From the IMG/VR virus record IMGVR_UViG_3300050498_000393: 64,000 nt of DNA; one strand, written 5' to 3'. The notes below the pieces were generated by a model, which was not told where the DNA came from, made no database searches, and was given only the letters and a program-made list of their open reading frames with translations. Origin of the DNA: a virus. A program made the translations under genes and the position numbers. Numbering within the stretch: position 1 is the stretch's first letter; the number at the start of each line of letters is the position of its first letter. Shown in pieces: positions 1 through 64,000 of the stretch.

Positions 1-19
1 TCACGCACTCGGCGACCAT
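1..19 (-). CDS. partial CDS, 5' end only (continues past window start)
   Basis: ATG at 19 (complement) with GGGAGAG 7 nt upstream. Reads MVAECV then leaves the window. Same operon as 32..955. Confidence 0.3.
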
Positions 20-31
20 GTCTCACTCTCC

Positions 32-955
32 CTAGCCCGGTACGCCGGGTGCGCCGGCCCCGAGGCCACCTATGGATACCGGTATCGCGAAGTGACAGCA
101 CTCCCACCCGATGACGTACGTTCGCTCAGCGATGGCGGTCACCGTGTTGTTCGAGCGAGTCAGGATCTCACCGTTGGTGCCGATCAACTTCACCGCCGAT
201 CGGTAACCGAAGAGCGCGCCGGTGGCGTAGATCCAGCGGGTACCGTTCGGTGGTGCGGTGCCATCGGGCGCCGTGCCCGGATACCCCGAACCGGCGACCA
301 CCTGGTTTCCGTTCCACGTGAACAGCTTCCCGCCTATCTGGCGTAGTTGCATCGCCTCGGCGAGCGGGGGAGTCACCGACATCGGCACGTGAATGACGCC
401 GACACCGTCGTAGCAAGTGGCGAGTCGTTCCTCGAGTAGGCCGATGCCCTCGACGACGTCAACGACGCCGCCGGTGACCGTGACGGCCGCCGTCTGCAAC
501 GTCACCATGCCCTCTACGAGCGCCGTGTTTGCGGCGAGGTGTGGGTACACGACGGGTTGCAGTCCGGCCACACCGGTCCAGAACGCACGTTCCACCTGTC
601 GCTGCTCGGTGCGGCCGATGAGCCGGAGTGCGTTTTCCTCGGCCTCATCCCAGAAACCCGGCGCCGAGCAATCGATCAGCGAGTACGGCGAGAACGCGGT
701 GGCGCCACGAAATGTCTTATCACCTGTGCTGCCCTTGGTGGGCGGGGGAGGCGGTGGTCCACCCGTGCCGGTAACCGAGAAGCAACCTTCGTACGTCAGA
801 CCGGTAACGGCGCCGGACGTCGAGCACAGCGGCTCATAGTCGACACCGAGCCGCCAGTGTGGATCAGAGTCGACACGAAAGTCGATCGCCGAGAACAGGC
901 CGAACGGAAGTGGTGTGAACCCGGGAGGTGGGACCTCCAGTCGTGCGTTGACCAT
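32..955 (-). CDS. virion structural protein, possibly a second HK97-fold capsid-like protein
   Basis: 307-aa ORF with ATG start, directly downstream of the capsid gene. Has a PPPPPP linker. The C-terminal part (VGVIHVPMS...IYATGALFGYRS...TAIAERTYVIGWE) resembles the C-terminal half of HK97-type capsid proteins. Function unproven. Confidence 0.6.
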   Translation of the reverse strand: MVNARLEVPPPGFTPLPFGLFSAIDFRVDSDPHWRLGVDYEPLCSTSGAVTGLTYEGCFSVTGTGGPPPPPPTKGSTGDKTFRGATAFSPYSLIDCSAPGFWDEAEENALRLIGRTEQRQVERAFWTGVAGLQPVVYPHLAANTALVEGMVTLQTAAVTVTGGVVDVVEGIGLLEERLATCYDGVGVIHVPMSVTPPLAEAMQLRQIGGKLFTWNGNQVVAGSGYPGTAPDGTAPPNGTRWIYATGALFGYRSAVKLIGTNGEILTRSNNTVTAIAERTYVIGWECCHFAIPVSIGGLGAGAPGVPG

Positions 956-1000
956 GTGTCCTCACCTCCCGCCGTCGAAGTCGATCGCCACGGTGGGCGC

Positions 1001-2719
1001 TTACACGCCGCAGGCGGTGAGGTCCGCGGCACCGGTGGTGCCATCCGGGCAGATCGGCACGGTGTACAGCCGGGACTCGTGACCCATCTTCGCGATCAAC
1101 CAGCACTCCTCCTGCCACTCGGCCGTGTGGTCGTTGGTGGCGTTGAGCACCGAATCACGGATGACACCGAGGTTGAGTCGCAGTCCCCGGCCGAGTACGA
1201 ACGTACCCGGCGCGTAGATCATGAACTGGACGGTGAGCGGCCAGACCACGATCGGCGTCGACTGACCCGGGAACCCGGAGGCCCGCACCTGCCAGTCATT
1301 AACCCACTGAACGCGAACGTTCTCGACGTCGAACATGTCCATGAGCGCGGCGTCGGCGACCGTAAGATACCGGAAGTCACCGCCTCGCTTCCGCAGGTCA
1401 GACCGCATCGCGGCGCGCACCCAACGGGGGAGGATAACCTCGAGGATCGCGTCTTCGCACATCGCGTACTTCTCACGGTAGTCGATCGCGGCGAGTGAGA
1501 TCGCACCGAGCACCGGCGCGACGAGGCCGGATCCCGCGGCACCCATGCCGGTGATCGCCGTACCGCTGGCCGTGAGCAACTTCGCGATGTACCGACCGTT
1601 CATCTTGTGCGCGTGTGCCGCGAACAGCAACTTGGTGTGATTCGCGATCAACTCGGGGAACGCATCCTCCGTCAGGTTACCGACGGTGAGACAGATGCCG
1701 TCACACTCGAGACGTTCCTCGAGGAAGGACGGACACGGTACCCGTGCGCAGGTCTTGGTGCCGGCGCCGGTGCCGGTGACGGCCGCGACATCCTGCAGTT
1801 CGGTCCACGACCACATCGCCGCGTTACCGACCAGGTCACCGAACGAGGCCGACACTGGGAAGCGAATGCCACCCCGGTTGATGCCGATCGTCGGAAGGTC
1901 GATCATGCCGTCTTCACAGACGATGTTGTAGAAGTCATACGAGATCTCACTCGGCGCGCACCAGCCACCCGCGGCGACCAGCGCCTCCGGGTCCGTGGCC
2001 GCGGTGAGCACGTCATTGATCTGCTCAGGTGTCGCATCCGGGCCGAGGGTGTACCGGAACTGACGCTCGAGCGCCGCGATCGGGTAGCGCGTCGCGCGCT
2101 CCCAGTCCTCATCGGCACCCCGCACCGCCGCGATCGGCAACGCGCGGGCGCGCGCCGTCATCGCGGCGACCAGCGAGTCCATGCCGTCCAGCCTACCGCC
2201 CGTGGTGAAACCCGGGATGTCGGCGGAGGCCACGAGCACCGGCTCGGTGCGCGGCGCCTTGATCTTCGGCGCGTGCGTCTGCGCGTCCGCGAGTGACAAA
2301 TTCAGCTTGCGAGTCGCACGCCGCGCCGGCTGGGTCGTCGCGCCGCCGGCGACCACCGCGACCGCCGGCGCCGGAGTACCCTCGCCGGCGCCCTCATTGT
2401 CACCCTCGCCGCCCTCGGCGTCTCCGTCACCCTCGCCGTCCTCGGGCTCCTCGGGCTGAACGTGCACCCGGGCCATGAGGGCCTCGCGACCGGCGGCGAT
2501 GTCCGCGCGTTCCTGGATACGGCGTGCGTTCTCGCCGCGAACCGTGTCGACCATGTCGGCCAGCTCGGTTGCGCGCGCCAGTCCGTCCGCGTTGATGTTC
2601 GGATCGCCGGTGACCTCGTCAAACTCGGCGGTGGCGTCCGTCTCGAACGTCGCGAGTTCCTCGTCACTCAGCGCGGTGTAGTCCTCGGGAGGCTGGACCG
2701 GCCCCTTGTTCTTTGCCAC
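1001..2719 (-). CDS. major capsid protein with N-terminal coiled-coil/acidic delta-like region
   Basis: ORF track gives 1001..2776. I prefer the in-frame GTG at 2719 (AGGTGG upstream), which lies downstream of hairpin 2761-2792. A charged helical N-terminus and acidic EPEDGEGDGDAEGGEGD linker precede the GGWCAPSE... capsid-like body. Follows the protease gene. Confidence 0.75.
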   Translation of the reverse strand: MAKNKGPVQPPEDYTALSDEELATFETDATAEFDEVTGDPNINADGLARATELADMVDTVRGENARRIQERADIAAGREALMARVHVQPEEPEDGEGDGDAEGGEGDNEGAGEGTPAPAVAVVAGGATTQPARRATRKLNLSLADAQTHAPKIKAPRTEPVLVASADIPGFTTGGRLDGMDSLVAAMTARARALPIAAVRGADEDWERATRYPIAALERQFRYTLGPDATPEQINDVLTAATDPEALVAAGGWCAPSEISYDFYNIVCEDGMIDLPTIGINRGGIRFPVSASFGDLVGNAAMWSWTELQDVAAVTGTGAGTKTCARVPCPSFLEERLECDGICLTVGNLTEDAFPELIANHTKLLFAAHAHKMNGRYIAKLLTASGTAITGMGAAGSGLVAPVLGAISLAAIDYREKYAMCEDAILEVILPRWVRAAMRSDLRKRGGDFRYLTVADAALMDMFDVENVRVQWVNDWQVRASGFPGQSTPIVVWPLTVQFMIYAPGTFVLGRGLRLNLGVIRDSVLNATNDHTAEWQEECWLIAKMGHESRLYTVPICPDGTTGAADLTACGV

Positions 2720-2760
2720 GGCGTGCCACCTATCGCATCTGCTTCGTAGTGACAAGGATC

Positions 2761-2792
2761 GGCCCGGTACCAGCATACGGAGGTACCGGGCC
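2761..2792 (-). promoter_or_regulatory. perfect 11-bp stem-loop upstream of the capsid gene
   Basis: GGCCCGGTACC-N10-GGTACCGGGCC, between the small ORF stop (2820) and the capsid GTG (2719). Could be an attenuator or RNA-processing site. Confidence 0.5.
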
Positions 2793-2819
2793 GACTGTCA
2801 AACGAAACCGTGGTGAGAT

Positions 2820-2981
2820 TTAGCCGCGCGAGTTGGCGATGGCCGCCCGGACGCTGGACAACTCGGCCGCGCGACGCTCTCGCATGGTCTGCGTAACCGG
2901 TGCGATCGTCGACGTGTCTACCGGCTCCGTGAGCTGCGCCGAGGTCACCGCCTCCTTCGTCTTACCGCAACCGCAAGCCAT
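2820..2981 (-). CDS. small head-module protein (53 aa, MACGCGK...)
   Basis: Not in the ORF track (<60 aa). ATG at 2981 with a GGAGGAG Shine-Dalgarno (SD). Fills the gap between the protease stop (2985) and the capsid gene. Confidence 0.5.
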   Translation of the reverse strand: MACGCGKTKEAVTSAQLTEPVDTSTIAPVTQTMRERRAAELSSVRAAIANSRG

Positions 2982-2984
2982 TGT

Positions 2985-5486
2985 TCACTCCTCCAGTGCG
3001 TTTCGGCGACGCCGACGCGTCTCCTCATCCATCTCATCTGAGAGTAGTCTCTCGAGTGTCCGAAGTTCACGCGCCTCATCCTCATCGAGACCCTGATCCT
3101 CGGCCTGCGCCTGAAGCTGATGCAGTCGTTTCCGATTCCCCGAACGCGTGGGACCTTCGACCGGGAAGTCGACGTAGTCCACGTCGCCGCCATCTCCGAT
3201 GTTCGGGACGCTTGAGATGCGGCCGCGACCGTGACCACCGTCACCCACGCTGTCATCTACCCACTTGCCGGTGGCGGGGTTTCGCTTCTGGTTTTTACGG
3301 AAGCGAAAGCTGGCATCATCTCCCACGTCCAGCGTCGCGGTCGAGTGCACCCGTGACTTCAACGCCGCCACGCGGTCGGCCGGTGTGCGACCGAGCCGTC
3401 GCTGTAGGCTGGCGACGACGACGTCGAACGCGTTACGCTCGACGCGCGACCGCTGCAGCTCGAAGTCGACGTCCGCGTCGGCGTGAACGACGCGCACCGG
3501 CACGGACGCCGCGACGAGCTCACCGTTGTCCACCTGAACGGTCGGGGCGCTCCGAGCCAGCGGGAAACCCGGCACGGGTACGAGCAGTGCGGCCACGAGC
3601 TCGCGGCGTCCCGGCTGATCGCGGATTGGCTGCCAGTCACCGGAGAGCCGGCACGTCATCATCTTCGTGATCTGCTCGGCGGTGACGCCGGCCACCAACG
3701 CGCCGGCCACCCACGTGCCACGCTCCGACTCGCCGACGTTGACGCGCGCCACGATCGAGCACGTGTTGTGGTAGTGGTCGGGCGCCCAGTTCAGGTCGGC
3801 GCGTCGCGGGTCGTGCGGGTTGGCGTGGCCGCACTCCATGGTGATCGGTCCGGTGACCACGCGTCCTCCGCCGGCGACGATGGTCTCGCCTCCGAGGAAC
3901 CGCCGGTAGTCGACGTTCCGCGGCGCGTACACCCTGCGGTCGGCGAACGACCGGTGGGCGACGTTGGCCGGCGCGAGCCAGCCGTACACGCGACCCTGGT
4001 CGGTGACGGTGAGCGCGCCGTGTTGCTGGACATCCAGCGGTTCGGCGAACCACTCGGCCGGCGGCACGTCCGAGATCGTGATGACGTGAGCCGCGGCGGT
4101 CAGCGGCTCGGCGGGGGGTGTCGGTGCCATGCCGGCGGCCTCCAGGTGTCGCTGTAGGTGGGCGCGCGCCCGCTCGACGCGCTCGGCGGGTAGCCGCATT
4201 AGATCCAGCGCACGCAGCGCCGCGGTAACGCCGGTGACGTTGGCCGGACCGGCGACGCCGTTCTCGTCCACCTCGTGGTGCAGCAGCGCGCAGTCGTCGC
4301 GCGACGTCATGCCGCTGGTGTGCCAGTTAACGGTCGCGAACGCGCGCAGCGCGCTGGTCAACTTGAGGTCACGCGGCAACCGCGACGCGTGAAGCGGTGC
4401 GTTCCACGGTCCGTCAGACAACTCGATGAAGTGCTGCTCGCTGAGTGCGTAGGCGGGCGAACGCGTCGACTCGGGCGGGCTACCCACCCCGCTGGCCGGT
4501 GGACTCTCGCTGCGTAGGTAGATCCGCGACTCGGTGAACGCCGGGTACTCGACGAGTGTCGCGCCGCGCAGTCGTCCCTTGTGGTAGATGGTCTTCTCGG
4601 GCTTGCCGAAGACCAAGGACACGACGTCACCCTCGAGTCCTTCGGTCTGCGGCTGCTCCGGGTAGATCTCCTCAACGAACGCGTCCTTGGTCGAGTCGAC
4701 CATACCCGAGACGCCGGTGAGTCGCGGCGTCGGCTTCTCGGACATGCGTCGGAACGCCTCGTGCGCGTGATCGTCGGGCGGACCGCCGAGGTCGAGCGTA
4801 CCGCGTCCGTTGACGAGCATGACCGGTTCGGGGTGCCCCGGCAACATCACGGGTCCCTCACGCCACACCTCGTGGATGGTGCCCACGCGTGTCGTCTTGT
4901 CGTTGGTGCCGCCGTGACTGTACTCGTACTGCCAGTCGAGCGGCATGTTACCGCTGGCCGGGTCATCCCAGTCGAGAGAGTTGTGCGCGAACTCGCGGCC
5001 GTCACCCGACTCGATGCCCTCGACGATCAGCGTGCCTTCCCAGGCGCCGGTCTCGTCGACGGTGAAGCCGAGCGTGTCCTCGGTCTGCGTCGTAAACGTC
5101 TCGCCGTCGAGCTCACTGGGCACGGTTCCTCCTCGGGGCCACTCGCCGGTCGCGGCCTTGTGATACTCGGCGCAGAGTCCGCCCGGATCCGTTATGGAAG
5201 GATGCTTACTCAGGTGCCGGATGCAGCGACCCATCGCGCCGTCGGTGCCCCACCGGATCTTGACGGCACCCTCGCCACGCGTCCAGTACTTAAGCAGACC
5301 ACGACCGCCGGGTGCGACCGCGAGCGAGAGCTCGTACACCTCGATCTCGGTGGTGTTCGCGTTCGCGTAGAGGGCGCGTACCTGCGCCTCGGCGGACGAC
5401 TCGCTGTCGTGACACGCGACGGTGGACGAGTCGGCGGCCTTCACGACGCACCACTTATCGCCGCGCTTCTCGACGTCCCACGGCAC
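2985..5486 (-). CDS. capsid maturation protease / scaffold-like fusion (833 aa)
   Basis: Lies between the MuF/2H genes and the capsid gene. Segments YWTRGEGAVKIRWGTDGAMGRCIRHLSKH..GLCAEYH and ITMECGHANPHD..WAPDHYHNTCSIVARV are typical of actinophage prohead proteases. Has a charged helical C-terminal tail. GGAGGAGG SD. Confidence 0.65.
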   Translation of the reverse strand: MPWDVEKRGDKWCVVKAADSSTVACHDSESSAEAQVRALYANANTTEIEVYELSLAVAPGGRGLLKYWTRGEGAVKIRWGTDGAMGRCIRHLSKHPSITDPGGLCAEYHKAATGEWPRGGTVPSELDGETFTTQTEDTLGFTVDETGAWEGTLIVEGIESGDGREFAHNSLDWDDPASGNMPLDWQYEYSHGGTNDKTTRVGTIHEVWREGPVMLPGHPEPVMLVNGRGTLDLGGPPDDHAHEAFRRMSEKPTPRLTGVSGMVDSTKDAFVEEIYPEQPQTEGLEGDVVSLVFGKPEKTIYHKGRLRGATLVEYPAFTESRIYLRSESPPASGVGSPPESTRSPAYALSEQHFIELSDGPWNAPLHASRLPRDLKLTSALRAFATVNWHTSGMTSRDDCALLHHEVDENGVAGPANVTGVTAALRALDLMRLPAERVERARAHLQRHLEAAGMAPTPPAEPLTAAAHVITISDVPPAEWFAEPLDVQQHGALTVTDQGRVYGWLAPANVAHRSFADRRVYAPRNVDYRRFLGGETIVAGGGRVVTGPITMECGHANPHDPRRADLNWAPDHYHNTCSIVARVNVGESERGTWVAGALVAGVTAEQITKMMTCRLSGDWQPIRDQPGRRELVAALLVPVPGFPLARSAPTVQVDNGELVAASVPVRVVHADADVDFELQRSRVERNAFDVVVASLQRRLGRTPADRVAALKSRVHSTATLDVGDDASFRFRKNQKRNPATGKWVDDSVGDGGHGRGRISSVPNIGDGGDVDYVDFPVEGPTRSGNRKRLHQLQAQAEDQGLDEDEARELRTLERLLSDEMDEETRRRRRNALEE

Positions 5487-5523
5487 GGCGCACCTCCTCC
5501 ACCCGCTGGTCGCTAGGGTAGCA

Positions 5524-6252
5524 CTAGGAGGAGATCTCGCCGAGTGGGATGTCGACCACCTCGTCAGAGAACGCGACGCGGATCCGGTCGAAGATGATCG
5601 GACCGGTGAGCTCGGCCAGCGACTCCACGTCCACGTCGCCGCCCTCCGCGTAGAGCAGGGTGACGTGCGGGATCCACGGCGAGCGCTGCTCGGGCATCAC
5701 CCAACCGTCGTCGCGTACCGCACCGAGTGTCTCACACACGCTCCACTGGAGCTCCTCGAGCGCGCCGGTGTCATCGCCGACTATTAGCACGACGCACGGC
5801 TCGTCACCCTGCGGGTTGAACTCGGCGACGGCGAACGCGCTGCCGGTGACCGGAACGTCGACCGCGTGGTGCAGCAGTTGCTTGATAATCTCACCGCGTG
5901 CGGCGGGTGGCACCGTGCTGGCTGCACCGAGGAACGCGAGCGTTAGGTGCAGCTGTTCTTCATCCTCACCGCCGTCGACGGCCAGTCGCTCGGCGTCGAC
6001 GACTCGTGGCACGAGCGCGATCATGGCGCCGGTGTGTGACTCGCCGGCCGCGGTGAGGATACCAAGCACCTCCGCATCGGTGAGCTCGCGTTCCGCGACG
6101 ATCGTAGACGACGCGATCTCCTGCCACGGCGGCACGCCGGTGGTCAGAAAGCGACGCGCCTGACCGTCGCTCAACGGCACGGCCTCGACCAGCGTCGTCA
6201 ACCTGAAGCCGTGGTCACTCTCGACGGGTCCCACGTTCGACGGCTGGGTCAC
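5524..6252 (-). CDS. 2H phosphoesterase superfamily protein (LigT/CPDase/Acb1-like)
   Basis: Two H-x-T-x motifs: H102-L-T-L (EQLHLTLAFLG) and H196-V-T-L (IPHVTLLY). The start abuts the stop of the MuF gene. Confidence 0.75.
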   Translation of the reverse strand: MTQPSNVGPVESDHGFRLTTLVEAVPLSDGQARRFLTTGVPPWQEIASSTIVAERELTDAEVLGILTAAGESHTGAMIALVPRVVDAERLAVDGGEDEEQLHLTLAFLGAASTVPPAARGEIIKQLLHHAVDVPVTGSAFAVAEFNPQGDEPCVVLIVGDDTGALEELQWSVCETLGAVRDDGWVMPEQRSPWIPHVTLLYAEGGDVDVESLAELTGPIIFDRIRVAFSDEVVDIPLGEISS

Positions 6253-9200
6253 GGCTCCGGCACCACCCTCAAGCGCACCACGATCTTACTACCGACCTTC
6301 TTCACCGAGATGATCCGGAAGTGGAGGCCGGCGGCCAGCGTCATCTCGTTCTCGGACTTGAAGTGAGAGATCGGTCGAACGTACGCCATGGGCGTTCCCG
6401 GCGGCGCCTCGATCTCGAGTCGCACGGTCTTCGAGAACGCCTCCTTACCCCCGACGCTGGTCGAGCTGAAGCCGTCCGCCCGGTACGTCTGGCCAACCAT
6501 CGCCAGTAGTTGATCATAGCTCTTCGCGCCGCCGACGCCGTCCAGGCCGGTGCCGCGGTGTAACAGCATCGGTCGCGTGGACGGCCGCATGCCGGCCTGT
6601 ATGTGAATCATCGCCGTCTCGTTCGAGGACGAGAGCGAGTCGGAGTCACCCCACAGGTACGAGTTGATCGAGTAGTAGATGCCGCCGGTGTACGCGGTGA
6701 GGCCGGCCTGCTCCTCACTGGTCCAGTCCCCGTACTTCTTCTTGGACGCCTTGGACGCGGCGAGCGCATCGATGGTCGACACGACGTCGTACGTGTACTT
6801 ACCGGTCGTGTCGAAGTCCTCGATCTCGGCCGGAACCTTGAGCTTAGGCTTCTCAGGCTTCGGGATCGGCAGGCCCGCGGCCGCCGCGGCGCCCTTCGGT
6901 GTCTTGAGCCACGCGAGTACGTTGTTCTGGTAGGCCTTCGCGTCGTTGCCGGTGGCCTTGACCTTCGCCGCGCGGATCTCGTCGAGTACCTGTAGCACCT
7001 GCAGCAACGATAGGTTGTAGTCGCTACCAACTTGCTTAGCCGCGGTGTAGATCGCGGCGGGTGAACCCTTCGCGGATGAGGTGCTCGGCAGCTTCTTGAA
7101 CTCGGCGTAGATCTCCTGCTTGGTGGCGGCCGGAAGGTGACCGATGCCCGATGTGGTGATGTCGGGTGGCTCGGCGCCGGGTGTGAGCGGCGCGGTGGAC
7201 GTGGGTGACTGACCCAGCGCCTCCTTCAACTGCGCAATCGACAGTCCTGACTGCACGGCGCCCTTGTTGGTCTTAAGCCACTTGTGGATCTTGTCGGTGT
7301 GGGGCGTCGGTGACTTCTTGGTCTTGGTACCCTCGTCGAGCGCGTGCAAGATCTGCAATGTGCTATACGCGGGGTAAAGCTGCTTGATCTTCTTAACCGC
7401 GGCCCAGATGTCCTCGGGCTTCGAGTACCAGTGAGCGCCTTGCTCCTTAGCGAGCGTCTGCATGAACTGCTTCGACGCCGCTGAGATACCCGAAGTGTCG
7501 CCGACGACAGACGGTGTGACAACCGGCACGACAGACACCGGCGAGGTAACGCTACCGGGCGCCGGGTAGTCAGCTTGCTGGCCCGGCGTGCTCGGTACCT
7601 CCCACTGCCCGAACCACGGCTGTTTGCTCTGCTTGATGACTTCCTGCTTACCGACGACACTGACCTTCGACCATGTGCCGTCCCAGTTCTTTTTCTCGAA
7701 CGTGTACGTCGTCGAGTTCTTAACCAGTCGCCACTGCCCATCTACCGACGTCGCAATGAGCGTACCGGGTGAAAACTTCCCACCGAGCAAACCCTGCCAG
7801 TTCTGGATCGTAAGCTCATTCTCAACGTAACCACCCGACACGTCGGGCTCACCGGTCCACGGCACCCACTTCGACCCGTAGCCAAACGTCAGTTGCTCGA
7901 TCTGCGTGGAGGCGATGTCGCCGTCGTCACTGAGACTGACGTCGTCGATCGACAGCCACGTCCCGTGAAGCTGCTTCTTCTCGACCGTGATCGTGTTGCT
8001 GGCGTAGCTGTTGATAATGAGTCGGTACGTACCGTCGTGAGTCACCGCGATCGGTATCGTGGGATCGTACTCCTGCTCGTAGATGCCCGTGAGAACGCTG
8101 GACCAGTCGACGCCCTCGGCGATCACGTCCTCGGAGATCGTGGATGTCGTAGGCGTCGGCAGCTCCGTGAGCGAGAACGCCGGTGACGCCACGGCGTGCC
8201 ACTCCGGTGCGTAGTTGAGCAGCTCACTATGCAGCTTATCGCCGGTGTCATACGTGTAAAGATCAATTGAATCGAGTTGTGACACGTACCACCGGGTGGT
8301 GTATGAGACCAAAAAGACACCGGTGTTGGTGCTCTGCGTGAGCTGATACTTGCCACCCGACGGCGTGATCGCCTCCGCGACCGCCGTGCCACTCGGGTAG
8401 TCACCCGCGTAGTTGCCTTCGATGATTTGATCCCAGTTGGGTGTGGTACCTACGTCAACGTCCCCGGGCTGCCCTACCAGATCGGGCGCGTTCGTGGCCT
8501 GGGGAGGAAGTGACGGTTCACCACCAGGGATGAACCAGCCGGTCTGACTCTTAAGCTTGGTGTACGCCTCCTTCTTGGAGTACGAGAATGATGTCGTCTT
8601 CGTTGGGCCTACGATGGTGTGCACGTACTTCTTTTGCCCATCATCCCACACGAGTTTCTGGCTGCCATCTGCCGAAACGGCGATAACATCACCGTCCGCG
8701 TATGGCTCCTTCGGCCAGATGACACCCGTGGTGATCTTAAGCGGGTCACCGGGCTTACCCTTCGGCTTCTTCGCACCACCCGAGAGTGTCGGACCTGCCT
8801 TCTCCTTCACGGGTGACTCGACGAGCGACTCGAGCTGCGGCGTGGATACCGGCTTAGACTTCGAAGGCTCCCCGTCATAGAGATCAAAGATCGCCTCGAT
8901 GTTCTTAGCCAGCGCCGGGTGCAGTTGCCCAGACTGCTCGAGCTCCTTGATCTCCGCGTAGGTGAGCCACTTCGCGTCGCCGGTCTCGGTCTGGTCCACA
9001 ACCGGGTCGAACATCTCGGGCGCGTCGGCGGCGATGGACGAGTACACCCACGGCTGCTTACCCTCGATCGGCACGGCCGTCGAGTGCGTGCCGACCTTCT
9101 TCATCGAGCCGACGTAGTCCGCGGGCGCGCCGATCTCCTCGTGGATCTCGCGCGCGGCACCCTGCTCAGGTGTCTCGAATTCATCGATGGCGCCCCCGGC

Positions 9201-12011
9201 CAGCTGCCACTTACCCTTGTTCGAGGAGACCTGGGGACCGCGCTGGACGAGCAGGAATCGTTCGGTGCCGTCCTCGTCGGTGTGTCGGATCATGACGCCC
9301 GCGGCGCCATACCGTCCCCACAGTCCCGGCGCGGCGTAGCCGTCGCCGGACTTCCCACGCTGATCCTTAGGCAGAATCGTGAACGGCATCGCGTCGGCCG
9401 CCGGCTTCTTCTCACCCGGCTCGGGTACGCCGAAGCGCTTCATGAGGTAGGCACGACGCTTCTTCAGCCTATCGGCGAGGTCCTTGCCCAGGCCCGCGTT
9501 GACGACGGCCTGGTCGATCGCCTCGGGCGTGATCGCCGCGACGCGCTTCACCGACTCGCGGATCTCGTCGTCGGTCATGTCCCCGAACAACTGGGCAGCC
9601 TGCGCGTTGATCTTTGGATCACGCAACGTGTCGATCTCGAGGGCATCATCGCCGAACTCGGCGCCCTTCGGCTTACCCTTTGCCCGGAACAGCAGCGTTC
9701 CACCGACGTCGATCCGGTGCGGCTCACCATCATCGCCGGTGACGATGTTGTCGAGCGTGAGACCGGCAACGTCCCAGTTGGCCAGCCAGGCGTCGACCGC
9801 GAAGCCCTCCTGGAGCTTCTTCCGGTACGCCGGGTCCTTGAGCTTCACGGAGAGATCGGGCACCGCGCCCGGCACGAGGTCCGTGTACGTCTGGCCGACA
9901 GTCGTGTCCGGCAGATCGGGCGCGTCGGTGGCGCGGTGCACCTGCGGCGTGTCGACACCGGCGGCGCGGTAGAGCGCCGAGGCAAGCACCTCATTCTTGG
10001 CGTGCTTCTCGGACTTGGCCCGCTTGACGTAGATCCGGTGTCCGGTTGGTCCCTCGTAGACGCCCCCGAGGTTGGAGCCCTTCTGGCCAGAGATCTTCTT
10101 GTAGCCCTTGAGACTGGCGACCAACTTCGAGATCAGCACCTTGACGCCGGCCTGCTTCGCGAACTTACCCTCCGTATCGCGCTTGACCTGTGACTCCTGG
10201 AAGGGCTTCTTCGCGGCGACGAGTGTCGCGTCATCTCCGTCCACGGTGTCCATACTATCATCTTGTGAGACTTTGACACGCTTAACGTGATCGGCGGGGA
10301 TCGGTGGACCAACGTCCACACACGGCGGGATGTCGACGGTGCTCACAGTCTGCCAACTCATCGACCCAGTCAAGGTGGTGACGTACCGCACCTGCGTCTC
10401 ATACACGTCAGCACCAGCCGTCACCAGTTCAACGTCAACACGTCTAATACCCTTGGCATCTACGCCGTGATCCGCGACGATTCGAAACTTCGAGTTACGC
10501 GGTAACAGTACCTCACGCTCCCACGCATACTTCTCGGTGATGCTTGGAAAGTCAGCCCGCCCTATGCGTAGCGTCGGCGTATCCTTGGGTACCAAGATAC
10601 GCATGATCAACGGTGCGCCTGTGAGTGCACCGGTGTGTGCCGCCGATGTAAAGTGTTCGGCCGTTGAGCCATCTACGGTAACGGAGGTAAACCCCGGGTC
10701 ATCCCACGTTAAACCAACGTTGCTCTCATCGTCGTGCCATGACTCCCCGAATATCGCACTCGGGTTGATGATGCCGCGTTCCACGACGACATCACGCTTA
10801 AGCTTCGCCTTCGGCTGCTGAAACGCCAGATCAAGTGTGCGAACGCTGTCGCCGTAGCCGACGACACGACCCTGACCCTGGTCGTCCCTCTCGGTGAACC
10901 ATGAATCGCGATCGGTACCCTCACGTAACCTTCCGTTAAGTTGAAACGCGTCATTTTGATAACTGCCTACCGCGTGACTAAGGCCCGAGACGGTGGTTGG
11001 GCCGATCTGCCCACTCGCGTTAGGTCCAAGATTTCGACCCTTGTCATCAACTACACCGAACTCATCCGTAGACGTAACCACGTCGTAGGCCTTGTCGCCG
11101 GTACGTGCCTTACCTAGGCGCTTAAGAATCTTTGTGATATCACCCACACTTAACGTCTCACGGTGGCCGTGTGCCTTCTGATCGTGTAGCCCAGGCAAAT
11201 GAAATGTCTCGGCTTCGGTGGCCGCGATAACAACCTCCGCAACATCGACAACGTCGTCAATGTCGGTCGAGATGTGAAACAGCTGGGTGCACCGACAGTT
11301 GATCGTCTCACCCGGCGGTCCGGTCACATCGCCCGGGTAGTCGAGGAGCGCGCCGCCGACCTCATACTTTCCGTCCAGCGGCACGCTCTGGCCGTCGGCC
11401 AGCGCGTGGCTCGGCCGGGTCCGGTCGTCCTCGGTGGCCCGCCACTCCTTCTTACCCTCGAGACCGGACACCCGCAGCTGGGCGAGCGAGCCCGCCTCCA
11501 GGGCGGCGTGCGCCTCGGTGCGTGCGATCGTTAGGGCCCGCGCCTCGGACAGCTTGGCGATGTCCTGGACGCGCTTCGCGAGCTGCCCCGAGGTCTCCCC
11601 CAGGCGCAGGCCGTCGGCCAGCGCGAGGCGGATCAGCTCCCAGAGCTCGGTGGCCAGTGCCTTGACCCGGTTCGTCGCCGCCGTCAGGAAGTCGGTGGCG
11701 TCGGGCGCGGTGACCTGACCGCCGAGCGACGCGTTGACGGCGTCGGCCGCGCCGTAGTACAGCGTGGCAACGAACGGGGTGAGCTTACCCTCGACCTCGT
11801 CGTGCCACGCCTGCACGACGAGCGACGCGTCGTCGGGCGAGGTGGACGCCACGAGTCCCGACCAGCCCAGCTGGCCGGCGGTGACCGCCGACTGCGAGAG
11901 CACGTGGTTTGCGACGGCGTACACGGATCGCCGAAGCGACGCGCGAAAGCGTGCCTCGGTCGCGATGATCCTCTCGTCAATCTGGGCGAGTGTGAGCGCG
12001 GCGAGCTCCAC
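6249..12011 (-). CDS. MuF-like minor capsid protein fused to multiple enzymatic domains (1,920 aa)
   Basis: Single uninterrupted ORF directly downstream of the portal gene. N-terminal SPP1 gp7/MuF signature plus the domains listed separately below. Confidence 0.9.
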   Translation of the reverse strand: MELAALTLAQIDERIIATEARFRASLRRSVYAVANHVLSQSAVTAGQLGWSGLVASTSPDDASLVVQAWHDEVEGKLTPFVATLYYGAADAVNASLGGQVTAPDATDFLTAATNRVKALATELWELIRLALADGLRLGETSGQLAKRVQDIAKLSEARALTIARTEAHAALEAGSLAQLRVSGLEGKKEWRATEDDRTRPSHALADGQSVPLDGKYEVGGALLDYPGDVTGPPGETINCRCTQLFHISTDIDDVVDVAEVVIAATEAETFHLPGLHDQKAHGHRETLSVGDITKILKRLGKARTGDKAYDVVTSTDEFGVVDDKGRNLGPNASGQIGPTTVSGLSHAVGSYQNDAFQLNGRLREGTDRDSWFTERDDQGQGRVVGYGDSVRTLDLAFQQPKAKLKRDVVVERGIINPSAIFGESWHDDESNVGLTWDDPGFTSVTVDGSTAEHFTSAAHTGALTGAPLIMRILVPKDTPTLRIGRADFPSITEKYAWEREVLLPRNSKFRIVADHGVDAKGIRRVDVELVTAGADVYETQVRYVTTLTGSMSWQTVSTVDIPPCVDVGPPIPADHVKRVKVSQDDSMDTVDGDDATLVAAKKPFQESQVKRDTEGKFAKQAGVKVLISKLVASLKGYKKISGQKGSNLGGVYEGPTGHRIYVKRAKSEKHAKNEVLASALYRAAGVDTPQVHRATDAPDLPDTTVGQTYTDLVPGAVPDLSVKLKDPAYRKKLQEGFAVDAWLANWDVAGLTLDNIVTGDDGEPHRIDVGGTLLFRAKGKPKGAEFGDDALEIDTLRDPKINAQAAQLFGDMTDDEIRESVKRVAAITPEAIDQAVVNAGLGKDLADRLKKRRAYLMKRFGVPEPGEKKPAADAMPFTILPKDQRGKSGDGYAAPGLWGRYGAAGVMIRHTDEDGTERFLLVQRGPQVSSNKGKWQLAGGAIDEFETPEQGAAREIHEEIGAPADYVGSMKKVGTHSTAVPIEGKQPWVYSSIAADAPEMFDPVVDQTETGDAKWLTYAEIKELEQSGQLHPALAKNIEAIFDLYDGEPSKSKPVSTPQLESLVESPVKEKAGPTLSGGAKKPKGKPGDPLKITTGVIWPKEPYADGDVIAVSADGSQKLVWDDGQKKYVHTIVGPTKTTSFSYSKKEAYTKLKSQTGWFIPGGEPSLPPQATNAPDLVGQPGDVDVGTTPNWDQIIEGNYAGDYPSGTAVAEAITPSGGKYQLTQSTNTGVFLVSYTTRWYVSQLDSIDLYTYDTGDKLHSELLNYAPEWHAVASPAFSLTELPTPTTSTISEDVIAEGVDWSSVLTGIYEQEYDPTIPIAVTHDGTYRLIINSYASNTITVEKKQLHGTWLSIDDVSLSDDGDIASTQIEQLTFGYGSKWVPWTGEPDVSGGYVENELTIQNWQGLLGGKFSPGTLIATSVDGQWRLVKNSTTYTFEKKNWDGTWSKVSVVGKQEVIKQSKQPWFGQWEVPSTPGQQADYPAPGSVTSPVSVVPVVTPSVVGDTSGISAASKQFMQTLAKEQGAHWYSKPEDIWAAVKKIKQLYPAYSTLQILHALDEGTKTKKSPTPHTDKIHKWLKTNKGAVQSGLSIAQLKEALGQSPTSTAPLTPGAEPPDITTSGIGHLPAATKQEIYAEFKKLPSTSSAKGSPAAIYTAAKQVGSDYNLSLLQVLQVLDEIRAAKVKATGNDAKAYQNNVLAWLKTPKGAAAAAGLPIPKPEKPKLKVPAEIEDFDTTGKYTYDVVSTIDALAASKASKKKYGDWTSEEQAGLTAYTGGIYYSINSYLWGDSDSLSSSNETAMIHIQAGMRPSTRPMLLHRGTGLDGVGGAKSYDQLLAMVGQTYRADGFSSTSVGGKEAFSKTVRLEIEAPPGTPMAYVRPISHFKSENEMTLAAGLHFRIISVKKVGSKIVVRLRVVPEP
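6252..6809 (-). other. C-terminal ADP-ribosyltransferase domain (ART2) of the MuF fusion
   Basis: aa ~1735-1920: YTGGIYYSINSYL, R1819 (LLHRG), S1849-S-T-S (GFSSTS), E1887-N-E1889 (SENEMTL). This is the canonical R-STS-ExE triad. Confidence 0.8.
6876..7490 (-). repeat. two ~90-aa helical protein repeats inside the MuF fusion
   Basis: SKQFMQTLAKE..LQILHALDE..IHKWLKTNKGA versus TKQEIYAEFKK..LQVLQVLDE..VLAWLKTPKGA (aa ~1508-1712). Confidence 0.6.
7602..8726 (-). repeat. four beta-rich protein repeats inside the MuF fusion
   Basis: DGSQKLVWDDGQKKY / GGKYQLTQSTNTG / DGTYRLIINSYASNT..EKKQLHGTW / DGQWRLVKNSTTYTFEKKNWDGTW (aa ~1096-1470). This stretch is visibly lower in GC and Lys-rich. Confidence 0.55.
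8877..9329 (-). other. Nudix hydrolase domain of the MuF fusion
   Basis: aa 939-961, GGAIDEFETPEQGAAREIHEEIG, matches the Nudix box GX5EX7REUXEEXGU. Confidence 0.8.
9462..10124 (-). other. protein-kinase-like domain of the MuF fusion (family unresolved)
   Basis: aa ~630-850: Gly-rich loop GSNLGGVY, IYVKR lysine, NEVLASALY Glu, WDVAGLTLDNIV and HRIDVGG. The motif order matches a kinase fold. Confidence 0.45.
10422..10994 (-). other. internal ADP-ribosyltransferase-like domain (ART1) of the MuF fusion
   Basis: aa ~340-530: R412 (VVVERG), F441-T-S-V-T445, E498-R-E500 (WEREVLLP). This is an R-S-E triad pattern. Confidence 0.6.
11277..11714 (-). other. MuF / SPP1 gp7 head-morphogenesis domain
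   Basis: ARTEAHAALEAG..WRATEDDRTRPSHALADGQSV..GETINCRCT (aa ~100-245). Confidence 0.8.
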
Positions 12012-12014
12012 GGC

Positions 12015-13613
12015 TCACCTCGGCGGTGCGACGACGACGGTGATGGGTCGCGCGCCGTTCGGCTCGGAGGGCGCCTGGTCGGGTCGCGTCGGTGGGGTGT
12101 TCCCGCCGCCCGGCGCGGTGGTCGCACCGTCGCCGGGCTCCCCCTCGCCTGGGCCGTTCGGCGCGGGTGCGCCGGGCGGCGGAGCCGGTGGGGTGAACTT
12201 ATCACCGGTGAGCTTCTCGTAGGCCTCGGCGGCCAGCTGCGGGTTGTCCAGCAGCTTCACGAGCGCCATGCGCTTGAACTCGTCGGGGGACGGCTCGGCG
12301 GACTCGTCGACGCCCGACTCCTTGCGCGTTGCGGCGTCGCTTACGATCAGTCGGTCACGCAGTTCGAGGACCTGCTGACTCAGGTCGGGCTTCGAGGTGA
12401 GCTCGCTCGTGTCGTACCAGACGATGATCCGGTCACCGTTCAACGTGATCGGTTCGTGGGCCGCGCGCAGCATCGGGTGTAGGTAACCGAGCGTGAGACC
12501 CTGACACACCGTCTCGATTGGCGGCGCGATGAAGATCTTGATGGATTGCTCGTCGCCGAGCCACGCGTTCCAGTGGTTGGAGTCGCCTGTGCCGAGCAAC
12601 GCCTCGACCGGCATGCGCAGCGTGCGGGCGAGTCGCGTGATCGCCTTGTCTCGGTCGTCGAGCAGCGAGTTGCGCGCCTGCGAGTCGGCCTGGTCGTGGA
12701 ACGTGATGTGCTTGATCTTCTCGATCGCGTCACCCGGGATGCGCCACGGGATCGGCAGCGCGGCCAGCGCGGTGCCCGGTTCGGAGATCGACTTGGCGGC
12801 GATGTCGACGAGTTGCGCGACCAGAGGATCGGCCTCGTCCTGGAACTCGGGCCGGACCGGAACGGTGATTTCCTCGGGGATCGCCAGGATGCCGTTCATG
12901 GCGAGCCGTGAGATCAGCAGCGCGATGATGCGTCGGTCGTACAGGTTGATCTCGCGCAGGATCGCGAGCGCGGCCTTGCCGACGGCCGTGGCCTTCCAAC
13001 CGAAGTGCCGGTCCTTCTCCCAGATACGGCACACCAGCGAGTCGTCGGCGATCGGCCGCCAGACGCCGTCATCCACCTGTATCTGGAACGTGCCGGCGTC
13101 GTCATCATCCCGGTTGCCCAGCAGACCACTAAACGTCTGGCCGAGCCGGGACCTACGCTTCCGCTGGATCGGCTGCACCTCGTCGGCGGACCGGACGACC
13201 CACAGTTGCTCCCCGTCGACGACCTCGCCGGTGAGCCAGCAGTCACCGACCAGCGGGAGGTGCACCCCGAAGTCACTCATCATGGCGGCCTGGCCCGGCA
13301 GGCCACCGCAGAGCTCTTGCATGATGTCCGCGGCGGGTCCGTCCTCGATCGGCTCGGGCTCGTCGCCACCGGGCGTCAGGACGGCGGCCAGCAGCCGCAC
13401 CCGTGACATCGAGTTACTGAGCCACGTGACGCCGGCGTTGTACTCACCGATCGCGTCGTACATCGCCCAGGACTCGTCCTGCCACGACCTGTACCGGATG
13501 AGTAACTGACGGGTCGACTGGACGATCGACGCGGCGGCCACCAGCGCCCGGCGCTCGACCGTTCGCGTGACGCTGGCCGACGCCGTGAGCGCGTCCCTGC
13601 GCCGGTCGGCCAC
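12015..13613 (-). CDS. portal protein
   Basis: 532 aa. Lies immediately upstream of the MuF gene. The N-terminal WQDESWAMYDAIGEYNAGVTWLSNSMSRVRL pattern is typical of actinophage portals. Confidence 0.8.
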   Translation of the reverse strand: MADRRRDALTASASVTRTVERRALVAAASIVQSTRQLLIRYRSWQDESWAMYDAIGEYNAGVTWLSNSMSRVRLLAAVLTPGGDEPEPIEDGPAADIMQELCGGLPGQAAMMSDFGVHLPLVGDCWLTGEVVDGEQLWVVRSADEVQPIQRKRRSRLGQTFSGLLGNRDDDDAGTFQIQVDDGVWRPIADDSLVCRIWEKDRHFGWKATAVGKAALAILREINLYDRRIIALLISRLAMNGILAIPEEITVPVRPEFQDEADPLVAQLVDIAAKSISEPGTALAALPIPWRIPGDAIEKIKHITFHDQADSQARNSLLDDRDKAITRLARTLRMPVEALLGTGDSNHWNAWLGDEQSIKIFIAPPIETVCQGLTLGYLHPMLRAAHEPITLNGDRIIVWYDTSELTSKPDLSQQVLELRDRLIVSDAATRKESGVDESAEPSPDEFKRMALVKLLDNPQLAAEAYEKLTGDKFTPPAPPPGAPAPNGPGEGEPGDGATTAPGGGNTPPTRPDQAPSEPNGARPITVVVAPPR

Positions 13614-13626
13614 GGCTCACCTCCGG

Positions 13627-14022
13627 TCAGTCGGGTTCCCGCTGGGCGATCAGCCCCGTCGCCGTGCTCGCGGCGAGCCACGTCAACACGGAGATGTAGA
13701 CAGGGTAGCCCGAGAGGCCTGCCCAGTGCCAGGCGCCCACCACGACCAGCGCTCCCACCCACATCGACGCGCACCAGTCGCACTCCCAGAGGTACGCGAG
13801 CGAGTGCATCACGACGTTCGTTCGCGCACCCGACCACGTGTCGTTACGTCGCGCGCGCCAGGCGTCCTCGGGCGTGTCGGGCAGCCGCACCGAGATGCGT
13901 GACCAACGCCGCGCGAACGCTTCGCGCGGCAGCGCGATGAGTGGGAACTGGTCACGCGTGACGAGGCGCGTGACGCGGTGGGTGGTGAGCAGGATAAGCA
14001 ACAGCGTGATCCAAATCGGCAT
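13627..14022 (-). CDS. DUF1360-like integral membrane protein
   Basis: HRVTRLVTRDQFP...CDWCASMW with multiple TM segments. I prefer a leaderless ATG at 14022 (TATGCT-N6-ATG). The ORF track start is the GTG at 14028. Confidence 0.7.
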   Translation of the reverse strand: MPIWITLLLILLTTHRVTRLVTRDQFPLIALPREAFARRWSRISVRLPDTPEDAWRARRNDTWSGARTNVVMHSLAYLWECDWCASMWVGALVVVGAWHWAGLSGYPVYISVLTWLAASTATGLIAQREPD

Positions 14023-14028
14023 GCTCAC

Positions 14029-14037
14029 AGCATATCA
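14029..14037 (-). promoter_or_regulatory. extended -10 promoter (TGATATGCT), leaderless arrangement
   Basis: Complement reads CCTGATATGCT-GTGAGC-ATG. Six nt separate the -10 hexamer from the ATG. Confidence 0.4.
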
Positions 14038-14154
14038 GGGTGCCTGCGTGAGCGCGGTGATCGTGTCCCACACCTCGAGAATCAGGGAGCTGACGGCCAG
14101 CGCCGTCGCCAACACGCCGAACCACAGAACGGAGTCGAGAAATCGTCCTATCAC
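14035..14154 (-). CDS. small membrane protein (39 aa)
   Basis: Hand-found GTG ORF, VIGRFLDSVLWFGVLATALAVSSLILEVWDTITALTQAP. One TM segment, no clear SD. Confidence 0.35.
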   Translation of the reverse strand: MIGRFLDSVLWFGVLATALAVSSLILEVWDTITALTQAP

Positions 14155-14232
14155 GTGATCAGGGTAGCAAGATCGACCAAACACAACACGACGCCCACGG
14201 CGTTGGTGTCGTCGTGGGCGTCGTCTCAGGTC

Positions 14233-14427
14233 TTACTTGTCCTCGGTGGCCTCACGGTTCTCGGGTGTGTCGGGCGTCGCCGAACGGATCGCCTGTCTGA
14301 AGCCGGCCTCCTCGGCGTCACGTGCCGGCGTTCCCTCGTTAGACCACACCGTCCCCGGTGCCGGCGGTGCGAGCACCTCGTCACCGGAGGCTGCGGTCAC
14401 CCTGTCGGGTACCTGACTCTCACTCAT
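14233..14427 (-). CDS. hypothetical acidic protein (64 aa)
   Basis: ATG ORF in the track, preceded by TATGAT-N6-ATG (leaderless promoter pattern). Confidence 0.5.
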   Translation of the reverse strand: MSESQVPDRVTAASGDEVLAPPAPGTVWSNEGTPARDAEEAGFRQAIRSATPDTPENREATEDK

Positions 14428-14433
14428 GACTCG

Positions 14434-14439
14434 ATCATA
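14434..14439 (-). promoter_or_regulatory. -10 hexamer TATGAT, leaderless arrangement
   Basis: Complement reads GCGTATGAT-CGAGTC-ATG. Confidence 0.35.
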
Positions 14440-14453
14440 CGCCGATCACGGAC

Positions 14454-14576
14454 TCAGAGGCAATTTGTGATGAAAAAGATGATCGCGGCGACGCCGCACA
14501 CGACGATGATGATCGTCTCAGGCGACGGGTAACGACCGTCCTCCACAGGTGGTTCTGTTCCGCCGTTCAGTCCCAC
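14454..14576 (-). CDS. small membrane protein (40 aa)
   Basis: Hand-found GTG ORF overlapping the upstream stop: VGLNGGTEPPVEDGRYPSPETIIIVVCGVAAIIFFITNCL. Confidence 0.4.
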   Translation of the reverse strand: MGLNGGTEPPVEDGRYPSPETIIIVVCGVAAIIFFITNCL

Positions 14577-14944
14577 GTCGCCTCCTCATACACCGTGCGT
14601 GTGACGTCGTCCTCGGGATCGACGCTCAGCAGTACGTTCATGAGCACCTCGTCGGGGCGCATACGCACCATGCCGAGACAGCTGTCGCCCAGCCACTTCA
14701 CAAGCTTCTCCCAGCGCCGCGCGGGCACGGCGGTGTCGCCACCCACGCCCCGCTGGGTGAGAAAGTAAAGGCCGTTGACCCGCACCGCCGCGTAGACGTA
14801 CGGTCGTTGGTACGGATCCGCCTCGAAGACCCGCGCGAAGACGATGACGCCGCCGTCCACGCACGGGTCCTCGTCCGGCAGTTGAAGCATCTTACCCTGC
14901 GGAACGTCCACCGCGCGACCGATGCGATCGAGCTCAGACATCAT
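14567..14944 (-). CDS. hypothetical protein (125 aa)
   Basis: ORF in the track. TGAATG junction with the upstream small ORF. High GC3. Confidence 0.6.
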   Translation of the reverse strand: MMSELDRIGRAVDVPQGKMLQLPDEDPCVDGGVIVFARVFEADPYQRPYVYAAVRVNGLYFLTQRGVGGDTAVPARRWEKLVKWLGDSCLGMVRMRPDEVLMNVLLSVDPEDDVTRTVYEEATWD

Positions 14945-15082
14945 TCACTCCCACGTCGTCATCGTCGGGTCGGGTGGCAGTTGACACTCGAGCGTCGAAC
15001 GCACGTGTCGGTAGGCCTTGAGCCCGGCGCGCCAGCGCATGATGTGCCCGGCCGCGCAGTGAAGACTGGCGATCTTAGCCAT
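14945..15082 (-). CDS. small hypothetical protein (45 aa)
   Basis: Hand-found ATG ORF, MAKIASLHCAAGHIMRWRAGLKAY.... Overlaps the upstream stop by 8 nt and abuts the next start. Confidence 0.4.
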   Translation of the reverse strand: MAKIASLHCAAGHIMRWRAGLKAYRHVRSTLECQLPPDPTMTTWE

Positions 15083-15425
15083 CGATCTCTACTTTTCCCA
15101 CGTCACCGACGATCGCTTGGATGAGTTCACCTACGGTGCCGGCGAACCGAAGCACGTGCCGGTCACCGTTACACATGACGACGGTGAGATCGATGCCGAC
15201 CCGCCGCGTGTCACCCTCGTAGAAGGTACCCATGAACTCGTGCCAGTCGACCTCGGTCCACGAGCTTCGTGCGTAGTCGATCTGACCCTCGTAGATTCGG
15301 GTCTTGATGTCCGCGTACCCCGGGTGGATCCACCCGTACACGTTGGCGCTCGGGTCGATTAGGGTGCCGTGTTTCACCAGCACGTCGATCATCCGCTCAC
15401 GCAAGTCGGTCGTCCAGTCACTCAC
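15075..15425 (-). CDS. hypothetical protein (116 aa)
   Basis: The track ORF 15075..15515 is trimmed to the GTG at 15425, which forms a GTGA overlap with the upstream stop. Confidence 0.6.
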   Translation of the reverse strand: MSDWTTDLRERMIDVLVKHGTLIDPSANVYGWIHPGYADIKTRIYEGQIDYARSSWTEVDWHEFMGTFYEGDTRRVGIDLTVVMCNGDRHVLRFAGTVGELIQAIVGDVGKVEIDG

Positions 15426-15748
15426 GGCAGCGTCACCGTCTCCGCGGGCACATACACCCGCGCCATCATCGTGCAGATCTTGGGGAGGATGTACTCGGCG
15501 ACGGACGCCGGGCACACGATCCGCCGGACGCCGTTCTCGTCGAGCAGGGGGTGGACGTGCGCGCGGCCCTTCGTCGGTTGCGCGAATGCCAGGAAGTCGG
15601 GCACGTTGCTGGCCCGGACGTCGCCGACCCAGATGACCAGCTCGGGATCGTTCTCGTTGACGTAGATCGCCAACACGGGTCGCTCGCCGTCGCTCAGCCA
15701 GCGGAAGGTGTGCCAGCCGACCCGCTCGCCCACGTACTCGATGTTCAC
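15422..15748 (-). CDS. hypothetical protein (108 aa)
   Basis: The track ORF is trimmed to the GTG at 15748. That GTG follows the conserved leader GGTAGACCGAG and a GAGGAGAG SD. Confidence 0.6.
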   Translation of the reverse strand: MNIEYVGERVGWHTFRWLSDGERPVLAIYVNENDPELVIWVGDVRASNVPDFLAFAQPTKGRAHVHPLLDENGVRRIVCPASVAEYILPKICTMMARVYVPAETVTLP

Positions 15749-15795
15749 GGTTCTCTCCTCATCACTCGGTCTACCGTCATGAGACAATCATACCA
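15749..15795 (-). promoter_or_regulatory. extended -10 promoter (TGGTATGAT) plus conserved GTAGACCGAG leader
   Basis: Complement reads TGGTATGATTGTCTCATGACGGTAGACCGAGTGATGAGGAGAGAACC-GTG. Confidence 0.5.
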
Positions 15796-15884
15796 TATAT
15801 CTCATCCTTGTGCAAGGAAAAGGCCCGGGTGACGTAACCCCCGTGTGGGGCCATCGGTCGATCCCGGGCTCTCCCTCTTCGGTG

Positions 15885-16073
15885 TCAGCGATCCTGCCGG
15901 CTCCGGCCGCCATACTCGCCGTGGTCCGCGAAAATCTCCTTCACGAGACCCTTGAGGTCGGCGACGGTCTCGACGATCGCCTGCTCACCCCGCGCGCCGC
16001 ACTCGGCGCGAACCATCTCGAGGTGCGTTGCGACGATCGAGTCGACCAGCGCGAGCGCCTTCTCCAGTTGCAT
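15885..16073 (-). CDS. hypothetical protein (62 aa)
   Basis: ATG ORF with a GAAGGGAGAG SD. Helical, acidic. Confidence 0.55.
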   Translation of the reverse strand: MQLEKALALVDSIVATHLEMVRAECGARGEQAIVETVADLKGLVKEIFADHGEYGGRSRQDR

Positions 16074-16088
16074 CGGTCTCTCCCTTCG

Positions 16089-16097
16089 TAAGTATCA
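16089..16097 (-). promoter_or_regulatory. weak extended -10-like element (CCTGATACTTA)
   Basis: Shares the CCTGATA core with stronger copies elsewhere. Lies 15 nt upstream of the ATG at 16073. Confidence 0.25.
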
Positions 16098-16108
16098 GGA
16101 GGGGCGGA

Positions 16109-16129
16109 CACCCGGGTCATCCCCGGGTG
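16109..16129 (-). promoter_or_regulatory. perfect 8-bp stem-loop
   Basis: CACCCGGG-TCATC-CCCGGGTG. Confidence 0.5.
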
Positions 16130-16185
16130 CCCTTTCACGGCGCTGGCTCGGCACCTTATATCCGGGAGCCACCCGGACCCCTCCT

Positions 16186-16491
16186 CGGCGAGAGTCGAGG
16201 GGATTCGAACCCCACCCCCTGGATTCCTTTCACCGAGCCGGACTTCATCCGGGTCGGCTACTCGTTCACCTGTGCACCATACACCTGACCTCAACCCCGA
16301 TCTCGCGGGATCGGACGAGACGGCTCGCGTCACCGCTCAGCTAGGAGCTGGGAGCTACCCAACCCCACGCGCAGCCTGAAGGGCATCGATCCCCTACGAC
16401 TAGGCTTTCAGCCGTTTCCACAATCAGGCTCCATGACTCCCAGGCGGGCGGGAGGTCGTTCCGGTAACCTCCCGCTCCTTCCCGCCCGGTT
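16186..16491 (-). ncRNA. putative structured non-coding transcript or long leader with a tRNA-like T-arm
   Basis: A 450-bp gap without a credible ORF. Promoter at 16498-16506. Several strong hairpins. The complement of 16199-16213 reads GGGGTTCGAATCCCC. A GGGAGTC/GACTCTC pairing is possible, but no canonical cloverleaf forms. Confidence 0.3.
16443..16486 (-). terminator. strong stem-loop after the 16528 gene stop
   Basis: GGCGG-GCGGGAGGT-loop-ACCTCCCGC-bulge-CCGCC. No U-tract. Confidence 0.4.
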
Positions 16492-16497
16492 GGTTCG

Positions 16498-16506
16498 ATT
16501 ATATCT
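16498..16506 (-). promoter_or_regulatory. -10 promoter element (AGATATAAT-CGAAC)
   Basis: Complement GAGATATAATCGAAC is nearly identical to the promoter at 17484 (GTGATATAATCGAAC). Points into the non-coding region. Confidence 0.45.
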
Positions 16507-16527
16507 CATAAGTCCCGGTCGTGCAAC

Positions 16528-17169
16528 TCACCGTGCGCGATTCCGGTTCCGACAGCGCCGACGCGCGTTGCGCGTCCGGGCGTGGTCGCAGTGCGCGTGG
16601 TCGATTCGACCGCTGGGCAACCGGGTCACCGGGATGTCCACATCAATCTCGTCGAGCAGGTCGTCGATGTCGTCCAGCGGCAGCTGCTCGAGGTGCCGCC
16701 TGGTCCAGTGCACCGCGTCGCCCCAGGGTACCGTCTCACCGGGTCGGGTCGTCCGCGACACGGTGGTCGTCGTAGTCGTCCGCCAGTGCCGATCGTAGTG
16801 CGCCCGGTCGGTAGGAGTGGTCATCTGCGCGAACAGCAGTGACCAGATCTTCAGGTACAGGCCGTGCAGGGCGGAACCACCCGGGTACCGGTGGGTCGTG
16901 TCCTTGAAGCTGTGGTAGTCCGTGTCGAGGGCCATCCGTGCCAGCGCGTCAGCCCAGTCGGCCTTGGTGCAGTACGCCCGGTAGGCGTAGTCGGTGCCCG
17001 CGCCCCGGATCGTGGGGCCGAGCGTGGTGGGCATGTACTCCTGACGAAGCACGTCCAGGTGCGCGGCCACCCGCGCCCTGATCTGCATGTCCCGGGGATC
17101 GCCCGCCGGCTGGGTGCCGGGCTTGCGCAGCGCTGGCATCAGGATGCCGAACGACGTCATGATCCACAT
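16528..17169 (-). CDS. hypothetical protein (213 aa), conserved-looking N-terminal domain with Thr-rich/basic tail
   Basis: ATG at 17169 preceded by the CCGTAGACGAGAGGAAG leader motif. No function recognised. Confidence 0.7.
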   Translation of the reverse strand: MWIMTSFGILMPALRKPGTQPAGDPRDMQIRARVAAHLDVLRQEYMPTTLGPTIRGAGTDYAYRAYCTKADWADALARMALDTDYHSFKDTTHRYPGGSALHGLYLKIWSLLFAQMTTPTDRAHYDRHWRTTTTTTVSRTTRPGETVPWGDAVHWTRRHLEQLPLDDIDDLLDEIDVDIPVTRLPSGRIDHAHCDHARTRNARRRCRNRNRAR

Positions 17170-17229
17170 GTCGCTTCCTCTCGTCTACGGTCTGATCGTT
17201 CCGAGTCGCGCCCGCCATGACGGGCGCGA
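17170..17229 (-). promoter_or_regulatory. leader with 9-bp hairpin and CCGTAGACGAGAGGAAG motif
   Basis: Hairpin TCGCGCCCG-N6-CGGGCGCGA (17206-17229), then the motif at 17174-17190 just before the ATG. Confidence 0.4.
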
Positions 17230-17240
17230 GTGCGCAGCGG

Positions 17241-17477
17241 TCAACCGTTTAAAATCTCATACACAGTTAGGCTTATAAACGCGCGGGCCTCGTCCAGCGC
17301 CTCGTAGAGCGTGCTCGACATCAGTGGGTGCCGAACACCGTAAATCTCACATCGTACCTGAAACCGGTTCGAGTCACCGTCGACCGTGTGTACCTCGAAG
17401 TCGGGCCAGTCGACGCACCGGTAATAACCGGCGTACCCGCCCACGGCCTCCCACGTCGTCCTCGGTCTACCTGTCAT
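17241..17477 (-). CDS. hypothetical protein (78 aa)
   Basis: ATG at 17477 sits 6 nt after TATAAT (leaderless pattern). Codons 3-6 contain GGTAGACCGAGGA, so a downstream GTG at 17444 is an alternative start. Confidence 0.55.
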   Translation of the reverse strand: MTGRPRTTWEAVGGYAGYYRCVDWPDFEVHTVDGDSNRFQVRCEIYGVRHPLMSSTLYEALDEARAFISLTVYEILNG

Positions 17478-17483
17478 AGTTCG

Positions 17484-17492
17484 ATTATATCA
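17484..17492 (-). promoter_or_regulatory. extended -10 promoter TGATATAAT
   Basis: Complement reads TGTGATATAAT-CGAACT-ATG. Confidence 0.5.
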
Positions 17493-17542
17493 CACATCTC
17501 ACCACGGTGCAACAACACCGTGGTGAGATGAGTGAAGATCTT

Positions 17543-17767
17543 TTACCCGGGAGGCATCACGCAGTCGTTCCGAACCCACGACCCACCGCTCGCGATGCAA
17601 CTTCGCGCCGTCTGACCGTCGCGCAGTACCATGTTCGTGCAACCGACCCCGATGGCCGTGAACAGACCCAGCAGCGCGATCGCAGTGCAGACCGCAATGA
17701 CCCGGATCGTGGTGTTATATCGACGATCCGCGTTGTCGGTGTTGGTGTCTTCCTCCGCGGTCGTCAC
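17543..17767 (-). CDS. membrane protein (74 aa)
   Basis: Track ORF trimmed to the GTG at 17767 (GTGA overlap with the lipoprotein stop). One TM segment (IRVIAVCTAIALLGLFTAIGVG) and a Cys-containing C-terminus. Confidence 0.55.
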   Translation of the reverse strand: MTTAEEDTNTDNADRRYNTTIRVIAVCTAIALLGLFTAIGVGCTNMVLRDGQTARSCIASGGSWVRNDCVMPPG

Positions 17768-18036
17768 GACTTGCACCACGCGTCCCACTCGGGCACGCGG
17801 AGCACGGCGGAGTAGTCACGACTGGTCGTCACGAACGCGACGCCGTCGATGCACAACCGCGCGATGTTCGGATGCGTGTCGATGTTCGCGTACAGCTCGT
17901 ACTTCTGGGGATTCTTGACCACGACGCCCTCGAGGTCACGCCGCTGATCGCCGACACCACATCCAGATAGTGCGAGCGCGCCGATGAGTACGAGCGCTCC
18001 AGCAAGCAGCGCGCCGAGCTTGATGTTACGAGTCAC
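17764..18036 (-). CDS. lipoprotein (90 aa)
   Basis: Signal peptide with a lipobox: MTRNIKLGALLAGALVLIGALALSGC. Confidence 0.7.
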   Translation of the reverse strand: MTRNIKLGALLAGALVLIGALALSGCGVGDQRRDLEGVVVKNPQKYELYANIDTHPNIARLCIDGVAFVTTSRDYSAVLRVPEWDAWCKS

Positions 18037-18094
18037 CCTGGAATCTCCCTCGATCTATTACGACGGTCCGTCCGTCTATGAGTTCATATTATCA
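18037..18094 (-). promoter_or_regulatory. extended -10 promoter (TGATAATAT), hairpin and ATAGATCGAGGGAG leader
   Basis: Complement reads CCTGATAATATGAACTCATAGACGGACGGACCGTCGTAATAGATCGAGGGAGATTCCAGG-GTG. Confidence 0.45.
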
Positions 18095-18111
18095 GGACGT
18101 GTCAAACGTCG

Positions 18112-18270
18112 TCAGATCCGAAACCGGTGACCGCAGTTCCAGCAGGTGTACACGTAAAAGTGGCTAGGTGAGCCGTCGCCGCCACGCGAAACCGGGTAGT
18201 CGTGGATGTCCCAGAGACGCCGGCTAAACCAACAGATGAATCTGATCGGTACGAGTGGACGCAACGTCAT
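18112..18270 (-). CDS. small Cys-containing protein (52 aa)
   Basis: Hand-found ORF. Its ATG forms an ATGA overlap with the TerL stop. Ends ...YVYTCWNCGHRFRI. Confidence 0.5.
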   Translation of the reverse strand: MTLRPLVPIRFICWFSRRLWDIHDYPVSRGGDGSPSHFYVYTCWNCGHRFRI

Positions 18271-19769
18271 CGCCGTCCCGGTCCACCGAGCACGGGTACG
18301 TTCGGGTGCAGCCGGGAGACCAGGTTGCGGGACATGCTGTCGGCGCGCGGCAGCGGTTTGGCCTGGGTGTGCGTCTTGAAGAACGCGAGTAGCAGGGCCT
18401 CGGCGGAGTCGGGTGAGAAGCCGAGCCGCTCGATGATGTCCTTCTTGGGCTCGATCTTGACTTTACCGTGTGAGTCGAGAATCTCGTAGCGTGGCGTGGT
18501 GAGCTCGTGGATCGTGTCGTCGTCGACGTTCCGCAGGTCCCACGTGCCGAGCCGGGACAGCTCACGGCCGACGACCCACCACAGTTCGGCGCGCTTGTTC
18601 AGGTACTTCTTCTCGAGACCGGGCGACGGCAGTGAGCCGAAGTTGATCGGGATGACCTCGGCACCGTGCGTGCCCTCGCCGGCGTAGTTGTGCCGCCGCG
18701 AGAGCTCCTTCAACCGACCGAAGATTCCCCACCCGATGCCGCCCGAGTCGACGCGCACCCGGGTAAGCCCCCACTCCTCGATGGCCTGAGCCAGCAGGCC
18801 CACCGTGCGCATCGGGTCGCGGTCGATGAACACCAGCTCACGCCCGGCGACGGGACCGACCCGCTCGCGGATGATGGTCCGGTCGCCACCGGCCCCGACG
18901 TCTATCCCTCCCTCCCGGACGGCCGGATCCTCCGGGAGATCGGCCAGCTGGCACAGCCGCGCCCAGTCGTACTGCACGACGGCGAACGGGTCACCACCGC
19001 TGGGGAACTCACCCTCGCACTTCGACTGGAACAAGGCGCTGTCCGGTCCCCACCGTTTACGACGCGACTCCACCCAGTGCGGCGCGATCAACACCTCGGC
19101 AAGCGCGGGTGACACCGGCTCGCCGGTGAAGTTCGGCGTGTCGCGGTAGGAGATGCGAATGACGTGCCAGCCGGACGTAGGCTTGCACACGTTCTGAAAC
19201 TCGCCGGGGCCATCCGGGTTGCCGATGGCCAGGATCCGCGAGTGCTCGCCGGAGGCCAGCGACTCGGCCGCGTCCCAGAGCTCCTTGGGGATGCCGTACG
19301 CCTCGTCGAGCACGACCAGCAGGTACCGGGCGTGCACCCCCTGGAAGGCCGTCGGGTCGTAGTCGGCCGGCTTACGCCCGAACGCCACCATCTCCTTACC
19401 GACGTACCACTCGGTCAGGTTGGTGCGACCGACCAACCCGGCGCGCGCGTGCACGCGGTTGATCTCGTACCAGAGAACCGCCTCGACCTGCTTGGTAGAC
19501 GGCGCGGTGGTAACCACGCGCGCGTCCCCGACGGGGTGCGAGTCCAGCCACCAGCAGACCGTCTCGGCCGCGGTCCACGACTTACCCGCGCTGTGGCACG
19601 ACTTCACCGCGACGCGGTGGTGGTCTCGTACCGCCTCGAGGATCTCGCGTTGCTTAGCGTAGAGCTCGCCGCGCGTGCGCTCCGTCACCCACGCCACCGG
19701 ATCCCGCCGCCAGCGAAGCTCGGGCGGGTCGATGAGGTCGGCGGCGCGGGACGCCCAGCCAGCGGTCAC
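18267..19769 (-). CDS. terL: terminase large subunit
   Basis: Walker A CHSAGKS, Walker B LLVVLDEA, nuclease-type C-terminal half, 500 aa. Confidence 0.85.
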   Translation of the reverse strand: MTAGWASRAADLIDPPELRWRRDPVAWVTERTRGELYAKQREILEAVRDHHRVAVKSCHSAGKSWTAAETVCWWLDSHPVGDARVVTTAPSTKQVEAVLWYEINRVHARAGLVGRTNLTEWYVGKEMVAFGRKPADYDPTAFQGVHARYLLVVLDEAYGIPKELWDAAESLASGEHSRILAIGNPDGPGEFQNVCKPTSGWHVIRISYRDTPNFTGEPVSPALAEVLIAPHWVESRRKRWGPDSALFQSKCEGEFPSGGDPFAVVQYDWARLCQLADLPEDPAVREGGIDVGAGGDRTIIRERVGPVAGRELVFIDRDPMRTVGLLAQAIEEWGLTRVRVDSGGIGWGIFGRLKELSRRHNYAGEGTHGAEVIPINFGSLPSPGLEKKYLNKRAELWWVVGRELSRLGTWDLRNVDDDTIHELTTPRYEILDSHGKVKIEPKKDIIERLGFSPDSAEALLLAFFKTHTQAKPLPRADSMSRNLVSRLHPNVPVLGGPGRR

Positions 19770-19782
19770 GGCGGTACGTTAC

Positions 19783-19920
19783 CTACGGGATGATGATCGC
19801 GAGCGCCACGAGGAACAGGCCGAGCGCGATCAACCGGTTCGCCTCCCACAGGCGACCCAGCGCCGCCACGGCCCAACACGCACCGGCGAGCACCCAGAGA
19901 ATGAGATCGACGACGTTCAC
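19783..19920 (-). CDS. small membrane protein (45 aa)
   Basis: GTG at 19920 lies just after the upstream TAG. Two hydrophobic segments: VNVVDLILWVLAGACWAVAALG..LIALGLFLVALAIIIP. Confidence 0.5.
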   Translation of the reverse strand: MNVVDLILWVLAGACWAVAALGRLWEANRLIALGLFLVALAIIIP

Positions 19921-19922
19921 GA

Positions 19923-20111
19923 CTACACCCCCGGCGGCTCGTTCGGGACGGCCCACACGGCCAGGCCGGCTACGACGAGGAGCACGATGACGTTGACCCA
20001 CTCGCCGCTCGTGACCGAACCCCCCGCCGGCGAGTCGGTCATCGACGCGATCTGATACGCACCGGCGCCCGCGACCAGCGCCGCGGTGATCGCCTTGGCA
20101 ATCTTGTTCAT
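19923..20111 (-). CDS. small membrane protein (62 aa), holin-like layout
   Basis: Track ORF trimmed to the ATG at 20111 (MNKIAKAITAALVAGAGAYQ...VIVLLVVAGLAVWAV). Has a TATGCT-N6-ATG leaderless pattern. Confidence 0.6.
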   Translation of the reverse strand: MNKIAKAITAALVAGAGAYQIASMTDSPAGGSVTSGEWVNVIVLLVVAGLAVWAVPNEPPGV

Positions 20112-20117
20112 GCGGCC

Positions 20118-20123
20118 AGCATA
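20118..20123 (-). promoter_or_regulatory. -10 hexamer TATGCT, leaderless arrangement
   Basis: Complement reads TATGCT-GGCCGC-ATG. Confidence 0.35.
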
Positions 20124-20127
20124 GACC

Positions 20128-20166
20128 GAGGACCCGGGCGTCGGTCGAGTCGCAACCCGGGTCCTC
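20128..20166 (-). terminator. perfect 11-bp stem-loop
   Basis: GAGGACCCGGG-N17-CCCGGGTCCTC, downstream of the 20257 gene stop. Confidence 0.5.
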
Positions 20167-20195
20167 GTCTCCTCCCGTGGCGGGAAGATCGGTGC

Positions 20196-20245
20196 GGGAC
20201 GAGACAGCATCGGTGTGGGCGACGGTAGGTCGTCCGTCTCGTCCC
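20196..20245 (-). terminator. 10-bp stem-loop with inner hairpin
   Basis: GGGACGAGAC...GTCTCGTCCC, immediately after the 20257 stop. Confidence 0.45.
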
Positions 20246-20256
20246 GCGGTTTCACC

Positions 20257-20736
20257 CTAGCCGGTGGTCGTGTACCGACAGTCGAGCGGGTCGAGCCGTG
20301 CCGATCCGGCCGGTATCACGAGGCCGCGCTGGTTCATGTGCTTGCCCCGGTCGAGGAACCAGCACAGCACCGAGAAGCGCTCCTCCGCGGCGCGTAGCGG
20401 TACCACGATCAGCTGCAGCGAGACGGTCTCACCCTTGAGCAGAACGATCGGGTATCGAAACGTAGTCGTGTACCGCTGCACGTTGACCGCCGTCTTCGGC
20501 CCACCGTGCACGGAGCTCGTGTAGATCAGCGTGATGCCCATGGCCTTCGTGGCGCTGGCCTCCGCGTAGATCACCCGGCCGATCTCGGACTGGGTCACGG
20601 CGGGCGTCGGCCACTTATCGCCGCCGCGCGGTGACTCGGTCGTGTACGACAGCCGCGGCAGTATCGCGAAGATACCGACCACGAGTAATACGCCGATCAG
20701 CGGCACGACCACGATGCCGCGTATCAGCGTCTTCAC
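20257..20736 (-). CDS. membrane-anchored protein (159 aa), MmpS-like layout
   Basis: N-terminal TM segment (IVVVPLIGVLLVVGIFAIL) followed by a beta-rich ectodomain. Confidence 0.6.
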   Translation of the reverse strand: MKTLIRGIVVVPLIGVLLVVGIFAILPRLSYTTESPRGGDKWPTPAVTQSEIGRVIYAEASATKAMGITLIYTSSVHGGPKTAVNVQRYTTTFRYPIVLLKGETVSLQLIVVPLRAAEERFSVLCWFLDRGKHMNQRGLVIPAGSARLDPLDCRYTTTG

Positions 20737-20978
20737 GCGGCCTCCGGCTCGGTCGGCTTGGCCACGCCCCGTACGATCTCGTAGCTCAGGACGTGCGCGA
20801 GTGCGTAACCGCGTACCTCCACGAGTTCGAGATCCTCACCCCTCGGCTCGTAAACGTCGAACTGCAGGACACCGTCATTGATGACGAGGTTGTCGCAGTC
20901 GGTGTAACCCTCTGCCGGTCGTCCGTCGGCGAAGTGCACCGTCACGACGCTAAAGTGCGTGTCTTCCCAGATATCCAT
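20733..20978 (-). CDS. hypothetical protein (81 aa)
   Basis: ATG with an AAGGAGAAG SD. 4-nt overlap with the downstream gene. Confidence 0.6.
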   Translation of the reverse strand: MDIWEDTHFSVVTVHFADGRPAEGYTDCDNLVINDGVLQFDVYEPRGEDLELVEVRGYALAHVLSYEIVRGVAKPTEPEAA

Positions 20979-20990
20979 GCTCTTCTCCTT

Positions 20991-21158
20991 CTATCCTCCG
21001 ATGATCTTCCACCACCAGGTCGGCTTCTCCGACACCTGGCCCTTGAGCGTGACGCCCCAGTCACACGCGGCGCACAGCAACGCGTAGCCCCCGTCCCAGA
21101 CCACGCGGTACCGTCGTAGATAGCACATGCCGCAGTCGTCAACGAACGACACCGTCAT
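20991..21158 (-). CDS. small zinc-ribbon protein (55 aa)
   Basis: Hand-found ORF, MTVSFVDDCGMCYLRRYRVVWDGGYALLCAACDW..., with CxxC...CxxC. GGGGTGA SD. Confidence 0.55.
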   Translation of the reverse strand: MTVSFVDDCGMCYLRRYRVVWDGGYALLCAACDWGVTLKGQVSEKPTWWWKIIGG

Positions 21159-21162
21159 AGGA

Positions 21163-21252
21163 TCACCCCACGTAGTGTAAGACGACTCCGATCGTAACCA
21201 GGCCTACCACGAGCACGAGTAGGCCCGCGAGAAACCGCTGGTAACTGGTCAC
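21163..21252 (-). CDS. tiny membrane protein (29 aa)
   Basis: GTG ORF, VTSYQRFLAGLLVLVVGLVTIGVVLHYVG. Member of the tandem array. Confidence 0.4.
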   Translation of the reverse strand: MTSYQRFLAGLLVLVVGLVTIGVVLHYVG

Positions 21253-21255
21253 CGG

Positions 21256-21330
21256 TCACCTACTCCTGAACAGCTCACGCAAGACGACGATACCAACCAC
21301 GATCACCAACGCGATCGCTAGCAAGACCAT
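21256..21330 (-). CDS. tiny membrane protein (24 aa)
   Basis: MVLLAIALVIVVGIVVLRELFRSR. ATGA overlap with the upstream stop. Confidence 0.4.
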   Translation of the reverse strand: MVLLAIALVIVVGIVVLRELFRSR

Positions 21331-21491
21331 CACATGCACCTCCGCGAGCGCCGTCGGCCGAATAACGCGACGCCGACGAGGCCCAGTACCGTCATCACTC
21401 CGGACGCCAGACCGACGATCGGCGATCCGGTGGTGAACCACACCCCGTACAGCACCGCGTTAAGTACGAGGTAGAGCAACACACCTACCAC
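21330..21491 (-). CDS. small membrane protein (53 aa, 2 TM)
   Basis: GTG at 21491 with a GGAGTGA SD. VVGVLLYLVLNAVLYGVWF..GVMTVLGLVGVALFG. Confidence 0.45.
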   Translation of the reverse strand: MVGVLLYLVLNAVLYGVWFTTGSPIVGLASGVMTVLGLVGVALFGRRRSRRCM

Positions 21492-21604
21492 GAGATCACT
21501 CCTAGCTTCGTCAGTATCGCCGCGACGGTGAGCGCCGCGCCGATGAACAACACAAACGGCAGGCAACCCCAGTTCGACCTCGCGCCGAGACCTCGGCTAC
21601 TCAC
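21485..21604 (-). CDS. tiny membrane protein (39 aa)
   Basis: GTGA overlap with the upstream stop. ...CLPFVLFIGAALTVAAILTKLGVISW. Confidence 0.4.
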   Translation of the reverse strand: MSSRGLGARSNWGCLPFVLFIGAALTVAAILTKLGVISW

Positions 21605-21765
21605 CGCAGTCCCGCCTTGATCGTGAGGTACAGCGTCAGGCACGACAGTACGAGGGCGGCTCCCCCGATGATCGCGTTGCCGGTCGTCATGAACCCGAAC
21701 CACAGGGCGCCGCTCACGAAGCTGAGCACGGCGACCACGCCGCACGTGAACCAGTTGGGTACCAC
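21601..21765 (-). CDS. small membrane protein (54 aa, 2 TM)
   Basis: GTG lies 4 nt after the upstream TGA. VVPNWFTCGVVAVLSFVSGALWFGF..GGAALVLSCLTLYLTI. Confidence 0.45.
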   Translation of the reverse strand: MVPNWFTCGVVAVLSFVSGALWFGFMTTGNAIIGGAALVLSCLTLYLTIKAGLR

Positions 21766-21769
21766 GTCG

Positions 21770-22027
21770 TCACCCAAACCAGGCGAACGCAAGAACCATG
21801 AGGATCCCACCGGTAACAACCAGCAGGACGGGGTGCTTCTTAAGCGCACCCCAGAACAGCAACACGATGAGCGCCGCGACCGCCGCCGACGCCACCGGCC
21901 AGAACCACGGTTGATCGGTGATCGATACCCGCGGCGCCGTCGGTACCGGGATCTTGATCTCACGCCCGGGGGTCGGCTGCGGGGCGGGCGCGTACGCCGT
22001 GACGTACGAGGCAAGCCGGCTCAGCAC
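21770..22027 (-). CDS. small membrane protein (about 85 aa, start uncertain)
   Basis: C-terminal two TM segments (WFWPVASAAVAALIVLLFWG..VLLVVTGGILMVLAFAWFG). The GTG at 22027 overlaps the upstream ORF end. Confidence 0.4.
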   Translation of the reverse strand: MLSRLASYVTAYAPAPQPTPGREIKIPVPTAPRVSITDQPWFWPVASAAVAALIVLLFWGALKKHPVLLVVTGGILMVLAFAWFG

Positions 22028-22116
22028 GGCCCACCGCCCACTATCGCCACCGCGATGAAGAATCCGAGGATCACCCCGGTCGCCAGTGTGAGAAACAGAC
22101 TCACGTAGCTGGTCAT
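22021..22116 (-). CDS. tiny membrane protein (31 aa)
   Basis: ATG with a GGAGGAGGG SD. MTSYVSLFLTLATGVILGFFIAVAIVGGGPC. Confidence 0.5.
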   Translation of the reverse strand: MTSYVSLFLTLATGVILGFFIAVAIVGGGPC

Positions 22117-22119
22117 GAC

Positions 22120-22284
22120 TTACGAGTTCCCTCCTCCGAGCCGTTCGGCCCAGATGATCGAGATAAAGCCGAGAACGCCGCCCACCGCGAGGGCGAGCCA
22201 CTCGGGGCCACCCGTCCAGGCGCACACCACCATGATGACGAAGAAAACCGTCGCCCCGACGAACACCGAGCCGGCAAAGTGCAC
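22120..22284 (-). CDS. small membrane protein (54 aa, 2 TM)
   Basis: GTG at 22284 with a GAGGAGG SD 5 nt upstream. VHFAGSVFVGATVFFVIMVVCAW..LALAVGGVLGFISIIW. Confidence 0.5.
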   Translation of the reverse strand: MHFAGSVFVGATVFFVIMVVCAWTGGPEWLALAVGGVLGFISIIWAERLGGGNS

Positions 22285-22294
22285 GGTAACCTCC

Positions 22295-22396
22295 TCACGC
22301 ACCGTAGAGCTTGCACACGGCAAAGACGAAGATGAACGCGCACACCGCGATGACGAACATCACGCAGCCGACGCGCTCGCCGGGTGACGACTTCAC
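22295..22396 (-). CDS. tiny membrane protein (33 aa)
   Basis: GTGA overlap with the upstream stop. VKSSPGERVGCVMFVIAVCAFIFVFAVCKLYGA. Confidence 0.4.
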   Translation of the reverse strand: MKSSPGERVGCVMFVIAVCAFIFVFAVCKLYGA

Positions 22397-22485
22397 AGCC
22401 GCGCGACGCCGCAGGCGATGAACCCGATCCCGGCGACGGCCAGCAAGAACACCGTCGCCCAGAACAGGCGATTGAACAGTCTCAT
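22393..22485 (-). CDS. tiny membrane protein (30 aa)
   Basis: ATGA overlap with the upstream stop, GGGAG SD. MRLFNRLFWATVFLLAVAGIGFIACGVARL. Confidence 0.45.
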   Translation of the reverse strand: MRLFNRLFWATVFLLAVAGIGFIACGVARL

Positions 22486-22571
22486 CCGATGACTCCCGTC
22501 GCCACGAGAATCACGAAGAGAACGAACGCGAGCCCGACGCCGATGATGCGGGCCGCCCAGTCCTTGGACAC
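22482..22571 (-). CDS. tiny membrane protein (29 aa), first gene of the array
   Basis: GTG with a GGAGG SD 6 nt upstream. VSKDWAARIIGVGLAFVLFVILVATGVIG. Confidence 0.5.
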   Translation of the reverse strand: MSKDWAARIIGVGLAFVLFVILVATGVIG

Positions 22572-22610
22572 AGAGTACCTCCAGGTGCGATCGACAGGAT
22601 TTACCGTGTA

Positions 22611-22640
22611 ACCCTATCAATTGATCACACCTACCGTCAA
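22611..22640 (-). promoter_or_regulatory. sigma70-like promoter (TTGACG-N18-TAGGGT)
   Basis: Complement of 22635-22640 is TTGACG and of 22611-22616 is TAGGGT. A 39-nt leader runs to the first array gene. Confidence 0.4.
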
Positions 22641-22670
22641 ACCCGAACTAGATTCACCTTCACATATGCG

Positions 22671-22708
22671 GCAACATACCCGCGCGCACGCGCGTGCGTA
22701 TGTTACCG
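22671..22708. promoter_or_regulatory. operator-like inverted repeat
   Basis: GCAACATACCCGCGCGCACGCGCGTGCGTATGTTACCG. Arms AACATAC/GTATGTT flank the GCACGC/GCGTGC palindrome. Confidence 0.45.
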
Positions 22709-22727
22709 TCAAGTCAAGGTAAGATTT

Positions 22728-22744
22728 TTATCACGATGTGATAA
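22728..22744. promoter_or_regulatory. perfect palindrome TTATCAC-GAT-GTGATAA
   Basis: 7-bp arms with a 3-bp spacer in a locally AT-rich stretch. Confidence 0.45.
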
Positions 22745-22826
22745 ACTTGCCCTCCACGAGGGACACCACGCGTAGGCTGATACCGAGGGCCACCGTGCGC
22801 TCTACCTTCGCGCCGTAGATGCACAC
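22731..22826 (-). CDS. possible small ORF (31 aa) between the operator-like repeats
   Basis: GTG at 22826 with a GAGGAGGG SD. VCIYGAKVERTVALGISLRVVSLVEGKFITS. The longer 81-aa track ORF has mediocre GC3 and is less convincing. Confidence 0.25.
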   Translation of the reverse strand: MCIYGAKVERTVALGISLRVVSLVEGKFITS

Positions 22827-22857
22827 ACTCACCCTCCTCAGTCCGGATCCCCATCGG

Positions 22858-22890
22858 GCGCGTGCGTACGCTCGCGCGGGTATGTTACCG
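22858..22890. promoter_or_regulatory. second copy of the operator-like motif
   Basis: GCGCGTGCGTACGCTCGCGCGGGTATGTTACCG repeats both halves of the 22671-22708 element. Confidence 0.4.
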
Positions 22891-22976
22891 CTTTCTCGAC
22901 CGGCCTGAAGTAGAAGCGATACCGTGCCGGAAAGAGACGCCAGAACCACCACGGACGCCGGTACACCATCTTCCAC

Positions 22977-23642
22977 CTACACACCTTGACCCACCTCCAG
23001 CGCCCTGAGCGACCCGGCCAGCGCCCGCCGCAGCTCCGCCTCGGCCTCAGGCGGCAGTTTCGCGGCCCCGAGCGCCTCGTTGAACACACGGACCACGACG
23101 GCTGCCTGGACCTCCTGAACCGCGGCCATGCGCTCCGCTACGCCCGCGTCGACCGCCATCTTGGCAAACTTGGCCGTCCGGTCCATGGCCACCGTGTACG
23201 CCCTGAGCCAGCGGGACGGCTGACTGTCCGGATCCTCGAGCTCCGCGGGGTCCCAGAGCTGGGTCGTCAGCTGCTGGAACCAGTACTCCTGAATGCCGGC
23301 TGACCTGCGGACACACGTCTGCAGGGCCTCCCACGGGGAGACGTCGAGCTCCGCCGCGATCGAGTGTGTCACCATCCAGGCCGCCTCCGCCCTGCCCTCG
23401 CGCGTCGCTCCCCCGTGCCGACGACAACGCCCCACCCCGGGATGACTCGTTCCCGTACCGGCCAGCATATCGCAGCGTCGCTCGGGATCTCTCCAGAGCG
23501 GTGCCAGGCAGAGCCGGCCCGCGTCCGCTACCCACGGCAGGTCGTCCTCCCACACGAGCCTCGGCGGCGCCACCCACGACCGCTCGGCCCGTGCCCGACC
23601 CCGGGCGATCGCCCGATCTTCCCGATCCACCATCCTCGACAT
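22977..23642 (-). CDS. DNA-binding protein with CxxHGG motif, possible terminase small subunit
   Basis: First gene of the leftward operon. The GVGRCRRHGGATREG motif is seen in some actinophage small-terminase-like proteins. Helical C-terminus. Assignment tentative. Confidence 0.35.
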   Translation of the reverse strand: MSRMVDREDRAIARGRARAERSWVAPPRLVWEDDLPWVADAGRLCLAPLWRDPERRCDMLAGTGTSHPGVGRCRRHGGATREGRAEAAWMVTHSIAAELDVSPWEALQTCVRRSAGIQEYWFQQLTTQLWDPAELEDPDSQPSRWLRAYTVAMDRTAKFAKMAVDAGVAERMAAVQEVQAAVVVRVFNEALGAAKLPPEAEAELRRALAGSLRALEVGQGV

Positions 23643-23653
23643 CCTTGATCCGC

Positions 23654-23941
23654 TGTTACAAGGTACAAGAAGTTTCGTGCATGTTTTCTATAGAGGCTCT
23701 ACCGCATCAACATACGATTATAAAGTGAAGTTGTTTGCACGTGCGAGCGCTCGAGCGCGTTAGAGGTAGCTGGTAGTAGTTTCTTGTTACTTGTAACAGA
23801 TCTAGAAAAATATACTATGAAAATCGACTACAACCCCAGAGAGAAGACTGTTACAAGAAGCCGTTACATCACCGTCTCTCTGTTGTTACAGCGAACAAGT
23901 CTGATGTGAGATCTGTTACATCAACGTCGGCTCAATGTAAC
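23654..23941. repeat. AT-rich region with at least 9 copies of (T)GTTAC(A) (iteron/origin-like)
   Basis: Copies at 23654, 23784, 23792 (inverted), 23849, 23862, 23884, 23914 and 23936 (inverted), plus GGTACAAG at 23662. Includes the palindrome TGTTAC-TT-GTAACA. Confidence 0.6.
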
Positions 23942-26334
23942 GGCTCCCCGTGCGTCCAACCGTGCACCTCAGTGACTAATTTCAGGCCCGTGTAACCTCG
24001 TCGTAGTGCGCCGCCCTCGCGGCGCAGGTACCGGCCCAGGCCATGCGCCACGACGTCCCGACCGAAGTGCCGTCGCTCCAGCCGGTCGGCGGCCCGCACC
24101 CCCGCCAGCGCGCACCACATCACGTACGCGCCGTAGAGCTGGTCCGTGGTCACCGTGTCGCCGTCCGCGCCCGTGATCACGCACCGCTCCGCGAGGAACG
24201 TGCCGACCAGGTCCTCCTCGTCGCGCAGCTCCCGGGTCGCCGCCAGCACGGTGTCGGGCGCGCCCAGCGACCCGATCCGCTGCCAGTCGCGCAGGCCCTC
24301 CAGCGCCCAGTTCAGTATCCCGGCCGCCTCCTCCTCGTACAGCAGCCGCCCGTAGTCCGCGATTCGCCGCTGGCCGTCCACGACCGCCGTGAAATTGACC
24401 CGGTGCAACCGGCGCCAGGTGGCGTCGCTGGAGTCCCGCACCGCCGGGTGGTTGTTCCCCGCGATCCACAGCTTGAGCTGGGCGTCGAACTCGAAGAAGT
24501 CCCGGTTCATCCGGCGCGCCTTGACGCGCCGCGACCCGGTGAGCTGCTTCACGCGCTCGACGTTCAGCGGCCGGCCCTGCCGGGCCTCGTCCACGAACAC
24601 CAGCCGCGCGCCGGCGAGGTCCGCGAGGATCGTTGGGTGCTGCTCGTCGCCCCCCGTGAGCAGGGCCGACGTGCCGGTCTGCGCGTAGTCGCCGAGCAGC
24701 TCCAGCAGCGGCTCGATGAACGCGTTCTTCCCGTTCGCGCCCGGGCCCTCCAGCAGGAAGAACGCCTGCTCGAGGGTGGAGCCCGTCAGGGTGTAGCCCA
24801 CCGCCCGCCGCAGGTACGCGGCCAGCGCCGCGTCGCCGCGGGTCACGAACCGGACGTGCTCCCGCCAGCGTGGGCAGTCCGCGCCCGGGTCGTACGAGAC
24901 GTTCGCCCGGCGCGTGCAGAGGTCCTCCCGCCCGCTGGCCCGCAGCGTCCCGTCGCGCAGGTCCAGGGTGCCGTTCCGGACGACCAGTAGCCACGGGTCC
25001 CGGTCCAGGTCCGCGACGCGCACGGCCACCGGGTCCTCCGCCGCGGCGGCCTCCAACACCGCGCGGCGTCCCCGCACGGACTCCGTCGCGCGCACCCACG
25101 CCACGTGTCGGTTGCGCTGGTCCTCGTCCACCGCGAGGACCTCCGCGCGTAGGTCGTTGATGACGGCCTTCGTCCACTCGGTGACCCGGTTCAGGTCGTC
25201 CGGCGCCCAGCGGGTGCCGTCCCACAGCAGCCAGCGGCGGGTCTCGGTCACGTACCGCGCCCGGTCGCCGAGCAGCCGCACGAACCGCAGGCCGTTGCCC
25301 GTGTCGCTCAGCGGCTCGCCGTGCTCCCAGCCGGTGACCGCCACCCCGCCGATCGGCCGGTGGCCGTTGGCACTCTCGCCCGCGCCCGTGCCGTCGCCAC
25401 CCGGACCCGCGGCGCGCGCCCAGGCCGGCAGCTCGAGGGGGTTCGGCTCCACCTCCCGCCAGACGCGGTCGGCCTTATAGGCGGCGTGCTCCCACGGCAT
25501 CTCGTAGCGGGCCTCCGGGGGCTGCGCGACGCGAGTCCACGCCCGGAACACCGCCTCGTCGTACCGCTCCCGGTCCACGCCCCGTCGCCGCAGCCGGAAG
25601 CATAGATCGTTGATGAAGTAGTCCCGGTGGCCGTCCGGGCAACCGTCCCGCTGGAACGCCGCGAAGTCGTAGTCCTCGCCGGGTCCGCCGCCGGCGCCCC
25701 CGCCGAACCCGCGCCGCCGGCGCGACGTCAGCCAGGCCAGCGCGTCCGCGGGCAGCTCGGCGAGCGCCGGCACCTCGCCCGGCGCGACGCCGAGCCACTC
25801 GCGGCCGTCCTGCCCGCCGACCGCGCCGACGTACCCGGCCTCCGCCTTGACGTCAGCGCCGTCCGCGAAGCGTCCCGACGTCACCGCCGGTGCCCCGGGC
25901 GGTAACCGGTAGTACAGGTGCCGGCCGCCGGACACCGACCGCGCCGTTGCCGTGACCGGCAGCGCCGCGCAGCTCGTCAGCTCCTCCCAGCGGTCGATCA
26001 CGTCCAGGTGGTCGTGCTCGACGTCCAGGACGACCAGGCCCGAGGCGTGCCCGGTCCGGATCGCCAGCTTGCCCGCCGGCCGCGCGCGTAACATCTGGTC
26101 CAGGCGGTCCGGGTCGGTCGTCGCGGCGTGGAAGCCGTGGCACAGTAGGTGGCCGCAGGTCGCCGGGTCGTGGTGGGGCACCGCGGGCGGATCCGGGCGG
26201 CACGACTCACAGTTGCGGAACGGCACCTTCCCGCCGATCGAGTCCGTCGCGAGGAGGAACACCCGCCAGCCGCGCGTCACGTACCGGGCCGCCCAGTCCC
26301 GGAGCTCGCCGGGTTGTGGTAGGGTAGCTGTCAC
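23932..26334 (-). CDS. bifunctional DNA primase-polymerase / SF3 helicase (P4/D5-like)
   Basis: N-terminal prim-pol pattern (YVTRGWRVFLL..GFHAATTD..GLVVLDVEHD). C-terminal Walker A LEGPGANGKN and Walker B LVFVDEA. Confidence 0.8.
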   Translation of the reverse strand: MTATLPQPGELRDWAARYVTRGWRVFLLATDSIGGKVPFRNCESCRPDPPAVPHHDPATCGHLLCHGFHAATTDPDRLDQMLRARPAGKLAIRTGHASGLVVLDVEHDHLDVIDRWEELTSCAALPVTATARSVSGGRHLYYRLPPGAPAVTSGRFADGADVKAEAGYVGAVGGQDGREWLGVAPGEVPALAELPADALAWLTSRRRRGFGGGAGGGPGEDYDFAAFQRDGCPDGHRDYFINDLCFRLRRRGVDRERYDEAVFRAWTRVAQPPEARYEMPWEHAAYKADRVWREVEPNPLELPAWARAAGPGGDGTGAGESANGHRPIGGVAVTGWEHGEPLSDTGNGLRFVRLLGDRARYVTETRRWLLWDGTRWAPDDLNRVTEWTKAVINDLRAEVLAVDEDQRNRHVAWVRATESVRGRRAVLEAAAAEDPVAVRVADLDRDPWLLVVRNGTLDLRDGTLRASGREDLCTRRANVSYDPGADCPRWREHVRFVTRGDAALAAYLRRAVGYTLTGSTLEQAFFLLEGPGANGKNAFIEPLLELLGDYAQTGTSALLTGGDEQHPTILADLAGARLVFVDEARQGRPLNVERVKQLTGSRRVKARRMNRDFFEFDAQLKLWIAGNNHPAVRDSSDATWRRLHRVNFTAVVDGQRRIADYGRLLYEEEAAGILNWALEGLRDWQRIGSLGAPDTVLAATRELRDEEDLVGTFLAERCVITGADGDTVTTDQLYGAYVMWCALAGVRAADRLERRHFGRDVVAHGLGRYLRREGGALRRGYTGLKLVTEVHGWTHGEPLH

Positions 26335-26357
26335 CGGATCTCCTATTCGTTTGTGAC

Positions 26358-26391
26358 GCGGGTGCCCTGGCCGGTCAGCGGGGGCACCCGC
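26358..26391. promoter_or_regulatory. perfect 10-bp stem-loop in the divergent control region
   Basis: GCGGGTGCCC-N14-GGGCACCCGC. The nearby palindrome CCGTAG-C-CTACGG lies at 26414-26426. Confidence 0.45.
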
Positions 26392-26437
26392 GGAGTATCT
26401 GCTAGACCAGCTACCGTAGCCTACGGATCATCTCCCG

Positions 26438-26489
26438 TGATATAGTGTCGACGGGCCCCGCGGGGTCCTAGACCGAGGGAGATGGAGAG
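26438..26489 (+). promoter_or_regulatory. extended -10 promoter (TGATATAGT), hairpin and TAGACCGAGGGAG leader of the rightward early operon
   Basis: TGATATAGTGTCGACGGGCCCCGCGGGGTCCTAGACCGAGGGAGATGGAGAG-ATG. Confidence 0.5.
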
Positions 26490-26912
26490 ATGGAACCCAC
26501 GCTTACGGAGGGTATGTACACCCGCCGACTGGCGGACGCGAACGGCGAGACGGTCGTCGTCACGGCCGAGTTTCTCGGCTTCGCCACGTCCCGCCGGAAC
26601 CACCACCGGCACCCGGATAAGTACGCGACCCCGGACGAGTTGTGCCGCGCGTGCCGCTGGTTCGAGGTGACCCTGTACCGTGCCGTCACCGGCGACTACC
26701 TGGTGCACACCGTGGGGCGCAGCGACGTGCCCGGCGAGGTGGACCTGTCGCGCGTCCGGCGCACCGAGAGCCCGTACGAGGTCGTCGAGATCCTCACCCA
26801 GTACCGTGACGGCCACGCCCGGATGCCGCGATCCAGCGCGCTGGCCCTGTCCCGCGCCGCGAACCGCGACGACGGCATCCGCGACGCGTACGTGAACCGG
26901 GCGGTGGCGTAG
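26490..26912 (+). CDS. hypothetical early protein (140 aa)
   Basis: ATG ORF with an SD. First gene after the promoter. Confidence 0.7.
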   Translation: MEPTLTEGMYTRRLADANGETVVVTAEFLGFATSRRNHHRHPDKYATPDELCRACRWFEVTLYRAVTGDYLVHTVGRSDVPGEVDLSRVRRTESPYEVVEILTQYRDGHARMPRSSALALSRAANRDDGIRDAYVNRAVA

Positions 26913-27019
26913 TGGACGTCGTGACCGGTGCGCTGATCGCGTTGTTCATCGGCGGCGTCGTTGCCACCGTGGGGTTGATCGCCTACACGATCTTCGAGAT
27001 CTGGTGGTCGGAGCGGTGA
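26912..27019 (+). CDS. tiny membrane protein (35 aa)
   Basis: Hand-found GTG ORF overlapping the TAG. VDVVTGALIALFIGGVVATVGLIAYTIFEIWWSER. Confidence 0.45.
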   Translation: MDVVTGALIALFIGGVVATVGLIAYTIFEIWWSER

Positions 27020-27366
27020 GCTCGCTTCGACTCTGGCTGGCCAACCGACTCTATGACTGGCATCTTCGCCTACTGTCGCACGGTCCTGAGATCGCCGGCT
27101 ACACGCGGGGCGAGCGGAGTTACGCGACGGTCGGGATCAACGAACCCGAGCCACTACGTCATCGAGATCAGGTACGACTCGATCGACCGATCGTGGTTCT
27201 CACGATCGACTCGCTGGAGGTGGGTCGACCGATTCGCATGGTGATGTCGCCGGCACAGGCCACGGCGTTGTTCCGCGTCGGCCTCGACTTCGTCGAGCGG
27301 CAGTGTGAGTTGTTCGGCGACGTCGACCCGCGCGACTACGATGTTCGTCAGATACGGGTGGACTGA
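27016..27366 (+). CDS. hypothetical protein (116 aa)
   Basis: Track ORF trimmed to the GTG at 27016 (GTGA overlap). Confidence 0.6.
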   Translation: MSSLRLWLANRLYDWHLRLLSHGPEIAGYTRGERSYATVGINEPEPLRHRDQVRLDRPIVVLTIDSLEVGRPIRMVMSPAQATALFRVGLDFVERQCELFGDVDPRDYDVRQIRVD

Positions 27367-27367
27367 G

Positions 27368-27466
27368 GTGCTAACCTACGTGGGCGCCGGCCTGTTCGTG
27401 CTGTTCATCACGGTGGTCGTCGGCATCATACTGTGGAGTTTGTGGAAGTCGATCTCGGGGAGGTGA
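27368..27466 (+). CDS. tiny membrane protein (32 aa)
   Basis: Hand-found ORF, VLTYVGAGLFVLFITVVVGIILWSLWKSISGR. Confidence 0.45.
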   Translation: MLTYVGAGLFVLFITVVVGIILWSLWKSISGR

Positions 27467-27467
27467 T

Positions 27468-27725
27468 GTGTACACCCGCAACCAGCTGCGTAAGCGCATC
27501 GCCCGCCGGTTCTGCCGGCGGGGCGGCGTCGACGCCTGCCAGCAGATGCCGTGTGAGCTCGGCCTCGCCGCGGCCGACGCCGCGCTCGAGGTACTCGCCG
27601 AGCTGCACCCTAACGACGTGCTCGACGCGCTGCGCGAGTCGGCGCCGGCCGACTCGCGCTACGACCCAACGAACGGCGTACTCCTACAACCCGGGCGGGT
27701 GCGGCGGCGCATCGACCCGACCTGA
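27468..27725 (+). CDS. hypothetical basic protein (85 aa)
   Basis: GTG ORF in the track, tightly packed with its neighbours. Confidence 0.55.
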   Translation: MYTRNQLRKRIARRFCRRGGVDACQQMPCELGLAAADAALEVLAELHPNDVLDALRESAPADSRYDPTNGVLLQPGRVRRRIDPT

Positions 27726-27760
27726 TATAATCTCACTAAGACCGTAGACGAGGAGGAACG
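27723..27760 (+). promoter_or_regulatory. extended -10 promoter TGATATAAT plus CCGTAGACGAGGAGG leader
   Basis: CCTGATATAATCTCACTAAGACCGTAGACGAGGAGGAACG-ATG. Confidence 0.55.
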
Positions 27761-27946
27761 ATGGAGGTCACACTCAAGATCAAGCTGCGTCGGTACGGCC
27801 CTGAGAGTGATCCACACGACGTCGCCGAGGCAATCATTGACGCGATGTTGCCGCGACGTGGCGGCGTCATTACGACACCACGAACGGTGAATCCTACGTT
27901 TTACGAGATACGTGATGTCGATGTCGTGGAGGTGCGCGGTGAGTAG
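27761..27946 (+). CDS. hypothetical protein (61 aa)
   Basis: ATG with a strong GAGGAGG SD. Confidence 0.65.
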   Translation: MEVTLKIKLRRYGPESDPHDVAEAIIDAMLPRRGGVITTPRTVNPTFYEIRDVDVVEVRGE

Positions 27947-28022
27947 GTTCCTGGTCGTAGCGACGCTCGGCGTCGCTGGCTGGCTGTTCTGGCTAACGTG
28001 GGGTGCGGAGGTGCTGTGGTGA
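27939..28022 (+). CDS. tiny membrane protein (27 aa)
   Basis: Hand-found ORF, VSRFLVVATLGVAGWLFWLTWGAEVLW. Confidence 0.4.
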   Translation: MSRFLVVATLGVAGWLFWLTWGAEVLW

Positions 28023-28324
28023 GCGAGCGTACCGACTACCTCTACGCGTGTCTGCAGCAGTCACTCGTTCGTGCCGAGCACTATCGTGCCCTGGTGGCCG
28101 CGCGCGAGAGGCAGATCCGCGATAGCAACGACGTGAGTCGTCGCTCGCGGTCGGGTACCGACCTGGATCTGACCGTCTTCAATGACGAGTACTTCCGGGC
28201 ACACCGCGCCGACGAGACGTACCACCGCGGCTGGGCAAACACGTACGCCCAGCTCTACCGGGCGCAGGTCATGCGTGAGGTCGAACTGGCCAACCGGCTG
28301 GTTGCACCCGACGACTCGACATGA
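28019..28324 (+). CDS. hypothetical protein (101 aa)
   Basis: Track ORF trimmed to the GTG at 28019 (GTGA overlap). Confidence 0.6.
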   Translation: MSERTDYLYACLQQSLVRAEHYRALVAARERQIRDSNDVSRRSRSGTDLDLTVFNDEYFRAHRADETYHRGWANTYAQLYRAQVMREVELANRLVAPDDST

Positions 28325-28330
28325 TATGAT
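28322..28330 (+). promoter_or_regulatory. extended -10 promoter TGATATGAT
   Basis: Overlaps the stop of the 28019 gene and points into the 200-bp non-coding region. Confidence 0.4.
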
Positions 28331-28405
28331 CACAGCAGCAAGATAAGCGGAAGTCGCCCCGTGGGTGCCGATGTAGGATCTCCGCCCGCGGGGTAGACCC
28401 CCCGA

Positions 28406-28470
28406 GGACCCGTCCGTACCGGGCCATCGCCGTGTTGGTCGGACTGCAGGTTCAAGGCCTGCCGGGTCCA
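28406..28470 (+). ncRNA. tRNA-like minihelix element (acceptor stem + T-arm, no D-arm or anticodon loop)
   Basis: GGACCCG (28406-12) pairs perfectly with CGGGTCC (28463-69). T-arm is GCAGG-TTCAAGG-CCTGC (28446-62), followed by discriminator A. The inner 33 nt form one rod-like hairpin. At 65 nt it is too short for a real tRNA. Confidence 0.35.
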
Positions 28471-28526
28471 CTCGCGTAGCTCGATCGAGCGATCGGGCGT
28501 GATGCGAACACAGAGAGATCGATAGG

Positions 28527-29219
28527 ATGCGCACAGAGAAGCGCACGACCGACGGCCGCGAGATCATCGCACGGGAACCGGCATACGCCCCGCACCCGCA
28601 CCCGAGGCACAACGGCAAATTGGTTCAGGTCGCCGGTGTCACCAAGATCTTGTTGGATGACGGCAGCGAGCAACACGAGTGCGATCAGTGTGGCAAGGTG
28701 TTCAAAACCGCAACTTCGGCGGTCGCTCACCTACCCTCGCACGGTGATCACAAGCCACAGTACCCGCTCGACGTTCTCCGACAGGTGATCCGTGAGGTGC
28801 TGCTAGCTAAGCGCGCGGGTGGTAAAGACTTCTGCGCGAGGGCCGCCGAGAAGCTCAACGCGGCGCAGGTACCGACGGCGCAGGGCAAGCCCTGGTCGGG
28901 GGTAGGTGTGTCATATCTCTACAACCGCTATAAGAACGAGGTGCGCGTGCGAGTGTCCGGTGGTCGTGAGGTCAAGCCAGTTTCGGCGCCGCCGAATCAA
29001 CGGACAGCGTCAACAAGTGATGTGAACACAGACATCGCCGATCAAGTCGCCCGCATCAAGCTGGCGTTGGATCAGGTGTGTGGTCAACTGGGTGACCTGG
29101 GTGAGGCCATCGCCCGCGTAGGCCAGGCCATCGCGGCGTTGCCCGCGATCGACTCGCAGGCCATCGAGGACGCGCGCCGGTTCCGCGAGCTGCAAAAGCT
29201 CATGGGCGGTGGCTCGTGA
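28527..29219 (+). CDS. C2H2 zinc-finger protein with coiled-coil C-terminus (230 aa)
   Basis: CDQCGKVFKTATSAVAHLPSH is a C-x2-C-x12-H-x4-H finger. Confidence 0.65.
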   Translation: MRTEKRTTDGREIIAREPAYAPHPHPRHNGKLVQVAGVTKILLDDGSEQHECDQCGKVFKTATSAVAHLPSHGDHKPQYPLDVLRQVIREVLLAKRAGGKDFCARAAEKLNAAQVPTAQGKPWSGVGVSYLYNRYKNEVRVRVSGGREVKPVSAPPNQRTASTSDVNTDIADQVARIKLALDQVCGQLGDLGEAIARVGQAIAALPAIDSQAIEDARRFRELQKLMGGGS

Positions 29220-29389
29220 GCAAGCTGTTCCCGTGTCAACTCGGCGTCTGTCAGACGTACGTGCAGGCCAACTTTCGAGACACCACGTTGGTGTCGGTCC
29301 ACGTGCACCACACCCACCCGACGTGCGCGTTCGGTGTGGACGTGATCGACCTCAAGACGTGGTACCGTCGGATCGCCAAGCGAAAGTGA
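29216..29389 (+). CDS. small Cys/His-rich protein (57 aa)
   Basis: Hand-found GTG ORF (GTGA overlap): VSKLFPCQLGVCQTY..VHVHHTHPTC... Replaces the implausible track ORF 29209..29403. Confidence 0.5.
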   Translation: MSKLFPCQLGVCQTYVQANFRDTTLVSVHVHHTHPTCAFGVDVIDLKTWYRRIAKRK

Positions 29390-29396
29390 GACCCGG

Positions 29397-30383
29397 GTGC
29401 TGATCCTCGTGGAGGGACCGAACCTGGCCGGTAAGACGACGCTGGTGGATCGACTGGTCACCCAGCTCGCCGCCCGAGCCAGCGGCACGGTCACCCGACT
29501 GCACCGCGGCCCGATCGAGAACCGGCACCCGCTGGACGAATACGTGGTCCCCCTCCTGGACTATCACCCCGGGAGCGGGGACCACGTCGTCTGCGACCGC
29601 TGGCACGTCGGTGAGTCCGTGTACCCGTTCGTCTACCCGCGGCCGAGCAAGCTCGATCGTCCGACGTGGCTGTACATCACCGCGTTCCTCCGCGCACGCG
29701 GCGCCCTACTGGTGCATCGTACGGCGTTGCCCTCGGTGTTACGGAGGCGTCTACTCGAGCGTGGTGACGAGAACCTCGCGGTCAACTCGGATAACCTACG
29801 AGTTGAGAAGGACATCTTCGAGGTGATGTGTGCCGGTGGCTCGGCGACCGGTAACGTCGCCACCATGAGAATCGAAGGATCCGCTGACGAGGAGGTTCTG
29901 CGCAACATACGCGCCCGCGCACAGGTTCACGAGATAAGCGCGCGCAAGCTCGCCCCGTTCGTCACCTACGTCGGGCCGCCGAACCCGACCTTCCTGCTGT
30001 TCGGCGACGTGCGCGGTGGACCGAATCACCGACATCGCCACACCAACGACCCGGCGTTCGGTCCGTACCCCAACACCTCCGGGTACTACCTACTGCGTGC
30101 CCTCGACCTGCGAACGCCCAACTTAACCCAGATCGGTATCGCCAACGCGTGTGACGTGGACGATCCGGTCGATCTGTGGGAGACGCTCGGCCGTCCCCGG
30201 GTCGCGGCGCTGGGACGCAACGCGGCGCGTCTACTCCGCAAGCTCGACGCGTTTCCGTTCGGCGCGGCGCCCCATCCCCAGTTCATCAGGCGCTTTCACC
30301 ACGCGCATCACGTCGAGTACGGTCGCGTCGTGATGGAGGCCCTACTGACCGGAGAGAGTACGCCATCGTGGCAGCCCTACTGA
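29397..30383 (+). CDS. fusion of a P-loop (d)NMP-kinase-like domain with a uracil-DNA-glycosylase-superfamily domain
   Basis: N-terminal VEGPNLAGKTTL. The C-terminal FGDVRGGP..AFGPYPNTSGYYLLRAL..IANACDV..VAALGRNAARLL..APHPQFIRR follows family-4 UDG motif order. Confidence 0.7.
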   Translation: MLILVEGPNLAGKTTLVDRLVTQLAARASGTVTRLHRGPIENRHPLDEYVVPLLDYHPGSGDHVVCDRWHVGESVYPFVYPRPSKLDRPTWLYITAFLRARGALLVHRTALPSVLRRRLLERGDENLAVNSDNLRVEKDIFEVMCAGGSATGNVATMRIEGSADEEVLRNIRARAQVHEISARKLAPFVTYVGPPNPTFLLFGDVRGGPNHRHRHTNDPAFGPYPNTSGYYLLRALDLRTPNLTQIGIANACDVDDPVDLWETLGRPRVAALGRNAARLLRKLDAFPFGAAPHPQFIRRFHHAHHVEYGRVVMEALLTGESTPSWQPY

Positions 30384-31216
30384 CCTTCGAGAGTGGCCAG
30401 CACGCCTACCCCCACGTCGTCAACTGGGTGCTCGCGCACGGTCAGCCGCGCGGCGCGCGCGGCCTGCCGACGCTCGACTGCACACACGTGACCGTCGAAC
30501 TACTGTCACCGCTGAACGCGCTGCCGCTCAACTGCGGTCGCCGACTCAACCCGGCCATCGCCGCGTTGGAAGCCGCGCAACTGATCGGCGCGTTTTCGGA
30601 TCCCGAGCTCTGCGTCCGGATCGCACCCAACTTCCGGCGCTACCGCGAGGCAAGCGGCGTCTTCCACGGTGCGTACGGTCGACGCATCGGCGCCCAGCTG
30701 TCCGCCGCGATCACCAAGATCAAGAAGGATTCCGACACCCGGCAGGCGGTCATCTCGCTGTGGGATCCGTGGTTGGACAACCAGCCGGGAAAGCTGGACT
30801 ACCCGTGCACGATCGCACTTCGCCTGTCGCTCAACCCGGACGGCCGGCTCGACGTGGACGTGCTGATGCGCTCCAACGACGTTTGGCTCGGCACCCCGTA
30901 CGACTGGTTCCAGTTCACGCAGCTGCAGCTGACCGCGGCCCACGCGCTGGACGTCGAGCCGGGCACGTACCGACACACGGCGTGGTCCCTACACCTCTAC
31001 CGCGAGAACGAGGAGGCGGCGTGGAACGTGCACGCGTTTACCTCGCGAACGAGCCAGCCGCGCGGTATCGGTATTCGCGGCGAGGACGTCGACTCGATCG
31101 TGAGACGAGCGCGACGCTTTCACCTTAACGGTGAGGTTACCGACCGTGAGGCCGAGATGTGGACCAATTCAGAGAGGTGGTACCGTGAACGACTCAAGCC
31201 GCCCGTCGTGGGATGA
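30368..31216 (+). CDS. thymidylate-synthase-family enzyme, predicted deoxycytidylate hydroxymethylase/methylase
   Basis: RQAVISLWDP, DYPC147, RSNDVWLGTPYD179WFQF and SLHLYREN align with the ThyA motifs. Asp replaces the uracil-specifying Asn. GTG at 30368. Confidence 0.7.
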   Translation: MAALLTFESGQHAYPHVVNWVLAHGQPRGARGLPTLDCTHVTVELLSPLNALPLNCGRRLNPAIAALEAAQLIGAFSDPELCVRIAPNFRRYREASGVFHGAYGRRIGAQLSAAITKIKKDSDTRQAVISLWDPWLDNQPGKLDYPCTIALRLSLNPDGRLDVDVLMRSNDVWLGTPYDWFQFTQLQLTAAHALDVEPGTYRHTAWSLHLYRENEEAAWNVHAFTSRTSQPRGIGIRGEDVDSIVRRARRFHLNGEVTDREAEMWTNSERWYRERLKPPVVG

Positions 31217-31739
31217 GACGTGGATCAACGTCGCCCGCGTCGTTGCCCACCGCTCGCTCTGCGAGCGCGATAAGATCGGTGCGGTGATTGTCGACCCGCG
31301 CATGCGCATCGTCGCGACCGGGTACAACGGCCCGCCGTCCGGCTTCACCCTACCCGACCGGTTGACCGCCAACCGGCCGTGCGCCGAGTGGTGTCCACGG
31401 TCTGCCACGGCCGATTGGATAGCCGGAAAACCGCCGTATGAGAACGGTGAGGACTTTCCTAAGTGGGCCAACGCCGGCTTTCACGGACCGCATCCCGACT
31501 ACTCCGACTGCCCGTCACTCCACGCCGAGGCCAACGCGCTGTCGGTGTGTGAACGTTTCGTGCGCGAGAACGGCACGATCTACGTCACCGGAGACATCTG
31601 CTTCGGATGCGCTAAGTTAATTGCGAACTCTGGCCTGGCACGCGTCGTCATCGACGGCGTCCGACCGGCGATCCACCGCAACCCGGCGCGGTCGCGCGAG
31701 TTTCTGGTGACCTGCGGCCTCGCGGTGGTGGTAGTGTGA
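31185..31739 (+). CDS. dCMP deaminase (CDA fold)
   Basis: RPSWDETWINVARVVAHRSLC..KIGAVIVD, LHAEANAL and ICFGCAKLI zinc motifs. A ~45-aa insert lies between them. GTG at 31185 with an AGAGAGGTGG SD. Confidence 0.75.
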   Translation: MNDSSRPSWDETWINVARVVAHRSLCERDKIGAVIVDPRMRIVATGYNGPPSGFTLPDRLTANRPCAEWCPRSATADWIAGKPPYENGEDFPKWANAGFHGPHPDYSDCPSLHAEANALSVCERFVRENGTIYVTGDICFGCAKLIANSGLARVVIDGVRPAIHRNPARSREFLVTCGLAVVVV

Positions 31740-33508
31740 GCCTCGATGACGTACAACTTCACCGCATCGAGACACCCGACGACGTCGCCGCGTTCCAACG
31801 ATGGCTCGGCGAGCGCCGGCCGGTGCACGCGCTCGGCTATGACACCGAGACGACCGGGCTCGACGTCCACAACGACGACGTGCGTCTGATCCAGTTCGGG
31901 GACGGCGAACACGGTTGGGCGATGGATCGCGAGGACTGGTTGGGTCTGGCACGCTGGGTGTTCAAGGTGTGGGACGGTCGGTACATCATCCACAACGCGC
32001 TGTTTGACGTGCCGATCACCGCGGCGTCGTGCGGCATCGACATACCCCGCGAGCGGGTGGACGACACACTGGTCACCTCCCGGATCAACGAACCGCACTA
32101 CTCGGCGGCGCTCAAGAATCAGGCCGAGCGTCACGTAGATCCGGCGGCGGCCGGTCTGGCGTACGTCCTGGCAGACACCTCGTGGACCTGGGAGACGGTC
32201 CCGACTGACTACCCGCCGTACTGGCAGTACGGCGCGTTAGACCCGGTGCTCGCCTATCACCTGTGGCTCCACCACGGCCCGATCGTCCAGCGGGAGGCCC
32301 CCGCGTCATACGACCTCGAGCTGTCGGTGCTCTGGGTGCTCGAGCGTATGATGCGCAACGGCGTGCACGTCGATCGCGCGCTCGCCGCGCGTAAGCAGAC
32401 CGACTTCGAGAGTTACTGTGAGGACGTCGCCGTGTGGTGCCAGACGAACTATCGGGTCAAGCCCGGCAGCAACGATGCGGTCATCGCGGTGTTGCGCGCG
32501 GCCGGCCACGAGTTCACCAAGCTGACGAAGAGCGGTCGGCGGGAGGCCCTGGACAGCGACGTTCTCGAGGGAATCGCTCACCCGTTGGCACGCGCGGTGC
32601 TGACGCGGCGCCAACTGCAGAAGATCGCCTCAACGTACCTGCGTGCGTTCGTCGAACTCACCGACGAAAACGACATCATTCATCCCGGCATCAACCCGCA
32701 GGGCGCGCTGACGTCACGCATGTCGATGGAGAATCCCAACCTCCAAAACCTGCCGGTGCGCGGTACCAACCCCGGCGGCGAGGTGGTGCGACGATGCGTC
32801 GACTCGCGGTACGGACCGGACGGCCGACTGGTGCTGTGTGACTTCGACCAGGTCGAGATGCGTTTGCTCGCGCATCTCTCGCAGGACGACGGTCTCATTC
32901 AAGCGTTTCACTCGGACGGTGACTTCTTCGTCAACCTGGCGCGCCAGATCTTCGACGACCCGACGATCGTCAAGGGTGACACCCGTCGGCAAGTCACCAA
33001 GAATGCCAGCTACGCCAACGCGTACGGCGCCGGGATCCACAAGTTTGCGCTCACCGCCGGGATCACCGACCAGCAGGCGAGCGACTTCATGACTCGCTAC
33101 CGCAGTATGTACCCAGGTGTGCCACGACTGCAACAGACCGTGCAGCGTGTCGCGAGCCAGCGGCTCGCCGAAGAGGGAGTGCCATACGTTCGCTCGCCGG
33201 TGACCCATCGACGCTGGGCGAGTGACCCTAAGAAGACCTACGCGCTGGTGAACTACCTCATTCAAGGGGTCGCCGCCGAGGTCTTCAAGCAGAAGTTGCT
33301 GCAGCTGGACGCGATGGGCCTCGGCGAGTACATGTGTATTCCGGTGCACGACGAGGTGATCCTCGACGTGCCGCTTGCGGAGGTGCCCGAGGTGGCGAAG
33401 ATGGTTCGTGAGGGCATGACCGACGAGACCTCATTCGCCGTGCCGATCACCGCGGGCGTTGCCACCGGTACCAACTGGCGTGACAAGGAGGAGTGGTTCG
33501 GTGAGTAA
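31736..33508 (+). CDS. family A DNA polymerase with 3'-5' exonuclease domain
   Basis: Exo motif YDTETTGL. Pol motifs DFDQVEMRLLAH, RRQVTKNASYANAYGAG and IPVHDEVILD. Confidence 0.9.
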   Translation: MSLDDVQLHRIETPDDVAAFQRWLGERRPVHALGYDTETTGLDVHNDDVRLIQFGDGEHGWAMDREDWLGLARWVFKVWDGRYIIHNALFDVPITAASCGIDIPRERVDDTLVTSRINEPHYSAALKNQAERHVDPAAAGLAYVLADTSWTWETVPTDYPPYWQYGALDPVLAYHLWLHHGPIVQREAPASYDLELSVLWVLERMMRNGVHVDRALAARKQTDFESYCEDVAVWCQTNYRVKPGSNDAVIAVLRAAGHEFTKLTKSGRREALDSDVLEGIAHPLARAVLTRRQLQKIASTYLRAFVELTDENDIIHPGINPQGALTSRMSMENPNLQNLPVRGTNPGGEVVRRCVDSRYGPDGRLVLCDFDQVEMRLLAHLSQDDGLIQAFHSDGDFFVNLARQIFDDPTIVKGDTRRQVTKNASYANAYGAGIHKFALTAGITDQQASDFMTRYRSMYPGVPRLQQTVQRVASQRLAEEGVPYVRSPVTHRRWASDPKKTYALVNYLIQGVAAEVFKQKLLQLDAMGLGEYMCIPVHDEVILDVPLAEVPEVAKMVREGMTDETSFAVPITAGVATGTNWRDKEEWFGE

Positions 33509-33620
33509 TGAGAGACCACCGTCCGCCGCACGGTTCGTCGCCGGGCTGATCATACTCGCGGTCGTGCTGATCTGGGGCGTGATCGCCGGTTGGTTCGACG
33601 GCTGCGGGGTGCGACCGTGA
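33501..33620 (+). CDS. tiny membrane protein (39 aa)
   Basis: Hand-found ORF, VSNERPPSAARFVAGLIILAVVLIWGVIAGWFDGCGVRP. Overlaps the PolA stop and the next start. Confidence 0.4.
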   Translation: MSNERPPSAARFVAGLIILAVVLIWGVIAGWFDGCGVRP

Positions 33621-34105
33621 CGGCGCTGTTGTTCATCGGCGTAGATCCGGGCAAGGAGTCGGGTCTGGCGTCGATTCGTTGGAACGCCGTCGAGGATCGC
33701 TGGGATCGGTATGAGACTCGCGTCCTCGACGCCCAGGCCCTCTGCGACACGGTGTGGTCGACACTCAACGGCATCGCGTGGACGACCCACATCTCGGTTG
33801 AACGCTTCACCATGTCTGGTCGCACGAGTCACATGACTCGCCAGAACGATGCCATCGAGGTGATCGGTGCACTACGTTGGATGTCCACGCGGTGGCGTAA
33901 CAAGGTGACGTTCCGGGTACGCGGGGCCGCCGAGGCGACCAAGACCGGCAACCACGACGTGCAGCGTGCGGCGGGCCTGTGGCGCGTCGGCGTCACCGAT
34001 CACGAACGTCGCGCCACCGCCCAATTGCTCACCGGGATCAGCCAGCGCACGCCCCACCTGTTCGTCGAGCTCACACGTGGTGGTAAAATCGACGCCGATA
34101 CGTAG
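33617..34105 (+). CDS. RuvC-like Holliday junction resolvase
   Basis: LFIGVDPGKESG catalytic motif and a typical size. GTGA overlap start. Confidence 0.65.
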   Translation: MTALLFIGVDPGKESGLASIRWNAVEDRWDRYETRVLDAQALCDTVWSTLNGIAWTTHISVERFTMSGRTSHMTRQNDAIEVIGALRWMSTRWRNKVTFRVRGAAEATKTGNHDVQRAAGLWRVGVTDHERRATAQLLTGISQRTPHLFVELTRGGKIDADT

Positions 34106-34127
34106 ACCGAGAGATGAGGAGATCGAG
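34081..34127 (+). promoter_or_regulatory. extended -10 (TGGTAAAAT) plus CGTAGACCGAGAG leader
   Basis: TGGTAAAATCGACGCCGATACGTAGACCGAGAGATGAGGAGATCGAG-GTG. Lies inside the 3' end of the resolvase gene. Confidence 0.4.
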
Positions 34128-34430
34128 GTGCTCGCCCCACTACTAGGAATCACCGCCGTGTTCGCCGTGTTGATCGGCGGGCTCTACACGCTCGCCCGTT
34201 GGGGACGCCACGTTCGTGATCACGACGAGATGGGCGTCGACACGGGTGAGACGTTCGCCGCGCTGGCCGAATTCGATCCCGCGTGGGAGCTCGACCGGGT
34301 GCACCGTGCGTGTCTCGTGGGCCTGGACGACGTGCTCATGAAGGCGCTTCACCAGCTACTACCCGCGCCGACCGAGCGCGACTGGTTCTTCGTGAACACC
34401 GGCGAGTACGCGTTGGTCGGTGTGACGTGA
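34128..34430 (+). CDS. membrane-anchored hypothetical protein (100 aa)
   Basis: GTG with a GAGGAG SD. N-terminal TM segment LLGITAVFAVLIGGLYTLA. Confidence 0.55.
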   Translation: MLAPLLGITAVFAVLIGGLYTLARWGRHVRDHDEMGVDTGETFAALAEFDPAWELDRVHRACLVGLDDVLMKALHQLLPAPTERDWFFVNTGEYALVGVT

Positions 34431-34606
34431 ACCTTCCATCACCCGACGAAGCTTCTTTGACTGAGTTGCTCTCTAAAGTATTAGGGTTAGCTAATGAGCG
34501 GGTGACTACTCAACTTAGTCAGCAAGAGCTTGAGTATCGACGCGAGCAGCTCAAGGAGAAATCGTTCGGTGGTGATGATGAGTTATGCCCACCGCCGAGC
34601 GGGTAG
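34427..34606 (+). CDS. small coiled-coil protein (59 aa) with atypical codon usage
   Basis: GTGA overlap start. Runs of A/T-ending codons (TCT TTG ACT GAG TTG CTC TCT AAA GTA TTA GGG TTA GCT AAT), unlike its neighbours. Confidence 0.45.
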   Translation: MNLPSPDEASLTELLSKVLGLANERVTTQLSQQELEYRREQLKEKSFGGDDELCPPPSG

Positions 34607-36459
34607 GTGACCGGATCTACGTGCAGACGATCTGGTCCGAGAAGGATCAGATGTCACGGCTACCAGGCGCGAACTGGAACAACGGCGAGCGCCGCTGGAT
34701 GATGCCGCTGTCGTGGGCCGCTTGCCTGCAGTTGCGAGGCACATTCGGCGACCGGCTGAACGTCGACCCCGCGCTCGCCGAGTGGTCGTGGACCGAGTAC
34801 AACGACCGCATCAAGCCGGCGCTGGAGCACCGCGAGTTGCTCGACTTCCCCGAACCGCTCGACTTCGGCCTCGATCCCCGCCTCTACCCATTCCAGCGTG
34901 CCGGCGTCGAGTGGATGACCTACTCGGGCAGCGGCCTGCTCGGCGATGACATGGGTTCGGGTAAGACCGTCCAGATGCTCGAATTCATTCGCGTCATGGA
35001 GTCGCTACCCGCGTTGATCATCCCGCCGAACGGCGTCGTGTTCAACTGGGCCCGCGAGTGCCGGACCTGGTTGCCCGGCGCGACACCCTACGCGCTGACC
35101 GGCTCGGTCAACGAGAAGCGCAAACTCCTCGAGACGGCGCGCAACGACCCAACCGCCCTCGTGATTACGAACATCGAGTCGGTGCGACTACTGTCGCGTC
35201 TCGCGCCGTACGGTTCGCTACGCCTCGCGCGGTGCCGCGAGTGTGACCCGTGTCACGGTGAGGAGACGTTGACCGCGTCCCGGTGCGAGGTGCATCCAAA
35301 GCCGCTCAACTCATTCCCCTTCGTGACGGTGGTTGTGGACGAGGCACACCGGATCCGCCACCCGAACTCAAAGCAGACGCGCGCCGTGTGGTCCGTGTCA
35401 CGCAATGAGGCCGTGCGGTACCGTTGGGCGCTGACCGGCACACCCATCGCGAACCACGTCGGTGACCTATGGTCGATCATGCACTTCGTCGCGCCACACG
35501 AGTACCCGGTGAGGGGCGGGTTCATTGACCGGTACGCCCAGACGTCGTGGAACCGATTCGGCGGCCTCGACATCACCGGCGTCAACCCACTGACCAAGGA
35601 CGAGTTCTTTCGCATCTTCGATCCTCGGTTTCGCCGCATGCCTAAGAAGCTCGTGCTGCCGCAGCTGCCGCCGCGTGTGCTGGTCACACGGTACGTGCAG
35701 ATGTCACCTAAGCAGCGCAAGGCCTACCGGGAGCTCGAGAGTAACCTCGTCACGGTCATGGACGACGGCCAGGTTCTGGTCGCGCCGAACAACCTCGTCG
35801 GCCAGACGCGGCTGCTACAGCTGGCCGCGACGTACTGTGACGTCGAGTGGGTGCCCGATCCGAAACCCGACGACCCCGACAACGTGAAGTGCGTCGTCAC
35901 GGCGCTGCGAGAACCGTCACCTAAGATCGACGAGTTGCTGGTGGTGCTCGAGGAGCTGGGTGACCGACCGGTCGTCGTGGCCGCCGAGTCGCGCCGGTTG
36001 ATCGAGCTCGCCGCGGCGCGCCTCGAGAAGGTCGGCGTGCCGCACGAGCTGATCACCGGCGCACAGTCGCAGTGGGAGCGAGATCGGGCGCTCGATCTGT
36101 TTCAACGCGGTGAGACGCGGGTGCTGCTGGTCACGATCGGTGCCGGTGGCGAGGGACTGTCCATGACCGCAGCCGACACGATGATCTACCTGCAACGGTC
36201 GTTTAAGATGATCGGTAACGCGCAGATGGACGCACGAATCGACCGACCCGGCGCCGAGAAACACATGTCTCTCACGTACATTGACATCGTCACCGAGGAC
36301 ACCGTCGAGGTCACCAAGTTGATCCCACGACTGCGGGAGAAGCAGCATCGTCTCGAGGAGATCGTGCGTGACCGTGACCGACTACGTAGACTCGGCAGGT
36401 CGACCGACAACCTGGACGCCGAAGAACTTGAGATCATGGGTTCGAACCTAGGGTGGTGA
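34585..36459 (+). CDS. SNF2-family helicase
   Basis: DDMGSGKT, VVVDEAHRIRH and the C-terminal helicase lobe (GGEGLSMTAADTMIYLQRSF). Confidence 0.85.
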   Translation: MPTAERVGDRIYVQTIWSEKDQMSRLPGANWNNGERRWMMPLSWAACLQLRGTFGDRLNVDPALAEWSWTEYNDRIKPALEHRELLDFPEPLDFGLDPRLYPFQRAGVEWMTYSGSGLLGDDMGSGKTVQMLEFIRVMESLPALIIPPNGVVFNWARECRTWLPGATPYALTGSVNEKRKLLETARNDPTALVITNIESVRLLSRLAPYGSLRLARCRECDPCHGEETLTASRCEVHPKPLNSFPFVTVVVDEAHRIRHPNSKQTRAVWSVSRNEAVRYRWALTGTPIANHVGDLWSIMHFVAPHEYPVRGGFIDRYAQTSWNRFGGLDITGVNPLTKDEFFRIFDPRFRRMPKKLVLPQLPPRVLVTRYVQMSPKQRKAYRELESNLVTVMDDGQVLVAPNNLVGQTRLLQLAATYCDVEWVPDPKPDDPDNVKCVVTALREPSPKIDELLVVLEELGDRPVVVAAESRRLIELAAARLEKVGVPHELITGAQSQWERDRALDLFQRGETRVLLVTIGAGGEGLSMTAADTMIYLQRSFKMIGNAQMDARIDRPGAEKHMSLTYIDIVTEDTVEVTKLIPRLREKQHRLEEIVRDRDRLRRLGRSTDNLDAEELEIMGSNLGW

Positions 36460-36463
36460 TAGA

Positions 36464-36595
36464 GTGACCTGGCCGGAGGCGGTATTTTACAGCTCACTGA
36501 TCGGCTGTGGAAGCCTCGTGGTACTCGCGGTTCTCATAACGATCACCGCGATCTACGCGGCACGCGTTGAGAATCGTAGAAAGGCATCACGATGA
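36464..36595 (+). CDS. tiny membrane protein (43 aa)
   Basis: Hand-found ORF, VTWPEAVFYSSLIGCGSLVVLAVLITITAIYAARVENRRKASR. ATGA junction with the next gene. Confidence 0.4.
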   Translation: MTWPEAVFYSSLIGCGSLVVLAVLITITAIYAARVENRRKASR

Positions 36596-37953
36596 GTGAA
36601 CCTACCACGCAAGAGATCATACTCGCGGCACGCCGGACGATGAGTCGACGCGCCATTGCCGAGATCACCGGCCTCACCGAGGGAAAGATCTGGCGCATCG
36701 AGACGAAGGGAACGTGTAGTGACGAGGAGGCCGTCGCCGTTCGACGACTGGTGGCACCTGCTGGTGAGACTCCTGCTGAGTCTTCGTCACCGGAGGTTCC
36801 TCCCGTAGCGTTTCAGGCACCCGAGACGCCGGCCGAGCCTCCGCCCCCGCCACCCGAGCCACCGCTCGCGACGGAACCAACACCGGCGCTGGTCGAACCC
36901 GTTCAGGATGAGGTGGTGCCCCCTTTCAGGGTGCCGTCGGGCGCATCAGAGGCGGCCGTTACGGCCGTGCAGCTGCCCGACTTCGCCGACGGACGCAGGC
37001 GGATCAGCAACAGTGAACTGAGCACGTTTCGGCGCTGTAGGCGTAAGTGGTGGTTGACGTATCACCGTGGCCTGCGCCCAAAGAGTGAGTACCCGATCGG
37101 CGCACGCGCCGTCGGTGACCGGGGTCACCGCGCGCTGCGTCGCTACTACGTCGCCGATCCGAGCCAGCGCACCGACCCGCGCGACGCCCTCGAGCGAGAG
37201 ATTCACGCGGACTGGTCCAAGTTGTGGCTTCACTTCCGACTGCTCGGCTTCGACGAGCCGCCCGCCGAGGACGTCAAGCTGTTCAAGCGAAGCGTCGACC
37301 TCGAGCGCGTCATCATCGACGGCTACGTGCAGTGGCTGGCCGAGACGGGCGCGGACTCACAGCTGACCGTGGTATCATCCGAGACGTACGTCGAGGCCGA
37401 GTTGCCCGATACCAATGTGCTGCTGATCGGCAAGTTGGACGTGCGCCTTCGTCGCGCCTATGACCGGGCGATCCTGTTCGCGGACCACAAGTTCGTCGGT
37501 TCGATACCCCAGGCCGTTCGTCTGCTGCCGATGAACTCGCAGATGAAGCTGTACGTGTGGCTGGAGTGGCAAAACGCCGGCGACGGCGAGCGGGTCGTCG
37601 GCGCGCTCTACAACATGCTCCGGCGCGTCAAGCGCACCGCCACGGCCACACCGCCGTTCTACGAGCGCGTCGAGCAACACCACAACCCACAGGAGATCAC
37701 CAACTTCGAGCTGACCACGCGCGGCACGGTCGTACAGATCCAGACGGCGGAAACGTACCTCAACGAACCCAACTTCGGGTTTACGACACACGAGGTCGCG
37801 TACCCAAGTCCAACTCCCGACTGCGCGTGGGATTGTCCGTTCGTGCAGGTGTGTCCGATGTTCGACGACGGTTCACGCGTGGAGGATGCGCTGCAGGCCC
37901 ACTTCATCGCCGGCGATCCCTACGACTACTACCGAAGGGAACTCGTCACGTGA
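36592..37953 (+). CDS. PD-(D/E)xK exonuclease, Cas4/RecB-like, with N-terminal HTH-like and Pro-rich linker
   Basis: GKLD..FADHKF (D..DxK), QMKLY (QxxxY). N-terminal Cys (FRRCRRKWW) plus C-terminal CAWDCPFVQVC cluster. Confidence 0.7.
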   Translation: MSEPTTQEIILAARRTMSRRAIAEITGLTEGKIWRIETKGTCSDEEAVAVRRLVAPAGETPAESSSPEVPPVAFQAPETPAEPPPPPPEPPLATEPTPALVEPVQDEVVPPFRVPSGASEAAVTAVQLPDFADGRRRISNSELSTFRRCRRKWWLTYHRGLRPKSEYPIGARAVGDRGHRALRRYYVADPSQRTDPRDALEREIHADWSKLWLHFRLLGFDEPPAEDVKLFKRSVDLERVIIDGYVQWLAETGADSQLTVVSSETYVEAELPDTNVLLIGKLDVRLRRAYDRAILFADHKFVGSIPQAVRLLPMNSQMKLYVWLEWQNAGDGERVVGALYNMLRRVKRTATATPPFYERVEQHHNPQEITNFELTTRGTVVQIQTAETYLNEPNFGFTTHEVAYPSPTPDCAWDCPFVQVCPMFDDGSRVEDALQAHFIAGDPYDYYRRELVT

Positions 37954-38756
37954 ACCCACCCAGCGGCACCCTGTCCGGTATCATCCACGCCGCGTCCAAG
38001 GTCGGTAAGTCGACGCTGTGCAGCACCGCGCCTCCCCCGATCTGCGTCTGGGACGTCGAAGGCTCGTGGCGGTTCATCGACCGCGCCGGGTTCTGTCGGG
38101 TGGGGCAGCACCTCGGTCCCACGTGTCCGTGCCCGCCGCTACGCAAGGTGTACTGGGATCCGAACACCGAGCCGCCACCCCGTTATGACGGCACGTGGGA
38201 GGCCTGTCTCGTCAACGTGCGCGACTGGCGCACCCTGACGAACGGCTACAACTGGCTGGCGCACCCCGGTTATCACGACTTCAAGTCGCTGGTCATCGAT
38301 AGCGTCACGGAAAGTCAGCGGAAGCTCAAGACGAATCTTAAGGGTCTCGAGCAGATGAAGATTCAGGACTGGGGTTCGCTGCTCGTCCAGATGGATAAGT
38401 TGATCCGCGACTGCCGTGACCTGGTGCTGTTACCCGAGTCACCGCTGCGCCTGGTGGTGTTCGTCGCCGAGACACGCCAGGAGAACGGTAAGTGGCGACC
38501 GTACATGCAAGGTCAGATCTCGGTCGCGTTGCCGTACTGGGTGGACATCGTGGGTTACCAGTACCCGTCCTGGGAGAACGACGCGGACGGTCAGTCGCAG
38601 GTACTGGTGAACCGACTGTGGATCGGACCGTCCGCGCAGTTCGAGACCGGCGAGCGGGTGCAGGGTCGCCTGGGTCACGACATTCGCGACCCACACCTAG
38701 GTAGAATGATGGAGACCCTATTCGGGGTCGAGCAGCCTGAGGAGGCAACCACGTGA
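37950..38756 (+). CDS. RecA-like ATPase (Sak4-like recombination protein)
   Basis: Walker A HAASKVGKST, Walker B SLVIDSVTE. GTGA overlap start. Lies between the nuclease and the SSB-like gene. Confidence 0.65.
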   Translation: MNPPSGTLSGIIHAASKVGKSTLCSTAPPPICVWDVEGSWRFIDRAGFCRVGQHLGPTCPCPPLRKVYWDPNTEPPPRYDGTWEACLVNVRDWRTLTNGYNWLAHPGYHDFKSLVIDSVTESQRKLKTNLKGLEQMKIQDWGSLLVQMDKLIRDCRDLVLLPESPLRLVVFVAETRQENGKWRPYMQGQISVALPYWVDIVGYQYPSWENDADGQSQVLVNRLWIGPSAQFETGERVQGRLGHDIRDPHLGRMMETLFGVEQPEEATT

Positions 38757-39355
38757 CCGATCCGAATCACGTGTCGTGGGGTTCACTACGACAGAAGGCC
38801 GAGGACGCGACCAAGCCGGCGCCTCCCGGTGACTACACGGTCGAGGTGAAGAGCGCCGTCGTCAAGGCCGCCTCGACCAGCGGCAACCCGATGATCGTGG
38901 TTACCGGAAAGATCACCGAGGGTCCGTACGCCGGTAAGACCGTGTTCAACAACTTCAACATCACGTATGACAACGACTTCGCATTGGCGATCTTCTTCCG
39001 GCACATGGCGGCGTTCGGTCTCGGTGCGGCGTTTTTCGACTCACTCGCGCCGGGCGATATCGAGCCGGTCGCACAGGCGCTGGTCGGTCGGTCGGCCCGC
39101 TGGACGTTGTCGATCCGACAGTGGCAAGGCCAGGATCGAAACCAGGTAGACACGATCGCGCCGTTGGGCGGACCCGGCGCGGCCGGTCCCGTACCACCGG
39201 TACCCGGGGGATCTCCGGCCTCAGTTCCGACTCCGAACGTCGGCCCGCCGTTGCCGGTCGCCGCACCACCCGGGCCATCTACGCCACCGTCACTACCGAC
39301 ACCCGCGCCGACCGAGGCGACCGTGCCACCCGCCCCACCGCCACTCCCCTTCTAA
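38753..39355 (+). CDS. DUF669/SSB-like single-strand DNA-binding protein
   Basis: OB-like N-terminus (GDYTVEVKSAVVKAASTSGNPMIVVTGKITEGPYAGKTVFNNFNI), Pro-rich tail and position in the module. Confidence 0.55.
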   Translation: MTDPNHVSWGSLRQKAEDATKPAPPGDYTVEVKSAVVKAASTSGNPMIVVTGKITEGPYAGKTVFNNFNITYDNDFALAIFFRHMAAFGLGAAFFDSLAPGDIEPVAQALVGRSARWTLSIRQWQGQDRNQVDTIAPLGGPGAAGPVPPVPGGSPASVPTPNVGPPLPVAAPPGPSTPPSLPTPAPTEATVPPAPPPLPF

Positions 39356-39358
39356 ATT

Positions 39359-39433
39359 CGATATAGTGAGACCGACGGCCGGGTTCAGCGTCGCACCCGG
39401 CCGTTCTCTCGTAGATCGAGTGAGGAGTAGACG
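39359..39433 (+). promoter_or_regulatory. -10-like TATAGT, perfect 9-bp hairpin (39375-39404) and GTAGATCGAGTGAGGAG leader
   Basis: The hairpin ACGGCCGGG-N12-CCCGGCCGT may also terminate the upstream operon. Confidence 0.4.
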
Positions 39434-40756
39434 ATGAAGATCGGGTACGGTAAGCTGGGTCGCAGCATGCCGCTGACCCTCTCACAATGCGGTAACCTCG
39501 GCGGCGACGTCGAGATGGTGCCCACGATCGATGCGCTGGCACGGCGGCATCCCGATGACGAGTTCTGGCTGCTCGGTCGCAACTCGGGTGAGGAACCCGT
39601 GTCGGTCGGACTGCCTTCGAACGTGATCAACCCGTGGAAGTGGTGGGGACCCGCGGTGTTGGAAGCCAAGCGTGCCGTCGGCCTCAACCACCCTGACCTG
39701 TCGATCGAGGAACACGACAAGCTCGGTCGGATCTTCGATGAGATCACGACGCCAACGTTTGTCGCGATGGATGCGTTGGTGCTCTGGGTTGGACAGCACG
39801 GCACGACGAACTCACCGATCCCGGGCGTTCGTAAGGAAGGCCTCACGAAGCCTCACGACTGGTGCGCGCTCTACTGCTCATATGTGCTGCGCGGCGTCAA
39901 CGCGTGGCGCGACGTAGATCCGTGGAAGCGTGAGGAGGTGTGGCTCAACTCGGATCCGCGTAACTACATGAAGATGCGCGACCTGAAGTGGCCCCTACGA
40001 CACCCGGTGCTGACACAGTACACGTTCATCAACCGTATGAAGCACGAGCGGTACGGCGACGGTGACGCCTTTGAAGAGTGGTCGGCGCACAACCACTGCG
40101 CACTCGAGCGGTCGAGTCACCGCGACAGGCTGTGGCTCTCTTACGCGCGCAACGAGTACGCCCGTCTCGAGGTCAACTCCCTGCTTCCCGGCGCACCGTT
40201 CGCGAAGGACGCGTGGTTCAGAAAGTATGATGCAGACCCAGCGCCGTTTGGCATCTTCATCAACGAGACGCGCCGTTACGTCAACTCGGCGAAGACTCGC
40301 TCACGGATCTTGCGCGACTGGGTGCTGCCACTCGAACCGGCGTTCATCCACGGCACGTGGTCGAAGGAGGGCCAGGCCGAGGTCGGTCGCGTGATCGAGC
40401 CACTGTCGCCGTCATCGTACTTCGCCCGGCTGCGGACCGTGCGATCAACGTTCACTACCCCGGCCAGTGGCACCGGTTGGGCGACGGCGAAGCCGTGGGA
40501 GGCGTTCGCGGTAGGCGTCGTGTGTTTCTTCCACCCGGACTACGACGACCAGGACAACATCCTCGGCGACGCACACCCGGACCTGCGCCGCTGGTTGCGA
40601 GTCGAATCGCCGGAACAACTCGCCAACCGTGTCAAGCACATGGCTGCAAACGACGAGCACTGGCGCTGGGTGATCGTCGAACAGTACAATCACTTTCGAC
40701 GCGCCGTCATCAAACCACGGTATCTGATGGCGATCGAGGAGAGGATCTGGAAGTGA
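39434..40756 (+). CDS. putative GT-B-type glycosyltransferase (440 aa), target unknown
   Basis: C-terminal ...TAKPWEAFAVGVVCFFHPDYD... resembles the sugar-donor-binding EA-x-A-x-G-x-P region of GT-B enzymes. The overall layout recalls T4 beta-glucosyltransferase. Not verifiable here. Confidence 0.4.
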   Translation: MKIGYGKLGRSMPLTLSQCGNLGGDVEMVPTIDALARRHPDDEFWLLGRNSGEEPVSVGLPSNVINPWKWWGPAVLEAKRAVGLNHPDLSIEEHDKLGRIFDEITTPTFVAMDALVLWVGQHGTTNSPIPGVRKEGLTKPHDWCALYCSYVLRGVNAWRDVDPWKREEVWLNSDPRNYMKMRDLKWPLRHPVLTQYTFINRMKHERYGDGDAFEEWSAHNHCALERSSHRDRLWLSYARNEYARLEVNSLLPGAPFAKDAWFRKYDADPAPFGIFINETRRYVNSAKTRSRILRDWVLPLEPAFIHGTWSKEGQAEVGRVIEPLSPSSYFARLRTVRSTFTTPASGTGWATAKPWEAFAVGVVCFFHPDYDDQDNILGDAHPDLRRWLRVESPEQLANRVKHMAANDEHWRWVIVEQYNHFRRAVIKPRYLMAIEERIWK

Positions 40757-41529
40757 GACGAGGAACCTCGGGCGCCGCGATCATGGTAAGTACCAATAAT
40801 CCGTTCCGGGTGCATAAGAGGGGCGACGAGCGGGTAGGCACGCAGGGTCGTTGGCTCCGGTCGATCAACCCACTGCCTTCTATCCTCCCGTATGTCTGGA
40901 CGACGCACGCCGAGTCATACGAGATGGAGTTGCTCCAGGAACCCAACCTCGGTTGGCTCGACACGCAGGTGTTACTGGAGTGGCTCGTGAGACAACTCGA
41001 GGATGACATCTGGGCACGCGATCCGGTTGTTGGATTCGACCTCCGGGCACACCAGCGTAAGCTGCTGCTCTACACACCGTTCCACGAGGTGTCGGACCCG
41101 GCGTGGACCCGATTCGTCGAACTACGACGAGAGATCGACTGGGACTCCCTGCGCCGCTGTCTCACACACGGTGACCCGACGTACGACAACGTGATGTTCC
41201 GTGACAACTCTGGTAAGCTGCCGACGCCGGTGCTGGTGGACCCGCTGCCGGCGACGCCGGCGGTGCCCGACCTTTGGTCGGTGGACCTGGGTAAGCTGCT
41301 GCAGTCGTGCCTCGGTTGGGAGGTGCACCGGTACTCGGATATTCGCATGTCATTCGCACACCCGCTGGAGCTACGCCAGGCGCTCAAGCTCGAACAGACG
41401 GACAACGAGTGGCGCGCGACCGTGTACTGGTGCGTCGTGCACCTGCTACGTACACTGCCGTACCTCGAGTCCGCGACCACACGCATAGGCGTGGGAAGGA
41501 TGATCGATGAGGCGTTACTTCTACTTTGA
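40753..41529 (+). CDS. APH/choline-kinase-like phosphotransferase (putative sugar kinase)
   Basis: LTHGDPTYDNVMF (HGDxxxxN) and VLVDPL. GTGA overlap start (alternative ATG at 40783). Confidence 0.6.
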   Translation: MRRGTSGAAIMVSTNNPFRVHKRGDERVGTQGRWLRSINPLPSILPYVWTTHAESYEMELLQEPNLGWLDTQVLLEWLVRQLEDDIWARDPVVGFDLRAHQRKLLLYTPFHEVSDPAWTRFVELRREIDWDSLRRCLTHGDPTYDNVMFRDNSGKLPTPVLVDPLPATPAVPDLWSVDLGKLLQSCLGWEVHRYSDIRMSFAHPLELRQALKLEQTDNEWRATVYWCVVHLLRTLPYLESATTRIGVGRMIDEALLLL

Positions 41530-42067
41530 CATCGACGGTGTGCTCGTGGACTCGCGTGCCACCGTGCGCGCCGCCTACGAGGGGGCTCTCGGCCAGCGCA
41601 TCGACGACGCCGTCTGGCAGGAGGTCTGGGGCAAGCCGTGGAAGTTGTGGCTACCCGACTTCGTGGGCGAGGTCGGCGAATCGGTCGGCGTGCACCGGCG
41701 TAAGAACGACATCTACCGCGAGCTGATCCGTGGTGGCCACGCGTTGCCCCTGGCCGGTGCGGTCGCCGTGCGTCTACTCCACGGCATGGATCACGGTGTT
41801 CGTCTGATCACCGGCGCGTCCGAGACGGCCGCGCACGCCGTCCTCCACTGGCTCAACATACCGATCCAGCTGTTGGATGTCACCGAGGCAAGTCGTACCG
41901 ACAAGGTAACCCGGCTCGCGTACCTCGAGTCACACGGCGGCGTCATCCACACCGACGATGACGAAAAGCTGATCGCCGAGCTCGAGGAACGCCGCGTGCC
42001 CGCGGTGCACTTCCACGGACAGTCGATCGACGAGTTGATGGATGAGTTGTGGACACGGTCATCCTAG
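41507..42067 (+). CDS. HAD-superfamily phosphatase/phosphomutase
   Basis: Motif I, YFYFDIDGVLVDS. Confidence 0.65.
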   Translation: MRRYFYFDIDGVLVDSRATVRAAYEGALGQRIDDAVWQEVWGKPWKLWLPDFVGEVGESVGVHRRKNDIYRELIRGGHALPLAGAVAVRLLHGMDHGVRLITGASETAAHAVLHWLNIPIQLLDVTEASRTDKVTRLAYLESHGGVIHTDDDEKLIAELEERRVPAVHFHGQSIDELMDELWTRSS

Positions 42068-42756
42068 CCGCGGGACGCAATCAACGACTGCAACACATCA
42101 TTCCCCCATATCACAAGCCGTTCATCGTGTTGAACGGTCGATCGGTGCTCGAGCGGGCGGTCGACGTCGCCACACAGACCCACCCGGGTGATCGCTGCAT
42201 CGTCGTGTGCGCCCCCCAGAACGCCGTGCAGGCGGCACACGTGGTCAACAGTCGAGCACTACTCGCGGTGCAAGCAATGCCACGTGGTCCCGGTGATGCA
42301 CTGTGGTGTGGGTTGCAACTCGTGGTTACCGAGCACGTGCTGGTACTCATGGGTGACAACGTAACGGATGTCGGGGATGTGCGGCTGTTTCAACCCACCT
42401 CTGACGCGACCGAACGCATCGGGATCCAGCGCACGCGAGATCTCGAGCGCGCCGCGTCATTCACCGTGTGGAACCACAAGTCACGACGTTGGGAGGAGAA
42501 GGTACCGATTGGACCCGAGCACACCGAACCCGCCGTCGACATCTACGGTGATGACACACGGCTGGTGACGTGTTGGTTTGGGCCCCTCATGTTACGCACC
42601 GCTAGAGCCCTGGACGTTCTCACTACGACACGTGTTGTCGACGATGGTACGGTTCGACCTGAGCTGCTCATCGGACCCATCTTAAGTGAATTGGCACCCA
42701 ACGGCATTCACGTTCCGGTGCACACATCCGACGTTGACACGGAGGTATTGCGGTGA
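42049..42756 (+). CDS. sugar-phosphate nucleotidyltransferase
   Basis: VILAAGRNQRL (LAAGxGxRL signature). Confidence 0.65.
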   Translation: MDTVILAAGRNQRLQHIIPPYHKPFIVLNGRSVLERAVDVATQTHPGDRCIVVCAPQNAVQAAHVVNSRALLAVQAMPRGPGDALWCGLQLVVTEHVLVLMGDNVTDVGDVRLFQPTSDATERIGIQRTRDLERAASFTVWNHKSRRWEEKVPIGPEHTEPAVDIYGDDTRLVTCWFGPLMLRTARALDVLTTTRVVDDGTVRPELLIGPILSELAPNGIHVPVHTSDVDTEVLR

Positions 42757-43667
42757 CAAAAACCGCCCTGGTGACCGGCTCGAACGGTTTCCTCGGTCGA
42801 CACTTCGTGCGCGAACTCGAATCACGCAACTGGAATGTCGTGACGATGGATGGTGAAGATCTCTCCAACGACGTCCGTGCGCTGTGGTACGAGACGGAGG
42901 ACGACACGTACGACCTCGTAGTGCACTGCGCGGCCGTTGGTCCAAACCGCGTGGCAATGTCGACGCCGAGCATGAATCTCGCTACCAACGTGCAACTGGA
43001 CGCGACGCTGTTCAACTGGGCTGTACAAACCAACCAGCGGCACGTGATCTACATCTCCTCAGCGGCGATCTACCCGGTGGAACTGCAGAGTATCGTTCTG
43101 AACATGCCCGGCTTCGAGACGATGTTGATCGAAAGTGATGTGCACCTTGACGATCCCGAGGTGCGCGTACCGGACGGCGACTACGGCTGGACAAAGTGGC
43201 TCGGCGAACGTATGGCACACCGGGCGCGCGCGCTCGGACTACAGGTTACGATCGTGCGACCGTTCTCGGGGTACGGCGAGGACCAGGACCCCGAACACTT
43301 CCCGTTTCCCGCCATCATGCGACGAGTGTGCAACGGCAATCTCACCGTGTGGGGCCCGGCCGGTCAGCGTCGTGACTGGATCCACGTCGACGACGTCGTA
43401 CGCGGCGCACTCGCGATCGCGGAGACCTCGGTCAACGAGACGGTGAATCTGTGTACGGGCGTCGGAACCACGTTCGGCGACCTGGCCGTCGCGATGGCCC
43501 GGGAGCTCGAGTTGCCGATCGCGCATCATCACATTATCTACGATGAGAACAAACCGACCGGTGTGTATCACCGCGTCGGTAACCCGGCACACATGCACGA
43601 GTTCTACGAGCCAAAGATCACACTCGAGGAGGGGATCCGACGTGCAGTCCGAGCCGCCGGTGCCTGA
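42753..43667 (+). CDS. NAD-dependent epimerase/dehydratase (SDR)
   Basis: ALVTGSNGFLGRH Rossmann motif. YGWTKWLGE is the YxxxK motif. Confidence 0.75.
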   Translation: MTKTALVTGSNGFLGRHFVRELESRNWNVVTMDGEDLSNDVRALWYETEDDTYDLVVHCAAVGPNRVAMSTPSMNLATNVQLDATLFNWAVQTNQRHVIYISSAAIYPVELQSIVLNMPGFETMLIESDVHLDDPEVRVPDGDYGWTKWLGERMAHRARALGLQVTIVRPFSGYGEDQDPEHFPFPAIMRRVCNGNLTVWGPAGQRRDWIHVDDVVRGALAIAETSVNETVNLCTGVGTTFGDLAVAMARELELPIAHHHIIYDENKPTGVYHRVGNPAHMHEFYEPKITLEEGIRRAVRAAGA

Positions 43668-44172
43668 TCGTTTGGCTACGATGATCGCGCTCCAGCGTTC
43701 GTTGCAGGAGACGCACATGCTTCGCGGCAACACGTTCGCTGATATGACCACACTGGAGCGGGTGCACTACGTCAGGGACATGTACGTCGCCGCTACCCAG
43801 GAGCTCGGTGAGGTGCTCGACGAGACGACGTGGAAGTCGTGGTCCGTCGCGCAACCCGCGATCCACGATGATCACCTCTTCGGCGAGGTGATCGACGTGT
43901 GGCACATCGTTATGAACCTGTTCCTCGTCGCGCGACCGAACGCGACGTCGGATGAGATCGCCGCCGAGATCTACCGTGCGTACCAACGGAAGCGACAGAT
44001 CAACGTCGAGCGGCAGGTCAACGGCTACGCCGGCGACGGTAAGTGTCCACTCTGCACGCGGGCGCTGGACGACGTGGGGTTCGTACCCGACCTCGAGGCG
44101 GATCCGGCCGGTCAAGACATGATGATGTGCCTCGGCTGTCGCGGTACGTTTCCACGGGACGACGTGAGGTGA
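43642..44172 (+). CDS. all-alpha NTP pyrophosphohydrolase (dimeric dUTPase/dCTPase/MazG-like) with C-terminal zinc ribbon
   Basis: ATQELGEVLDETTWKSW...GEVIDVWHIVMNLF acidic helix pattern. CPLC...CLGC. GTG at 43642 with a GAGGAGGGG SD. Confidence 0.55.
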   Translation: MQSEPPVPDRLATMIALQRSLQETHMLRGNTFADMTTLERVHYVRDMYVAATQELGEVLDETTWKSWSVAQPAIHDDHLFGEVIDVWHIVMNLFLVARPNATSDEIAAEIYRAYQRKRQINVERQVNGYAGDGKCPLCTRALDDVGFVPDLEADPAGQDMMMCLGCRGTFPRDDVR

Positions 44173-45371
44173 CCTACCGAGCGCTGGACGTCATGGGCTT
44201 CGCCGGCGGATTCACCCTCGGCGTCGTACAGGCCGGCTTCGAACTGGTCGGTAAGCGGGAGCTTCAGGGCGGATTCGGCGTGGCGAACTGTGAGGTCAAC
44301 CGACACCTACTCGGCTCGCGCTGGCAGACCGAGATCGGCCACGAGAGCTCGTGGACGCCGGTGGACACCGAGTTGGTCTTCGGCAACCCACCCTGCTCCG
44401 GCTTCTCGGTGATGTCGGCGAAGACGTTTCGCGGCGCGGACTCGAAGATCAACCACTGCATGTGGGCATTCGTCGAGTACGCGGCGCGCGTGCGACCCCA
44501 AGTCGCCGCGTTCGAGTCCGTCCAGCAGGCGTACACGAGCGCCGACGGCCGTGTGCTCATGACGTCGCTGCGCAATCGACTAGATGAGTTGACGGGTTGG
44601 CACTGGAACCTGCATCACGTGTTACACAACGCGTACTCGGTGGGTGGCGCCGCGCAACGACGTCGCTACTTCTGGGTGGCGTCGCGCGTGCCGTTCGGCG
44701 TCGAGGAACCCAACCCGCGCACGCGCCTTCCCCTGCTGCGCGACGTGATCGGCGACCTCGCCCAGCTCGGCCAGACGTGGCTACCGCAACCCTACCGAGC
44801 CAGCGCCGATTCCTGGGCCGAGCCGCGTCGCCGTACGGACGGTGCGGTGGACGGTCACGTGTCCCTGGACATCCCCCTGACCCGCCGGATACGGCAACTA
44901 CTGGACGCCGTCGACTGGAAGCCGGGGGAGGCGCTCGGCGACGTGTTATCTCGCTACTGGGACGAGTACGGCCGACTGCCCAACGGCTTTGACGAGGAAA
45001 AGATCGTTAAGAACGAGTTCCACGTGGGTTACACGACTCCGACGCGCTGGAACGGTAACAACCCGGCGCGTGTAATCACCGGTGGCGCGCTGCAGATGGT
45101 CGTGCACCCGTGGCTCGACCGGACGATCACCCACCGCGAGGCCGCGCGGGTGATGGGTTTTCCCGACGACTGGCTGATCGAACCGCTACGCGGCAAGTCA
45201 GGCCTACACCTCACGTGGGGTAAGGGAATCACGGTCGACTGTGGGCGCTGGCTCGGTGGTTGGATCAAGCGTGCCCTAGACGGTCAGCGGGGTAGCGTCG
45301 CCGGTAAGCTGGTCGGTAACCGTGAGTGGACCATCGACGTCACCAACTCGTATCGCAAGTTCATGTGGTAG
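44169..45371 (+). CDS. DNA cytosine-C5 methyltransferase-like enzyme
   Basis: Motif I DVMGFAGGF, motif IV GNPPCSGFS (Ser where Gln is usual), motif VI AAFESVQ, and REAARVMGFPDDW. GTGA overlap start. Confidence 0.75.
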   Translation: MTYRALDVMGFAGGFTLGVVQAGFELVGKRELQGGFGVANCEVNRHLLGSRWQTEIGHESSWTPVDTELVFGNPPCSGFSVMSAKTFRGADSKINHCMWAFVEYAARVRPQVAAFESVQQAYTSADGRVLMTSLRNRLDELTGWHWNLHHVLHNAYSVGGAAQRRRYFWVASRVPFGVEEPNPRTRLPLLRDVIGDLAQLGQTWLPQPYRASADSWAEPRRRTDGAVDGHVSLDIPLTRRIRQLLDAVDWKPGEALGDVLSRYWDEYGRLPNGFDEEKIVKNEFHVGYTTPTRWNGNNPARVITGGALQMVVHPWLDRTITHREAARVMGFPDDWLIEPLRGKSGLHLTWGKGITVDCGRWLGGWIKRALDGQRGSVAGKLVGNREWTIDVTNSYRKFMW

Positions 45372-45392
45372 TGTCGATCTCGACACAGTTTT
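45371..45392 (+). terminator. short hairpin with T-tract
   Basis: GTGTCG-ATCT-CGACAC followed by AGTTTT. Confidence 0.45.
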
Positions 45393-45411
45393 AAGAATCG
45401 GGGAGGTAGTC

Positions 45412-45675
45412 TTGGGCGCTCCAGCGAGCGAGGAGACCGCACGCCGGCGCGGTCGACCGCGCCCGGATGAAACGATCAACCGCGATGAACTCGTGCTCAC
45501 GCGCCTGCGTGAGTCCGGCGTGGCGATGACCCGTGATGAGGTCGCCCAGGCGGCTGAACTCACACCTGCGAAGGCGTACCTATCGCTGTGGCGACTGCGT
45601 CGCGACGGTCACGTCCAGCGGGTGCACCAGGACGGTAAGCACCGTTGGGTCGTCGTGGTACCGCAGTCTCCGTAG
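45412..45675 (+). CDS. small winged-helix DNA-binding protein (87 aa)
   Basis: TTG start with a GGGGAGG SD. ...VAMTRDEVAQAAELTPAKAYLSLWRLRRDGHVQRV... is MarR/wHTH-like. Confidence 0.55.
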   Translation: MGAPASEETARRRGRPRPDETINRDELVLTRLRESGVAMTRDEVAQAAELTPAKAYLSLWRLRRDGHVQRVHQDGKHRWVVVVPQSP

Positions 45676-45683
45676 GAGGAAGC

Positions 45684-46013
45684 GTGGATCCACTACCGGC
45701 GCTCCTGCCGACGCTCAGGGAACTGGGTACGGCGGGAGCGCTGCTCGTTGTGCTGCTCGCCCTGTTTCGCGGTTGGCTGGTGATCGGCGCGCAACAGCAA
45801 CGTCTGATCGACGTCTACGACAAGTTGATCGCGGACAAGGACCGACAGATCGCCGACTGGAAGGCCTTCGGTGAGGCCGCCGATCGACGCGGTGACCTGT
45901 TCGGCGAGGCACTCCGGGACAACACCGAGACGTTGCGTACCCAGGTCGAGGTGGGTCGTGAGGTACAGCGCTTCATACTCGGCACGTCGACGGACGGGCG
46001 GAGGTCTGCGTAG
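45684..46013 (+). CDS. membrane-anchored coiled-coil protein of the lysis cassette (109 aa)
   Basis: GTG with an AGGAGGAAGC SD. N-terminal TM segment (GTAGALLVVLLALFRGWLVIG), then a helical region. Confidence 0.55.
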   Translation: MDPLPALLPTLRELGTAGALLVVLLALFRGWLVIGAQQQRLIDVYDKLIADKDRQIADWKAFGEAADRRGDLFGEALRDNTETLRTQVEVGREVQRFILGTSTDGRRSA

Positions 46014-46234
46014 TGCGCTGGCCGTGGCAGAGAGACATCGATGATCCGTCGCTGAACGGCGCTAGGCTAGAGTCACCGGAGGCACGCGAGGCACGCGAGG
46101 CACGCAGAGAGAGTGAGGCCAAGCTCGACGAGGCCCACAACGCGGTGCGTCACTCCGAGCAGGTACGACGAGCGGCAAATCGACTGGCGAATGACCTGAC
46201 GCAGGCGATGCGGAGGAGAACGGCACGTGGTTGA
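46013..46234 (+). CDS. hypothetical charged helical protein (73 aa)
   Basis: GTG overlapping the upstream TAG. Contains a 3 x 9-bp tandem repeat (GAGGCACGC, 46079-46105) encoding EAREAREAR. Confidence 0.5.
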   Translation: MRWPWQRDIDDPSLNGARLESPEAREAREARRESEAKLDEAHNAVRHSEQVRRAANRLANDLTQAMRRRTARG

Positions 46235-46544
46235 ACTGCTACGTACGCTGGGCACGGGGGCGATGATCGCCGGCATCGTGGCGTTTGTACTGTTTCTCCT
46301 TCTCTACCTAACGGGCTCCGACTGGCGCGCGACGCCGATCGGCCGCTACGTGGCGGCGTTCTTCGGTTTGATCGCAGTCTTGTTGATCTACATTGCCGTG
46401 ATCACGTTCCTTATGCCGGCGTTACCTCTCACCGTGCGACTGATCATTCGGCTCTGGGTATTTGGTTCGTTCGCCACACTAGGCTGGTGGCTCGTCGTGA
46501 TACTGCTACGTGTCCAGCGTCGAGAACGGCACGATCGAGAGTAG
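46227..46544 (+). CDS. holin-like membrane protein (105 aa, about 4 TM)
   Basis: Multiple hydrophobic segments and a basic C-terminus (RVQRRERHDRE). Immediately upstream of the endolysin. Confidence 0.6.
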   Translation: MVELLRTLGTGAMIAGIVAFVLFLLLYLTGSDWRATPIGRYVAAFFGLIAVLLIYIAVITFLMPALPLTVRLIIRLWVFGSFATLGWWLVVILLRVQRRERHDRE

Positions 46545-46554
46545 GCGATGATAC

Positions 46555-47412
46555 GTGGGTAAGTGGACCGACGTCGCGACGTGGCGAGGTCCAACCGAGA
46601 ACGAGGGGCCGGCACTCACGACCCACCGAGGTCTCGTGTTGCACATCGCGCAAGGATATTACGAAGGTACGATCGCGTGGCAGAAGAACCCCGACGCCAA
46701 CGTGTCGAGTCACTTCGTCATCGGCAAGAACGAGGGTGAGTGCGCACAGATCGTTGACACGGATCGCCAGGCGTGGACCCAGCGGGCGGGTAACTCGTCG
46801 TGGATGTCGTCCGAAAACGCCGGGTTCGTACCGGACGCGCTCACCGCGTGGCAGATCGAGGCGAACGCGCGGATCTTCGCGAAGGGTTATCTCGTCTACG
46901 GCTGGCCTCTGGTGGTCGCCAACAACCCAACCGAGCGTGGTCTCGGACACCACTCGATGGATCGTGAGGGCATCGACGCCGAGTGGGGTCACGATGACTG
47001 CCCGGGGTCCAACATCATCAAGCAGAAGCAGGCGATCGTCGACCGCGCGATCCAGATCGTAAACGGAGAAAGTGACGACATGGAGCAAACCGAGAAGCTG
47101 ATCAATGACACCGGTTCCTCGAATCGTACCGTGGGCAACGTGCTGGCCGACGTGGAAAACCTACGTAACTGGCTGGTCTCCACACCCGGCACATCAACGC
47201 TCGGTACGCCACCGCCGGGTTCGGTCGGTGCGATCATGCTCGAATCGGCTCAAAAGCCGCCGGTCAACGCCGCCGAACTCTGGGCGATCATGCGCGAGGA
47301 CACCGAGTGGCGCCTGGCGCTAGCCGGTGACATCGCAGCGTTGATCAACCGGAGCTCGATGACGGTCAGTCTGACCGGCTCCATGTCCGGCTCGGCGGTG
47401 CCCACGACCTGA
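46555..47412 (+). CDS. endolysin, N-acetylmuramoyl-L-alanine amidase (amidase_2/PGRP type)
   Basis: LVLHIAQG..SSHFVIGKNEGECAQIVD..WGHDDCPG zinc-ligand pattern. C-terminal domain unassigned. Confidence 0.75.
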   Translation: MGKWTDVATWRGPTENEGPALTTHRGLVLHIAQGYYEGTIAWQKNPDANVSSHFVIGKNEGECAQIVDTDRQAWTQRAGNSSWMSSENAGFVPDALTAWQIEANARIFAKGYLVYGWPLVVANNPTERGLGHHSMDREGIDAEWGHDDCPGSNIIKQKQAIVDRAIQIVNGESDDMEQTEKLINDTGSSNRTVGNVLADVENLRNWLVSTPGTSTLGTPPPGSVGAIMLESAQKPPVNAAELWAIMREDTEWRLALAGDIAALINRSSMTVSLTGSMSGSAVPTT

Positions 47413-47434
47413 CTAAACAATCTTGCACGACACC

Positions 47435-47463
47435 ACGGCGGGGCGTTTACAGCGCTCCGCCGT
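47435..47463 (+). terminator. 11-bp stem-loop after the endolysin gene
   Basis: ACGGCGGGGCG-loop-CGCTCCGCCGT (one G-U pair). Confidence 0.5.
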
Positions 47464-47465
47464 CC

Positions 47466-47507
47466 TGATATGATGAGACTATCAGGACCGTAGACCGAGG
47501 AGGATCA
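47466..47507 (+). promoter_or_regulatory. extended -10 promoter TGATATGAT plus CCGTAGACCGAGGAGG leader
   Basis: CCTGATATGATGAGACTATCAGGACCGTAGACCGAGGAGGATCA-GTG. The CCTGATA/TATCAGG arms are also an inverted repeat. Confidence 0.55.
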
Positions 47508-47717
47508 GTGACTACCGTATCTCCCAAGTTTCCCGACGTAGTGGTCAAGTTGACCGGTGTTGATGGCAACGCGTTCAACCTGATCGGTATCGTGACCGGC
47601 GCACTACGGCGTGCCGGCCACCGCGACGCAATCCGTGAGTTTTTGGACGCGGCGTTCGAATGCGATAACTACGATGCGCTGCTCCAGCACATCATGAAGA
47701 CCGTGGAGGTGCGCTGA
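47508..47717 (+). CDS. hypothetical protein (69 aa)
   Basis: GTG ORF following the promoter/leader with a strong SD. Confidence 0.65.
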   Translation: MTTVSPKFPDVVVKLTGVDGNAFNLIGIVTGALRRAGHRDAIREFLDAAFECDNYDALLQHIMKTVEVR

Positions 47718-48643
47718 TGACCAACACGACGCTGACCAACACGCAGTTCTCCGCGCGCGAGGTGCCCTGGATGAAGCTGGGCAAGCTCGTGGACGAGCCG
47801 ACGACCGCCGCCGAGGCGGCCAAGCTAGGCGGCCTTGACTTCAAGGTCGAGAAGCGTGAACTCTGGTTCACCGGCCTGCACGGTATGCAGGTGATCAAGG
47901 AGCGCTGTGCCGTCGTACACCGCGACACCGAGGAATGGCTCGGGATCATGAGCGACGAGTACCCGCTGCTTCAGTACTCCGAGGCCTTCGACTTCATGGA
48001 CACGATCTCCCCCACGTTCGTCGCCGCGGGTGCGCTACACGGCGGTCGGCAGGGCTTCATGGTCGTCCGGGCACCGGGCAAGTGGGAGTTCAAGCTCGCA
48101 CACGGTACCGATCTCCACCACCTCTACCTCGTGTTACGCACGTCGCACGACGGCTCGCGCGCCGTCGAGGTGTCGATCCAACCACTACGCGGGCTGTGCA
48201 TGAACCAACTGACCCTGCGGTCATTCGTCGCCGGGGTACCCCACCGCTGGTCGATACCGCACACCAGCACCATGACTACGAAGTTGGCCGAGGCGAAGAA
48301 GTCCATCCACAAGTTCAACGAGTACGGCGCGGCGCTGACCAAGCTCAGCGACAAGCTGGTAGACCTGAAGGTCGGCCAGCCGCTCGCCCAGCAGGTACTC
48401 ACCCGCGTGATTCCCGATCGTCCACGTGCCCAGGAGGTGCGTGAGGAGATCCTGAAACTGTGGACCGGCGCCCCGACGGTCGGCTACGCCGGTACCGGTT
48501 GGGGTCTGGTCAACGCGATCAGCGAGTACTTCGAGTGGGGTCGCACCGGCGGCACACCGCAATCGCGTTTCGTCGGTGCCCTGCAGGGCCAGACGCACCA
48601 GGCGATCAACCGCGCCGCGGGTCTGCTGTTGTCCCGCGCCTGA
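47717..48643 (+). CDS. DUF932-like protein (308 aa)
   Basis: The N-terminal REVPWMKLG..AAEAAKLGGLDFKVEKREL... and ..GGRQGFMVV.. pattern is typical of the phage/plasmid DUF932 family. Recognition from memory only. Confidence 0.5.
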   Translation: MTNTTLTNTQFSAREVPWMKLGKLVDEPTTAAEAAKLGGLDFKVEKRELWFTGLHGMQVIKERCAVVHRDTEEWLGIMSDEYPLLQYSEAFDFMDTISPTFVAAGALHGGRQGFMVVRAPGKWEFKLAHGTDLHHLYLVLRTSHDGSRAVEVSIQPLRGLCMNQLTLRSFVAGVPHRWSIPHTSTMTTKLAEAKKSIHKFNEYGAALTKLSDKLVDLKVGQPLAQQVLTRVIPDRPRAQEVREEILKLWTGAPTVGYAGTGWGLVNAISEYFEWGRTGGTPQSRFVGALQGQTHQAINRAAGLLLSRA

Positions 48644-48660
48644 GAGAACGATCTGAGCAA

Positions 48661-48689
48661 GCGGGTCCCGGGCATCAACCGGGACCCGC
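48661..48689 (+). terminator. perfect 11-bp stem-loop
   Basis: GCGGGTCCCGG-N7-CCGGGACCCGC, followed by CTCTCGTAGGAGG and the WhiB start. Confidence 0.5.
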
Positions 48690-48710
48690 ATCTCTCGTAG
48701 GAGGTTCCGG

Positions 48711-49049
48711 GTGGCTAGGCAGTTGCTCATCCTACCTGATTGGTCGGCGCGCAAGGACCTAGTGTGTACGACAATGGACCCCGAGCTGTTTCACCCACTG
48801 CACGACGATGGCGTCGAGGCCGCGCAGGCGACCGCCGCGTGTTGGCGTTGTCCGGCGCGCGCCGAGTGCCTCGAGTGGGCGTTGGCGAACGACGAGCAGG
48901 GCGTGTGGGGCGGCACCACGGACTTCGAACGTCGACAACTGGTGTCACGTAAGACGCGCGTCAAGTGTCCCGGCTGCGGCGCACGTGACGTGGACACCAT
49001 TCCCGGCGGTGAGGTGTGTTACCGCTGCGGGTTATCCTGGTTGATATAG
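48711..49049 (+). CDS. WhiB-family regulator with extra C-terminal zinc ribbon
   Basis: Cys cluster C..(ATAAC)WRC..C and the GVWGG turn. C-terminal CPGC..CYRC. Confidence 0.8.
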   Translation: MARQLLILPDWSARKDLVCTTMDPELFHPLHDDGVEAAQATAACWRCPARAECLEWALANDEQGVWGGTTDFERRQLVSRKTRVKCPGCGARDVDTIPGGEVCYRCGLSWLI

Positions 49050-49050
49050 T
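49042..49050 (+). promoter_or_regulatory. extended -10 element TGATATAGT
   Basis: Overlaps the WhiB stop codon. Lies upstream of two hairpins and the dehydratase gene. Confidence 0.35.
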
Positions 49051-49069
49051 TTGTACCAAAAATCAAGGC

Positions 49070-49128
49070 CGGCCAGGTCATCCTGGCCGCACAAACGACG
49101 CCGGTCCCGGGTGGTAGCCCGGGACCGG
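49070..49128 (+). terminator. two consecutive stem-loops
   Basis: CGGCCAGG-TCAT-CCTGGCCG (49070-49089) and CCGGTCCCGGG-N6-CCCGGGACCGG (49101-49128). Confidence 0.45.
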
Positions 49129-49141
49129 TTACTATCTGATC

Positions 49142-50149
49142 ATGGTCGATCGCGTGCTACTCACGGGGGCGTCAGGTTTCGTCGGCGCGCACGTTCTACG
49201 TCACCTGCTGATCAACACGAACTCACATGTGCTCTGTCCGGTGACCTTTCGTCACCGTGGCAACGCCGACCGGATCGCCTCGTCGCTGCAAGATCACCCC
49301 GAGTGGCAGGAGCGCGTCACGGTCGAGATGTGCGACCTAGCGGGCCCGCTGGCCGAGTCGCAGTTGAAGCGGTGGGGTGATGTAGACACGATCCTCAACG
49401 TGGCCAGCGAGTCGCACGTGGACCGCAGCATCGCGGATCCGGCAGGATTCATCGCGAACAACGTTGCGATCATCACCACGCTACTCGAGTACGCCCGCTG
49501 GGCACGTCCACGGTTCTTCGTGCAGACCAGCACCGACGAGGTGTACGGTCCGGCGCCGCTTGGCTACGCACATCGCGAGTGGGACGCGATCGTTCCCAGC
49601 AACCCGTACGCCGCGTCGAAGGCCGCGCAGGAGGCGGTGTGCGTTGCCTACTGGCGCACCTACGGCGTACCCATCTTGCTAACCAACACCATGAACATGT
49701 TCGGTGAGATGCAGGACCCCGAGAAGTTCGTCGCCAAGGCGATCCGTCTACTGTGTCGCGGCGAGTCCGTGCCGGTGCACGTGTCCCCGGAGGGTGTGTC
49801 GGGTTCCCGGTTCTACCTACACGCGCGCAACCTCGCCGATGCCTGGCTCCACCTAACGACGCGCGACGTGGTACGTCACGCGGACGGCGCCGATCGACCG
49901 GACCGTTATCACGTCGTCGGCGAACGCGAGATCACCAACATAGATATGGTTCGACTCATCGCCGAGTTCCTAGGTGTTGAACCCAACTGGCACGCCGTGG
50001 ACTTTCACAGCTCACGCCCGGGGCACGATTTACGGTACGCGCTAGACGGCACAAAGTTGGCAGACACCGGGTGGCGGCACCCGTATTCACTCGAGAAGTC
50101 ACTCGCGAAAACGATCGAGTGGACGCTGACTCATCCCGAGTGGCTGTAG
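49142..50149 (+). CDS. NDP-sugar 4,6-dehydratase/epimerase (SDR, RmlB-like)
   Basis: VLLTGASGFVGAHV, YAASKAAQE (YxxxK), 335 aa. Converges on the glycosyltransferase block. Confidence 0.75.
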   Translation: MVDRVLLTGASGFVGAHVLRHLLINTNSHVLCPVTFRHRGNADRIASSLQDHPEWQERVTVEMCDLAGPLAESQLKRWGDVDTILNVASESHVDRSIADPAGFIANNVAIITTLLEYARWARPRFFVQTSTDEVYGPAPLGYAHREWDAIVPSNPYAASKAAQEAVCVAYWRTYGVPILLTNTMNMFGEMQDPEKFVAKAIRLLCRGESVPVHVSPEGVSGSRFYLHARNLADAWLHLTTRDVVRHADGADRPDRYHVVGEREITNIDMVRLIAEFLGVEPNWHAVDFHSSRPGHDLRYALDGTKLADTGWRHPYSLEKSLAKTIEWTLTHPEWL

Positions 50150-51192
50150 GCCTTTTCCCAGGCCTCCCACCAGTGATGTGCGTTCTTCGATATCGTTAGG
50201 TATTCACGCACACGTTCACGCGACTCGGCGCCGATGTCCGCGCGCATATCCGGGTTATCGAGCAGAAGCTTGATCTCCCGGTACCACTGCTTAGGCTTGT
50301 CGGCGAGTCGACCGATGCCGTACTTGTTGTGTAGACGTAAGTAGTCGGCGCGTGGCGACACGACGCACGGCGCACCCACCGCCGCGTATTCCAGTGGTTT
50401 AAGCCACGACTTCGCCGCGTTGAAGAGCGTGTCAGCCAGCGGGGCGATACCCACCCCGACGTGTTGTGCGACGCTCGCCGGCCAGTCAGCCTGCTCCACC
50501 GGTCCCGTGCCGTCAGCCCACGTTTCGGGTAGCTTCAACGCACGCCCCACCCCGTGCGGCGAACCGATCACGCGGAACTCGTACCCCTCGTTAACGAGAC
50601 GCGAGATCGATGATCCGATAACGTCCAGGTCGCGCGGGTGTGAGTGGAACGAACCGGCCCAGGCGATCCGTGACGAGTCCTCGTGTGGCAGATCGAGGTA
50701 GAGGTCGGGCACGTAGTTCTTGATCACTGATACCCGGCCGTGCGGTGCGTACCGCCGGGCGAGTGCGTCGGTGGTGCACGTCACCCAGTCTGCCGTTTCG
50801 CACGCGCGTTGGCAGTGTTGCCAGCTGTGATCCGAGTCACCGTGCGTCGGGTGTAGGTGTGTCCACGCCGGGTTCGCCGGGTCGATTCGTGCGAGGTCAT
50901 CGTCGATGTCCACGACGACGCGCACCCCGTGGCGACGTTGCATCACCGGAATGGCGTCGGCGAGCGTCCGACTCGTAACACGCTGTAACACGATGACATC
51001 GGCGTTGACCGGTAACTTCACGTCGAGTATCTCGCCGGTGTGCTTATTGACGCTCGCCGCCATGTTTCGCTTCTGCTCCTCGGGCGACACAGTGTACACG
51101 TCACAGCCCTGACGTCGAAGCTCCGCGGCCGGCCAGATCGCACGAAAGTGTCCGCAGCCAGTCTGATCGGCGGGGAATACGTAGACCTTCAC
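50131..51192 (-). CDS. glycosyltransferase (GT-B-like, 353 aa)
   Basis: Last gene of the tail-proximal sugar cluster. The N-terminal MKVYVFPADQTGCGHFR pattern and C-terminal ..LKPLEYAAVGAPCVVSP.. are typical of GT1/GT4-type donors. GTGA overlap start. Confidence 0.6.
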   Translation of the reverse strand: MKVYVFPADQTGCGHFRAIWPAAELRRQGCDVYTVSPEEQKRNMAASVNKHTGEILDVKLPVNADVIVLQRVTSRTLADAIPVMQRRHGVRVVVDIDDDLARIDPANPAWTHLHPTHGDSDHSWQHCQRACETADWVTCTTDALARRYAPHGRVSVIKNYVPDLYLDLPHEDSSRIAWAGSFHSHPRDLDVIGSSISRLVNEGYEFRVIGSPHGVGRALKLPETWADGTGPVEQADWPASVAQHVGVGIAPLADTLFNAAKSWLKPLEYAAVGAPCVVSPRADYLRLHNKYGIGRLADKPKQWYREIKLLLDNPDMRADIGAESRERVREYLTISKNAHHWWEAWEKAYSHSG

Positions 51193-51311
51193 ATGAGTCT
51201 CCCGAGGAGCGCCAGTGCGATGAACAACCCGAGGATGCCACCGGCCCAGAGTGTGATCGCGCCGACGAGTAACGCAATGTCCCAGAGCGTGCGACGCAGA
51301 CTTATACCCAT
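51189..51311 (-). CDS. tiny membrane protein (40 aa)
   Basis: MGISLRRTLWDIALLVGAITLWAGGILGLFIALALLGRLM. Confidence 0.45.
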   Translation of the reverse strand: MGISLRRTLWDIALLVGAITLWAGGILGLFIALALLGRLM

Positions 51312-51321
51312 ACGTTCGATT

Positions 51322-51915
51322 TTACCACCGGTGTGGTAATCCCGAGGTGTTCTGGCTGTCGTGGTGCCAGAGCCACGTGAACGGGTACGCGGGATCGACA
51401 AAGTGTGAGATCTTCGCGCCCAGCTTCTCGCACTCCTCCTGGAACAACCAGTCCTCACCCGAGTTCGCCGGGTTTCGGTTGGCATCGCTGAAGCCGACGG
51501 CCTGGGCGAGCTCCGTCTTAACGAGGATAGTGATCGTCGAGGCGATCGGCGCGGCCGGATCATAGGGCACGGCCCAGCGTCCCGGCGGAAACGGGTCCAT
51601 CCCGCCAACGACCTGGAACCACGAGAAGACGTAATCGGCGTCGGCGTCGAGCGCGTGCTGAAGCAGCAGCGACAAGTGCTCGGGTAGAAACTCGTCGTCG
51701 TCGTCGAGGAAGGCGGTCCAAGGTGAGCGTACGGCCTCCAGCGCTCTCTGTCGCGTGACGGCGGCCCCGGTACGATGGTTGTCTACGGCTACCGAGATCG
51801 CGTCCGCTGGAAGCGTCTGGTCGAGGACGCTGGCGATGGCCCGCCGCAGTAGTTGTCGACGCGGTGGGATGGACGGAATGCAAACGGTGATTCCGCAGTC
51901 AGCTCGCAGTCCCAC
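51322..51915 (-). CDS. GT-A (family 2-like) glycosyltransferase
   Basis: ITVCIPSIPPRR..LDQTLPADAISVAVDN..AFLDDDDEF (DxD). Confidence 0.7.
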   Translation of the reverse strand: MGLRADCGITVCIPSIPPRRQLLRRAIASVLDQTLPADAISVAVDNHRTGAAVTRQRALEAVRSPWTAFLDDDDEFLPEHLSLLLQHALDADADYVFSWFQVVGGMDPFPPGRWAVPYDPAAPIASTITILVKTELAQAVGFSDANRNPANSGEDWLFQEECEKLGAKISHFVDPAYPFTWLWHHDSQNTSGLPHRW

Positions 51916-52537
51916 CGCGTCCTCCTAGGTTGGCACCGTGGAAGTGATACCGCCACGTCACCTCGGGCACGTGCACGAACTCGGCACCGGCGTCGAGTAG
52001 ACGCAGCAGTAGACCGTAGTCCTCACAGTCACCGGAGGCGACCGCCGGGAACGAGTTCGGCTGTGGAAAGCCGCCGACCTTCCGGATCAGCTCCGTCTCA
52101 CCGAGCCACGTTACCGGGATGAAGTTACCGAGCTCCCGCAGGTGCCGACGTTGCTCGACGCCGAACGGTACACCGAACGGCGACACGAGGTGCCCGTTCA
52201 CCGACGTGGCTAACGGATCACGACCTCCGACGAACTGAGCATACGAGTAGGCGAGCTGCGCCCGCGCGCGACGGATGCCCTTGACGAGCGACTGGATGTG
52301 CGTCGGCAGCAGCTCATCATCATCGTCGAGCCACGCCACCCAGCGCGTCTTCACCTGGGCGAGTGCTTTGTTACGCGTGGTGGCGGCACCCTCCCGTAGG
52401 TGATCATCGATGATGATGATCTCGGTGGGTGCGAGTGTCTGGTTGAGCACCGAGTCGAGCGCGCGACCGAGCAGCTCGCGTCGCTCGTAGATCGTGGGTA
52501 TGACGACGGTTACGTCGGGTGACGAGATCACAGGCAC
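51899..52537 (-). CDS. GT-A (family 2-like) glycosyltransferase
   Basis: VTVVIPTIYERR..LNQTLAPTEIIIIDD..AWLDDDDEL (DxD). Confidence 0.7.
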   Translation of the reverse strand: MPVISSPDVTVVIPTIYERRELLGRALDSVLNQTLAPTEIIIIDDHLREGAATTRNKALAQVKTRWVAWLDDDDELLPTHIQSLVKGIRRARAQLAYSYAQFVGGRDPLATSVNGHLVSPFGVPFGVEQRRHLRELGNFIPVTWLGETELIRKVGGFPQPNSFPAVASGDCEDYGLLLRLLDAGAEFVHVPEVTWRYHFHGANLGGRGGTAS

Positions 52538-53073
52538 CCCCAGATGCCGAACCGATACACGAGTTGGGTGTCGTAGAGCAACAGCCGATCGACCTTCCAG
52601 CCGGCATTGTGTAACATCTTCTCGATCTCGTCGACGTCCCAGCCCCAGTAATGCTCGGGGTTGTCGGCGGTAGTCTCACCGTCGGGTGTGGAGAGAATAA
52701 GCATCCGTGCCCGTTGCCGGATCTGCTCGAGTAGCCAGTCGGGTCGCTCGACGTGTTCGAGTGTCTCGGTACAGATGAACAGGTCCACCGCGGGTTCGAG
52801 GTCGAGGACAGCCTCCTCGATCGGACGACCGAGCAGCAGATCGTTCGTGTAACACAGTCGCTCGGGTGCGCCGAGTGCACGGACAATCGCGGCGTCACCG
52901 CATGATAGGTCGGCGATCGACGTCACTCGGTACGAGTCGGCGTACCAGCGGGCGAGTCGCGTCGTCAGCGCGATGCGCGTCCGGTGATCCTCCCACCGTG
53001 TGTGATCATAGGGGCGCGAGTAGACTCGCGCGAGTTCCTCGGCCGAGTAGAACGGCCTCAACTGCCTTCTCAA
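52528..53073 (-). CDS. class I SAM-dependent methyltransferase
   Basis: IADLSCGDAAI and DLFICTETLEHV motifs. TTG start at 53073 with an AAGGAGG SD (TTGA overlap). The track start at 53157 is rejected. Confidence 0.6.
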   Translation of the reverse strand: MRRQLRPFYSAEELARVYSRPYDHTRWEDHRTRIALTTRLARWYADSYRVTSIADLSCGDAAIVRALGAPERLCYTNDLLLGRPIEEAVLDLEPAVDLFICTETLEHVERPDWLLEQIRQRARMLILSTPDGETTADNPEHYWGWDVDEIEKMLHNAGWKVDRLLLYDTQLVYRFGIWGCL

Positions 53074-53738
53074 GCCAGCGCCTCCTTGACCTTGCGAACG
53101 TCGTCCCAGAAGTGGTTGTTCATGTAAGTCTCGTAGGCGATGCCGTCGTGGTGCCACATGGCCGTCGAGTTGACGAACGCGTAGCGCTCGTCATCCGGCG
53201 CCTTACCGCCCGCGGCGGGGTGTACGTGCTCGATAACGACATCTGGCAGGTAGTGCAGCGTGCCGAGGGCCGAGCCGAGTTCCTTCCAGAAGTTGTCGAT
53301 GTAGAGGTGAGTGATACCTGGCGGCACCATGAAGCCAAGCGCGTGAATGATGCGTGCATCCATCGCAACCGCGGTGGGTAGGTTCTGTCGTTGGAATAAG
53401 TCATCACCGTATGCGATGCCGCCGTTACGACACTCCGTCAGGAGTCGTGTGTCCCAACCCTGTGTGCGCGGCACGTGATCATCACCCATGAATGCGATGA
53501 CGGTGTGATCGGTCTCGTGAAGCACCGCGTAGAAGTTGAGCGTCGGTCCTAAGCCGCCGAGAGGTGGCGTGATCGTGAGACTCACGCCGCGTCGACCAAC
53601 TAGTGGTAGATAACGCGCCACTTCCGGGTCATCCTCGTCGCAAACAACCAGTAGGTCCGAGATCTCGGCCGTGGACCACGCGTCTACCAGACGCGCGATG
53701 TTCTGCGGCCGTCCACGTGACGGCACGATGGTCAGCAT
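53070..53738 (-). CDS. glycosyltransferase-like protein (222 aa)
   Basis: MLTIVPSRGRPQN..LLVVCDEDDPE.. GT-A-like start. Leaderless ATG (TATAGT-N6-ATG). Confidence 0.55.
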   Translation of the reverse strand: MLTIVPSRGRPQNIARLVDAWSTAEISDLLVVCDEDDPEVARYLPLVGRRGVSLTITPPLGGLGPTLNFYAVLHETDHTVIAFMGDDHVPRTQGWDTRLLTECRNGGIAYGDDLFQRQNLPTAVAMDARIIHALGFMVPPGITHLYIDNFWKELGSALGTLHYLPDVVIEHVHPAAGGKAPDDERYAFVNSTAMWHHDGIAYETYMNNHFWDDVRKVKEALA

Positions 53739-53744
53739 GTGTTC

Positions 53745-53750
53745 ACTATA
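53745..53750 (-). promoter_or_regulatory. -10 hexamer TATAGT, leaderless arrangement
   Basis: Complement reads TGAGTAATATATAGT-GAACAC-ATG. An internal promoter between the tail genes and the sugar cluster. Confidence 0.4.
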
Positions 53751-53756
53751 TATTAC

Positions 53757-54473
53757 TCAAGCCATGCGTGTGAGTTCGACCCACGACCCCTTCTTGAGCA
53801 CCACGGCCGTGCCACTAGACGTACCCTGTGCCACCTCGAACTTCAAGTCATTAATCTCGGCGACGGTGTTGTACCACCCGACGAGCAGGCCGGACAGTGC
53901 GCCGTTAAGTGAGCCACGCACGTGGTTGGTGGCGAGCGGTGATGCGACGCCGGTGTTGATCGAACCCTCGGCGACCGTGGCGCCGGTGCCCTGCGCGAAG
54001 AACGAGGTCTCACCTACCGCGTCGGTGGCGCCCTCGATCTGTGTCCGAATGTCAGGCGTGCCGCTGGTACTGATCCACCAGAGCCAACCGAAGATTTTAA
54101 ACTCTGCGGCCATGGGCAGATCTTCAAAGATCGCAAAGACGTGATCATCAGGTGTGATGTCTGAGGTAACGGAGATGTCCTCCACGACCCGGCGAATCGT
54201 AGACTGTCCCACGGCGAGCTGGTTGCGGCTCGCGTAACCGACGACGTAGTTACCGCTGGGTGGTACGGCCATGACCATGACGCGTGTGCCGGTGACCGGC
54301 CGACCGATCAGACTTAAAAGTTCGGTGGCGACATCCTCGTCGCCGTCGATAACTCCGATCATGTTTCGATCGTCGGTGATCGTTGCCGGGCGTAGATCCC
54401 ACACCAGGCCAAGACGCCGTGCCTCCGTCTGCAACTCCTGCACGGCGATGCCGATGTCCTCGCGGTTAGGCAC
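53757..54473 (-). CDS. minor tail protein (about 238 aa)
   Basis: Lies downstream of the other minor tail genes. I prefer the GTG at 54473, which overlaps the upstream TAA. The track start is 54512. Confidence 0.55.
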   Translation of the reverse strand: MPNREDIGIAVQELQTEARRLGLVWDLRPATITDDRNMIGVIDGDEDVATELLSLIGRPVTGTRVMVMAVPPSGNYVVGYASRNQLAVGQSTIRRVVEDISVTSDITPDDHVFAIFEDLPMAAEFKIFGWLWWISTSGTPDIRTQIEGATDAVGETSFFAQGTGATVAEGSINTGVASPLATNHVRGSLNGALSGLLVGWYNTVAEINDLKFEVAQGTSSGTAVVLKKGSWVELTRMA

Positions 54474-55563
54474 CGGTGTAAGCCTTTCGTAGGATGTGAC
54501 GCATGTTTCCACCCTCAGAGAGCTGCAGTGACCACGACAGTTCGAGCCAGTTTAAACCACGCCACCGAATGACCTGGTACGAGTCGTGTCGTGGATCGGG
54601 AGCTGTGTCTAGCGCAACTCGTTCGAACACGGTGCGACGTAAACCGATGTTCCGCGCGACCGCGGCGGCCTGGTCGGGTGTGCCGAGTTGCAGTGACTGA
54701 ACATCCGAGATGACAAAGCCACGGTTCTGAATGGAGTGAGGTGCGGTAGCCGGAATGTCATATGTACCGACGGCCGGATCCTCAAAGATGTTCGAGTTCG
54801 ACACAACGACGAACCGGTTGGGTGCCTGTAGTAGGTCGTCGCTTTCGGCGACCGAACCACGGATCACCCGGTTACCGGTGTCGAAGTCCAGGTCCACGAC
54901 GTGATCGGCGGGATCGAACGAACGAATGAAGTGCATCTTACCGTCGTTGCCAAACCACGGCGAGAAGTAATCCCCCTGCACGGCCAGCGCGTCGACCACC
55001 TGCCCACCGTAGATACCCGCCGACCACGAACCGACGCCCGGAAAAGGCGTGGGTTCGGCGATGTCGTAGGTGACGGGATACCGGTTGAGAAACTCTCGTA
55101 GTGTTCGATCGGCCGAGTCTCGTACCTTGATGTTGTTGAGAATGATGACGTCGGTGCGCGCGGTGAACGCCCGGTCGAGCTGCTGGTCGATGATAAACAT
55201 CTCGTCTACGATCGCCGCGTCCGAACGAATACCGGCGGTGAACCGCCGGCGCACCTGGTCGATGAACATGTACCGCCCGAGCGGATGCTCCACCCCGCCG
55301 ATCAACATCGCGATCGTAATGCGGTCGGTTAGTGTGTTGATCGCCGCCGTATCCGCGCGTTCGAACCGCAGGTCGGTACTACGCTTAATGGTGCGCGTGG
55401 TGTCGTGCACGAGCGTGGGACGCGAGTCGCGTAGCGGCGTGAGATCACCCAGCGGCGCACCTGTCACGGCATCGACGAGCCGGAATCTGAACGTGGCGGA
55501 GCGCTGGCCGACGTGCGGTGCCAGGTCGAGTCGATCGTCGGCGGGTACCGTGGTGAGTGTCAC
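54466..55563 (-). CDS. minor tail protein (365 aa)
   Basis: GTGA overlap with the upstream gene. Position after the tape measure and the 1,063-aa tail protein. Confidence 0.6.
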   Translation of the reverse strand: MTLTTVPADDRLDLAPHVGQRSATFRFRLVDAVTGAPLGDLTPLRDSRPTLVHDTTRTIKRSTDLRFERADTAAINTLTDRITIAMLIGGVEHPLGRYMFIDQVRRRFTAGIRSDAAIVDEMFIIDQQLDRAFTARTDVIILNNIKVRDSADRTLREFLNRYPVTYDIAEPTPFPGVGSWSAGIYGGQVVDALAVQGDYFSPWFGNDGKMHFIRSFDPADHVVDLDFDTGNRVIRGSVAESDDLLQAPNRFVVVSNSNIFEDPAVGTYDIPATAPHSIQNRGFVISDVQSLQLGTPDQAAAVARNIGLRRTVFERVALDTAPDPRHDSYQVIRWRGLNWLELSWSLQLSEGGNMRHILRKAYTGA

Positions 55564-58500
55564 GGCATCACCACACCTGCGTCGACGGGCGAGGGTGTGG
55601 CGGTAACCTCGATCACGTCGATCCGCGCGAGTTGTAGCGTGCGATCCGAACGCACGACGCCGTCGGGTACGATGACCGTGGCCAGCCAGCGGTCACCCTC
55701 CTCGGTGCGCACGCAGACGTATGATACGTCGGCCCACGCCAGATCGCGCAGCGATAGGTCCACCCGGTCGAGTACCGGCGGCGACACCGCCGCGGCCTGC
55801 ACGAGCAGCACCCGTTGGAACCGTTCACCTCCTCGTTCCAGCGGTCGGAACGCGACCTGGTAATCACGACCGTACATGCGCTGCAACTCCACCGTCTCCG
55901 CCTCAGGGAACGTGAATGACTCCTCGGGCGAGCGTTCCCAGACCGGAACGTATGCCAGGTTAGCCGAGCCGTCCTGTACCTCATTGGTGGTGAAGATCAA
56001 GATGTTGTCGGCGACGTCGACACCGGCCACGCCGGGCGCGGCGAGCGTGTGTGACACCTCACTCGACCACGGGCCGTAGAAGTTCAACACATCACGGATC
56101 CGTGCCCGGTAGGTAGATGTGACGCCGACGCGTGCCTCGTAGTCGCGGAACTCGGAGAGACACGGGCCGGTGAGCGCGATCGTTTCCCACACGTCACCGA
56201 TCGTGTCGAACCGTTGAATCTCGATGACGGCGTCGTTGAGTCGACGCGGCGTCACGGACAGATTGGTGACGTAGGCGGTCGGGTTGGTGTTGGTGTTGCC
56301 GGCACTGAGTATGAAGCGGAAGCCGGTGCGTCCCCACGCGAACGTCGCCTCGGTGGCCTCATCCGTCCACTGCGTGGGTTCGACTGGGCCGGTCCAAAGA
56401 CGTGCCTTCAACGCCGAACCGTACGCCTGAACGTGAACGTGTATCTCCTCGCCGGCGACGTAGTTCATGACGTTGGTCGACGAGTCAAGGGTCGTGGTGG
56501 CGCCTCCGATGATCGACGACATGATCGTGTCGATCGTGCCGTCATCGTCAAAGACGACGGACCACCGGTAGTAGTCGTTGTCCCCCCGGTCTCTAAATCG
56601 GATCTGCAGATTAAGCGGTGACACGGCCGATATCTGCGCCGGCGTGAATGTGACGAGGATATCCACGTCCCAGTGGTTGACAGGCAACATGTAGTTGCGC
56701 GCCGCCGTGTCACCGGTCGGTATAACGATGATGCCACGCGTGCCATCCGCGTGAAAATCGGCCTCGGACGTCCCGGCCAGCGGGGTCCACGCGTGTCCCG
56801 ACTCGGTCGCCGGCCAGCCAGTTACGGTCACCGTGCTGAACAGGGCACACTCCGCCTGCAGTTCAGATTCCCACGTCACGCGGTGATACCCGATGCCGGT
56901 CGGCACGCAGTTCGGCGGTAGACCGCAGTCGAGACCAATGCCGGTGACCGCCTGCGTCTGCTCGACCACCGCGAGACCGGTGATCGTCGGTGGATCCTGC
57001 GCAAAGATGAGCACGGCGTCGCTGGCCGGATCGGACGCGGTACCGGTGATCGCCGGTGACTGCCACGTCAAGGTGTCGGTGGTACCGAGCGGTGGCATGT
57101 ACGTAGCGGGGCCGAGACGTTGCGTGGACGGTACCTGCTGCTGTAGGTTACCCGGCACACCAGAGATCGCCGGTGCGGTGGCGCCAAGCACCTCCCACCG
57201 GTTACCCGATGCCTCACCGCTGGCCGACCACACCCACGTCGCCGTCTCCATGCTCACCGGCGTGACGAAGCGCAGGGTTACCTCGCGCCAACCATCGACG
57301 ATCTCGGGTAGTGCGTCGTGCTCATCAGGCGTGATCTGCACGGTCTGCCCGGCGCCCGTGATCGTTGTCGACGACAACTTAAGCGGAATGACTGTCTCAC
57401 CGAACCGACGCGAGTACCAGCGGACTTGCTGGTACGTGCCGGTGACGCCGACGGCGGCGCCGTCGATCCGCTGACTGGCAGTGATCGAGCTATACACCGG
57501 TGCCTTGGCCTGTCGACCGTAGACGTGCACGTCGGTGAGTGGACCGCCGGTGCCGGTGACGTGCACCGATAGTTGCGGTAGGATCACGAGCTCAGATTCG
57601 GTGAACGTATCGTCCTCGACCTGTGTGACGTTCACCTGCACACCGGGATGAGGTGGCAGTGCGTAGTACTGACGTGCGGCGTTGAGCGTCGGGTAGGGAC
57701 TGTTCGCGATGACACGACCCTCGAGACCACCCGTGCCGCCGGCGTCCCCGATGTCGGCCGAAGACAACACCACGACGTAGTCGTCAGGCGCGATCACCGG
57801 GTTGAGCGCGTATGCGGTATTACGTAGTGTGATGATGTTGGCGCCGAAGATGTAGTTGCGGTGTGCCGTCGTGAACCCCGACTCACCGAACGAGGTGCCG
57901 CCGTAAATGATGCGACTTTCCTCACAGTATGTCACCTCGAGTGCGACGTAACTGATGACCGTTGCCTCATTTGCGAGCGCGCTGCCGTGGTTGTAGTCCA
58001 GCGCGAACCGGGTCGTGGGGGAGGCACCGATCTCTATGTTCTGCAGGCCTTGAAATCGCCAGGGCAGACGTTCGGGTGTTCCCGCCGGCGAGTTGACATC
58101 CCAGAAGTGATCGATCTCACCGAGACGCTTACGAAAGATCTGATCCGCAATGACGAGTGTTTCGGCGAGTTCGGTGTGGCCGTATCCTACCTCACTGGTG
58201 GGAAAACTCGGCGAGATGAGAGACCAGATGCCGCGTTGACTCTCAGGTGGTATCGCTCCCGTGGACAGGGTGGCGTTAACGGCCGCGACGTAAAGCGCAT
58301 CGACACCGAGAATACGCTTACCTGCCAGTTGCTGCACGTACTGATTCGCGGCAAAGAAGAACTGTGCCTCTTCGGAGATGGCGTTGAAGCTAATGTACTT
58401 GTTATCCGAGGGATTGGCGACCGCATCAGGCCCGTTCACCGAGTTGACGACCGTGGCGCCACCCGACACAAGCACGGCGTTGCAGGGAATGATGACCTTC

Positions 58501-58751
58501 TTAATCGGCCCGGTGAGCGTCTCCTCACCGCGTCGATAGAGCGTCGCCAGGTACACCTGCCCAAGCGCACGACCTGGTGGCAATTCGTTGAGATAAAACC
58601 GCGCATCTTGCAGCGCCCAGCCCTGCGTGGTGGTGAATCCGTGACCACGTTCGACCGTGTTGACGTCGGGCGAGTACACGAGGTTCTCGTCACGAATCGG
58701 CACCCACTCCTGACCGAGGTGGAACGGGGCGTGTGGGTTGTAGTTGCCCAT
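55560..58751 (-). CDS. large minor tail / tip protein (1,063 aa)
   Basis: Starts at the TAATG junction with the tape measure. Beta-rich, as expected for a tail tip or receptor-binding complex. Confidence 0.6.
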   Translation of the reverse strand: MGNYNPHAPFHLGQEWVPIRDENLVYSPDVNTVERGHGFTTTQGWALQDARFYLNELPPGRALGQVYLATLYRRGEETLTGPIKKVIIPCNAVLVSGGATVVNSVNGPDAVANPSDNKYISFNAISEEAQFFFAANQYVQQLAGKRILGVDALYVAAVNATLSTGAIPPESQRGIWSLISPSFPTSEVGYGHTELAETLVIADQIFRKRLGEIDHFWDVNSPAGTPERLPWRFQGLQNIEIGASPTTRFALDYNHGSALANEATVISYVALEVTYCEESRIIYGGTSFGESGFTTAHRNYIFGANIITLRNTAYALNPVIAPDDYVVVLSSADIGDAGGTGGLEGRVIANSPYPTLNAARQYYALPPHPGVQVNVTQVEDDTFTESELVILPQLSVHVTGTGGPLTDVHVYGRQAKAPVYSSITASQRIDGAAVGVTGTYQQVRWYSRRFGETVIPLKLSSTTITGAGQTVQITPDEHDALPEIVDGWREVTLRFVTPVSMETATWVWSASGEASGNRWEVLGATAPAISGVPGNLQQQVPSTQRLGPATYMPPLGTTDTLTWQSPAITGTASDPASDAVLIFAQDPPTITGLAVVEQTQAVTGIGLDCGLPPNCVPTGIGYHRVTWESELQAECALFSTVTVTGWPATESGHAWTPLAGTSEADFHADGTRGIIVIPTGDTAARNYMLPVNHWDVDILVTFTPAQISAVSPLNLQIRFRDRGDNDYYRWSVVFDDDGTIDTIMSSIIGGATTTLDSSTNVMNYVAGEEIHVHVQAYGSALKARLWTGPVEPTQWTDEATEATFAWGRTGFRFILSAGNTNTNPTAYVTNLSVTPRRLNDAVIEIQRFDTIGDVWETIALTGPCLSEFRDYEARVGVTSTYRARIRDVLNFYGPWSSEVSHTLAAPGVAGVDVADNILIFTTNEVQDGSANLAYVPVWERSPEESFTFPEAETVELQRMYGRDYQVAFRPLERGGERFQRVLLVQAAAVSPPVLDRVDLSLRDLAWADVSYVCVRTEEGDRWLATVIVPDGVVRSDRTLQLARIDVIEVTATPSPVDAGVVMP

Positions 58752-61045
58752 TACGTGGTCCTCACCTGGGTTCGTACGGCGCGCGCCGCGAGCGTCGCCG
58801 CGATTCCCTCACCGACGGCTCTTCCGGCGGACAACGCCTCCTGCTCGGAAGGCGTCCCACCGACGAAATTGACCGTGACACTAACCGGTGTGTTGTGCAC
58901 GGTGTTGTTCTCATTCCCACCGATTCCGATCGGCACAAGTTGATCGAGTATGTCACGAATGCTCGGCGTCTCATCACGCATACCGACGCCGATACCCTCG
59001 ATGATGGGACGACCGATCAACTCGGCGGCGACCCTCGACGGAGACGCGATACCGAGCCCACGTCGAATGCCAGAGATGATGTTCGATACGGCACGCTTAC
59101 CGATATCAATCGCACTTGTGATCATCGACACGATGCCATTGATCATACCCTGGATTATCGCCTGACCCACCGAGTACATGCTACTGGCGAGCGATAGAAG
59201 TACCGACTTAATGCGTGCCGGCAGTGATGAGATCGCGGCTTGCGCCCGCCCGGGTGCCTGCGCAAAGAAGGCTACGACGCGGTTCCACAGGTCGGCCACG
59301 ATACTCACAACCACGGCGCGTAGTTGCTCAAACGTGGCCGCCGCACGACCAGGCAGTGATTTAATGAGCGCGAGAATCTGTGCGGGAAGCTCGGCGAAGA
59401 ACCTCGTGATACGTCCGATGCCGAAGCCGATACCGGTCGTCACCTGGTCAAAGAGAAAGACGAAGAAGTTGAGGATCATACCGGGAAGCGCGGCCAGCGC
59501 CGCTCCGATCATCCCGGGTAGCCGCTGGAACCACGTCACCGCCGCATTCACCCAGTCGCCTAACATGCGGAAGAACGCCGCGATCTCCATGCCGGCGCGG
59601 TTGAACCAACGGATAACCGCGTAGACGGCGTCGGCCAGCTTCTGGCTGAACTCGATGGTGAAGATGAGTGCGTTGACCAGATAACCGAGCGCCCGACCGG
59701 TTGCCACGATGGCGACGATGAGATCTTCGATGAACCGCTGACCCTCGACGGTGCCGAGCCACTCGGTGAACCGATCAATGATGTCGCCGAGTGTGTGTAT
59801 GAGATCACGACCTGCGTCATCCAGCGGCCCCATCAGCGCGCCGAACAGGCGGAACACCGAACCGGCGAGTCGACCGAGCTCCTTCAGCGTCGACAGTGCA
59901 TCCTCGATGAACTCGTTGAAACCCTCGCCCCGCATACCCTCCGAGAGCATCTTGGTGAACGAATTGAGTTGTCGAACGAACCCGGCCATGATGCGCTCGA
60001 GAAACGGTAGCCCGTGTTCCATCAGACCGAAGAACGTACCGAGGAACTCGATCAGTCCCGGTCCGACCTGCGTGATGATGCGTGCCGTTGACTCGAAGAC
60101 GTCGCCGATCGCCTCGAGAATGTCTGGATCGGCAAGCATCTTGCCCACGCCCGCGAACAGCGTACCGAGCGATGATGCGACGCCGGTCAGTCCGGTGCGT
60201 AACGTCGGAAGCGACTCACGAACCAGCGTCGTTAAGACACCCTTGAGCGGCCGGAAGAACGCCTCCTGCACGGCGTCCTGCAGCTCACCGAGCGGCTTGA
60301 GTAGTGCCTGAATTTCTCTGACGAACCCGCGTGCGGCGGGTGCGAGCCCACTCAGCGCCTCCTTGATCTTCTCTGGGTCCTTGGACACGACGGCCTCGAC
60401 GGCCTCACCGAGTCCTTGGAACGCGAGAATGAGTGGTGCGATCGTGGTGACGAGAAAGCCGATGCCCGCGGGCAGAACGCCGATAAGTCCAATGAGATCG
60501 CCGAGCGCACCGGCCAGGCCGAGGATCGCCGGAATCAACGCCAGAATCAGCGTTATGAGTGGTGACGGCAGTACCGTGCCGAGACCGAGTAGGTTCTGTC
60601 GTAACCGGTTGAGTGTGTCGAACACGCTCGTGCTGGTCTCGCGGATGTTGGTAATGAAGCTGCGTCCGGTGTCGCGCGCCTCGCGCTGGACGCGCCGGAG
60701 GTCGCGCACCGCGTGGTCGGCCATGTCGTCGACCGCGTGTTGCGCGACCTCGGCACCGGCGGCGATGTCGAGCGCGATGGCACGCCCCGCGTCACGTGCC
60801 TCATCCGCCACGTCGTCGAGTGACTCCGCTACCGAGTGCTCGGCCTGCTCGAACGAGCGTGAGATACTCCGTCCGGCCTCGCGAAAGTCCTCTTCGACCC
60901 GTTCGGTTGCGCGCAGTGCCTGACGCAACATCGTGCGAAAAGCGTCGTCGAGGTCGCGCCGTAGTCGTCGCTCGAAGTCCCGAAGATTCGGCTCGATCTC
61001 GACCGACGCGGAGTCGATCGGACGTCCGGCCAGCGGGGCGGTCAC
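58751..61045 (-). CDS. tape measure protein (764 aa)
   Basis: Long helical and hydrophobic repeats. Has the C-terminal GLGIASPSRVAAELIGRPIIEGIGVGM motif and follows the chaperone pair. Confidence 0.8.
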   Translation of the reverse strand: MTAPLAGRPIDSASVEIEPNLRDFERRLRRDLDDAFRTMLRQALRATERVEEDFREAGRSISRSFEQAEHSVAESLDDVADEARDAGRAIALDIAAGAEVAQHAVDDMADHAVRDLRRVQREARDTGRSFITNIRETSTSVFDTLNRLRQNLLGLGTVLPSPLITLILALIPAILGLAGALGDLIGLIGVLPAGIGFLVTTIAPLILAFQGLGEAVEAVVSKDPEKIKEALSGLAPAARGFVREIQALLKPLGELQDAVQEAFFRPLKGVLTTLVRESLPTLRTGLTGVASSLGTLFAGVGKMLADPDILEAIGDVFESTARIITQVGPGLIEFLGTFFGLMEHGLPFLERIMAGFVRQLNSFTKMLSEGMRGEGFNEFIEDALSTLKELGRLAGSVFRLFGALMGPLDDAGRDLIHTLGDIIDRFTEWLGTVEGQRFIEDLIVAIVATGRALGYLVNALIFTIEFSQKLADAVYAVIRWFNRAGMEIAAFFRMLGDWVNAAVTWFQRLPGMIGAALAALPGMILNFFVFLFDQVTTGIGFGIGRITRFFAELPAQILALIKSLPGRAAATFEQLRAVVVSIVADLWNRVVAFFAQAPGRAQAAISSLPARIKSVLLSLASSMYSVGQAIIQGMINGIVSMITSAIDIGKRAVSNIISGIRRGLGIASPSRVAAELIGRPIIEGIGVGMRDETPSIRDILDQLVPIGIGGNENNTVHNTPVSVTVNFVGGTPSEQEALSAGRAVGEGIAATLAARAVRTQVRTT

Positions 61046-61048
61046 GGC

Positions 61049-61364
61049 TTACCTACCCGGTATCTTGATCTCGGTCATGGCGGAGGTGCTGCTGCGCGCG
61101 GCCTCGAGCGCGCCGGGCCACCACGACGGCACCGGAATGCCTCGCTTATCGACCGGACGTCCGGCGACCACGGTCGTCGGCGCGTCAGTTGTGATCACCG
61201 GCGGCCCGAGTAACATCTCGTCCAGTCGTGCCAACGTCGCGCCCCTCTCCTTGTCGTCCGGTGGCACCTGCAGTCGCAGGTAGTGGTGCACCAGGTCGAG
61301 GAACCGATCGGGTGTTAGAGCGGTTGGCTCGATACCACGAGCGGCGCACCAACCGGTGAAGTGG
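61049..61364 (-). CDS. tail assembly chaperone, -1 frame extension (gpT-like)
   Basis: The -1 frame is open across the 3' end of the 61315..61773 ORF and runs to 61049, 4 nt from the tape measure start. The only slippery-like run is GGGTTTG (61358-61364), which is not in canonical register. Confidence 0.45.
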
Positions 61365-61773
61365 TGCCAAACCCGTCGTCCGGTGACCCAGCTGACGAGT
61401 CCGACGACGGCTCGGTAGGGCGGAGCCCGTACGCTCCCATCAGGTGATTGATGATGGGCATGAGTTGCAGTCGTAGGTCGATGGCGACGCGACCGTCACG
61501 CGAGTTGATACGCTCACGCATCCGGTGTGCCTCATCCTCGGGCAGCAGCACGTCAAAGATCTTAGCGATGCCCTCGACCATCGCGTCGATGTCACCGCTC
61601 TCGGGACTTAGCAACTTACTCATGTCTCGCGCCGCGCGCACCATGTCCTGCATCGCAGGAATGGGAATGATCGGGTGTGCGTGAAACACGTCCTCGTCTA
61701 CCTTGAACGGCTTACTCTTACGACTGATCGAAAAATCAACGATATCGATCTCATCGATGTGTTCGTCCGTCAC
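61315..61773 (-). CDS. tail assembly chaperone (gpG-like, 152 aa)
   Basis: Acidic small protein immediately upstream of the tape measure. GTG with an ACGGAGGG SD. Confidence 0.65.
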   Translation of the reverse strand: MTDEHIDEIDIVDFSISRKSKPFKVDEDVFHAHPIIPIPAMQDMVRAARDMSKLLSPESGDIDAMVEGIAKIFDVLLPEDEAHRMRERINSRDGRVAIDLRLQLMPIINHLMGAYGLRPTEPSSDSSAGSPDDGFGTTSPVGAPLVVSSQPL

Positions 61774-61842
61774 GTCGGCCCTCCGTGTGTTGTGTCCTAG
61801 TGCGACGGTACAACGCCCGACGGAGATATCGACCCCGCGCTA

Positions 61843-62274
61843 TCAATCCTTAGCCGCGATCAGGGCATCGGCGAGGAACGGATTGGGCTTCATACCCTTA
61901 ACAGATTTCACGATGACCGTCTTCGAGCCGACCTTGAAGCGTAACGCCCGACGAGATGTCGGTACGATTCGTGCCCGGTGTGGCCCGTAGATGCCCGTGC
62001 CACCGTGGATCCAGCGGGCGCGTCGATCCACCGTGCCGATCCGCACGCGCGGCTGACCGCCGACGTAGAACAGCGTGACTAAAACGCTGGACCGGAACTT
62101 ACCCGTGTCAACCCGCTTCGGATGGCGAGCGTCCGTACCCGAGAGCAGCACGCGTGCCCGGTTCTGCACCTTGACACCTCGACGTAGCAGATCCTTGACG
62201 ACGCCGCCACGCGGGTTGGTCAACAGCGCGTGAAGTGCGTTCTGATTGATCTTATGCGTGACACTAACGGGCAC
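61843..62274 (-). CDS. HK97 gp10-like neck / tail-completion protein (143 aa)
   Basis: ...RVDTGKFRSSV..VRIGT....WIHGGTG...KPNPFLADAL pattern. GTG at 62274, 5 nt after the upstream stop. Confidence 0.6.
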   Translation of the reverse strand: MPVSVTHKINQNALHALLTNPRGGVVKDLLRRGVKVQNRARVLLSGTDARHPKRVDTGKFRSSVLVTLFYVGGQPRVRIGTVDRRARWIHGGTGIYGPHRARIVPTSRRALRFKVGSKTVIVKSVKGMKPNPFLADALIAAKD

Positions 62275-62278
62275 GGCG

Positions 62279-62824
62279 TCACCCGCAGCAGTTGAAGGCG
62301 TTGTGCAAACCGAACTGGTACGACATCTGCAGTCCGCCGCAGGCACCGCTGGGTCCGACACGCGTCACCGCGCCGACCTCGAAGTTCGTGATCCGTGACG
62401 GTCGCTCGCGCCGGTACCCGGCGAGACAACACAGCGCACCCTTCCGCAACGCGTACGCGTCGTGTGCCTGGTTCACGGCCGACTCGACCAACTTAGCCGG
62501 TGTCGGCGGGACACCCGCGTCGGAGGACACCGGTACGCACCGAATGAGGTGCACCTGCACGGATACCACGACCAGCGGCGGGCCGCAGTTGCCGCGCGGC
62601 GTACCCGACGTCTGCGCCGCGAACGTGTCGGCCGGGAACTCAGAGATGATCGACTGCGCGAGCAGTCCGCAGTCACACGCATCCCACGCCACGTCGCCGG
62701 GCTGCATCGCCACGTACCGGCGCACGTCGCCGGCCGGCGTTGCCTGCACCTCGGTACGGATGCACGCGCCGACGCCGGTCACCACCTGGATGACGTTCAG
62801 CGGGACCCAAAACGACGTCGTCAC
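62279..62824 (-). CDS. head-tail connector component (181 aa, Cys-rich)
   Basis: GTGA overlap with the upstream gene. Position in the neck module. Confidence 0.5.
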   Translation of the reverse strand: MTTSFWVPLNVIQVVTGVGACIRTEVQATPAGDVRRYVAMQPGDVAWDACDCGLLAQSIISEFPADTFAAQTSGTPRGNCGPPLVVVSVQVHLIRCVPVSSDAGVPPTPAKLVESAVNQAHDAYALRKGALCCLAGYRRERPSRITNFEVGAVTRVGPSGACGGLQMSYQFGLHNAFNCCG

Positions 62825-63933
62825 GTATTCACACGCCGATGGAACATCTGCTCAACATCGTAGACCTGGCCACGACGCTCGCGTCGGTGAGGGTTGACCG
62901 TGTCGATGAACAGGTCGCTGAAGTAGCCGAGACTGAGCCCGGCCAGCGCATCGGCTAGGTTACGTAGCTCCATCGTCACACCTTGCCGGGTAAGTGTCGT
63001 CACGTTGCGCGGTAAGACGCACTCCTCGCCGACGCACGCCTTCGCCAGCTCGGCGGTAAGCTCACCGACGGCCAGTCGGCCGAGTTGCGGTACCTCCTCA
63101 CCGTACGACGCGGTGACGGACCACGTGCCGACCTCGGTGTCGAGCTTCGTGAGATCATTGCAGGCGGGCCACTCGTTACCACCCGTGCGCACCAGTAACC
63201 GCGAGTTCTGTAGGGACCACCCGCTGGCCGGAACGCTGACGCCGTCGATCTTCACCTCGATGATCTGACTCACCGGCGCCGGCAGTAAGACTTGACTCAA
63301 CGCCGTGCATGAGCACGAGTCGGAGCAGACGCCACACGTCGCGTTGAACCACGCACCGGCCCACCAGTACGGACGCGGACCACCGCCACCGCCGTAACTC
63401 CACTCCCACCACGTGGTACCGATGCCGGGCGGCCAAATGTCCCCAGAGCACGACTTCCGACACGGCCGTAGGGTTACCGTACAGAACCCGAAACGACGTC
63501 CAGAGCGGGCGTCGAGCACCTCGGTGGCAACCTCTAGCATCGTGCCGGTGACCGTGGCGGCCGCCGCGGACAACTCGACGCACGTGAAGATCGGATCCCA
63601 AGGTGCACACGGCCCGGTACCGACGTCCGTCTCGGTCGTCAACACGTGCAGCAACTCACTGGCCTGCACCGGTTCACCGTCGGGATCCGTGCCGTTCCAA
63701 ACGGCGAGGTAGTCACCGACGGGTAGACTCGGCGACGTATCCCACGGGTACGTGTTGATGCCGGTGGCCGGGTTAGCGACGCCGACGGTGGTCGGCCCAA
63801 CGATCACCGGTGATCCGTCAACCTCCTCTACCGTGATGCCGACACCGGTGACGTTGACCGCCGGTCCACCCGGGAACTCGAACCACTCCACGACCAGCGT
63901 GACGGTGGTGCCGCGTACCACGTTCGTCGTCAC
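62821..63933 (-). CDS. head-to-tail adaptor-like structural protein with N-terminal Ig-like domain (370 aa)
   Basis: Beta-rich N-terminus, then a Cys/Trp-rich core (CAPWDPIFTC..TLRPCRKSC..WWEW..CGVCSDSCSC). GTG with a TAGGAGG SD. Confidence 0.5.
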   Translation of the reverse strand: MTTNVVRGTTVTLVVEWFEFPGGPAVNVTGVGITVEEVDGSPVIVGPTTVGVANPATGINTYPWDTSPSLPVGDYLAVWNGTDPDGEPVQASELLHVLTTETDVGTGPCAPWDPIFTCVELSAAAATVTGTMLEVATEVLDARSGRRFGFCTVTLRPCRKSCSGDIWPPGIGTTWWEWSYGGGGGPRPYWWAGAWFNATCGVCSDSCSCTALSQVLLPAPVSQIIEVKIDGVSVPASGWSLQNSRLLVRTGGNEWPACNDLTKLDTEVGTWSVTASYGEEVPQLGRLAVGELTAELAKACVGEECVLPRNVTTLTRQGVTMELRNLADALAGLSLGYFSDLFIDTVNPHRRERRGQVYDVEQMFHRRVNT

Positions 63934-63941
63934 GGCGCCTC

Positions 63942-64000
63942 CTAAGTCAGCGGGAACGTGAGGCCGTCGAGGTTGACTCTACCCCCGGAGACCAGTGCCG
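63942..64000 (-). CDS. partial CDS, 3' end only (starts beyond window end)
   Basis: Open high-GC3 frame ...ALVSGGRVNLDGLTFPLT ending at the TAG (63942-63944), just upstream of the adaptor SD. Confidence 0.4.
   Translation of the reverse strand, partial: ALVSGGRVNLDGLTFPLT

Follow-up and report, generated by a model that had tools for sequence, protein, structure and literature searches.

Closest described systems

Phage T4 packages and injects the ADP-ribosyltransferase (ART) Alt, which modifies host RNA polymerase by ADP-ribosylation. Alt is a functional precedent for the giant protein analysed here, but it is a single enzyme, and no fusion to MuF is described for it in the literature cited below. 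We rejected an Alt-like filing for the giant protein, the match to phrog_802 being marginal (E = 0.009).

Phages and conjugative elements encode polyvalent proteins, which, as presented in passages of PMC5512222, carry several effector domains and are predicted to be injected together with the DNA. According to the same passages, ART is the commonest modifying domain of this class, and 2H phosphoesterases occur in polyvalent proteins or are fused to MuF or portal proteins. Fusions of ART and Nudix domains to MuF or head proteins, packaged in the head, have also been reported, and an early action on NAD+/ADP-ribose was predicted for them (PMC9503650). MuF-VIP2 fusions are known from the Microbacterium phages Percival, Goodman and Johann (PMC7302621). 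MuF polymorphic toxins consist of an N-terminal MuF domain and a C-terminal toxin, are encoded in the packaging module, carry ARTs in 14% of 191 cases, and are on record solely from temperate phages, chiefly those of Firmicutes (PMC5576092).

The 1,920-aa protein studied here is a rich example of the polyvalent class rather than a novel type of system, because it belongs to that described class of packaged phage proteins that are predicted to be injected. One ORF holds an anchor and at least two effector domains, and its relatives have shuffled architectures. It resembles the polyvalent proteins, as the passages of PMC5512222 describe them, in its multi-effector chain, its head/packaging gene setting and its MuF anchor, and it resembles the MuF-VIP2 and head-packaged ART fusions in joining an Alt/VIP2-family ART to MuF. 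However, the MuF-ART and MuF-Nudix fusions are mostly single-effector, whereas the chain here unites a kinase and a Nudix domain with two ARTs. The Nudix clades in PMC9503650 are T4 NudE-like and NadM-like, whereas the Nudix domain here is nearest to actinobacterial RenU. The beta-rich and helical spacer modules and the leader of the next gene were not encountered in the keyword-retrieved passages of PMC5512222. A preliminary description of this DNA had set the architecture with several enzymes apart, as something unusual, from MuF fusions that carry a single toxin. This was overstated: multi-domain polyvalent proteins, MuF-ART, MuF-Nudix and 2H-MuF or 2H-portal fusions have already been described (passages of PMC5512222; PMC9503650; PMC7302621). 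The protein is thus an elaborate case of the polyvalent-protein strategy, and the category is unchanged.

Gene position and overall architecture

The window, that is, the whole stretch of 64,000 nucleotides that was analysed, belongs to a high-GC, actinophage-like phage. The preliminary description had read one uninterrupted ORF adjoining the portal gene, with the domain order MuF, ART1, kinase, Nudix, beta-rich repeats, helical repeats and ART2, and a 2H gene abutting it. All of this was recovered: the ORF in the ORF list and in an independent gene call that gives the same 1,920-aa product (ENA ERZ27257649 k141_977963, 65,534 bp), the order by profile, structure and repeat searches, and the 2H gene in a start/stop overlap (GTGA, 6249-6252). 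The features are collected in Table 1.

Table 1. Features of the giant MuF gene and its neighbours (positions are those of the window).
Feature	Extent in protein	Position	Strand	Basis or remark
Portal gene	532 aa	12015..13613	(-)	phrog_776, E 3.8e-103
Giant MuF polyvalent-protein ORF, whole	1,920 aa	6249..12011	(-)	Uninterrupted; GTG start, TGA stop
MuF / SPP1 gp7 domain	aa 127-243	11283..11633	(-)	PF04233, phrog_2468, TIGR01641
Low-GC3 tract	codons ~240-590	10242..11294	(-)	Coincides with N+ART1 cassette missing from P0002
N-terminal extension of ART1-type domains	aa 255-335	11007..11249	(-)	jackhmmer; precedes ART domains in dozens of homologues
His-rich motif HLPGLHDQKAHG, within the extension	aa 271-282	11166-11201	(-)	Single occurrence in window
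ART1, R-S-E ADP-ribosyltransferase domain	aa ~348-522	10446..10970	(-)	PF03496; R412, S443-V444-T445, E498-x-E500
Protein-kinase-like domain	aa ~626-870	9402..10136	(-)	Alignment, AF2 model, Foldseek
Nudix hydrolase domain	aa 908-1024	8940..9290	(-)	PF00293, E 2e-15
Nudix box	aa 940-962	9126-9194	(-)	Exact regex match
Four beta-rich modules, ~80-100 aa each	aa ~1085-1490	7542..8759	(-)	Pairwise and relative-built profiles
Two helical modules, ~100 aa each	aa 1500-1735	6807..7514	(-)	End motif W-L-x-T-P-x-G conserved
ART2, C3/VIP2/iota-type ADP-ribosyltransferase	aa 1759-1907	6291..6737	(-)	PF03496; R1819, S1850-T-S1852, E1887-N-E1889
2H phosphoesterase gene	242 aa	5524..6252	(-)	H-L-T aa 102-104, H-V-T aa 196-198; PF13563, phrog_2659
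Leader of 2H protein, HGFRLTTLVEAVPLSDGQARRFLTTGVPPWQ	aa ~13-45	6118..6216	(-)	N-terminal; recurs in relatives

The giant ORF starts 3 nt past the portal gene, with GAGG upstream of its start. It is placed between the portal and capsid genes, that is, in a late-gene context, and the large terminase lies at 18267-19769. The window contains the phage's own genes for a DNA polymerase, a primase/helicase and an exonuclease. No integrase was found and no immunity gene was evident among the ORFs scanned (a non-exhaustive scan), Pfam gave no protease gene, and no tRNAs were found. Identity of the capsid protein to capsids of Streptomyces and Microbacterium phages does not exceed 32%, and each record of the phage collection covers at most 14% of the giant protein.

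The N-terminal SPP1 gp7/MuF signature is supported by PF04233 (67.5 bits, cut-off 29.6) and phrog_2468 (E = 9e-41), while TIGR01641 scored slightly below its cut-off (37.8 against 39.65 bits). The entire MuF module covers aa 1-251. With a profile above cut-off in a packaging-module gene beside the portal, the protein is classed with the MuF minor head proteins, and the MuF anchor and the place after the portal gene are consistent with a head-packaged protein.

The two ADP-ribosyltransferase domains

Both ART domains carry the R-S-E motif and match PF03496. When each segment was scanned by itself, ART2 reached 61.5 bits (E = 9e-17) and ART1 28.0 bits (cut-off 23.4); the whole protein, with both ARTs together, gave 81.3 bits. 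The profile and the motifs agree with the C-terminal ART that had been read from R1819, S-T-S and E1887-x-E1889, where the S-S-T-S stretch is residues 1849-1852. Among PDB sequences ART2 matched 8za7_B (E = 1.6e-8) and also solved C3, Vip2, CdtA and iota Ia enzymes. A literature search on its best PDB match, Lmo0066, gave no functional information. The strict ART2 pattern was found in only four of eight close relatives.

For ART1 we found 546 homologues. Across 204 homologous domains R412 was kept in 191, S443 in 190 and E500 in 198; position 498 was E in 148 and Q in 25 more. The catalytic residues R, S and ExE, whose conservation in homologues the preliminary description had made a check on its reading, are therefore kept across this set. 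Its assignment of R412, S443, E498 and E500 stood, but its S-T-S equivalent at T442-S443 did not, since the alignment places the motif at S443-V444-T445. In this S-V-T, Val replaces the middle Thr of S-T-S, as it does in 9 of the 204 homologues. The N module that precedes ART1 (aa 250-363, with the His-rich motif) had no tblastn match in 50,697 phage records.

Kinase-like domain

The series of protein-kinase-like motifs proposed earlier was borne out by a 24-sequence alignment, an AF2 model and Foldseek. The alignment shows a glycine-rich loop (G645-S-N-L-G-G), K663, E674, D747...N755 and D768-V-G-G. In the model (pLDDT 92.3, pTM 0.90), K663 lies on strand 3, E674 on helix C, D747 and N755 in the catalytic loop, and D768 at the DFG-equivalent position; as modelled, the domain thus has the two lobes, the Gly-rich loop and the Lys, Glu, Asp...Asn and Asp residues of a protein-kinase-like fold. 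The structure-model search that had been suggested for this region returned a kinase fold. Foldseek gave 683 PDB matches at E ≤ 0.001, and among the matches listed 50 of 50 were protein kinases, the best being H. pylori CtkA (3akl_C, E = 3.8e-6, TM 0.54, 10% identity). TM-scores to solved kinases were moderate (0.3-0.54).

By sequence, the segment had no significant match in Pfam or the PDB, nor did the 24-sequence profile, and its kinase identity came only through structure prediction with Foldseek and Pfam scans of each member of the alignment. In these scans HipA_C (PF07804) matched weakly in only 7 of the 24 homologues (best E = 7.6e-5), and the domain in the window matched neither HipA_C nor any other Pfam family. 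We therefore did not place it in the HipA/CtkA family: there is no profile match, and CtkA reaches TM 0.54. The domain may work like the HipA/CtkA group. The two are alike in the catalytic set of Lys, Glu, Asp...Asn and Asp, but the C-terminal helical subdomain here is different and there is no toxin-antitoxin context. Because there is no Pfam match and the TM-scores are moderate, the substrate may be either a protein or a small molecule.

A kinase clade of polyvalent proteins was reported in 2017 from Verrucomicrobia, Chlamydia and Bacteroidetes elements. As characterised in passages of PMC5512222, it has lost the C-terminal subdomain and has a His...Asp phosphotransfer pair with an insert, and its further marks are a Glu before strand 2 and a Gln in the N-lobe's final strand. 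The kinase here has no conserved His in the catalytic region and has a helical C-terminal part of about 70 aa in the model. With D747...N755 and D768-x-G-G, a CtkA/HipA-like character and an occurrence on high-GC, actinophage-like contigs, it probably differs from that clade as described in those passages. A standalone copy of the kinase was found among small non-structural genes, which fits an early-acting effector.

Nudix domain

PF00293 matched the Nudix domain with 57.3 bits (cut-off 21.1). The box called perfect in the preliminary description, G940-x5-E-x7-R-E-I-x-E-E-x-G-A, is exact and lies inside this match, which places the domain in the Nudix family. No NCBIfam equivalog reached its cut-off for the domain. 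The nearest solved relative is M. smegmatis RenU (PDB 6uuf, E = 3.4e-18, 69.5 bits over about 135 residues), which acts on ADP-ribose, FAD and NADH and does not hydrolyse NAD+ (PMC4401782). RenU has the same Nudix box. However, it is a free-standing cellular enzyme working with PknG and ribosomal protein L13, whereas the domain here is embedded in a predicted virion protein, beside an unrelated kinase.

Beta-rich and helical modules

Beta-rich and helical modules make up about one third of the protein. The four beta-rich repeats noticed earlier were recovered with profiles built from relatives (aa ~1085-1165, 1185-1290, 1295-1395 and 1398-1490), although only one pair was significant in pairwise comparison (aa 1302-1358 against 1404-1450, E = 4e-7). 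Pro/Ser/Thr-rich linkers split them. The two helical repeats also held up (aa 1506-1592 against 1620-1716, E = 3e-5). Most relatives have a beta-helical-ART arrangement as their C-terminus. An AF2 model of beta module D with helical module 1 had pLDDT 64 overall and 70-86 inside the two modules; against the PDB, Foldseek found no match below E 0.7 and no recognisable fold. A homologue search with aa 1046-1735 gave no scored match, its candidate list probably being saturated by low-complexity words.

Downstream 2H gene

The protein of the next gene has two H-x-T motifs and matches phrog_2659 (E = 2e-27) and, barely over the cut-off, PF13563 (27.5 against 27.0 bits), as expected of a 2H phosphoesterase; it had no PDB sequence match. 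An Acb1-type assignment was rejected, since there was no PF23474 match at E ≤ 1 and the protein does not resemble the Acb1 domain of one relative (P0014). The link between ART and the adjoining 2H gene that had been proposed gains support from homologues: in 19 of 148 representatives, ART1-type domains are joined directly to a 2H domain of this subfamily.

In relatives, the leader of the 2H protein forms the N-terminus of MuF-less cargo proteins encoded directly after giant MuF genes. If this shared leader is a packaging signal, it would offer a possible route for loading foreign proteins into capsids.

Relatives and module shuffling

We found 13 metagenomic relatives from other samples (1,100-2,950 aa) that share the modules in other orders. 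The closest one (P0002) is collinear from residue 1 to the C-terminus but is without aa ~252-590 (ART1) and aa ~863-1087 (Nudix). P0002 to P0011 have the same modules in differing order and number. As to the survey of domain order that the preliminary description had proposed, the orders differ among relatives and the same modules are reshuffled. Each module also occurs on its own or combined with other partners. The Nudix and kinase motifs are kept in several close relatives, and the kinase residues across the 24-sequence alignment.

The 148 representatives were gathered by ART1 homology, so every sampled protein has an ART by construction. A kinase was found in about 17 of them and a Nudix domain in 5, besides the 2H fusions given above, and the fusions observed were 2H-ART, KIN-ART, ART-KIN-ART, Nudix-KIN-ART and 2H-KIN-ART. 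Two ARTs with a kinase are common among relatives. P0014 combines Nudix, an Acb1-type 2H, a kinase and an ART and is without MuF, and beside a MuF gene (L009) lies a gene of 711 aa with matches to 2H, ART and Nudix. The kinase family, which has no Pfam model, accompanies ARTs in phages of Actinobacteria, Pseudomonas, Yersinia, Aeromonas and E. coli.

The gene order of portal, giant MuF gene and capsid region is also found in relatives. Gordonia phage GodonK gp67 has the same portal/giant-gene adjacency, as judged by gene position only. The relatives are a natural module-swap series for asking which host defences select which cargo.

Proposed function and alternative explanations

The analysis shows what the domains are, that their catalytic motifs are intact, where the gene lies and that modules are shuffled among relatives; packaging, injection, processing and each activity and target are inferred. 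The giant protein is probably a MuF-anchored polyvalent virion protein, predicted from its sequence to be packaged and injected as a multi-enzyme effector. The MuF/gp7 domain would tether it at the portal, within the head, and the remainder would be a string of enzymatic effectors with spacer modules and disordered Pro/Ser/Thr-rich linkers between them. This effector string would enter the host with the DNA, whole or after cleavage. To go through the tail, a protein of about 205 kDa has to unfold or undergo cleavage, and Pfam identified no protease gene; this counts against the reading, as do the failure of the kinase sequence to match Pfam, its moderate TM-scores and the absence of a recognisable fold in the beta-rich and helical third.

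In the host, both ARTs would use NAD+ to mono-ADP-ribosylate host proteins, with arginine as the likely acceptor because of the ExE motif. Host proteins would also be the targets that the HipA/CtkA-like kinase phosphorylates. Dinucleotides of the ADP-ribose/NADH type would be hydrolysed by the RenU-like Nudix domain; free ADP-ribose, ADP-ribose-derived signals and NAD caps are its candidate substrates. A second cargo may be the translationally coupled 2H phosphoesterase, acting on cyclic-phosphate or 2'-5'-linked nucleotides. These enzymes would act at the onset of infection, ahead of phage gene expression, in host takeover and in blunting NAD+- and nucleotide-based defences. Because they are active before any phage gene is expressed, injected proteins are prime candidates for first-strike counter-defence or takeover. 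The giant protein would deliver four enzymes per chain, with a fifth encoded next door, and its defined domains with clear catalytic residues are mutable targets.

A tighter arrangement, of the kind that the preliminary description proposed and in our view less likely, is that the ARTs, the Nudix domain, the 2H enzyme and perhaps the kinase are not independent weapons but act sequentially on one NAD-derived chemistry, for example in making or trimming ADP-ribose or RNA adducts, or in destroying ADP-ribose-based immune signals. It would account for the recurrence of ART, kinase, Nudix and 2H in many fused combinations, the 19 2H-ART fusions among the 148 representatives included, and for the joining of Nudix, 2H and ART in P0014 and in the 711-aa gene; it also agrees with the preference of RenU for ADP-ribose, FAD and NADH. 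However, any shuffled effector pool would yield such co-occurrence, module order is not conserved, modules also stand alone or with other partners, and the sample was seeded with ART1. In addition, the 2H protein here has no detectable similarity to Acb1.

More speculative, and in our judgement rather improbable, is that the ART, the CtkA/HipA-like kinase, the RenU-like Nudix and the 2H enzyme form a dedicated, co-evolving toolkit. It would be loaded into the heads of actinophage-like viruses both via MuF fusion and via the leader of about 30 aa as a portable capsid-targeting signal, previously unrecognised, and would disarm NAD+/ADP-ribose- and nucleotide-signal immunity at DNA entry, with the kinase acting on an ADP-ribose-linked or defence-specific substrate.

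It is quite unlikely that the protein is instead a MuF polymorphic toxin serving interbacterial competition or the lysis-lysogeny decision rather than host takeover or counter-defence. MuF toxins with a C-terminal ART are documented (the 14% of 191 in PMC5576092). But the known ones are a MuF domain with a C-terminal toxin in temperate Firmicutes phages, whereas several enzymatic domains are found here in a high-GC, actinophage-like phage with its own replication module, and neither an integrase nor an evident immunity gene appeared in the non-exhaustive ORF scan. We therefore did not assign the protein to that class.

We consider it very unlikely that the protein serves chiefly as a structural component of the head interior or of ejection, its enzyme-like domains being vestigial. 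The beta-rich and helical third of the protein has no enzymatic signature, and MuF/gp7 proteins have known structural roles at the portal (PMC5576092). However, the catalytic motifs of all four enzyme domains are intact and are conserved in the homologues checked (for ART2, with the strict pattern in half of the eight close relatives), and vestigial domains are not expected to retain them.

An assembly or frameshift artefact joining separate genes is hardly credible: the sequence comes from one metagenome contig only and long spurious ORFs do arise in high-GC DNA, but all the recognised domains are in one frame, the 13 independent relatives have the same modules, and the closest of them is collinear over its whole length.

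Base composition and probable acquisition of the first ART

The preliminary description had also placed a stretch of lower GC and high Lys content in the middle third of the protein and taken it as a sign of module acquisition. A low-GC tract is real, but it is the ART1 module and not the middle third. GC3 is 0.50-0.68 over codons ~240-590, against about 0.9 (~0.93) in the flanks. Because this tract is the module that the closest relative is without, the composition points to a recent insertion of the N+ART1 cassette. Module acquisition as such gained support, the collinear P0002 being without both the low-GC3 ART1 module and the Nudix domain. Milder dips in GC3 (0.67-0.78) occur at codons ~1020-1260 and ~1380-1500. 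With 0.78-0.97, the central part that holds the kinase and the Nudix domain lies within or higher than the span of the other structural genes checked (0.74-0.89). The enrichment in Lys held for the linker at aa 561-625 (12%), the kinase domain (10%) and the helical modules (12%), and the helical modules are nearly devoid of Arg.

Organization of the head-gene region

It had been claimed that one uninterrupted giant ORF lies directly after the portal gene, and this was borne out: a single frame gives the same protein as an independent gene call on the source contig (ENA ERZ27257649 k141_977963; 65,534 bp). The gene starts 3 nt past a 532-aa portal gene (phrog_776, E = 3.8 × 10−103), with GAGG just 5' of its start. 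On its 3' side follow, in order, the genes for a 242-aa 2H phosphoesterase, a head-module protein of 833 aa and the major capsid protein. The 833-aa ORF matched PHROGs (phrog_859, phrog_18402 and phrog_29860, with portal, head maturation protease and virion structural protein annotations) and had no Pfam or NCBIfam match; none of the genes in the window's head module was clearly recognizable as encoding a prohead protease.

The window also carries genes for large terminase, primase/helicase, DNA polymerase, helicase, exonuclease, methyltransferases and tape measure protein, and is therefore most of a tailed-phage genome. Its GC content is 64%, and no tRNA genes were found in 1-64000. For the capsid and MuF proteins, the best matches, at low identity, come from phages of Streptomyces, Microbacterium, Gordonia and Mycobacterium. 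Minus-strand structural genes exit both window ends (tail genes, 50-64 kb; capsid gene, 1-2.8 kb), a layout that would be expected if the phage contig is circularly permuted or nearly complete.

Table. Features of the giant protein, its neighbours and its relatives (ART1 and ART2, first and C-terminal ADP-ribosyltransferase domains; KIN, kinase-like domain; N, module before ART1; b, beta module; h, helical module; aa numbering of the giant protein unless stated)
Feature	Location	Strand	Remarks
Giant ORF	6249..12011	-	1,920 codons, GTG start; single uninterrupted frame
833-aa ORF	2985-5486	-	between 2H and capsid genes; PHROG matches only
2H N-terminal leader, ~30 aa	6118-6216; aa ~13-45 of 2H ORF	-	G[FS]xLtTlVEaxRGMTxxEAxrFLtTGxxP
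MuF	aa 127-243		Pfam, 67.5 bits
N module	aa 255-335		conserved N-terminal extension of ART1-type domains
His-rich motif of N module	11166-11201; aa 271-282	-	HLPGLHDQKAHG; between MuF and ART1
ART1	aa ~348-522		above ART cut-off when scanned by itself (28.0 vs 23.4 bits)
Nudix	aa 908-1024		Pfam, E 2e-15
Four beta-rich modules	aa ~1085-1490		
Two helical modules	aa 1500-1735		
ART2	aa 1759-1907		Pfam ADPrib_exo_Tox
Leader-bearing gene, L009	6001-9171		
Leader-bearing gene, L010	6430-10149		
Leader-bearing gene, L011	7001-9808		
Leader-bearing gene, L012	4320-5321		
Relative P0002			MuF-KIN-b-b-h-h-ART
Relative P0003			MuF-N-ART-Nudix-b-h-KIN-b-h-h-ART
Relative P0004			MuF-b-Nudix-KIN-b(x5)-h-ART

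Enzymatic domains

The C-terminal ART of the preliminary description was recovered with its motifs (R1819, S-T-S 1850-1852 and E1887-N-E1889), and it matches the solved C3, Vip2, CdtA and iota enzymes. The Nudix box, described as perfect, is an exact match (G940-x5-E-x7-REIHEEIGA) inside the Pfam domain. The nearest solved relative of this domain is RenU, a hydrolase of M. smegmatis (6uuf, E = 3.4 × 10−18), whose preferred substrates are ADP-ribose, FAD and NADH and which leaves NAD+ uncleaved (PMC4401782).

ART1 has 546 homologues among 1.84 billion cluster representatives, which were searched exhaustively with HMMER. An alignment of 204 domains has Arg at the R412 position in 191, Ser at S443 in 190 and Glu at E500 in 198; the E498 position holds Glu in 148 and Gln in 25. 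R412 and E498-x-E500 stood as first assigned; the S-T-S element is S443-V444-T445, one residue away from the original register.

The segment aa ~626-870 has many homologues despite having no Pfam or PDB sequence matches, and these share the motifs GSNxGG, YVK, NE..A..LY, DAWLANWD...DN and R(I/V)DxGG. An AlphaFold2 model from a 24-sequence alignment (pLDDT 92.3, pTM 0.90) was compared with the PDB by Foldseek, and H. pylori CtkA came top (E = 3.8 × 10−6, TM 0.54), with protein kinases by the hundred ranking below it. In the model, K663 lies on the third strand and E674 in the next helix, D747...N755 precede two short strands, and D768 is just past them, a predicted arrangement like that of a protein kinase active site. 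Based on motifs, model, structural matches and residue placement, we accept a kinase-like fold for this segment, as had been proposed. HipA_C matches were weak and occurred in 7 of 24 homologues, so that membership of the HipA family is not established. Isolated phages carry the same domain within large proteins: GodonK gp67 (1,479 aa), whose gene comes right behind that of the portal, an "ADP-ribosyltransferase" in Pseudomonas phage Jeremy (1,213 aa) and a protein in E. coli phage ECML-606-1 (2,253 aa). It also occurs alone, as a 228-aa protein encoded amid small non-structural genes.

Non-enzymatic modules

In dozens of homologues, the N module stands ahead of ART domains. Its core gave about seven weak profile matches along the 2,201-aa protein P0083, where the strict motif pattern occurs just once. 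Metal binding, docking and processing are possible roles of the His-rich motif.

Beta and helical modules recur multiple times in relatives, most of which end in a beta-helical-ART arrangement. Modelled together, one beta and one helical module reached modest confidence (pLDDT 64) with a disordered linker, and the model had no structural match. Within this 64% GC genome, the region of aa 1046-1735 (6807-8876, minus strand) contains 0.4-0.7% Arg and 7-12% Lys, compared with 6% and 3% in the MuF part; its linkers are rich in Pro, Ser, Thr and Val and are predicted to be disordered.

Downstream 2H gene and the leader of its product

The 2H esterase does abut the giant gene: its start overlaps the stop of the latter (GTGA), and its product has two H-x-T motifs and narrowly passes PF13563 (27.5 vs 27). 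An Acb1 identity was rejected, as no similarity to Acb1 was detected. Of 148 homologue representatives, 19 have the same 2H subfamily fused directly ahead of an ART1-type domain, so a functional link between 2H and this ART type is plausible.

The leader, found once in the window, has matches (i-E 4e-15 to 3e-7) at the very N-terminal end of seven multi-domain ART proteins that lack MuF. In 4/4 looked-up loci (L009-L012), the leader-bearing gene lies immediately 3' of a giant gene and overlaps it. The upstream product has MuF and ART Pfam matches in L009, L010 and L011 (1,575, 1,821 and 1,594 aa); that of L012 (1,440 aa) is cut by the contig end and has no Pfam record. We infer that the leader may mark a second cargo gene, possibly as a capsid-targeting (packaging) or MuF-docking peptide.

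Proposed mechanism and relation to known proteins

The best-supported reading of the sequence is a MuF-anchored head protein whose enzymatic string would enter the cell with DNA. MuF would hold the protein in the head, in line with what is established for SPP1 gp7 (cited in PMC5576092 and PMC5512222), and the string would pass into the host together with phage DNA. There, the two ExE-type ARTs are predicted to ADP-ribosylate host proteins, with T4 Alt as precedent (PMC5512222), and the kinase to phosphorylate them, with the T7 kinase as precedent, whose counter-defence role is the subject of a recent paper (PMC13645617). Nudix would clear ADP-ribose-type nucleotides; 2H would clear cyclic-phosphate or 2'-5'-linked ones, in keeping with proposals for such domains in PMC5512222 and PMC9503650. 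These steps may be coupled or may run in parallel: domain co-occurrence hints at coupling, but in a biased sample, assembled by way of ART homology.

The preliminary description proposed an injected multi-enzyme effector and contrasted it with single-toxin MuF proteins (PMC5576092). The domains and position suggest that the former is largely right. However, the contrast overstates novelty, because the multi-domain class is already known. The definition of polyvalent proteins, which are virion-embedded and have 2 to 15 domains, dates from 2017; ART is their commonest modifying enzyme, and fusions of 2H to MuF or portal were also described (PMC5512222). MuF-ART and MuF-Nudix fusions were catalogued in 2022 (PMC9503650), and MuF-VIP2 fusions are known from Microbacterium phages (PMC7302621). 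The giant protein itself is confirmed, its interpretation is covered by an established concept, and its functions are predicted. Three features did not appear in the papers compared: the CtkA/HipA-like kinase family regularly accompanying ART, Nudix and 2H; the spacer modules of beta and helical type; and the leader carried by the next gene. They refine the known class.

Module shuffling among relatives

The protein database held 13 relatives (1,100-2,950 aa), every one from a metagenome or uncultured genome. A shared domain order was not found: the modules are the same and their order varies (P0002, P0003, P0004). The looked-up relatives occupy the same genomic place, with a portal-like gene before and capsid genes after.

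P0002 is collinear with the window protein except for two missing stretches, aa ~252-590 and aa ~863-1087. The first of them corresponds to a sharp drop in GC3, from ~0.93 to 0.50-0.68 at codons ~240-590, which points to a recent insertion of the N and ART1 cassette from a lower-GC source. This supports the suspected module acquisition, but the low-GC tract is at these codons rather than in the middle third; GC3 of the kinase, Nudix and ART2 parts (0.8-0.97) is at or above that of the phage's other genes.

The module set also travels outside MuF proteins, since P0014 (1,438 aa; 5.9 Mb contig of an uncultured Pleomorphomonas genome) lacks a MuF domain and carries Nudix, an Acb1-type 2H (PF23474, 134 bits), the same kinase-like domain and a C-terminal ART. 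At the P0004 locus (L003), two more ART genes (320 and 1,309 aa) lie past the giant MuF gene. L009, a 68 kb Logan contig (SRR23851208), has an effector gene array between portal and capsid genes (1286-11799), consisting of the 1,575-aa MuF-ART gene, the ART gene that bears the leader (1,056 aa), a pair of small genes and one of 711 aa that matches 2H, ART and Nudix.

Follow-up and report, generated by a model that had tools for sequence, protein, structure and literature searches.

A 2H phosphoesterase gene between the MuF and probable protease genes of a phage head operon, and its possible role as a virion-carried enzyme

Phage 2H phosphoesterase domains have been described as fusions to MuF or portal domains; they were predicted to be packaged in the head and to act as RNases or as degraders of nucleotide signals (PMC5512222, PMC9503650). 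Degradation of cGAMP is known for viral LigT-like phosphodiesterases (PDEs), among them Acb1 and the PDE of avian poxviruses (PMC11410667). The fold and catalytic dyad are also shared by coronavirus NS2a, the C-terminal domain of rotavirus VP3 and Usb1; together with the poxvirus cGAMP PDE, these proteins show that such a scaffold can cleave 2'-5' oligoadenylate, cGAMP or RNA 3' ends (PMC11410667). The LigT/ThpR proteins are cellular stand-alone enzymes of approximately 180 aa, for instance T. thermophilus TT0787 (1iuh), the D. radiodurans CPDase (5h7e), P. horikoshii PH0099 (1vdx) and E. coli ThpR (5ldi). In actinobacterial phages, 2H domains homologous to the one analyzed here (30-45% identity) are found in Streptomyces phage Maih gp11, Gordonia phage Ali17 gp16, Gordonia phage GMA2 Orf10 and Mycobacterium phage Cali gp90.

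Here we examined the 2H gene of a viral stretch of 64,000 nucleotides (IMG/VR record IMGVR_UViG_3300050498_000393), hereafter the window. Its product has the domain, the late head operon setting beside or fused to MuF, and the predicted packaging and injection logic of the MuF- and portal-fused 2H proteins; in contrast to these, it is encoded by a separate gene coupled to a giant MuF-NUDIX-ART gene. The linkage of 2H to the downstream protein, named X in this work, and its frequency in the actinophage lineage are not described in the available portions of PMC5512222 and PMC9503650. The actinophage homologues named above resemble the window protein in their portal/MuF-to-capsid position and in their catalytic motifs, but they are mostly fusions of 900-1200 aa, and all of them are less than 60% identical to it. 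The features of the locus are the following.

12015..13613, minus strand: portal protein (phrog_776, 3.8e-103)
6249..12011, minus strand: polyvalent protein of 1920 aa with MuF (aa 127-243), NUDIX (908-1024) and ART (1759-1907) domains (Pfam, PHROGs)
6249..6252, minus strand: GTGA overlap of the 2H start codon and the MuF-ART stop codon (translational coupling)
5524..6252, minus strand: 2H phosphoesterase ORF, 242 aa, GTG start (Pfam, PHROGs, AlphaFold2 and Foldseek)
6034..6252, minus strand: N-terminal segment of 73 aa, linker-like, with one or two short helices (low model confidence)
5539..6033, minus strand: 2H catalytic core, aa 74-238 (pLDDT >90; Foldseek), whose conserved block begins TGAMIALVP
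5938..5949, minus strand: first catalytic motif, H102-L-T-L (H102 and T104 invariant in 33 homologues)
5656..5667, minus strand: second catalytic motif, H196-V-T-L (H196 kept in 99 of 100 unique domains)
2985..5486, minus strand: protein X, 833 aa, downstream of the 2H gene and fused to 2H in many relatives (PHROGs and relatives)
4527..5042, minus strand: X aa 149-320, probable prohead serine protease domain (invariant Ser260 in G-x-S-V-D-x-D; weak profile matches)
3507..4064, minus strand: X aa 475-660, conserved domain that accompanies 2H, fold unknown (N-terminal to 2H in Gordonia phage Ali17 gp16)
1001..2776, minus strand: major capsid protein (phrog_777, 1.8e-133)

The coding strand of the 2H gene was taken to be the minus strand because its GC3 (0.84) is the same as that of the neighbouring genes; two plus-strand ORFs over the locus (5422-5787 and 5660-6163) were rejected as shadow ORFs of a GC-rich gene. 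The first-pass annotation had noticed two H-x-T-x motifs about 94 aa apart in a 242-aa ORF, and this was confirmed: H102-L-T-L and H196-V-T-L are spaced by 94 residues and are the sole H-x-[TS]-x matches in the protein. Since two or more such matches arise by chance in 16% of the shuffles of this protein, the pair by itself is weak evidence (H-phi-[TS]-phi occurring twice with 70-120 aa in between appears in 0.17% of the shuffles), and the assignment is carried instead by Pfam PF13563, by phrog_2659, by the AlphaFold2 model with its Foldseek matches, and by the invariance of the His residues in homologues. It had also been stated that the start codon abuts the MuF stop codon; the adjacency holds, but the two ORFs share four nucleotides rather than merely touching, and therefore the expression of 2H seems to be tied to that of MuF. 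A frameshift or readthrough fusion of MuF-ART and 2H was rejected, given that GTGA is an ordinary coupling overlap with no sign of recoding. A protein identical to that of the window (P0001) is present on six metagenome contigs, and a search for near-identical DNA among GenBank phages gave no match.

The Pfam model PF13563 recognizes the window protein by a narrow margin (27.5 bits, cut-off 27, E 3.7e-6) and matches all 33 homologues (best 1.9e-15), while the PHROG 'RNA ligase' profile, phrog_2659, matches it with 2e-27. The AlphaFold2 model shows a two-lobed 2H core with pLDDT >90 across aa 74-238, and all 44 PDB matches obtained with Foldseek at E<=1e-3 are 2H or 2H-like, with a probability of 1.0 (0.98 for one chain). 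They include LigT/ThpR, Usb1, Acb1 and viral PDEs, the best being 1vdx and 1iuh; the structure comparison that had been suggested earlier thus returned a predicted 2H fold with a 2H enzyme as every top match. The first-pass annotation had also made its reading depend on the conservation of the His motifs in orthologues, and H102, T104 and H196 are kept in 99 of 100 unique relative domains, while at residue 198, in the second motif, 63 of them have T, 35 have C and 2 have A. N146, Y201 and D222, which also belong to the pocket, are near-absolutely conserved in the same set; their conservation and that of both His point to selection for catalysis. The dN/dS of the core is 0.13 when compared with a 90%-identical relative. 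As judged from sequence and from the predicted structure, the ORF at 5524-6252 is a genuine 2H phosphoesterase with an intact catalytic dyad, and its product is probably active.

Regarding its kinship, phmmer with the 2H protein as query found nothing among PDB chains, and LigT-type structures were reached only by the family profile, for which the nearest chains are 1iuh (2e-8) and 5h7e (4e-5), within a LigT/ThpR range of 2e-8 to 1e-3. The LigT model PF02834 (LigT_PEase) scores 17.5 bits, under its cut-off of 23.3. Kinship with Acb1 had been suggested earlier, but no specific relation was seen: the Pfam Acb1 model PF23474 gave no match to the window protein at E<=10, its weak sub-threshold matches are limited to 6 of the 33 homologues (best 5.9e-5), and GMA2 Orf10, the one scored individually, reached 19.6 bits against a cut-off of 27. 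In sequence, the window protein appears nearer LigT/ThpR than Acb1, although the Foldseek E values of the core for LigT, Usb1 and Acb1 all fall within 1e-4 to 1e-6. The LigT/ThpR enzymes are the nearest solved proteins by both profile and fold and have the two H-x-T-x motifs, whereas the phage family adds its own signature, the N-terminal segment and the head-module context. Acb1 (phage T4 57B family; 7t27, 9q2g) is similar in the 2H fold, the His pair and its phage origin, and plausibly belongs to the same functional class; it differs in being a small free protein unlinked to MuF or protease, and in its profile E of 0.05, compared with that of LigT. The eukaryotic-virus PDEs and Usb1 show distant structural likeness only (E 1e-4 to 1e-5, 10-18% identity). 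The phage 2H domains have the signature GAMIALxP, FNP, PWxPH[VI]T and FDR, and form a large group of their own; at E<=1e-30, it amounts to 968 cluster representatives (50% identity).

The segment that precedes the core had been described as an extension of about 90 aa that could target the protein to the capsid; it is of about 73 aa, with strand beta-1 (G75-P82, GAMIALVP) lying upstream of the first His motif. In the model, pLDDT drops below 50 at aa 1-23, 48-57 and 66-70. These 73 aa align to the linker between MuF and 2H in Maih gp11, and are the counterpart of that linker in the fused forms. A conserved junction, [TS]-A-A-x-x-x-H-[TS]-G-A-M, is a candidate place for cleavage beside the 2H domain. 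Close stand-alone relatives share at this end a motif, described by eye, of the form F-x-L-V ... G-[YFL]-T-E-[DA]-E-A-x-x-F-L-x-G, and a dN/dS of 0.22 indicates purifying selection on the segment.

The placement of 2H between the MuF and protease genes, claimed in the first-pass annotation, agrees with our results, given that the MuF-NUDIX-ART giant lies on one side and X, with its probable prohead-protease domain, on the other. The 2H stop codon and X are separated by 37 nt, and a strong ribosome-binding site, GGAGGAGG, precedes X. The X family gives weak Pfam matches to Peptidase_S77 (0.005) and S78 (0.05), each in 2 of 14 members, and X matches the head maturation protease PHROGs phrog_80 (1e-5) and phrog_3244 (3.5e-4). 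A Foldseek search of the PDB with the full-length AlphaFold2 model of X (pLDDT 77) returned no significant match, possibly because of the multi-domain query; for this reason, the assignment of aa 149-320 as a probable prohead protease domain is based on the weak profile matches and the conserved Ser/His. The X domain at aa 475-660 has no relative among Pfam and PDB sequences.

Relatives occur in 385-495 GenBank phage records and in 521 stretches of IMG/VR. Hundreds of actinophage genomes and metagenomic contigs share the block portal–MuF–2H–X–major capsid protein, and its order is conserved in about 150 loci. The first-pass annotation regarded a 2H enzyme as foreign to the standard head module, and this view does not hold for this phage lineage, where the enzyme is nearly standard: a 2H domain is found within the portal-to-X interval in 34 of 45 related head modules (76%), being absent from the other 11, and the association with MuF or portal is already in print (PMC5512222, PMC9503650). 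Among 78 distinct loci found with a 2H domain, the ORF that carries it has the composition MuF-2H-X in 28 cases, 2H-X in 19, MuF-2H in 3 and 2H-ART in 2, and no other domain was detected in 26; that is, the domain is fused to MuF, X and/or an ART toxin domain in 52 loci, 31 of them of the MuF-2H(-X) type. In Maih gp11, for instance, the layout is MuF(99-240)-2H(237-434)-X(470-1094). Elsewhere among the relatives, the position N-terminal to X is occupied by NUDIX, ART, a PG-binding domain accompanied by DUF6582, or a domain that carries the pre-annotation PF13489. In cluster C mycobacteriophages, stand-alone 2H genes lie near the MuF/protease unit and outside it (Cali gp90). From the sequence comparisons, MuF–2H–X is one modular unit, fused or split, of which the window carries the split version: the three modules form one polyprotein in many relatives and are three translationally coupled genes here.

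Evidence on the virion comes from a relative. Orf10 of Gordonia phage GMA2 was found by mass spectrometry in purified virions with 29.4% coverage (PMC4524720 Table S5), and one of its virion peptides, SEVGDYDAYTPHITAVTGQQAR (aa 825-846), lies inside the 2H domain and spans the second catalytic motif (PMC4524720). We located in this 883-aa protein a 2H domain of the window type at aa 730-876 (E 8e-27 against the family profile). The detection concerns the fused form of a single distant relative and no stand-alone 2H, and by analogy the window protein is probably carried in the virion. A literature search for virion proteomics of ReqiPepy6 and for the 'BCSR5' phosphodiesterase gave nothing usable.

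The reading that we favour, with a probability of roughly 0.5, is that the 2H protein is a virion-carried, host-directed, metal-independent phosphodiesterase belonging to the late-operon module MuF–2H–X–capsid, with host immune nucleotide signals as its likeliest substrates. As its position in the operon shows, it is made alongside the head proteins, and given that the three modules are fused in relatives, MuF and the protease would accompany it into the procapsid. It may be kept in the mature virion, as the GMA2 relative indicates, and would then be released into the host along with the DNA. There, a ribose-linked phosphodiester would be cleaved or hydrolysed without a metal by means of the two His-x-Thr motifs, which is the chemistry expected from the family. 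The substrates would most likely be cyclic di- or oligonucleotides, or 2'-5'-linked oligoadenylates that act as host immune signals, RNA 2',3'-cyclic phosphate ends being the main alternative. In a more specific and tentative version, which we regard as possible but doubtful, 2H is an immune-signal eraser within the actinophage head polyprotein, freed in the procapsid by the prohead protease, carried in the virion and ejected with the DNA, that blunts signalling by cyclic oligonucleotides or 2'-5' products (CBASS, type III CRISPR and the like) as soon as infection begins.

Sequence and fold fit a signal-degrading PDE, an RNA cyclic phosphodiesterase and a Usb1-like RNase alike. A packaged effector directed at RNA would be a Usb1-like 3' exoribonuclease/RNase, or a 2',3'-cyclic phosphodiesterase acting on ends produced by metal-independent RNases (host HEPN- or MazF-type nucleases, or a MuF-associated PBECR RNase). 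We consider it unlikely but deserving of weight, since the top sequence-profile matches are the LigT/ThpR RNA 2',3'-cyclic phosphodiesterases, Usb1 is among the top structural matches (5v1m, E 1.9e-5, Foldseek), and Iyer et al. 2017 favour the RNase role because the MuF-2H architectures parallel the MuF-PBECR ones (PMC5512222). On the other hand, a non-exhaustive scan of the large ORFs of the window revealed no RNA ligase, PNK or Tpt1, and according to the same paper these 2H versions were never seen beside RNA ligases, which makes classical RNA repair unlikely (PMC5512222). A free enzyme of the Acb1 type, unpackaged and made late in the cytoplasm, could instead act in the producing cell when capsid proteins trigger CBASS-like systems. 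In its favour, the window 2H gene is stand-alone with no covalent link to MuF or X, as occurs with Cali gp90, and Acb1 itself is a free enzyme (PMC11410667); we find it quite improbable in view of the fusions in two thirds of the relatives, the physical presence of the GMA2 domain in virions, and the start/stop overlap that couples 2H expression to MuF.

It is very improbable that 2H lacks a host target and serves only in assembly, for instance if the MuF/protease polyprotein used it as a spacer, a chaperone or a decoy. Its frequency in related head modules and its fixed place between MuF and the protease-like gene would agree with such a function, but the near-absolute conservation of the catalytic and pocket residues would not, and the modules devoid of 2H manage without it, as do those in which unrelated domains (NUDIX, PG-binding) occupy the slot N-terminal to X. 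Slightly less probable still is the partnership with the neighbouring ART and NUDIX domains proposed in the first-pass annotation, in which 2H would hydrolyse a cyclic phosphate derived from ADP-ribose, e.g. Appr>p. The start of the window 2H gene overlaps the stop of an ART-bearing protein, four relatives have a toxin ART domain attached directly to the 2H protein, as 2H-ART or 2H-ART-X (P0003, P0097, L045, L050), and all nine modules with ART/NUDIX also have 2H. This co-occurrence is, however, not significant (one-sided p = 0.059, uncorrected for kinship among the modules), and 25 of the 34 modules with 2H have neither ART nor NUDIX. In addition, the window ART is of the PF03496 exoenzyme type, which modifies proteins, and not of the kind that produces Appr>p, a compound that comes from Tpt1/KptA-type enzymes; exoenzyme-type ARTs are not known to make a cyclic-phosphate product. 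Judging from this distribution, a dependence of 2H on these domains is unlikely. The host-directed degradation of cyclic nucleotides or oligonucleotides remains the leading idea.

The window 2H belongs to the MuF–2H–protease head module, of which it is a common and previously described component in a large group of actinobacterial phages. If a virion-delivered PDE against host nucleotide signals proves true, anti-CBASS and anti-cOA biology would be extended to these phages, and signal-degrading 2H enzymes could be pre-loaded in capsids; if the tentative version with an immune-signal eraser also proves true, it would be the first demonstrated virion-delivered enzyme that degrades nucleotide signals, and the prohead protease would also mature anti-defence cargo. 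For annotation, MuF–2H–protease can be treated as a single modular unit, the window being one more split example. The family is carried by hundreds of sequenced Gordonia, Mycobacterium and Streptomyces phages, where it is routinely mislabelled; the labels in use for the actinophage genes are 'RNA ligase', 'head maturation protease' or 'capsid maturation protease and MuF-like fusion protein', and the first of them was taken over from the Pfam family name rather than from an assay of function.

All genes of the window between 13613 and 1001 are encoded on the minus strand, without any promoter- or terminator-like site among them, and the head genes are ordered as follows:

First of the head genes running from 13613 to 1001, minus strand: portal (phrog_776)
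6249-12011, minus strand: MuF-NUDIX-ART giant, 1920 aa, with MuF at aa 127-243, NUDIX at aa 908-1024 and an exoenzyme-type ART at aa 1759-1907
5524-6252, minus strand: 2H phosphoesterase ORF, 242 codons, GTG start
2985-5486, minus strand: protein X, 833 aa
2820-2981, minus strand: 53-aa ORF between X and the capsid gene
Last of the head genes, minus strand: major capsid protein (phrog_777)

The start of the 2H gene had been described in the first-pass annotation as abutting the MuF stop; instead, it shows a 4-nt overlap (GTGA) with the upstream stop. Plus-strand ORFs that overlap the 2H gene were rejected as shadows, because its codon-position GC (GC3 of 0.84) matches that of the adjoining genes on the minus strand. 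Counterparts of the 53-aa ORF, similar in size and position, are a 59-aa gene in the related locus L003, gp12 of phage Maih (61 aa), and gp17 plus gp18 of phage Ali17. Two long stretches of the MuF-NUDIX-ART giant (aa 260-895 and 1045-1740) have no family assignment; they recur beside ART domains in related loci, where they are sometimes duplicated.

The 2H protein carries exactly two matches to H-x-[TS]-x, H102-L-T-L and H196-V-T-L, 94 residues apart, as had been read from the sequence at the outset. At least two such motifs appear in 16% of the shuffles of this protein, and a stricter pattern (hydrophobic residues, spacing of 70-120 aa) in 0.17%; the pair alone is little proof of 2H identity, and it is independent evidence that decides. 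In Pfam, PF13563 (2'-5' RNA ligase superfamily) matches with an E-value of 3.7e-6, barely over the gathering score, and in PHROG the match to phrog_2659 ('RNA ligase') reaches 2e-27. The AlphaFold2 model, built with 33 homologues as input, has a pLDDT above 90 across aa 74-238, and its significant Foldseek matches in the PDB are all 2H or 2H-like proteins, which include archaeal and bacterial LigT/ThpR, Usb1, Acb1, plant CPDase, and the rotavirus and poxvirus PDEs. These comparisons confirm the 2H fold that was initially proposed.

The catalytic residues H102, T104 and H196 are each retained in 99 of 100 unique 2H domains, so the His motifs are conserved among relatives, a point that had been left for checking; the family-specific residues G75, M77, P82, N146, P192, Y201, G217 and D222 are kept in at least 97% of the same domains. 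In comparison with a 90%-identical relative, dN/dS is 0.13 in the 2H core and 0.22 in the N-terminal segment. Taken together, these results favour a functional enzyme over a structural relic. Position 198 (window 5659-5661) is Thr in 63 of the 100 domains, Cys in 35 and Ala in 2; the second motif is thus H-x-C-x and not H-x-T-x in 35 members, a variant that to our knowledge is not known in characterised 2H enzymes.

The window protein adds a new split-gene member to a MuF-associated 2H family that is already known and very common. A tblastn search found relatives of the protein in 385 phage records of GenBank (209 Mycobacterium, 154 Gordonia and 17 Streptomyces), and with the 2H core alone and a permissive E-value limit of 10 the count rises to 495; identity is less than 60% in all of them. 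In IMG/VR, 521 stretches carry 2H relatives and 590 carry X relatives, and among 1.84 billion cluster representatives searched with a profile, 968 proteins reach E<=1e-30 and 3,927 reach E<=1e-10; the best 150 range from 197 to 2,462 aa with the 2H domain in varied positions. In 78 distinct loci found via the 2H domain, the ORF that carries it has the architecture MuF-2H-X (28), 2H without another detected domain (26), 2H-X (19), MuF-2H (3) or 2H-ART (2), and in nearly all of them the order is portal-MuF-2H-X-capsid protein. For instance, gp11 of Streptomyces phage Maih is MuF(99-240)-2H(237-434)-X(470-1094), annotated as 'capsid maturation protease and MuF-like fusion protein', and gp16 of Gordonia phage Ali17, encoded between the MuF and capsid genes, is X C-domain(18-185)-2H(358-576) with a 345-aa tail, annotated as 'RNA ligase'. 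In the reverse test, among 45 loci found via X that have a complete portal-to-X interval, 34 (76%) contain a 2H domain in it; the earlier view that a 2H enzyme is not a standard head-module component does not hold. A 2H domain thus belongs regularly to this head module, and the window shows the split-gene form of a modular unit that is very common. In databases the family is mislabelled 'RNA ligase' and the annotation of the module is inconsistent. GenBank and RefSeq copies of one phage label the same gene differently (e.g. Ali17, TP1604 and YDN12, among GenBank matches H1-H40), as 'RNA ligase', 'head maturation protease', 'portal protein', 'capsid maturation protease and MuF-like fusion protein' or 'hypothetical protein'.

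Protein X as a whole has no Pfam match, and its full-length model gave no match in Foldseek; its homologues share three conserved blocks (aa 61-117, 149-320 and 475-660). The second block carries the motif 'W-x-G-V-L-x-V-E-G-x-E-S-G-D-G-R-x-F … S-H-G-G … G-x-S-V-D-V-D … G-A-T-L-V-x-x-P-A-F', with Ser260 invariant, and individual members show weak matches to the prohead proteases Peptidase_S77 (0.005) and Peptidase_S78 (0.05) in Pfam and to the head maturation proteases phrog_80 (1e-5) and phrog_3244 (3.5e-4); with moderate confidence, it is a probable prohead serine protease. The third block (window 3507-4064, minus strand) is strongly conserved, with invariant H511, H554, H571, S615 and D617, and is confidently modelled by AlphaFold2; it has no detectable relative in Pfam or PDB sequences. 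In Gordonia phages this C-terminal domain is placed N-terminal to the 2H domain; therefore, this pair of domains stays associated whichever of them comes first. The first block (window 5136-5306, minus strand) is a Cys/His-rich motif of about 55 aa, phrog_6439, with the sequence 'L-R-x-Y-W-x-x-G-x-G-A-x-K-I-R-W-G-T-x-G-S-F-x-R-C … G-L-C-A-x-Y-H-x-x-A-T-G-x-W-P'; its position varies (N-terminus of X, MuF-2H interval, after 2H, or C-terminus of GMA2 Orf11), and it is also present in the related loci L016, L046, L048, L061, L077, L018-L020 and L168 (orf11).

Three lines of evidence point to the capsid interior as the place of the 2H domain and then, through a putative ejection step, to the host. 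MuF (SPP1 gp7) and prohead proteases are procapsid-interior proteins, and in 50 of 78 relatives a covalent fusion links the 2H domain to MuF and/or the protease-like protein. In other relatives the slot N-terminal to X is occupied by NUDIX, ART, PG-binding plus DUF6582, or a domain pre-annotated as PF13489, so that it behaves like a cargo slot; in some cases the 2H protein itself also bears an added ART toxin domain (relatives P0003 and P0097, loci L045 and L050). Orf10 of Gordonia phage GMA2 (883 aa), encoded directly after a portal homologue, has a 2H domain of this family at aa 730-876 (E 8e-27 against the family profile), with HLTL at 756 and HITA at 836. This protein was detected by mass spectrometry in purified virions with 29.4% coverage (Dyson et al. 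2015; PMC4524720, Table S5), and one listed peptide among several, SEVGDYDAYTPHITAVTGQQAR, maps to aa 825-846, within the 2H domain and spanning the second catalytic motif. This virion evidence is from a distant relative with the fused form; the window 2H is a separate gene.

The 2H enzyme had also been proposed as a partner of the neighbouring ART/Nudix modules. All nine modules with ART or NUDIX also have 2H, a co-occurrence that is not significant (one-sided p = 0.059, relatedness ignored), and 25 of 34 modules with 2H lack both. In Pfam the ART of the window is PF03496, the exoenzyme type, whose targets are proteins; ADP-ribose 1''-2'' cyclic phosphate is a product of Tpt1/KptA-like enzymes, to which such ARTs do not belong. 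That 2H lies next to these modules is better accounted for if both belong to the cargo of one packaged set. Regarding the substrate, the solved proteins nearest to the family profile are LigT/ThpR RNA 2',3'-cyclic phosphodiesterases (1iuh, 2e-8; 5h7e, 4e-5; 1vdx, 2e-4; E. coli ThpR, 1e-3), and Acb1 scores 0.05; the Pfam model of Acb1 gives no match to the window protein and weak matches to only 6 of the 33 homologues. By structural scores LigT, Usb1, Acb1 and the viral PDEs are not separable. No tRNA was found in the window and no RNA ligase among the ten large ORFs scanned in it. According to Iyer et al. 2017 (PMC5512222), the 2H versions of polyvalent proteins never accompany RNA ligases, and either a Usb1-like RNase or degradation of 2'-5' oligoadenylate/cyclic nucleotide signals is proposed; a later survey by the group (Iyer et al. 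2022; PMC9503650) repeats the prediction of packaging and anti-signalling for MuF/portal fusions. The LigT-like PDEs of T4 (Acb1) and avian poxvirus degrade cGAMP isomers (Nomburg et al. 2024; PMC11410667). On this basis, we rank degradation of an immune signal first, and action on RNA ends or as an RNase second.

The extension ahead of the 2H fold is about 73 aa and not the roughly 90 aa originally estimated, as strand beta-1, 'GAMIALVP' (aa 75-82), lies N-terminal to the first His motif. Residues 1-73 are modelled by AlphaFold2 with low confidence except for short helices at aa 29-38 and 43-49, and they align to the MuF-to-2H linker of Maih gp11. Close stand-alone relatives share here a strand-plus-helix motif, F-x-L-V … G-[YFL]-T-E-[DA]-E-A-x-x-F-L-x-G; fused forms have a similar 'L-T-E-D-E-I' helix downstream of the MuF 'N-C-R-C' motif, and in all forms the segment ends in '[TS]-A-A-x-x-x-H-[TS]-G-A-M'. 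This segment may be a docking element or hold protease sites.

An exoenzyme-type ART is fused C-terminally to 2H (2H-ART) or placed between 2H and X (2H-ART-X) in L003 (2001-3263), L045, L050 and P0097, and the L003 locus has two ART domains, encoded by neighbouring genes. The contig of the window (65.5 kb) recurs in several metagenome assemblies, as does the identical 2H protein. The remainder of the window is a replication module of the kind typical for lytic actinophages (Prim-Pol/D5 primase-helicase, DNA polymerase A, SNF2 helicase, PD-(D/E)XK nuclease and C5 methylase). The C5 cytosine DNA methylase and a DUF932 protein are encoded in this early/replication region at 44043-45371 and 47717-48643 (plus strand), and at 49142-50149 (plus strand) there is a GDP-mannose 4,6-dehydratase/NAD-dependent epimerase homologue (Pfam E 1e-37), which may be a sugar-nucleotide enzyme for glycosylation of virion proteins or DNA.
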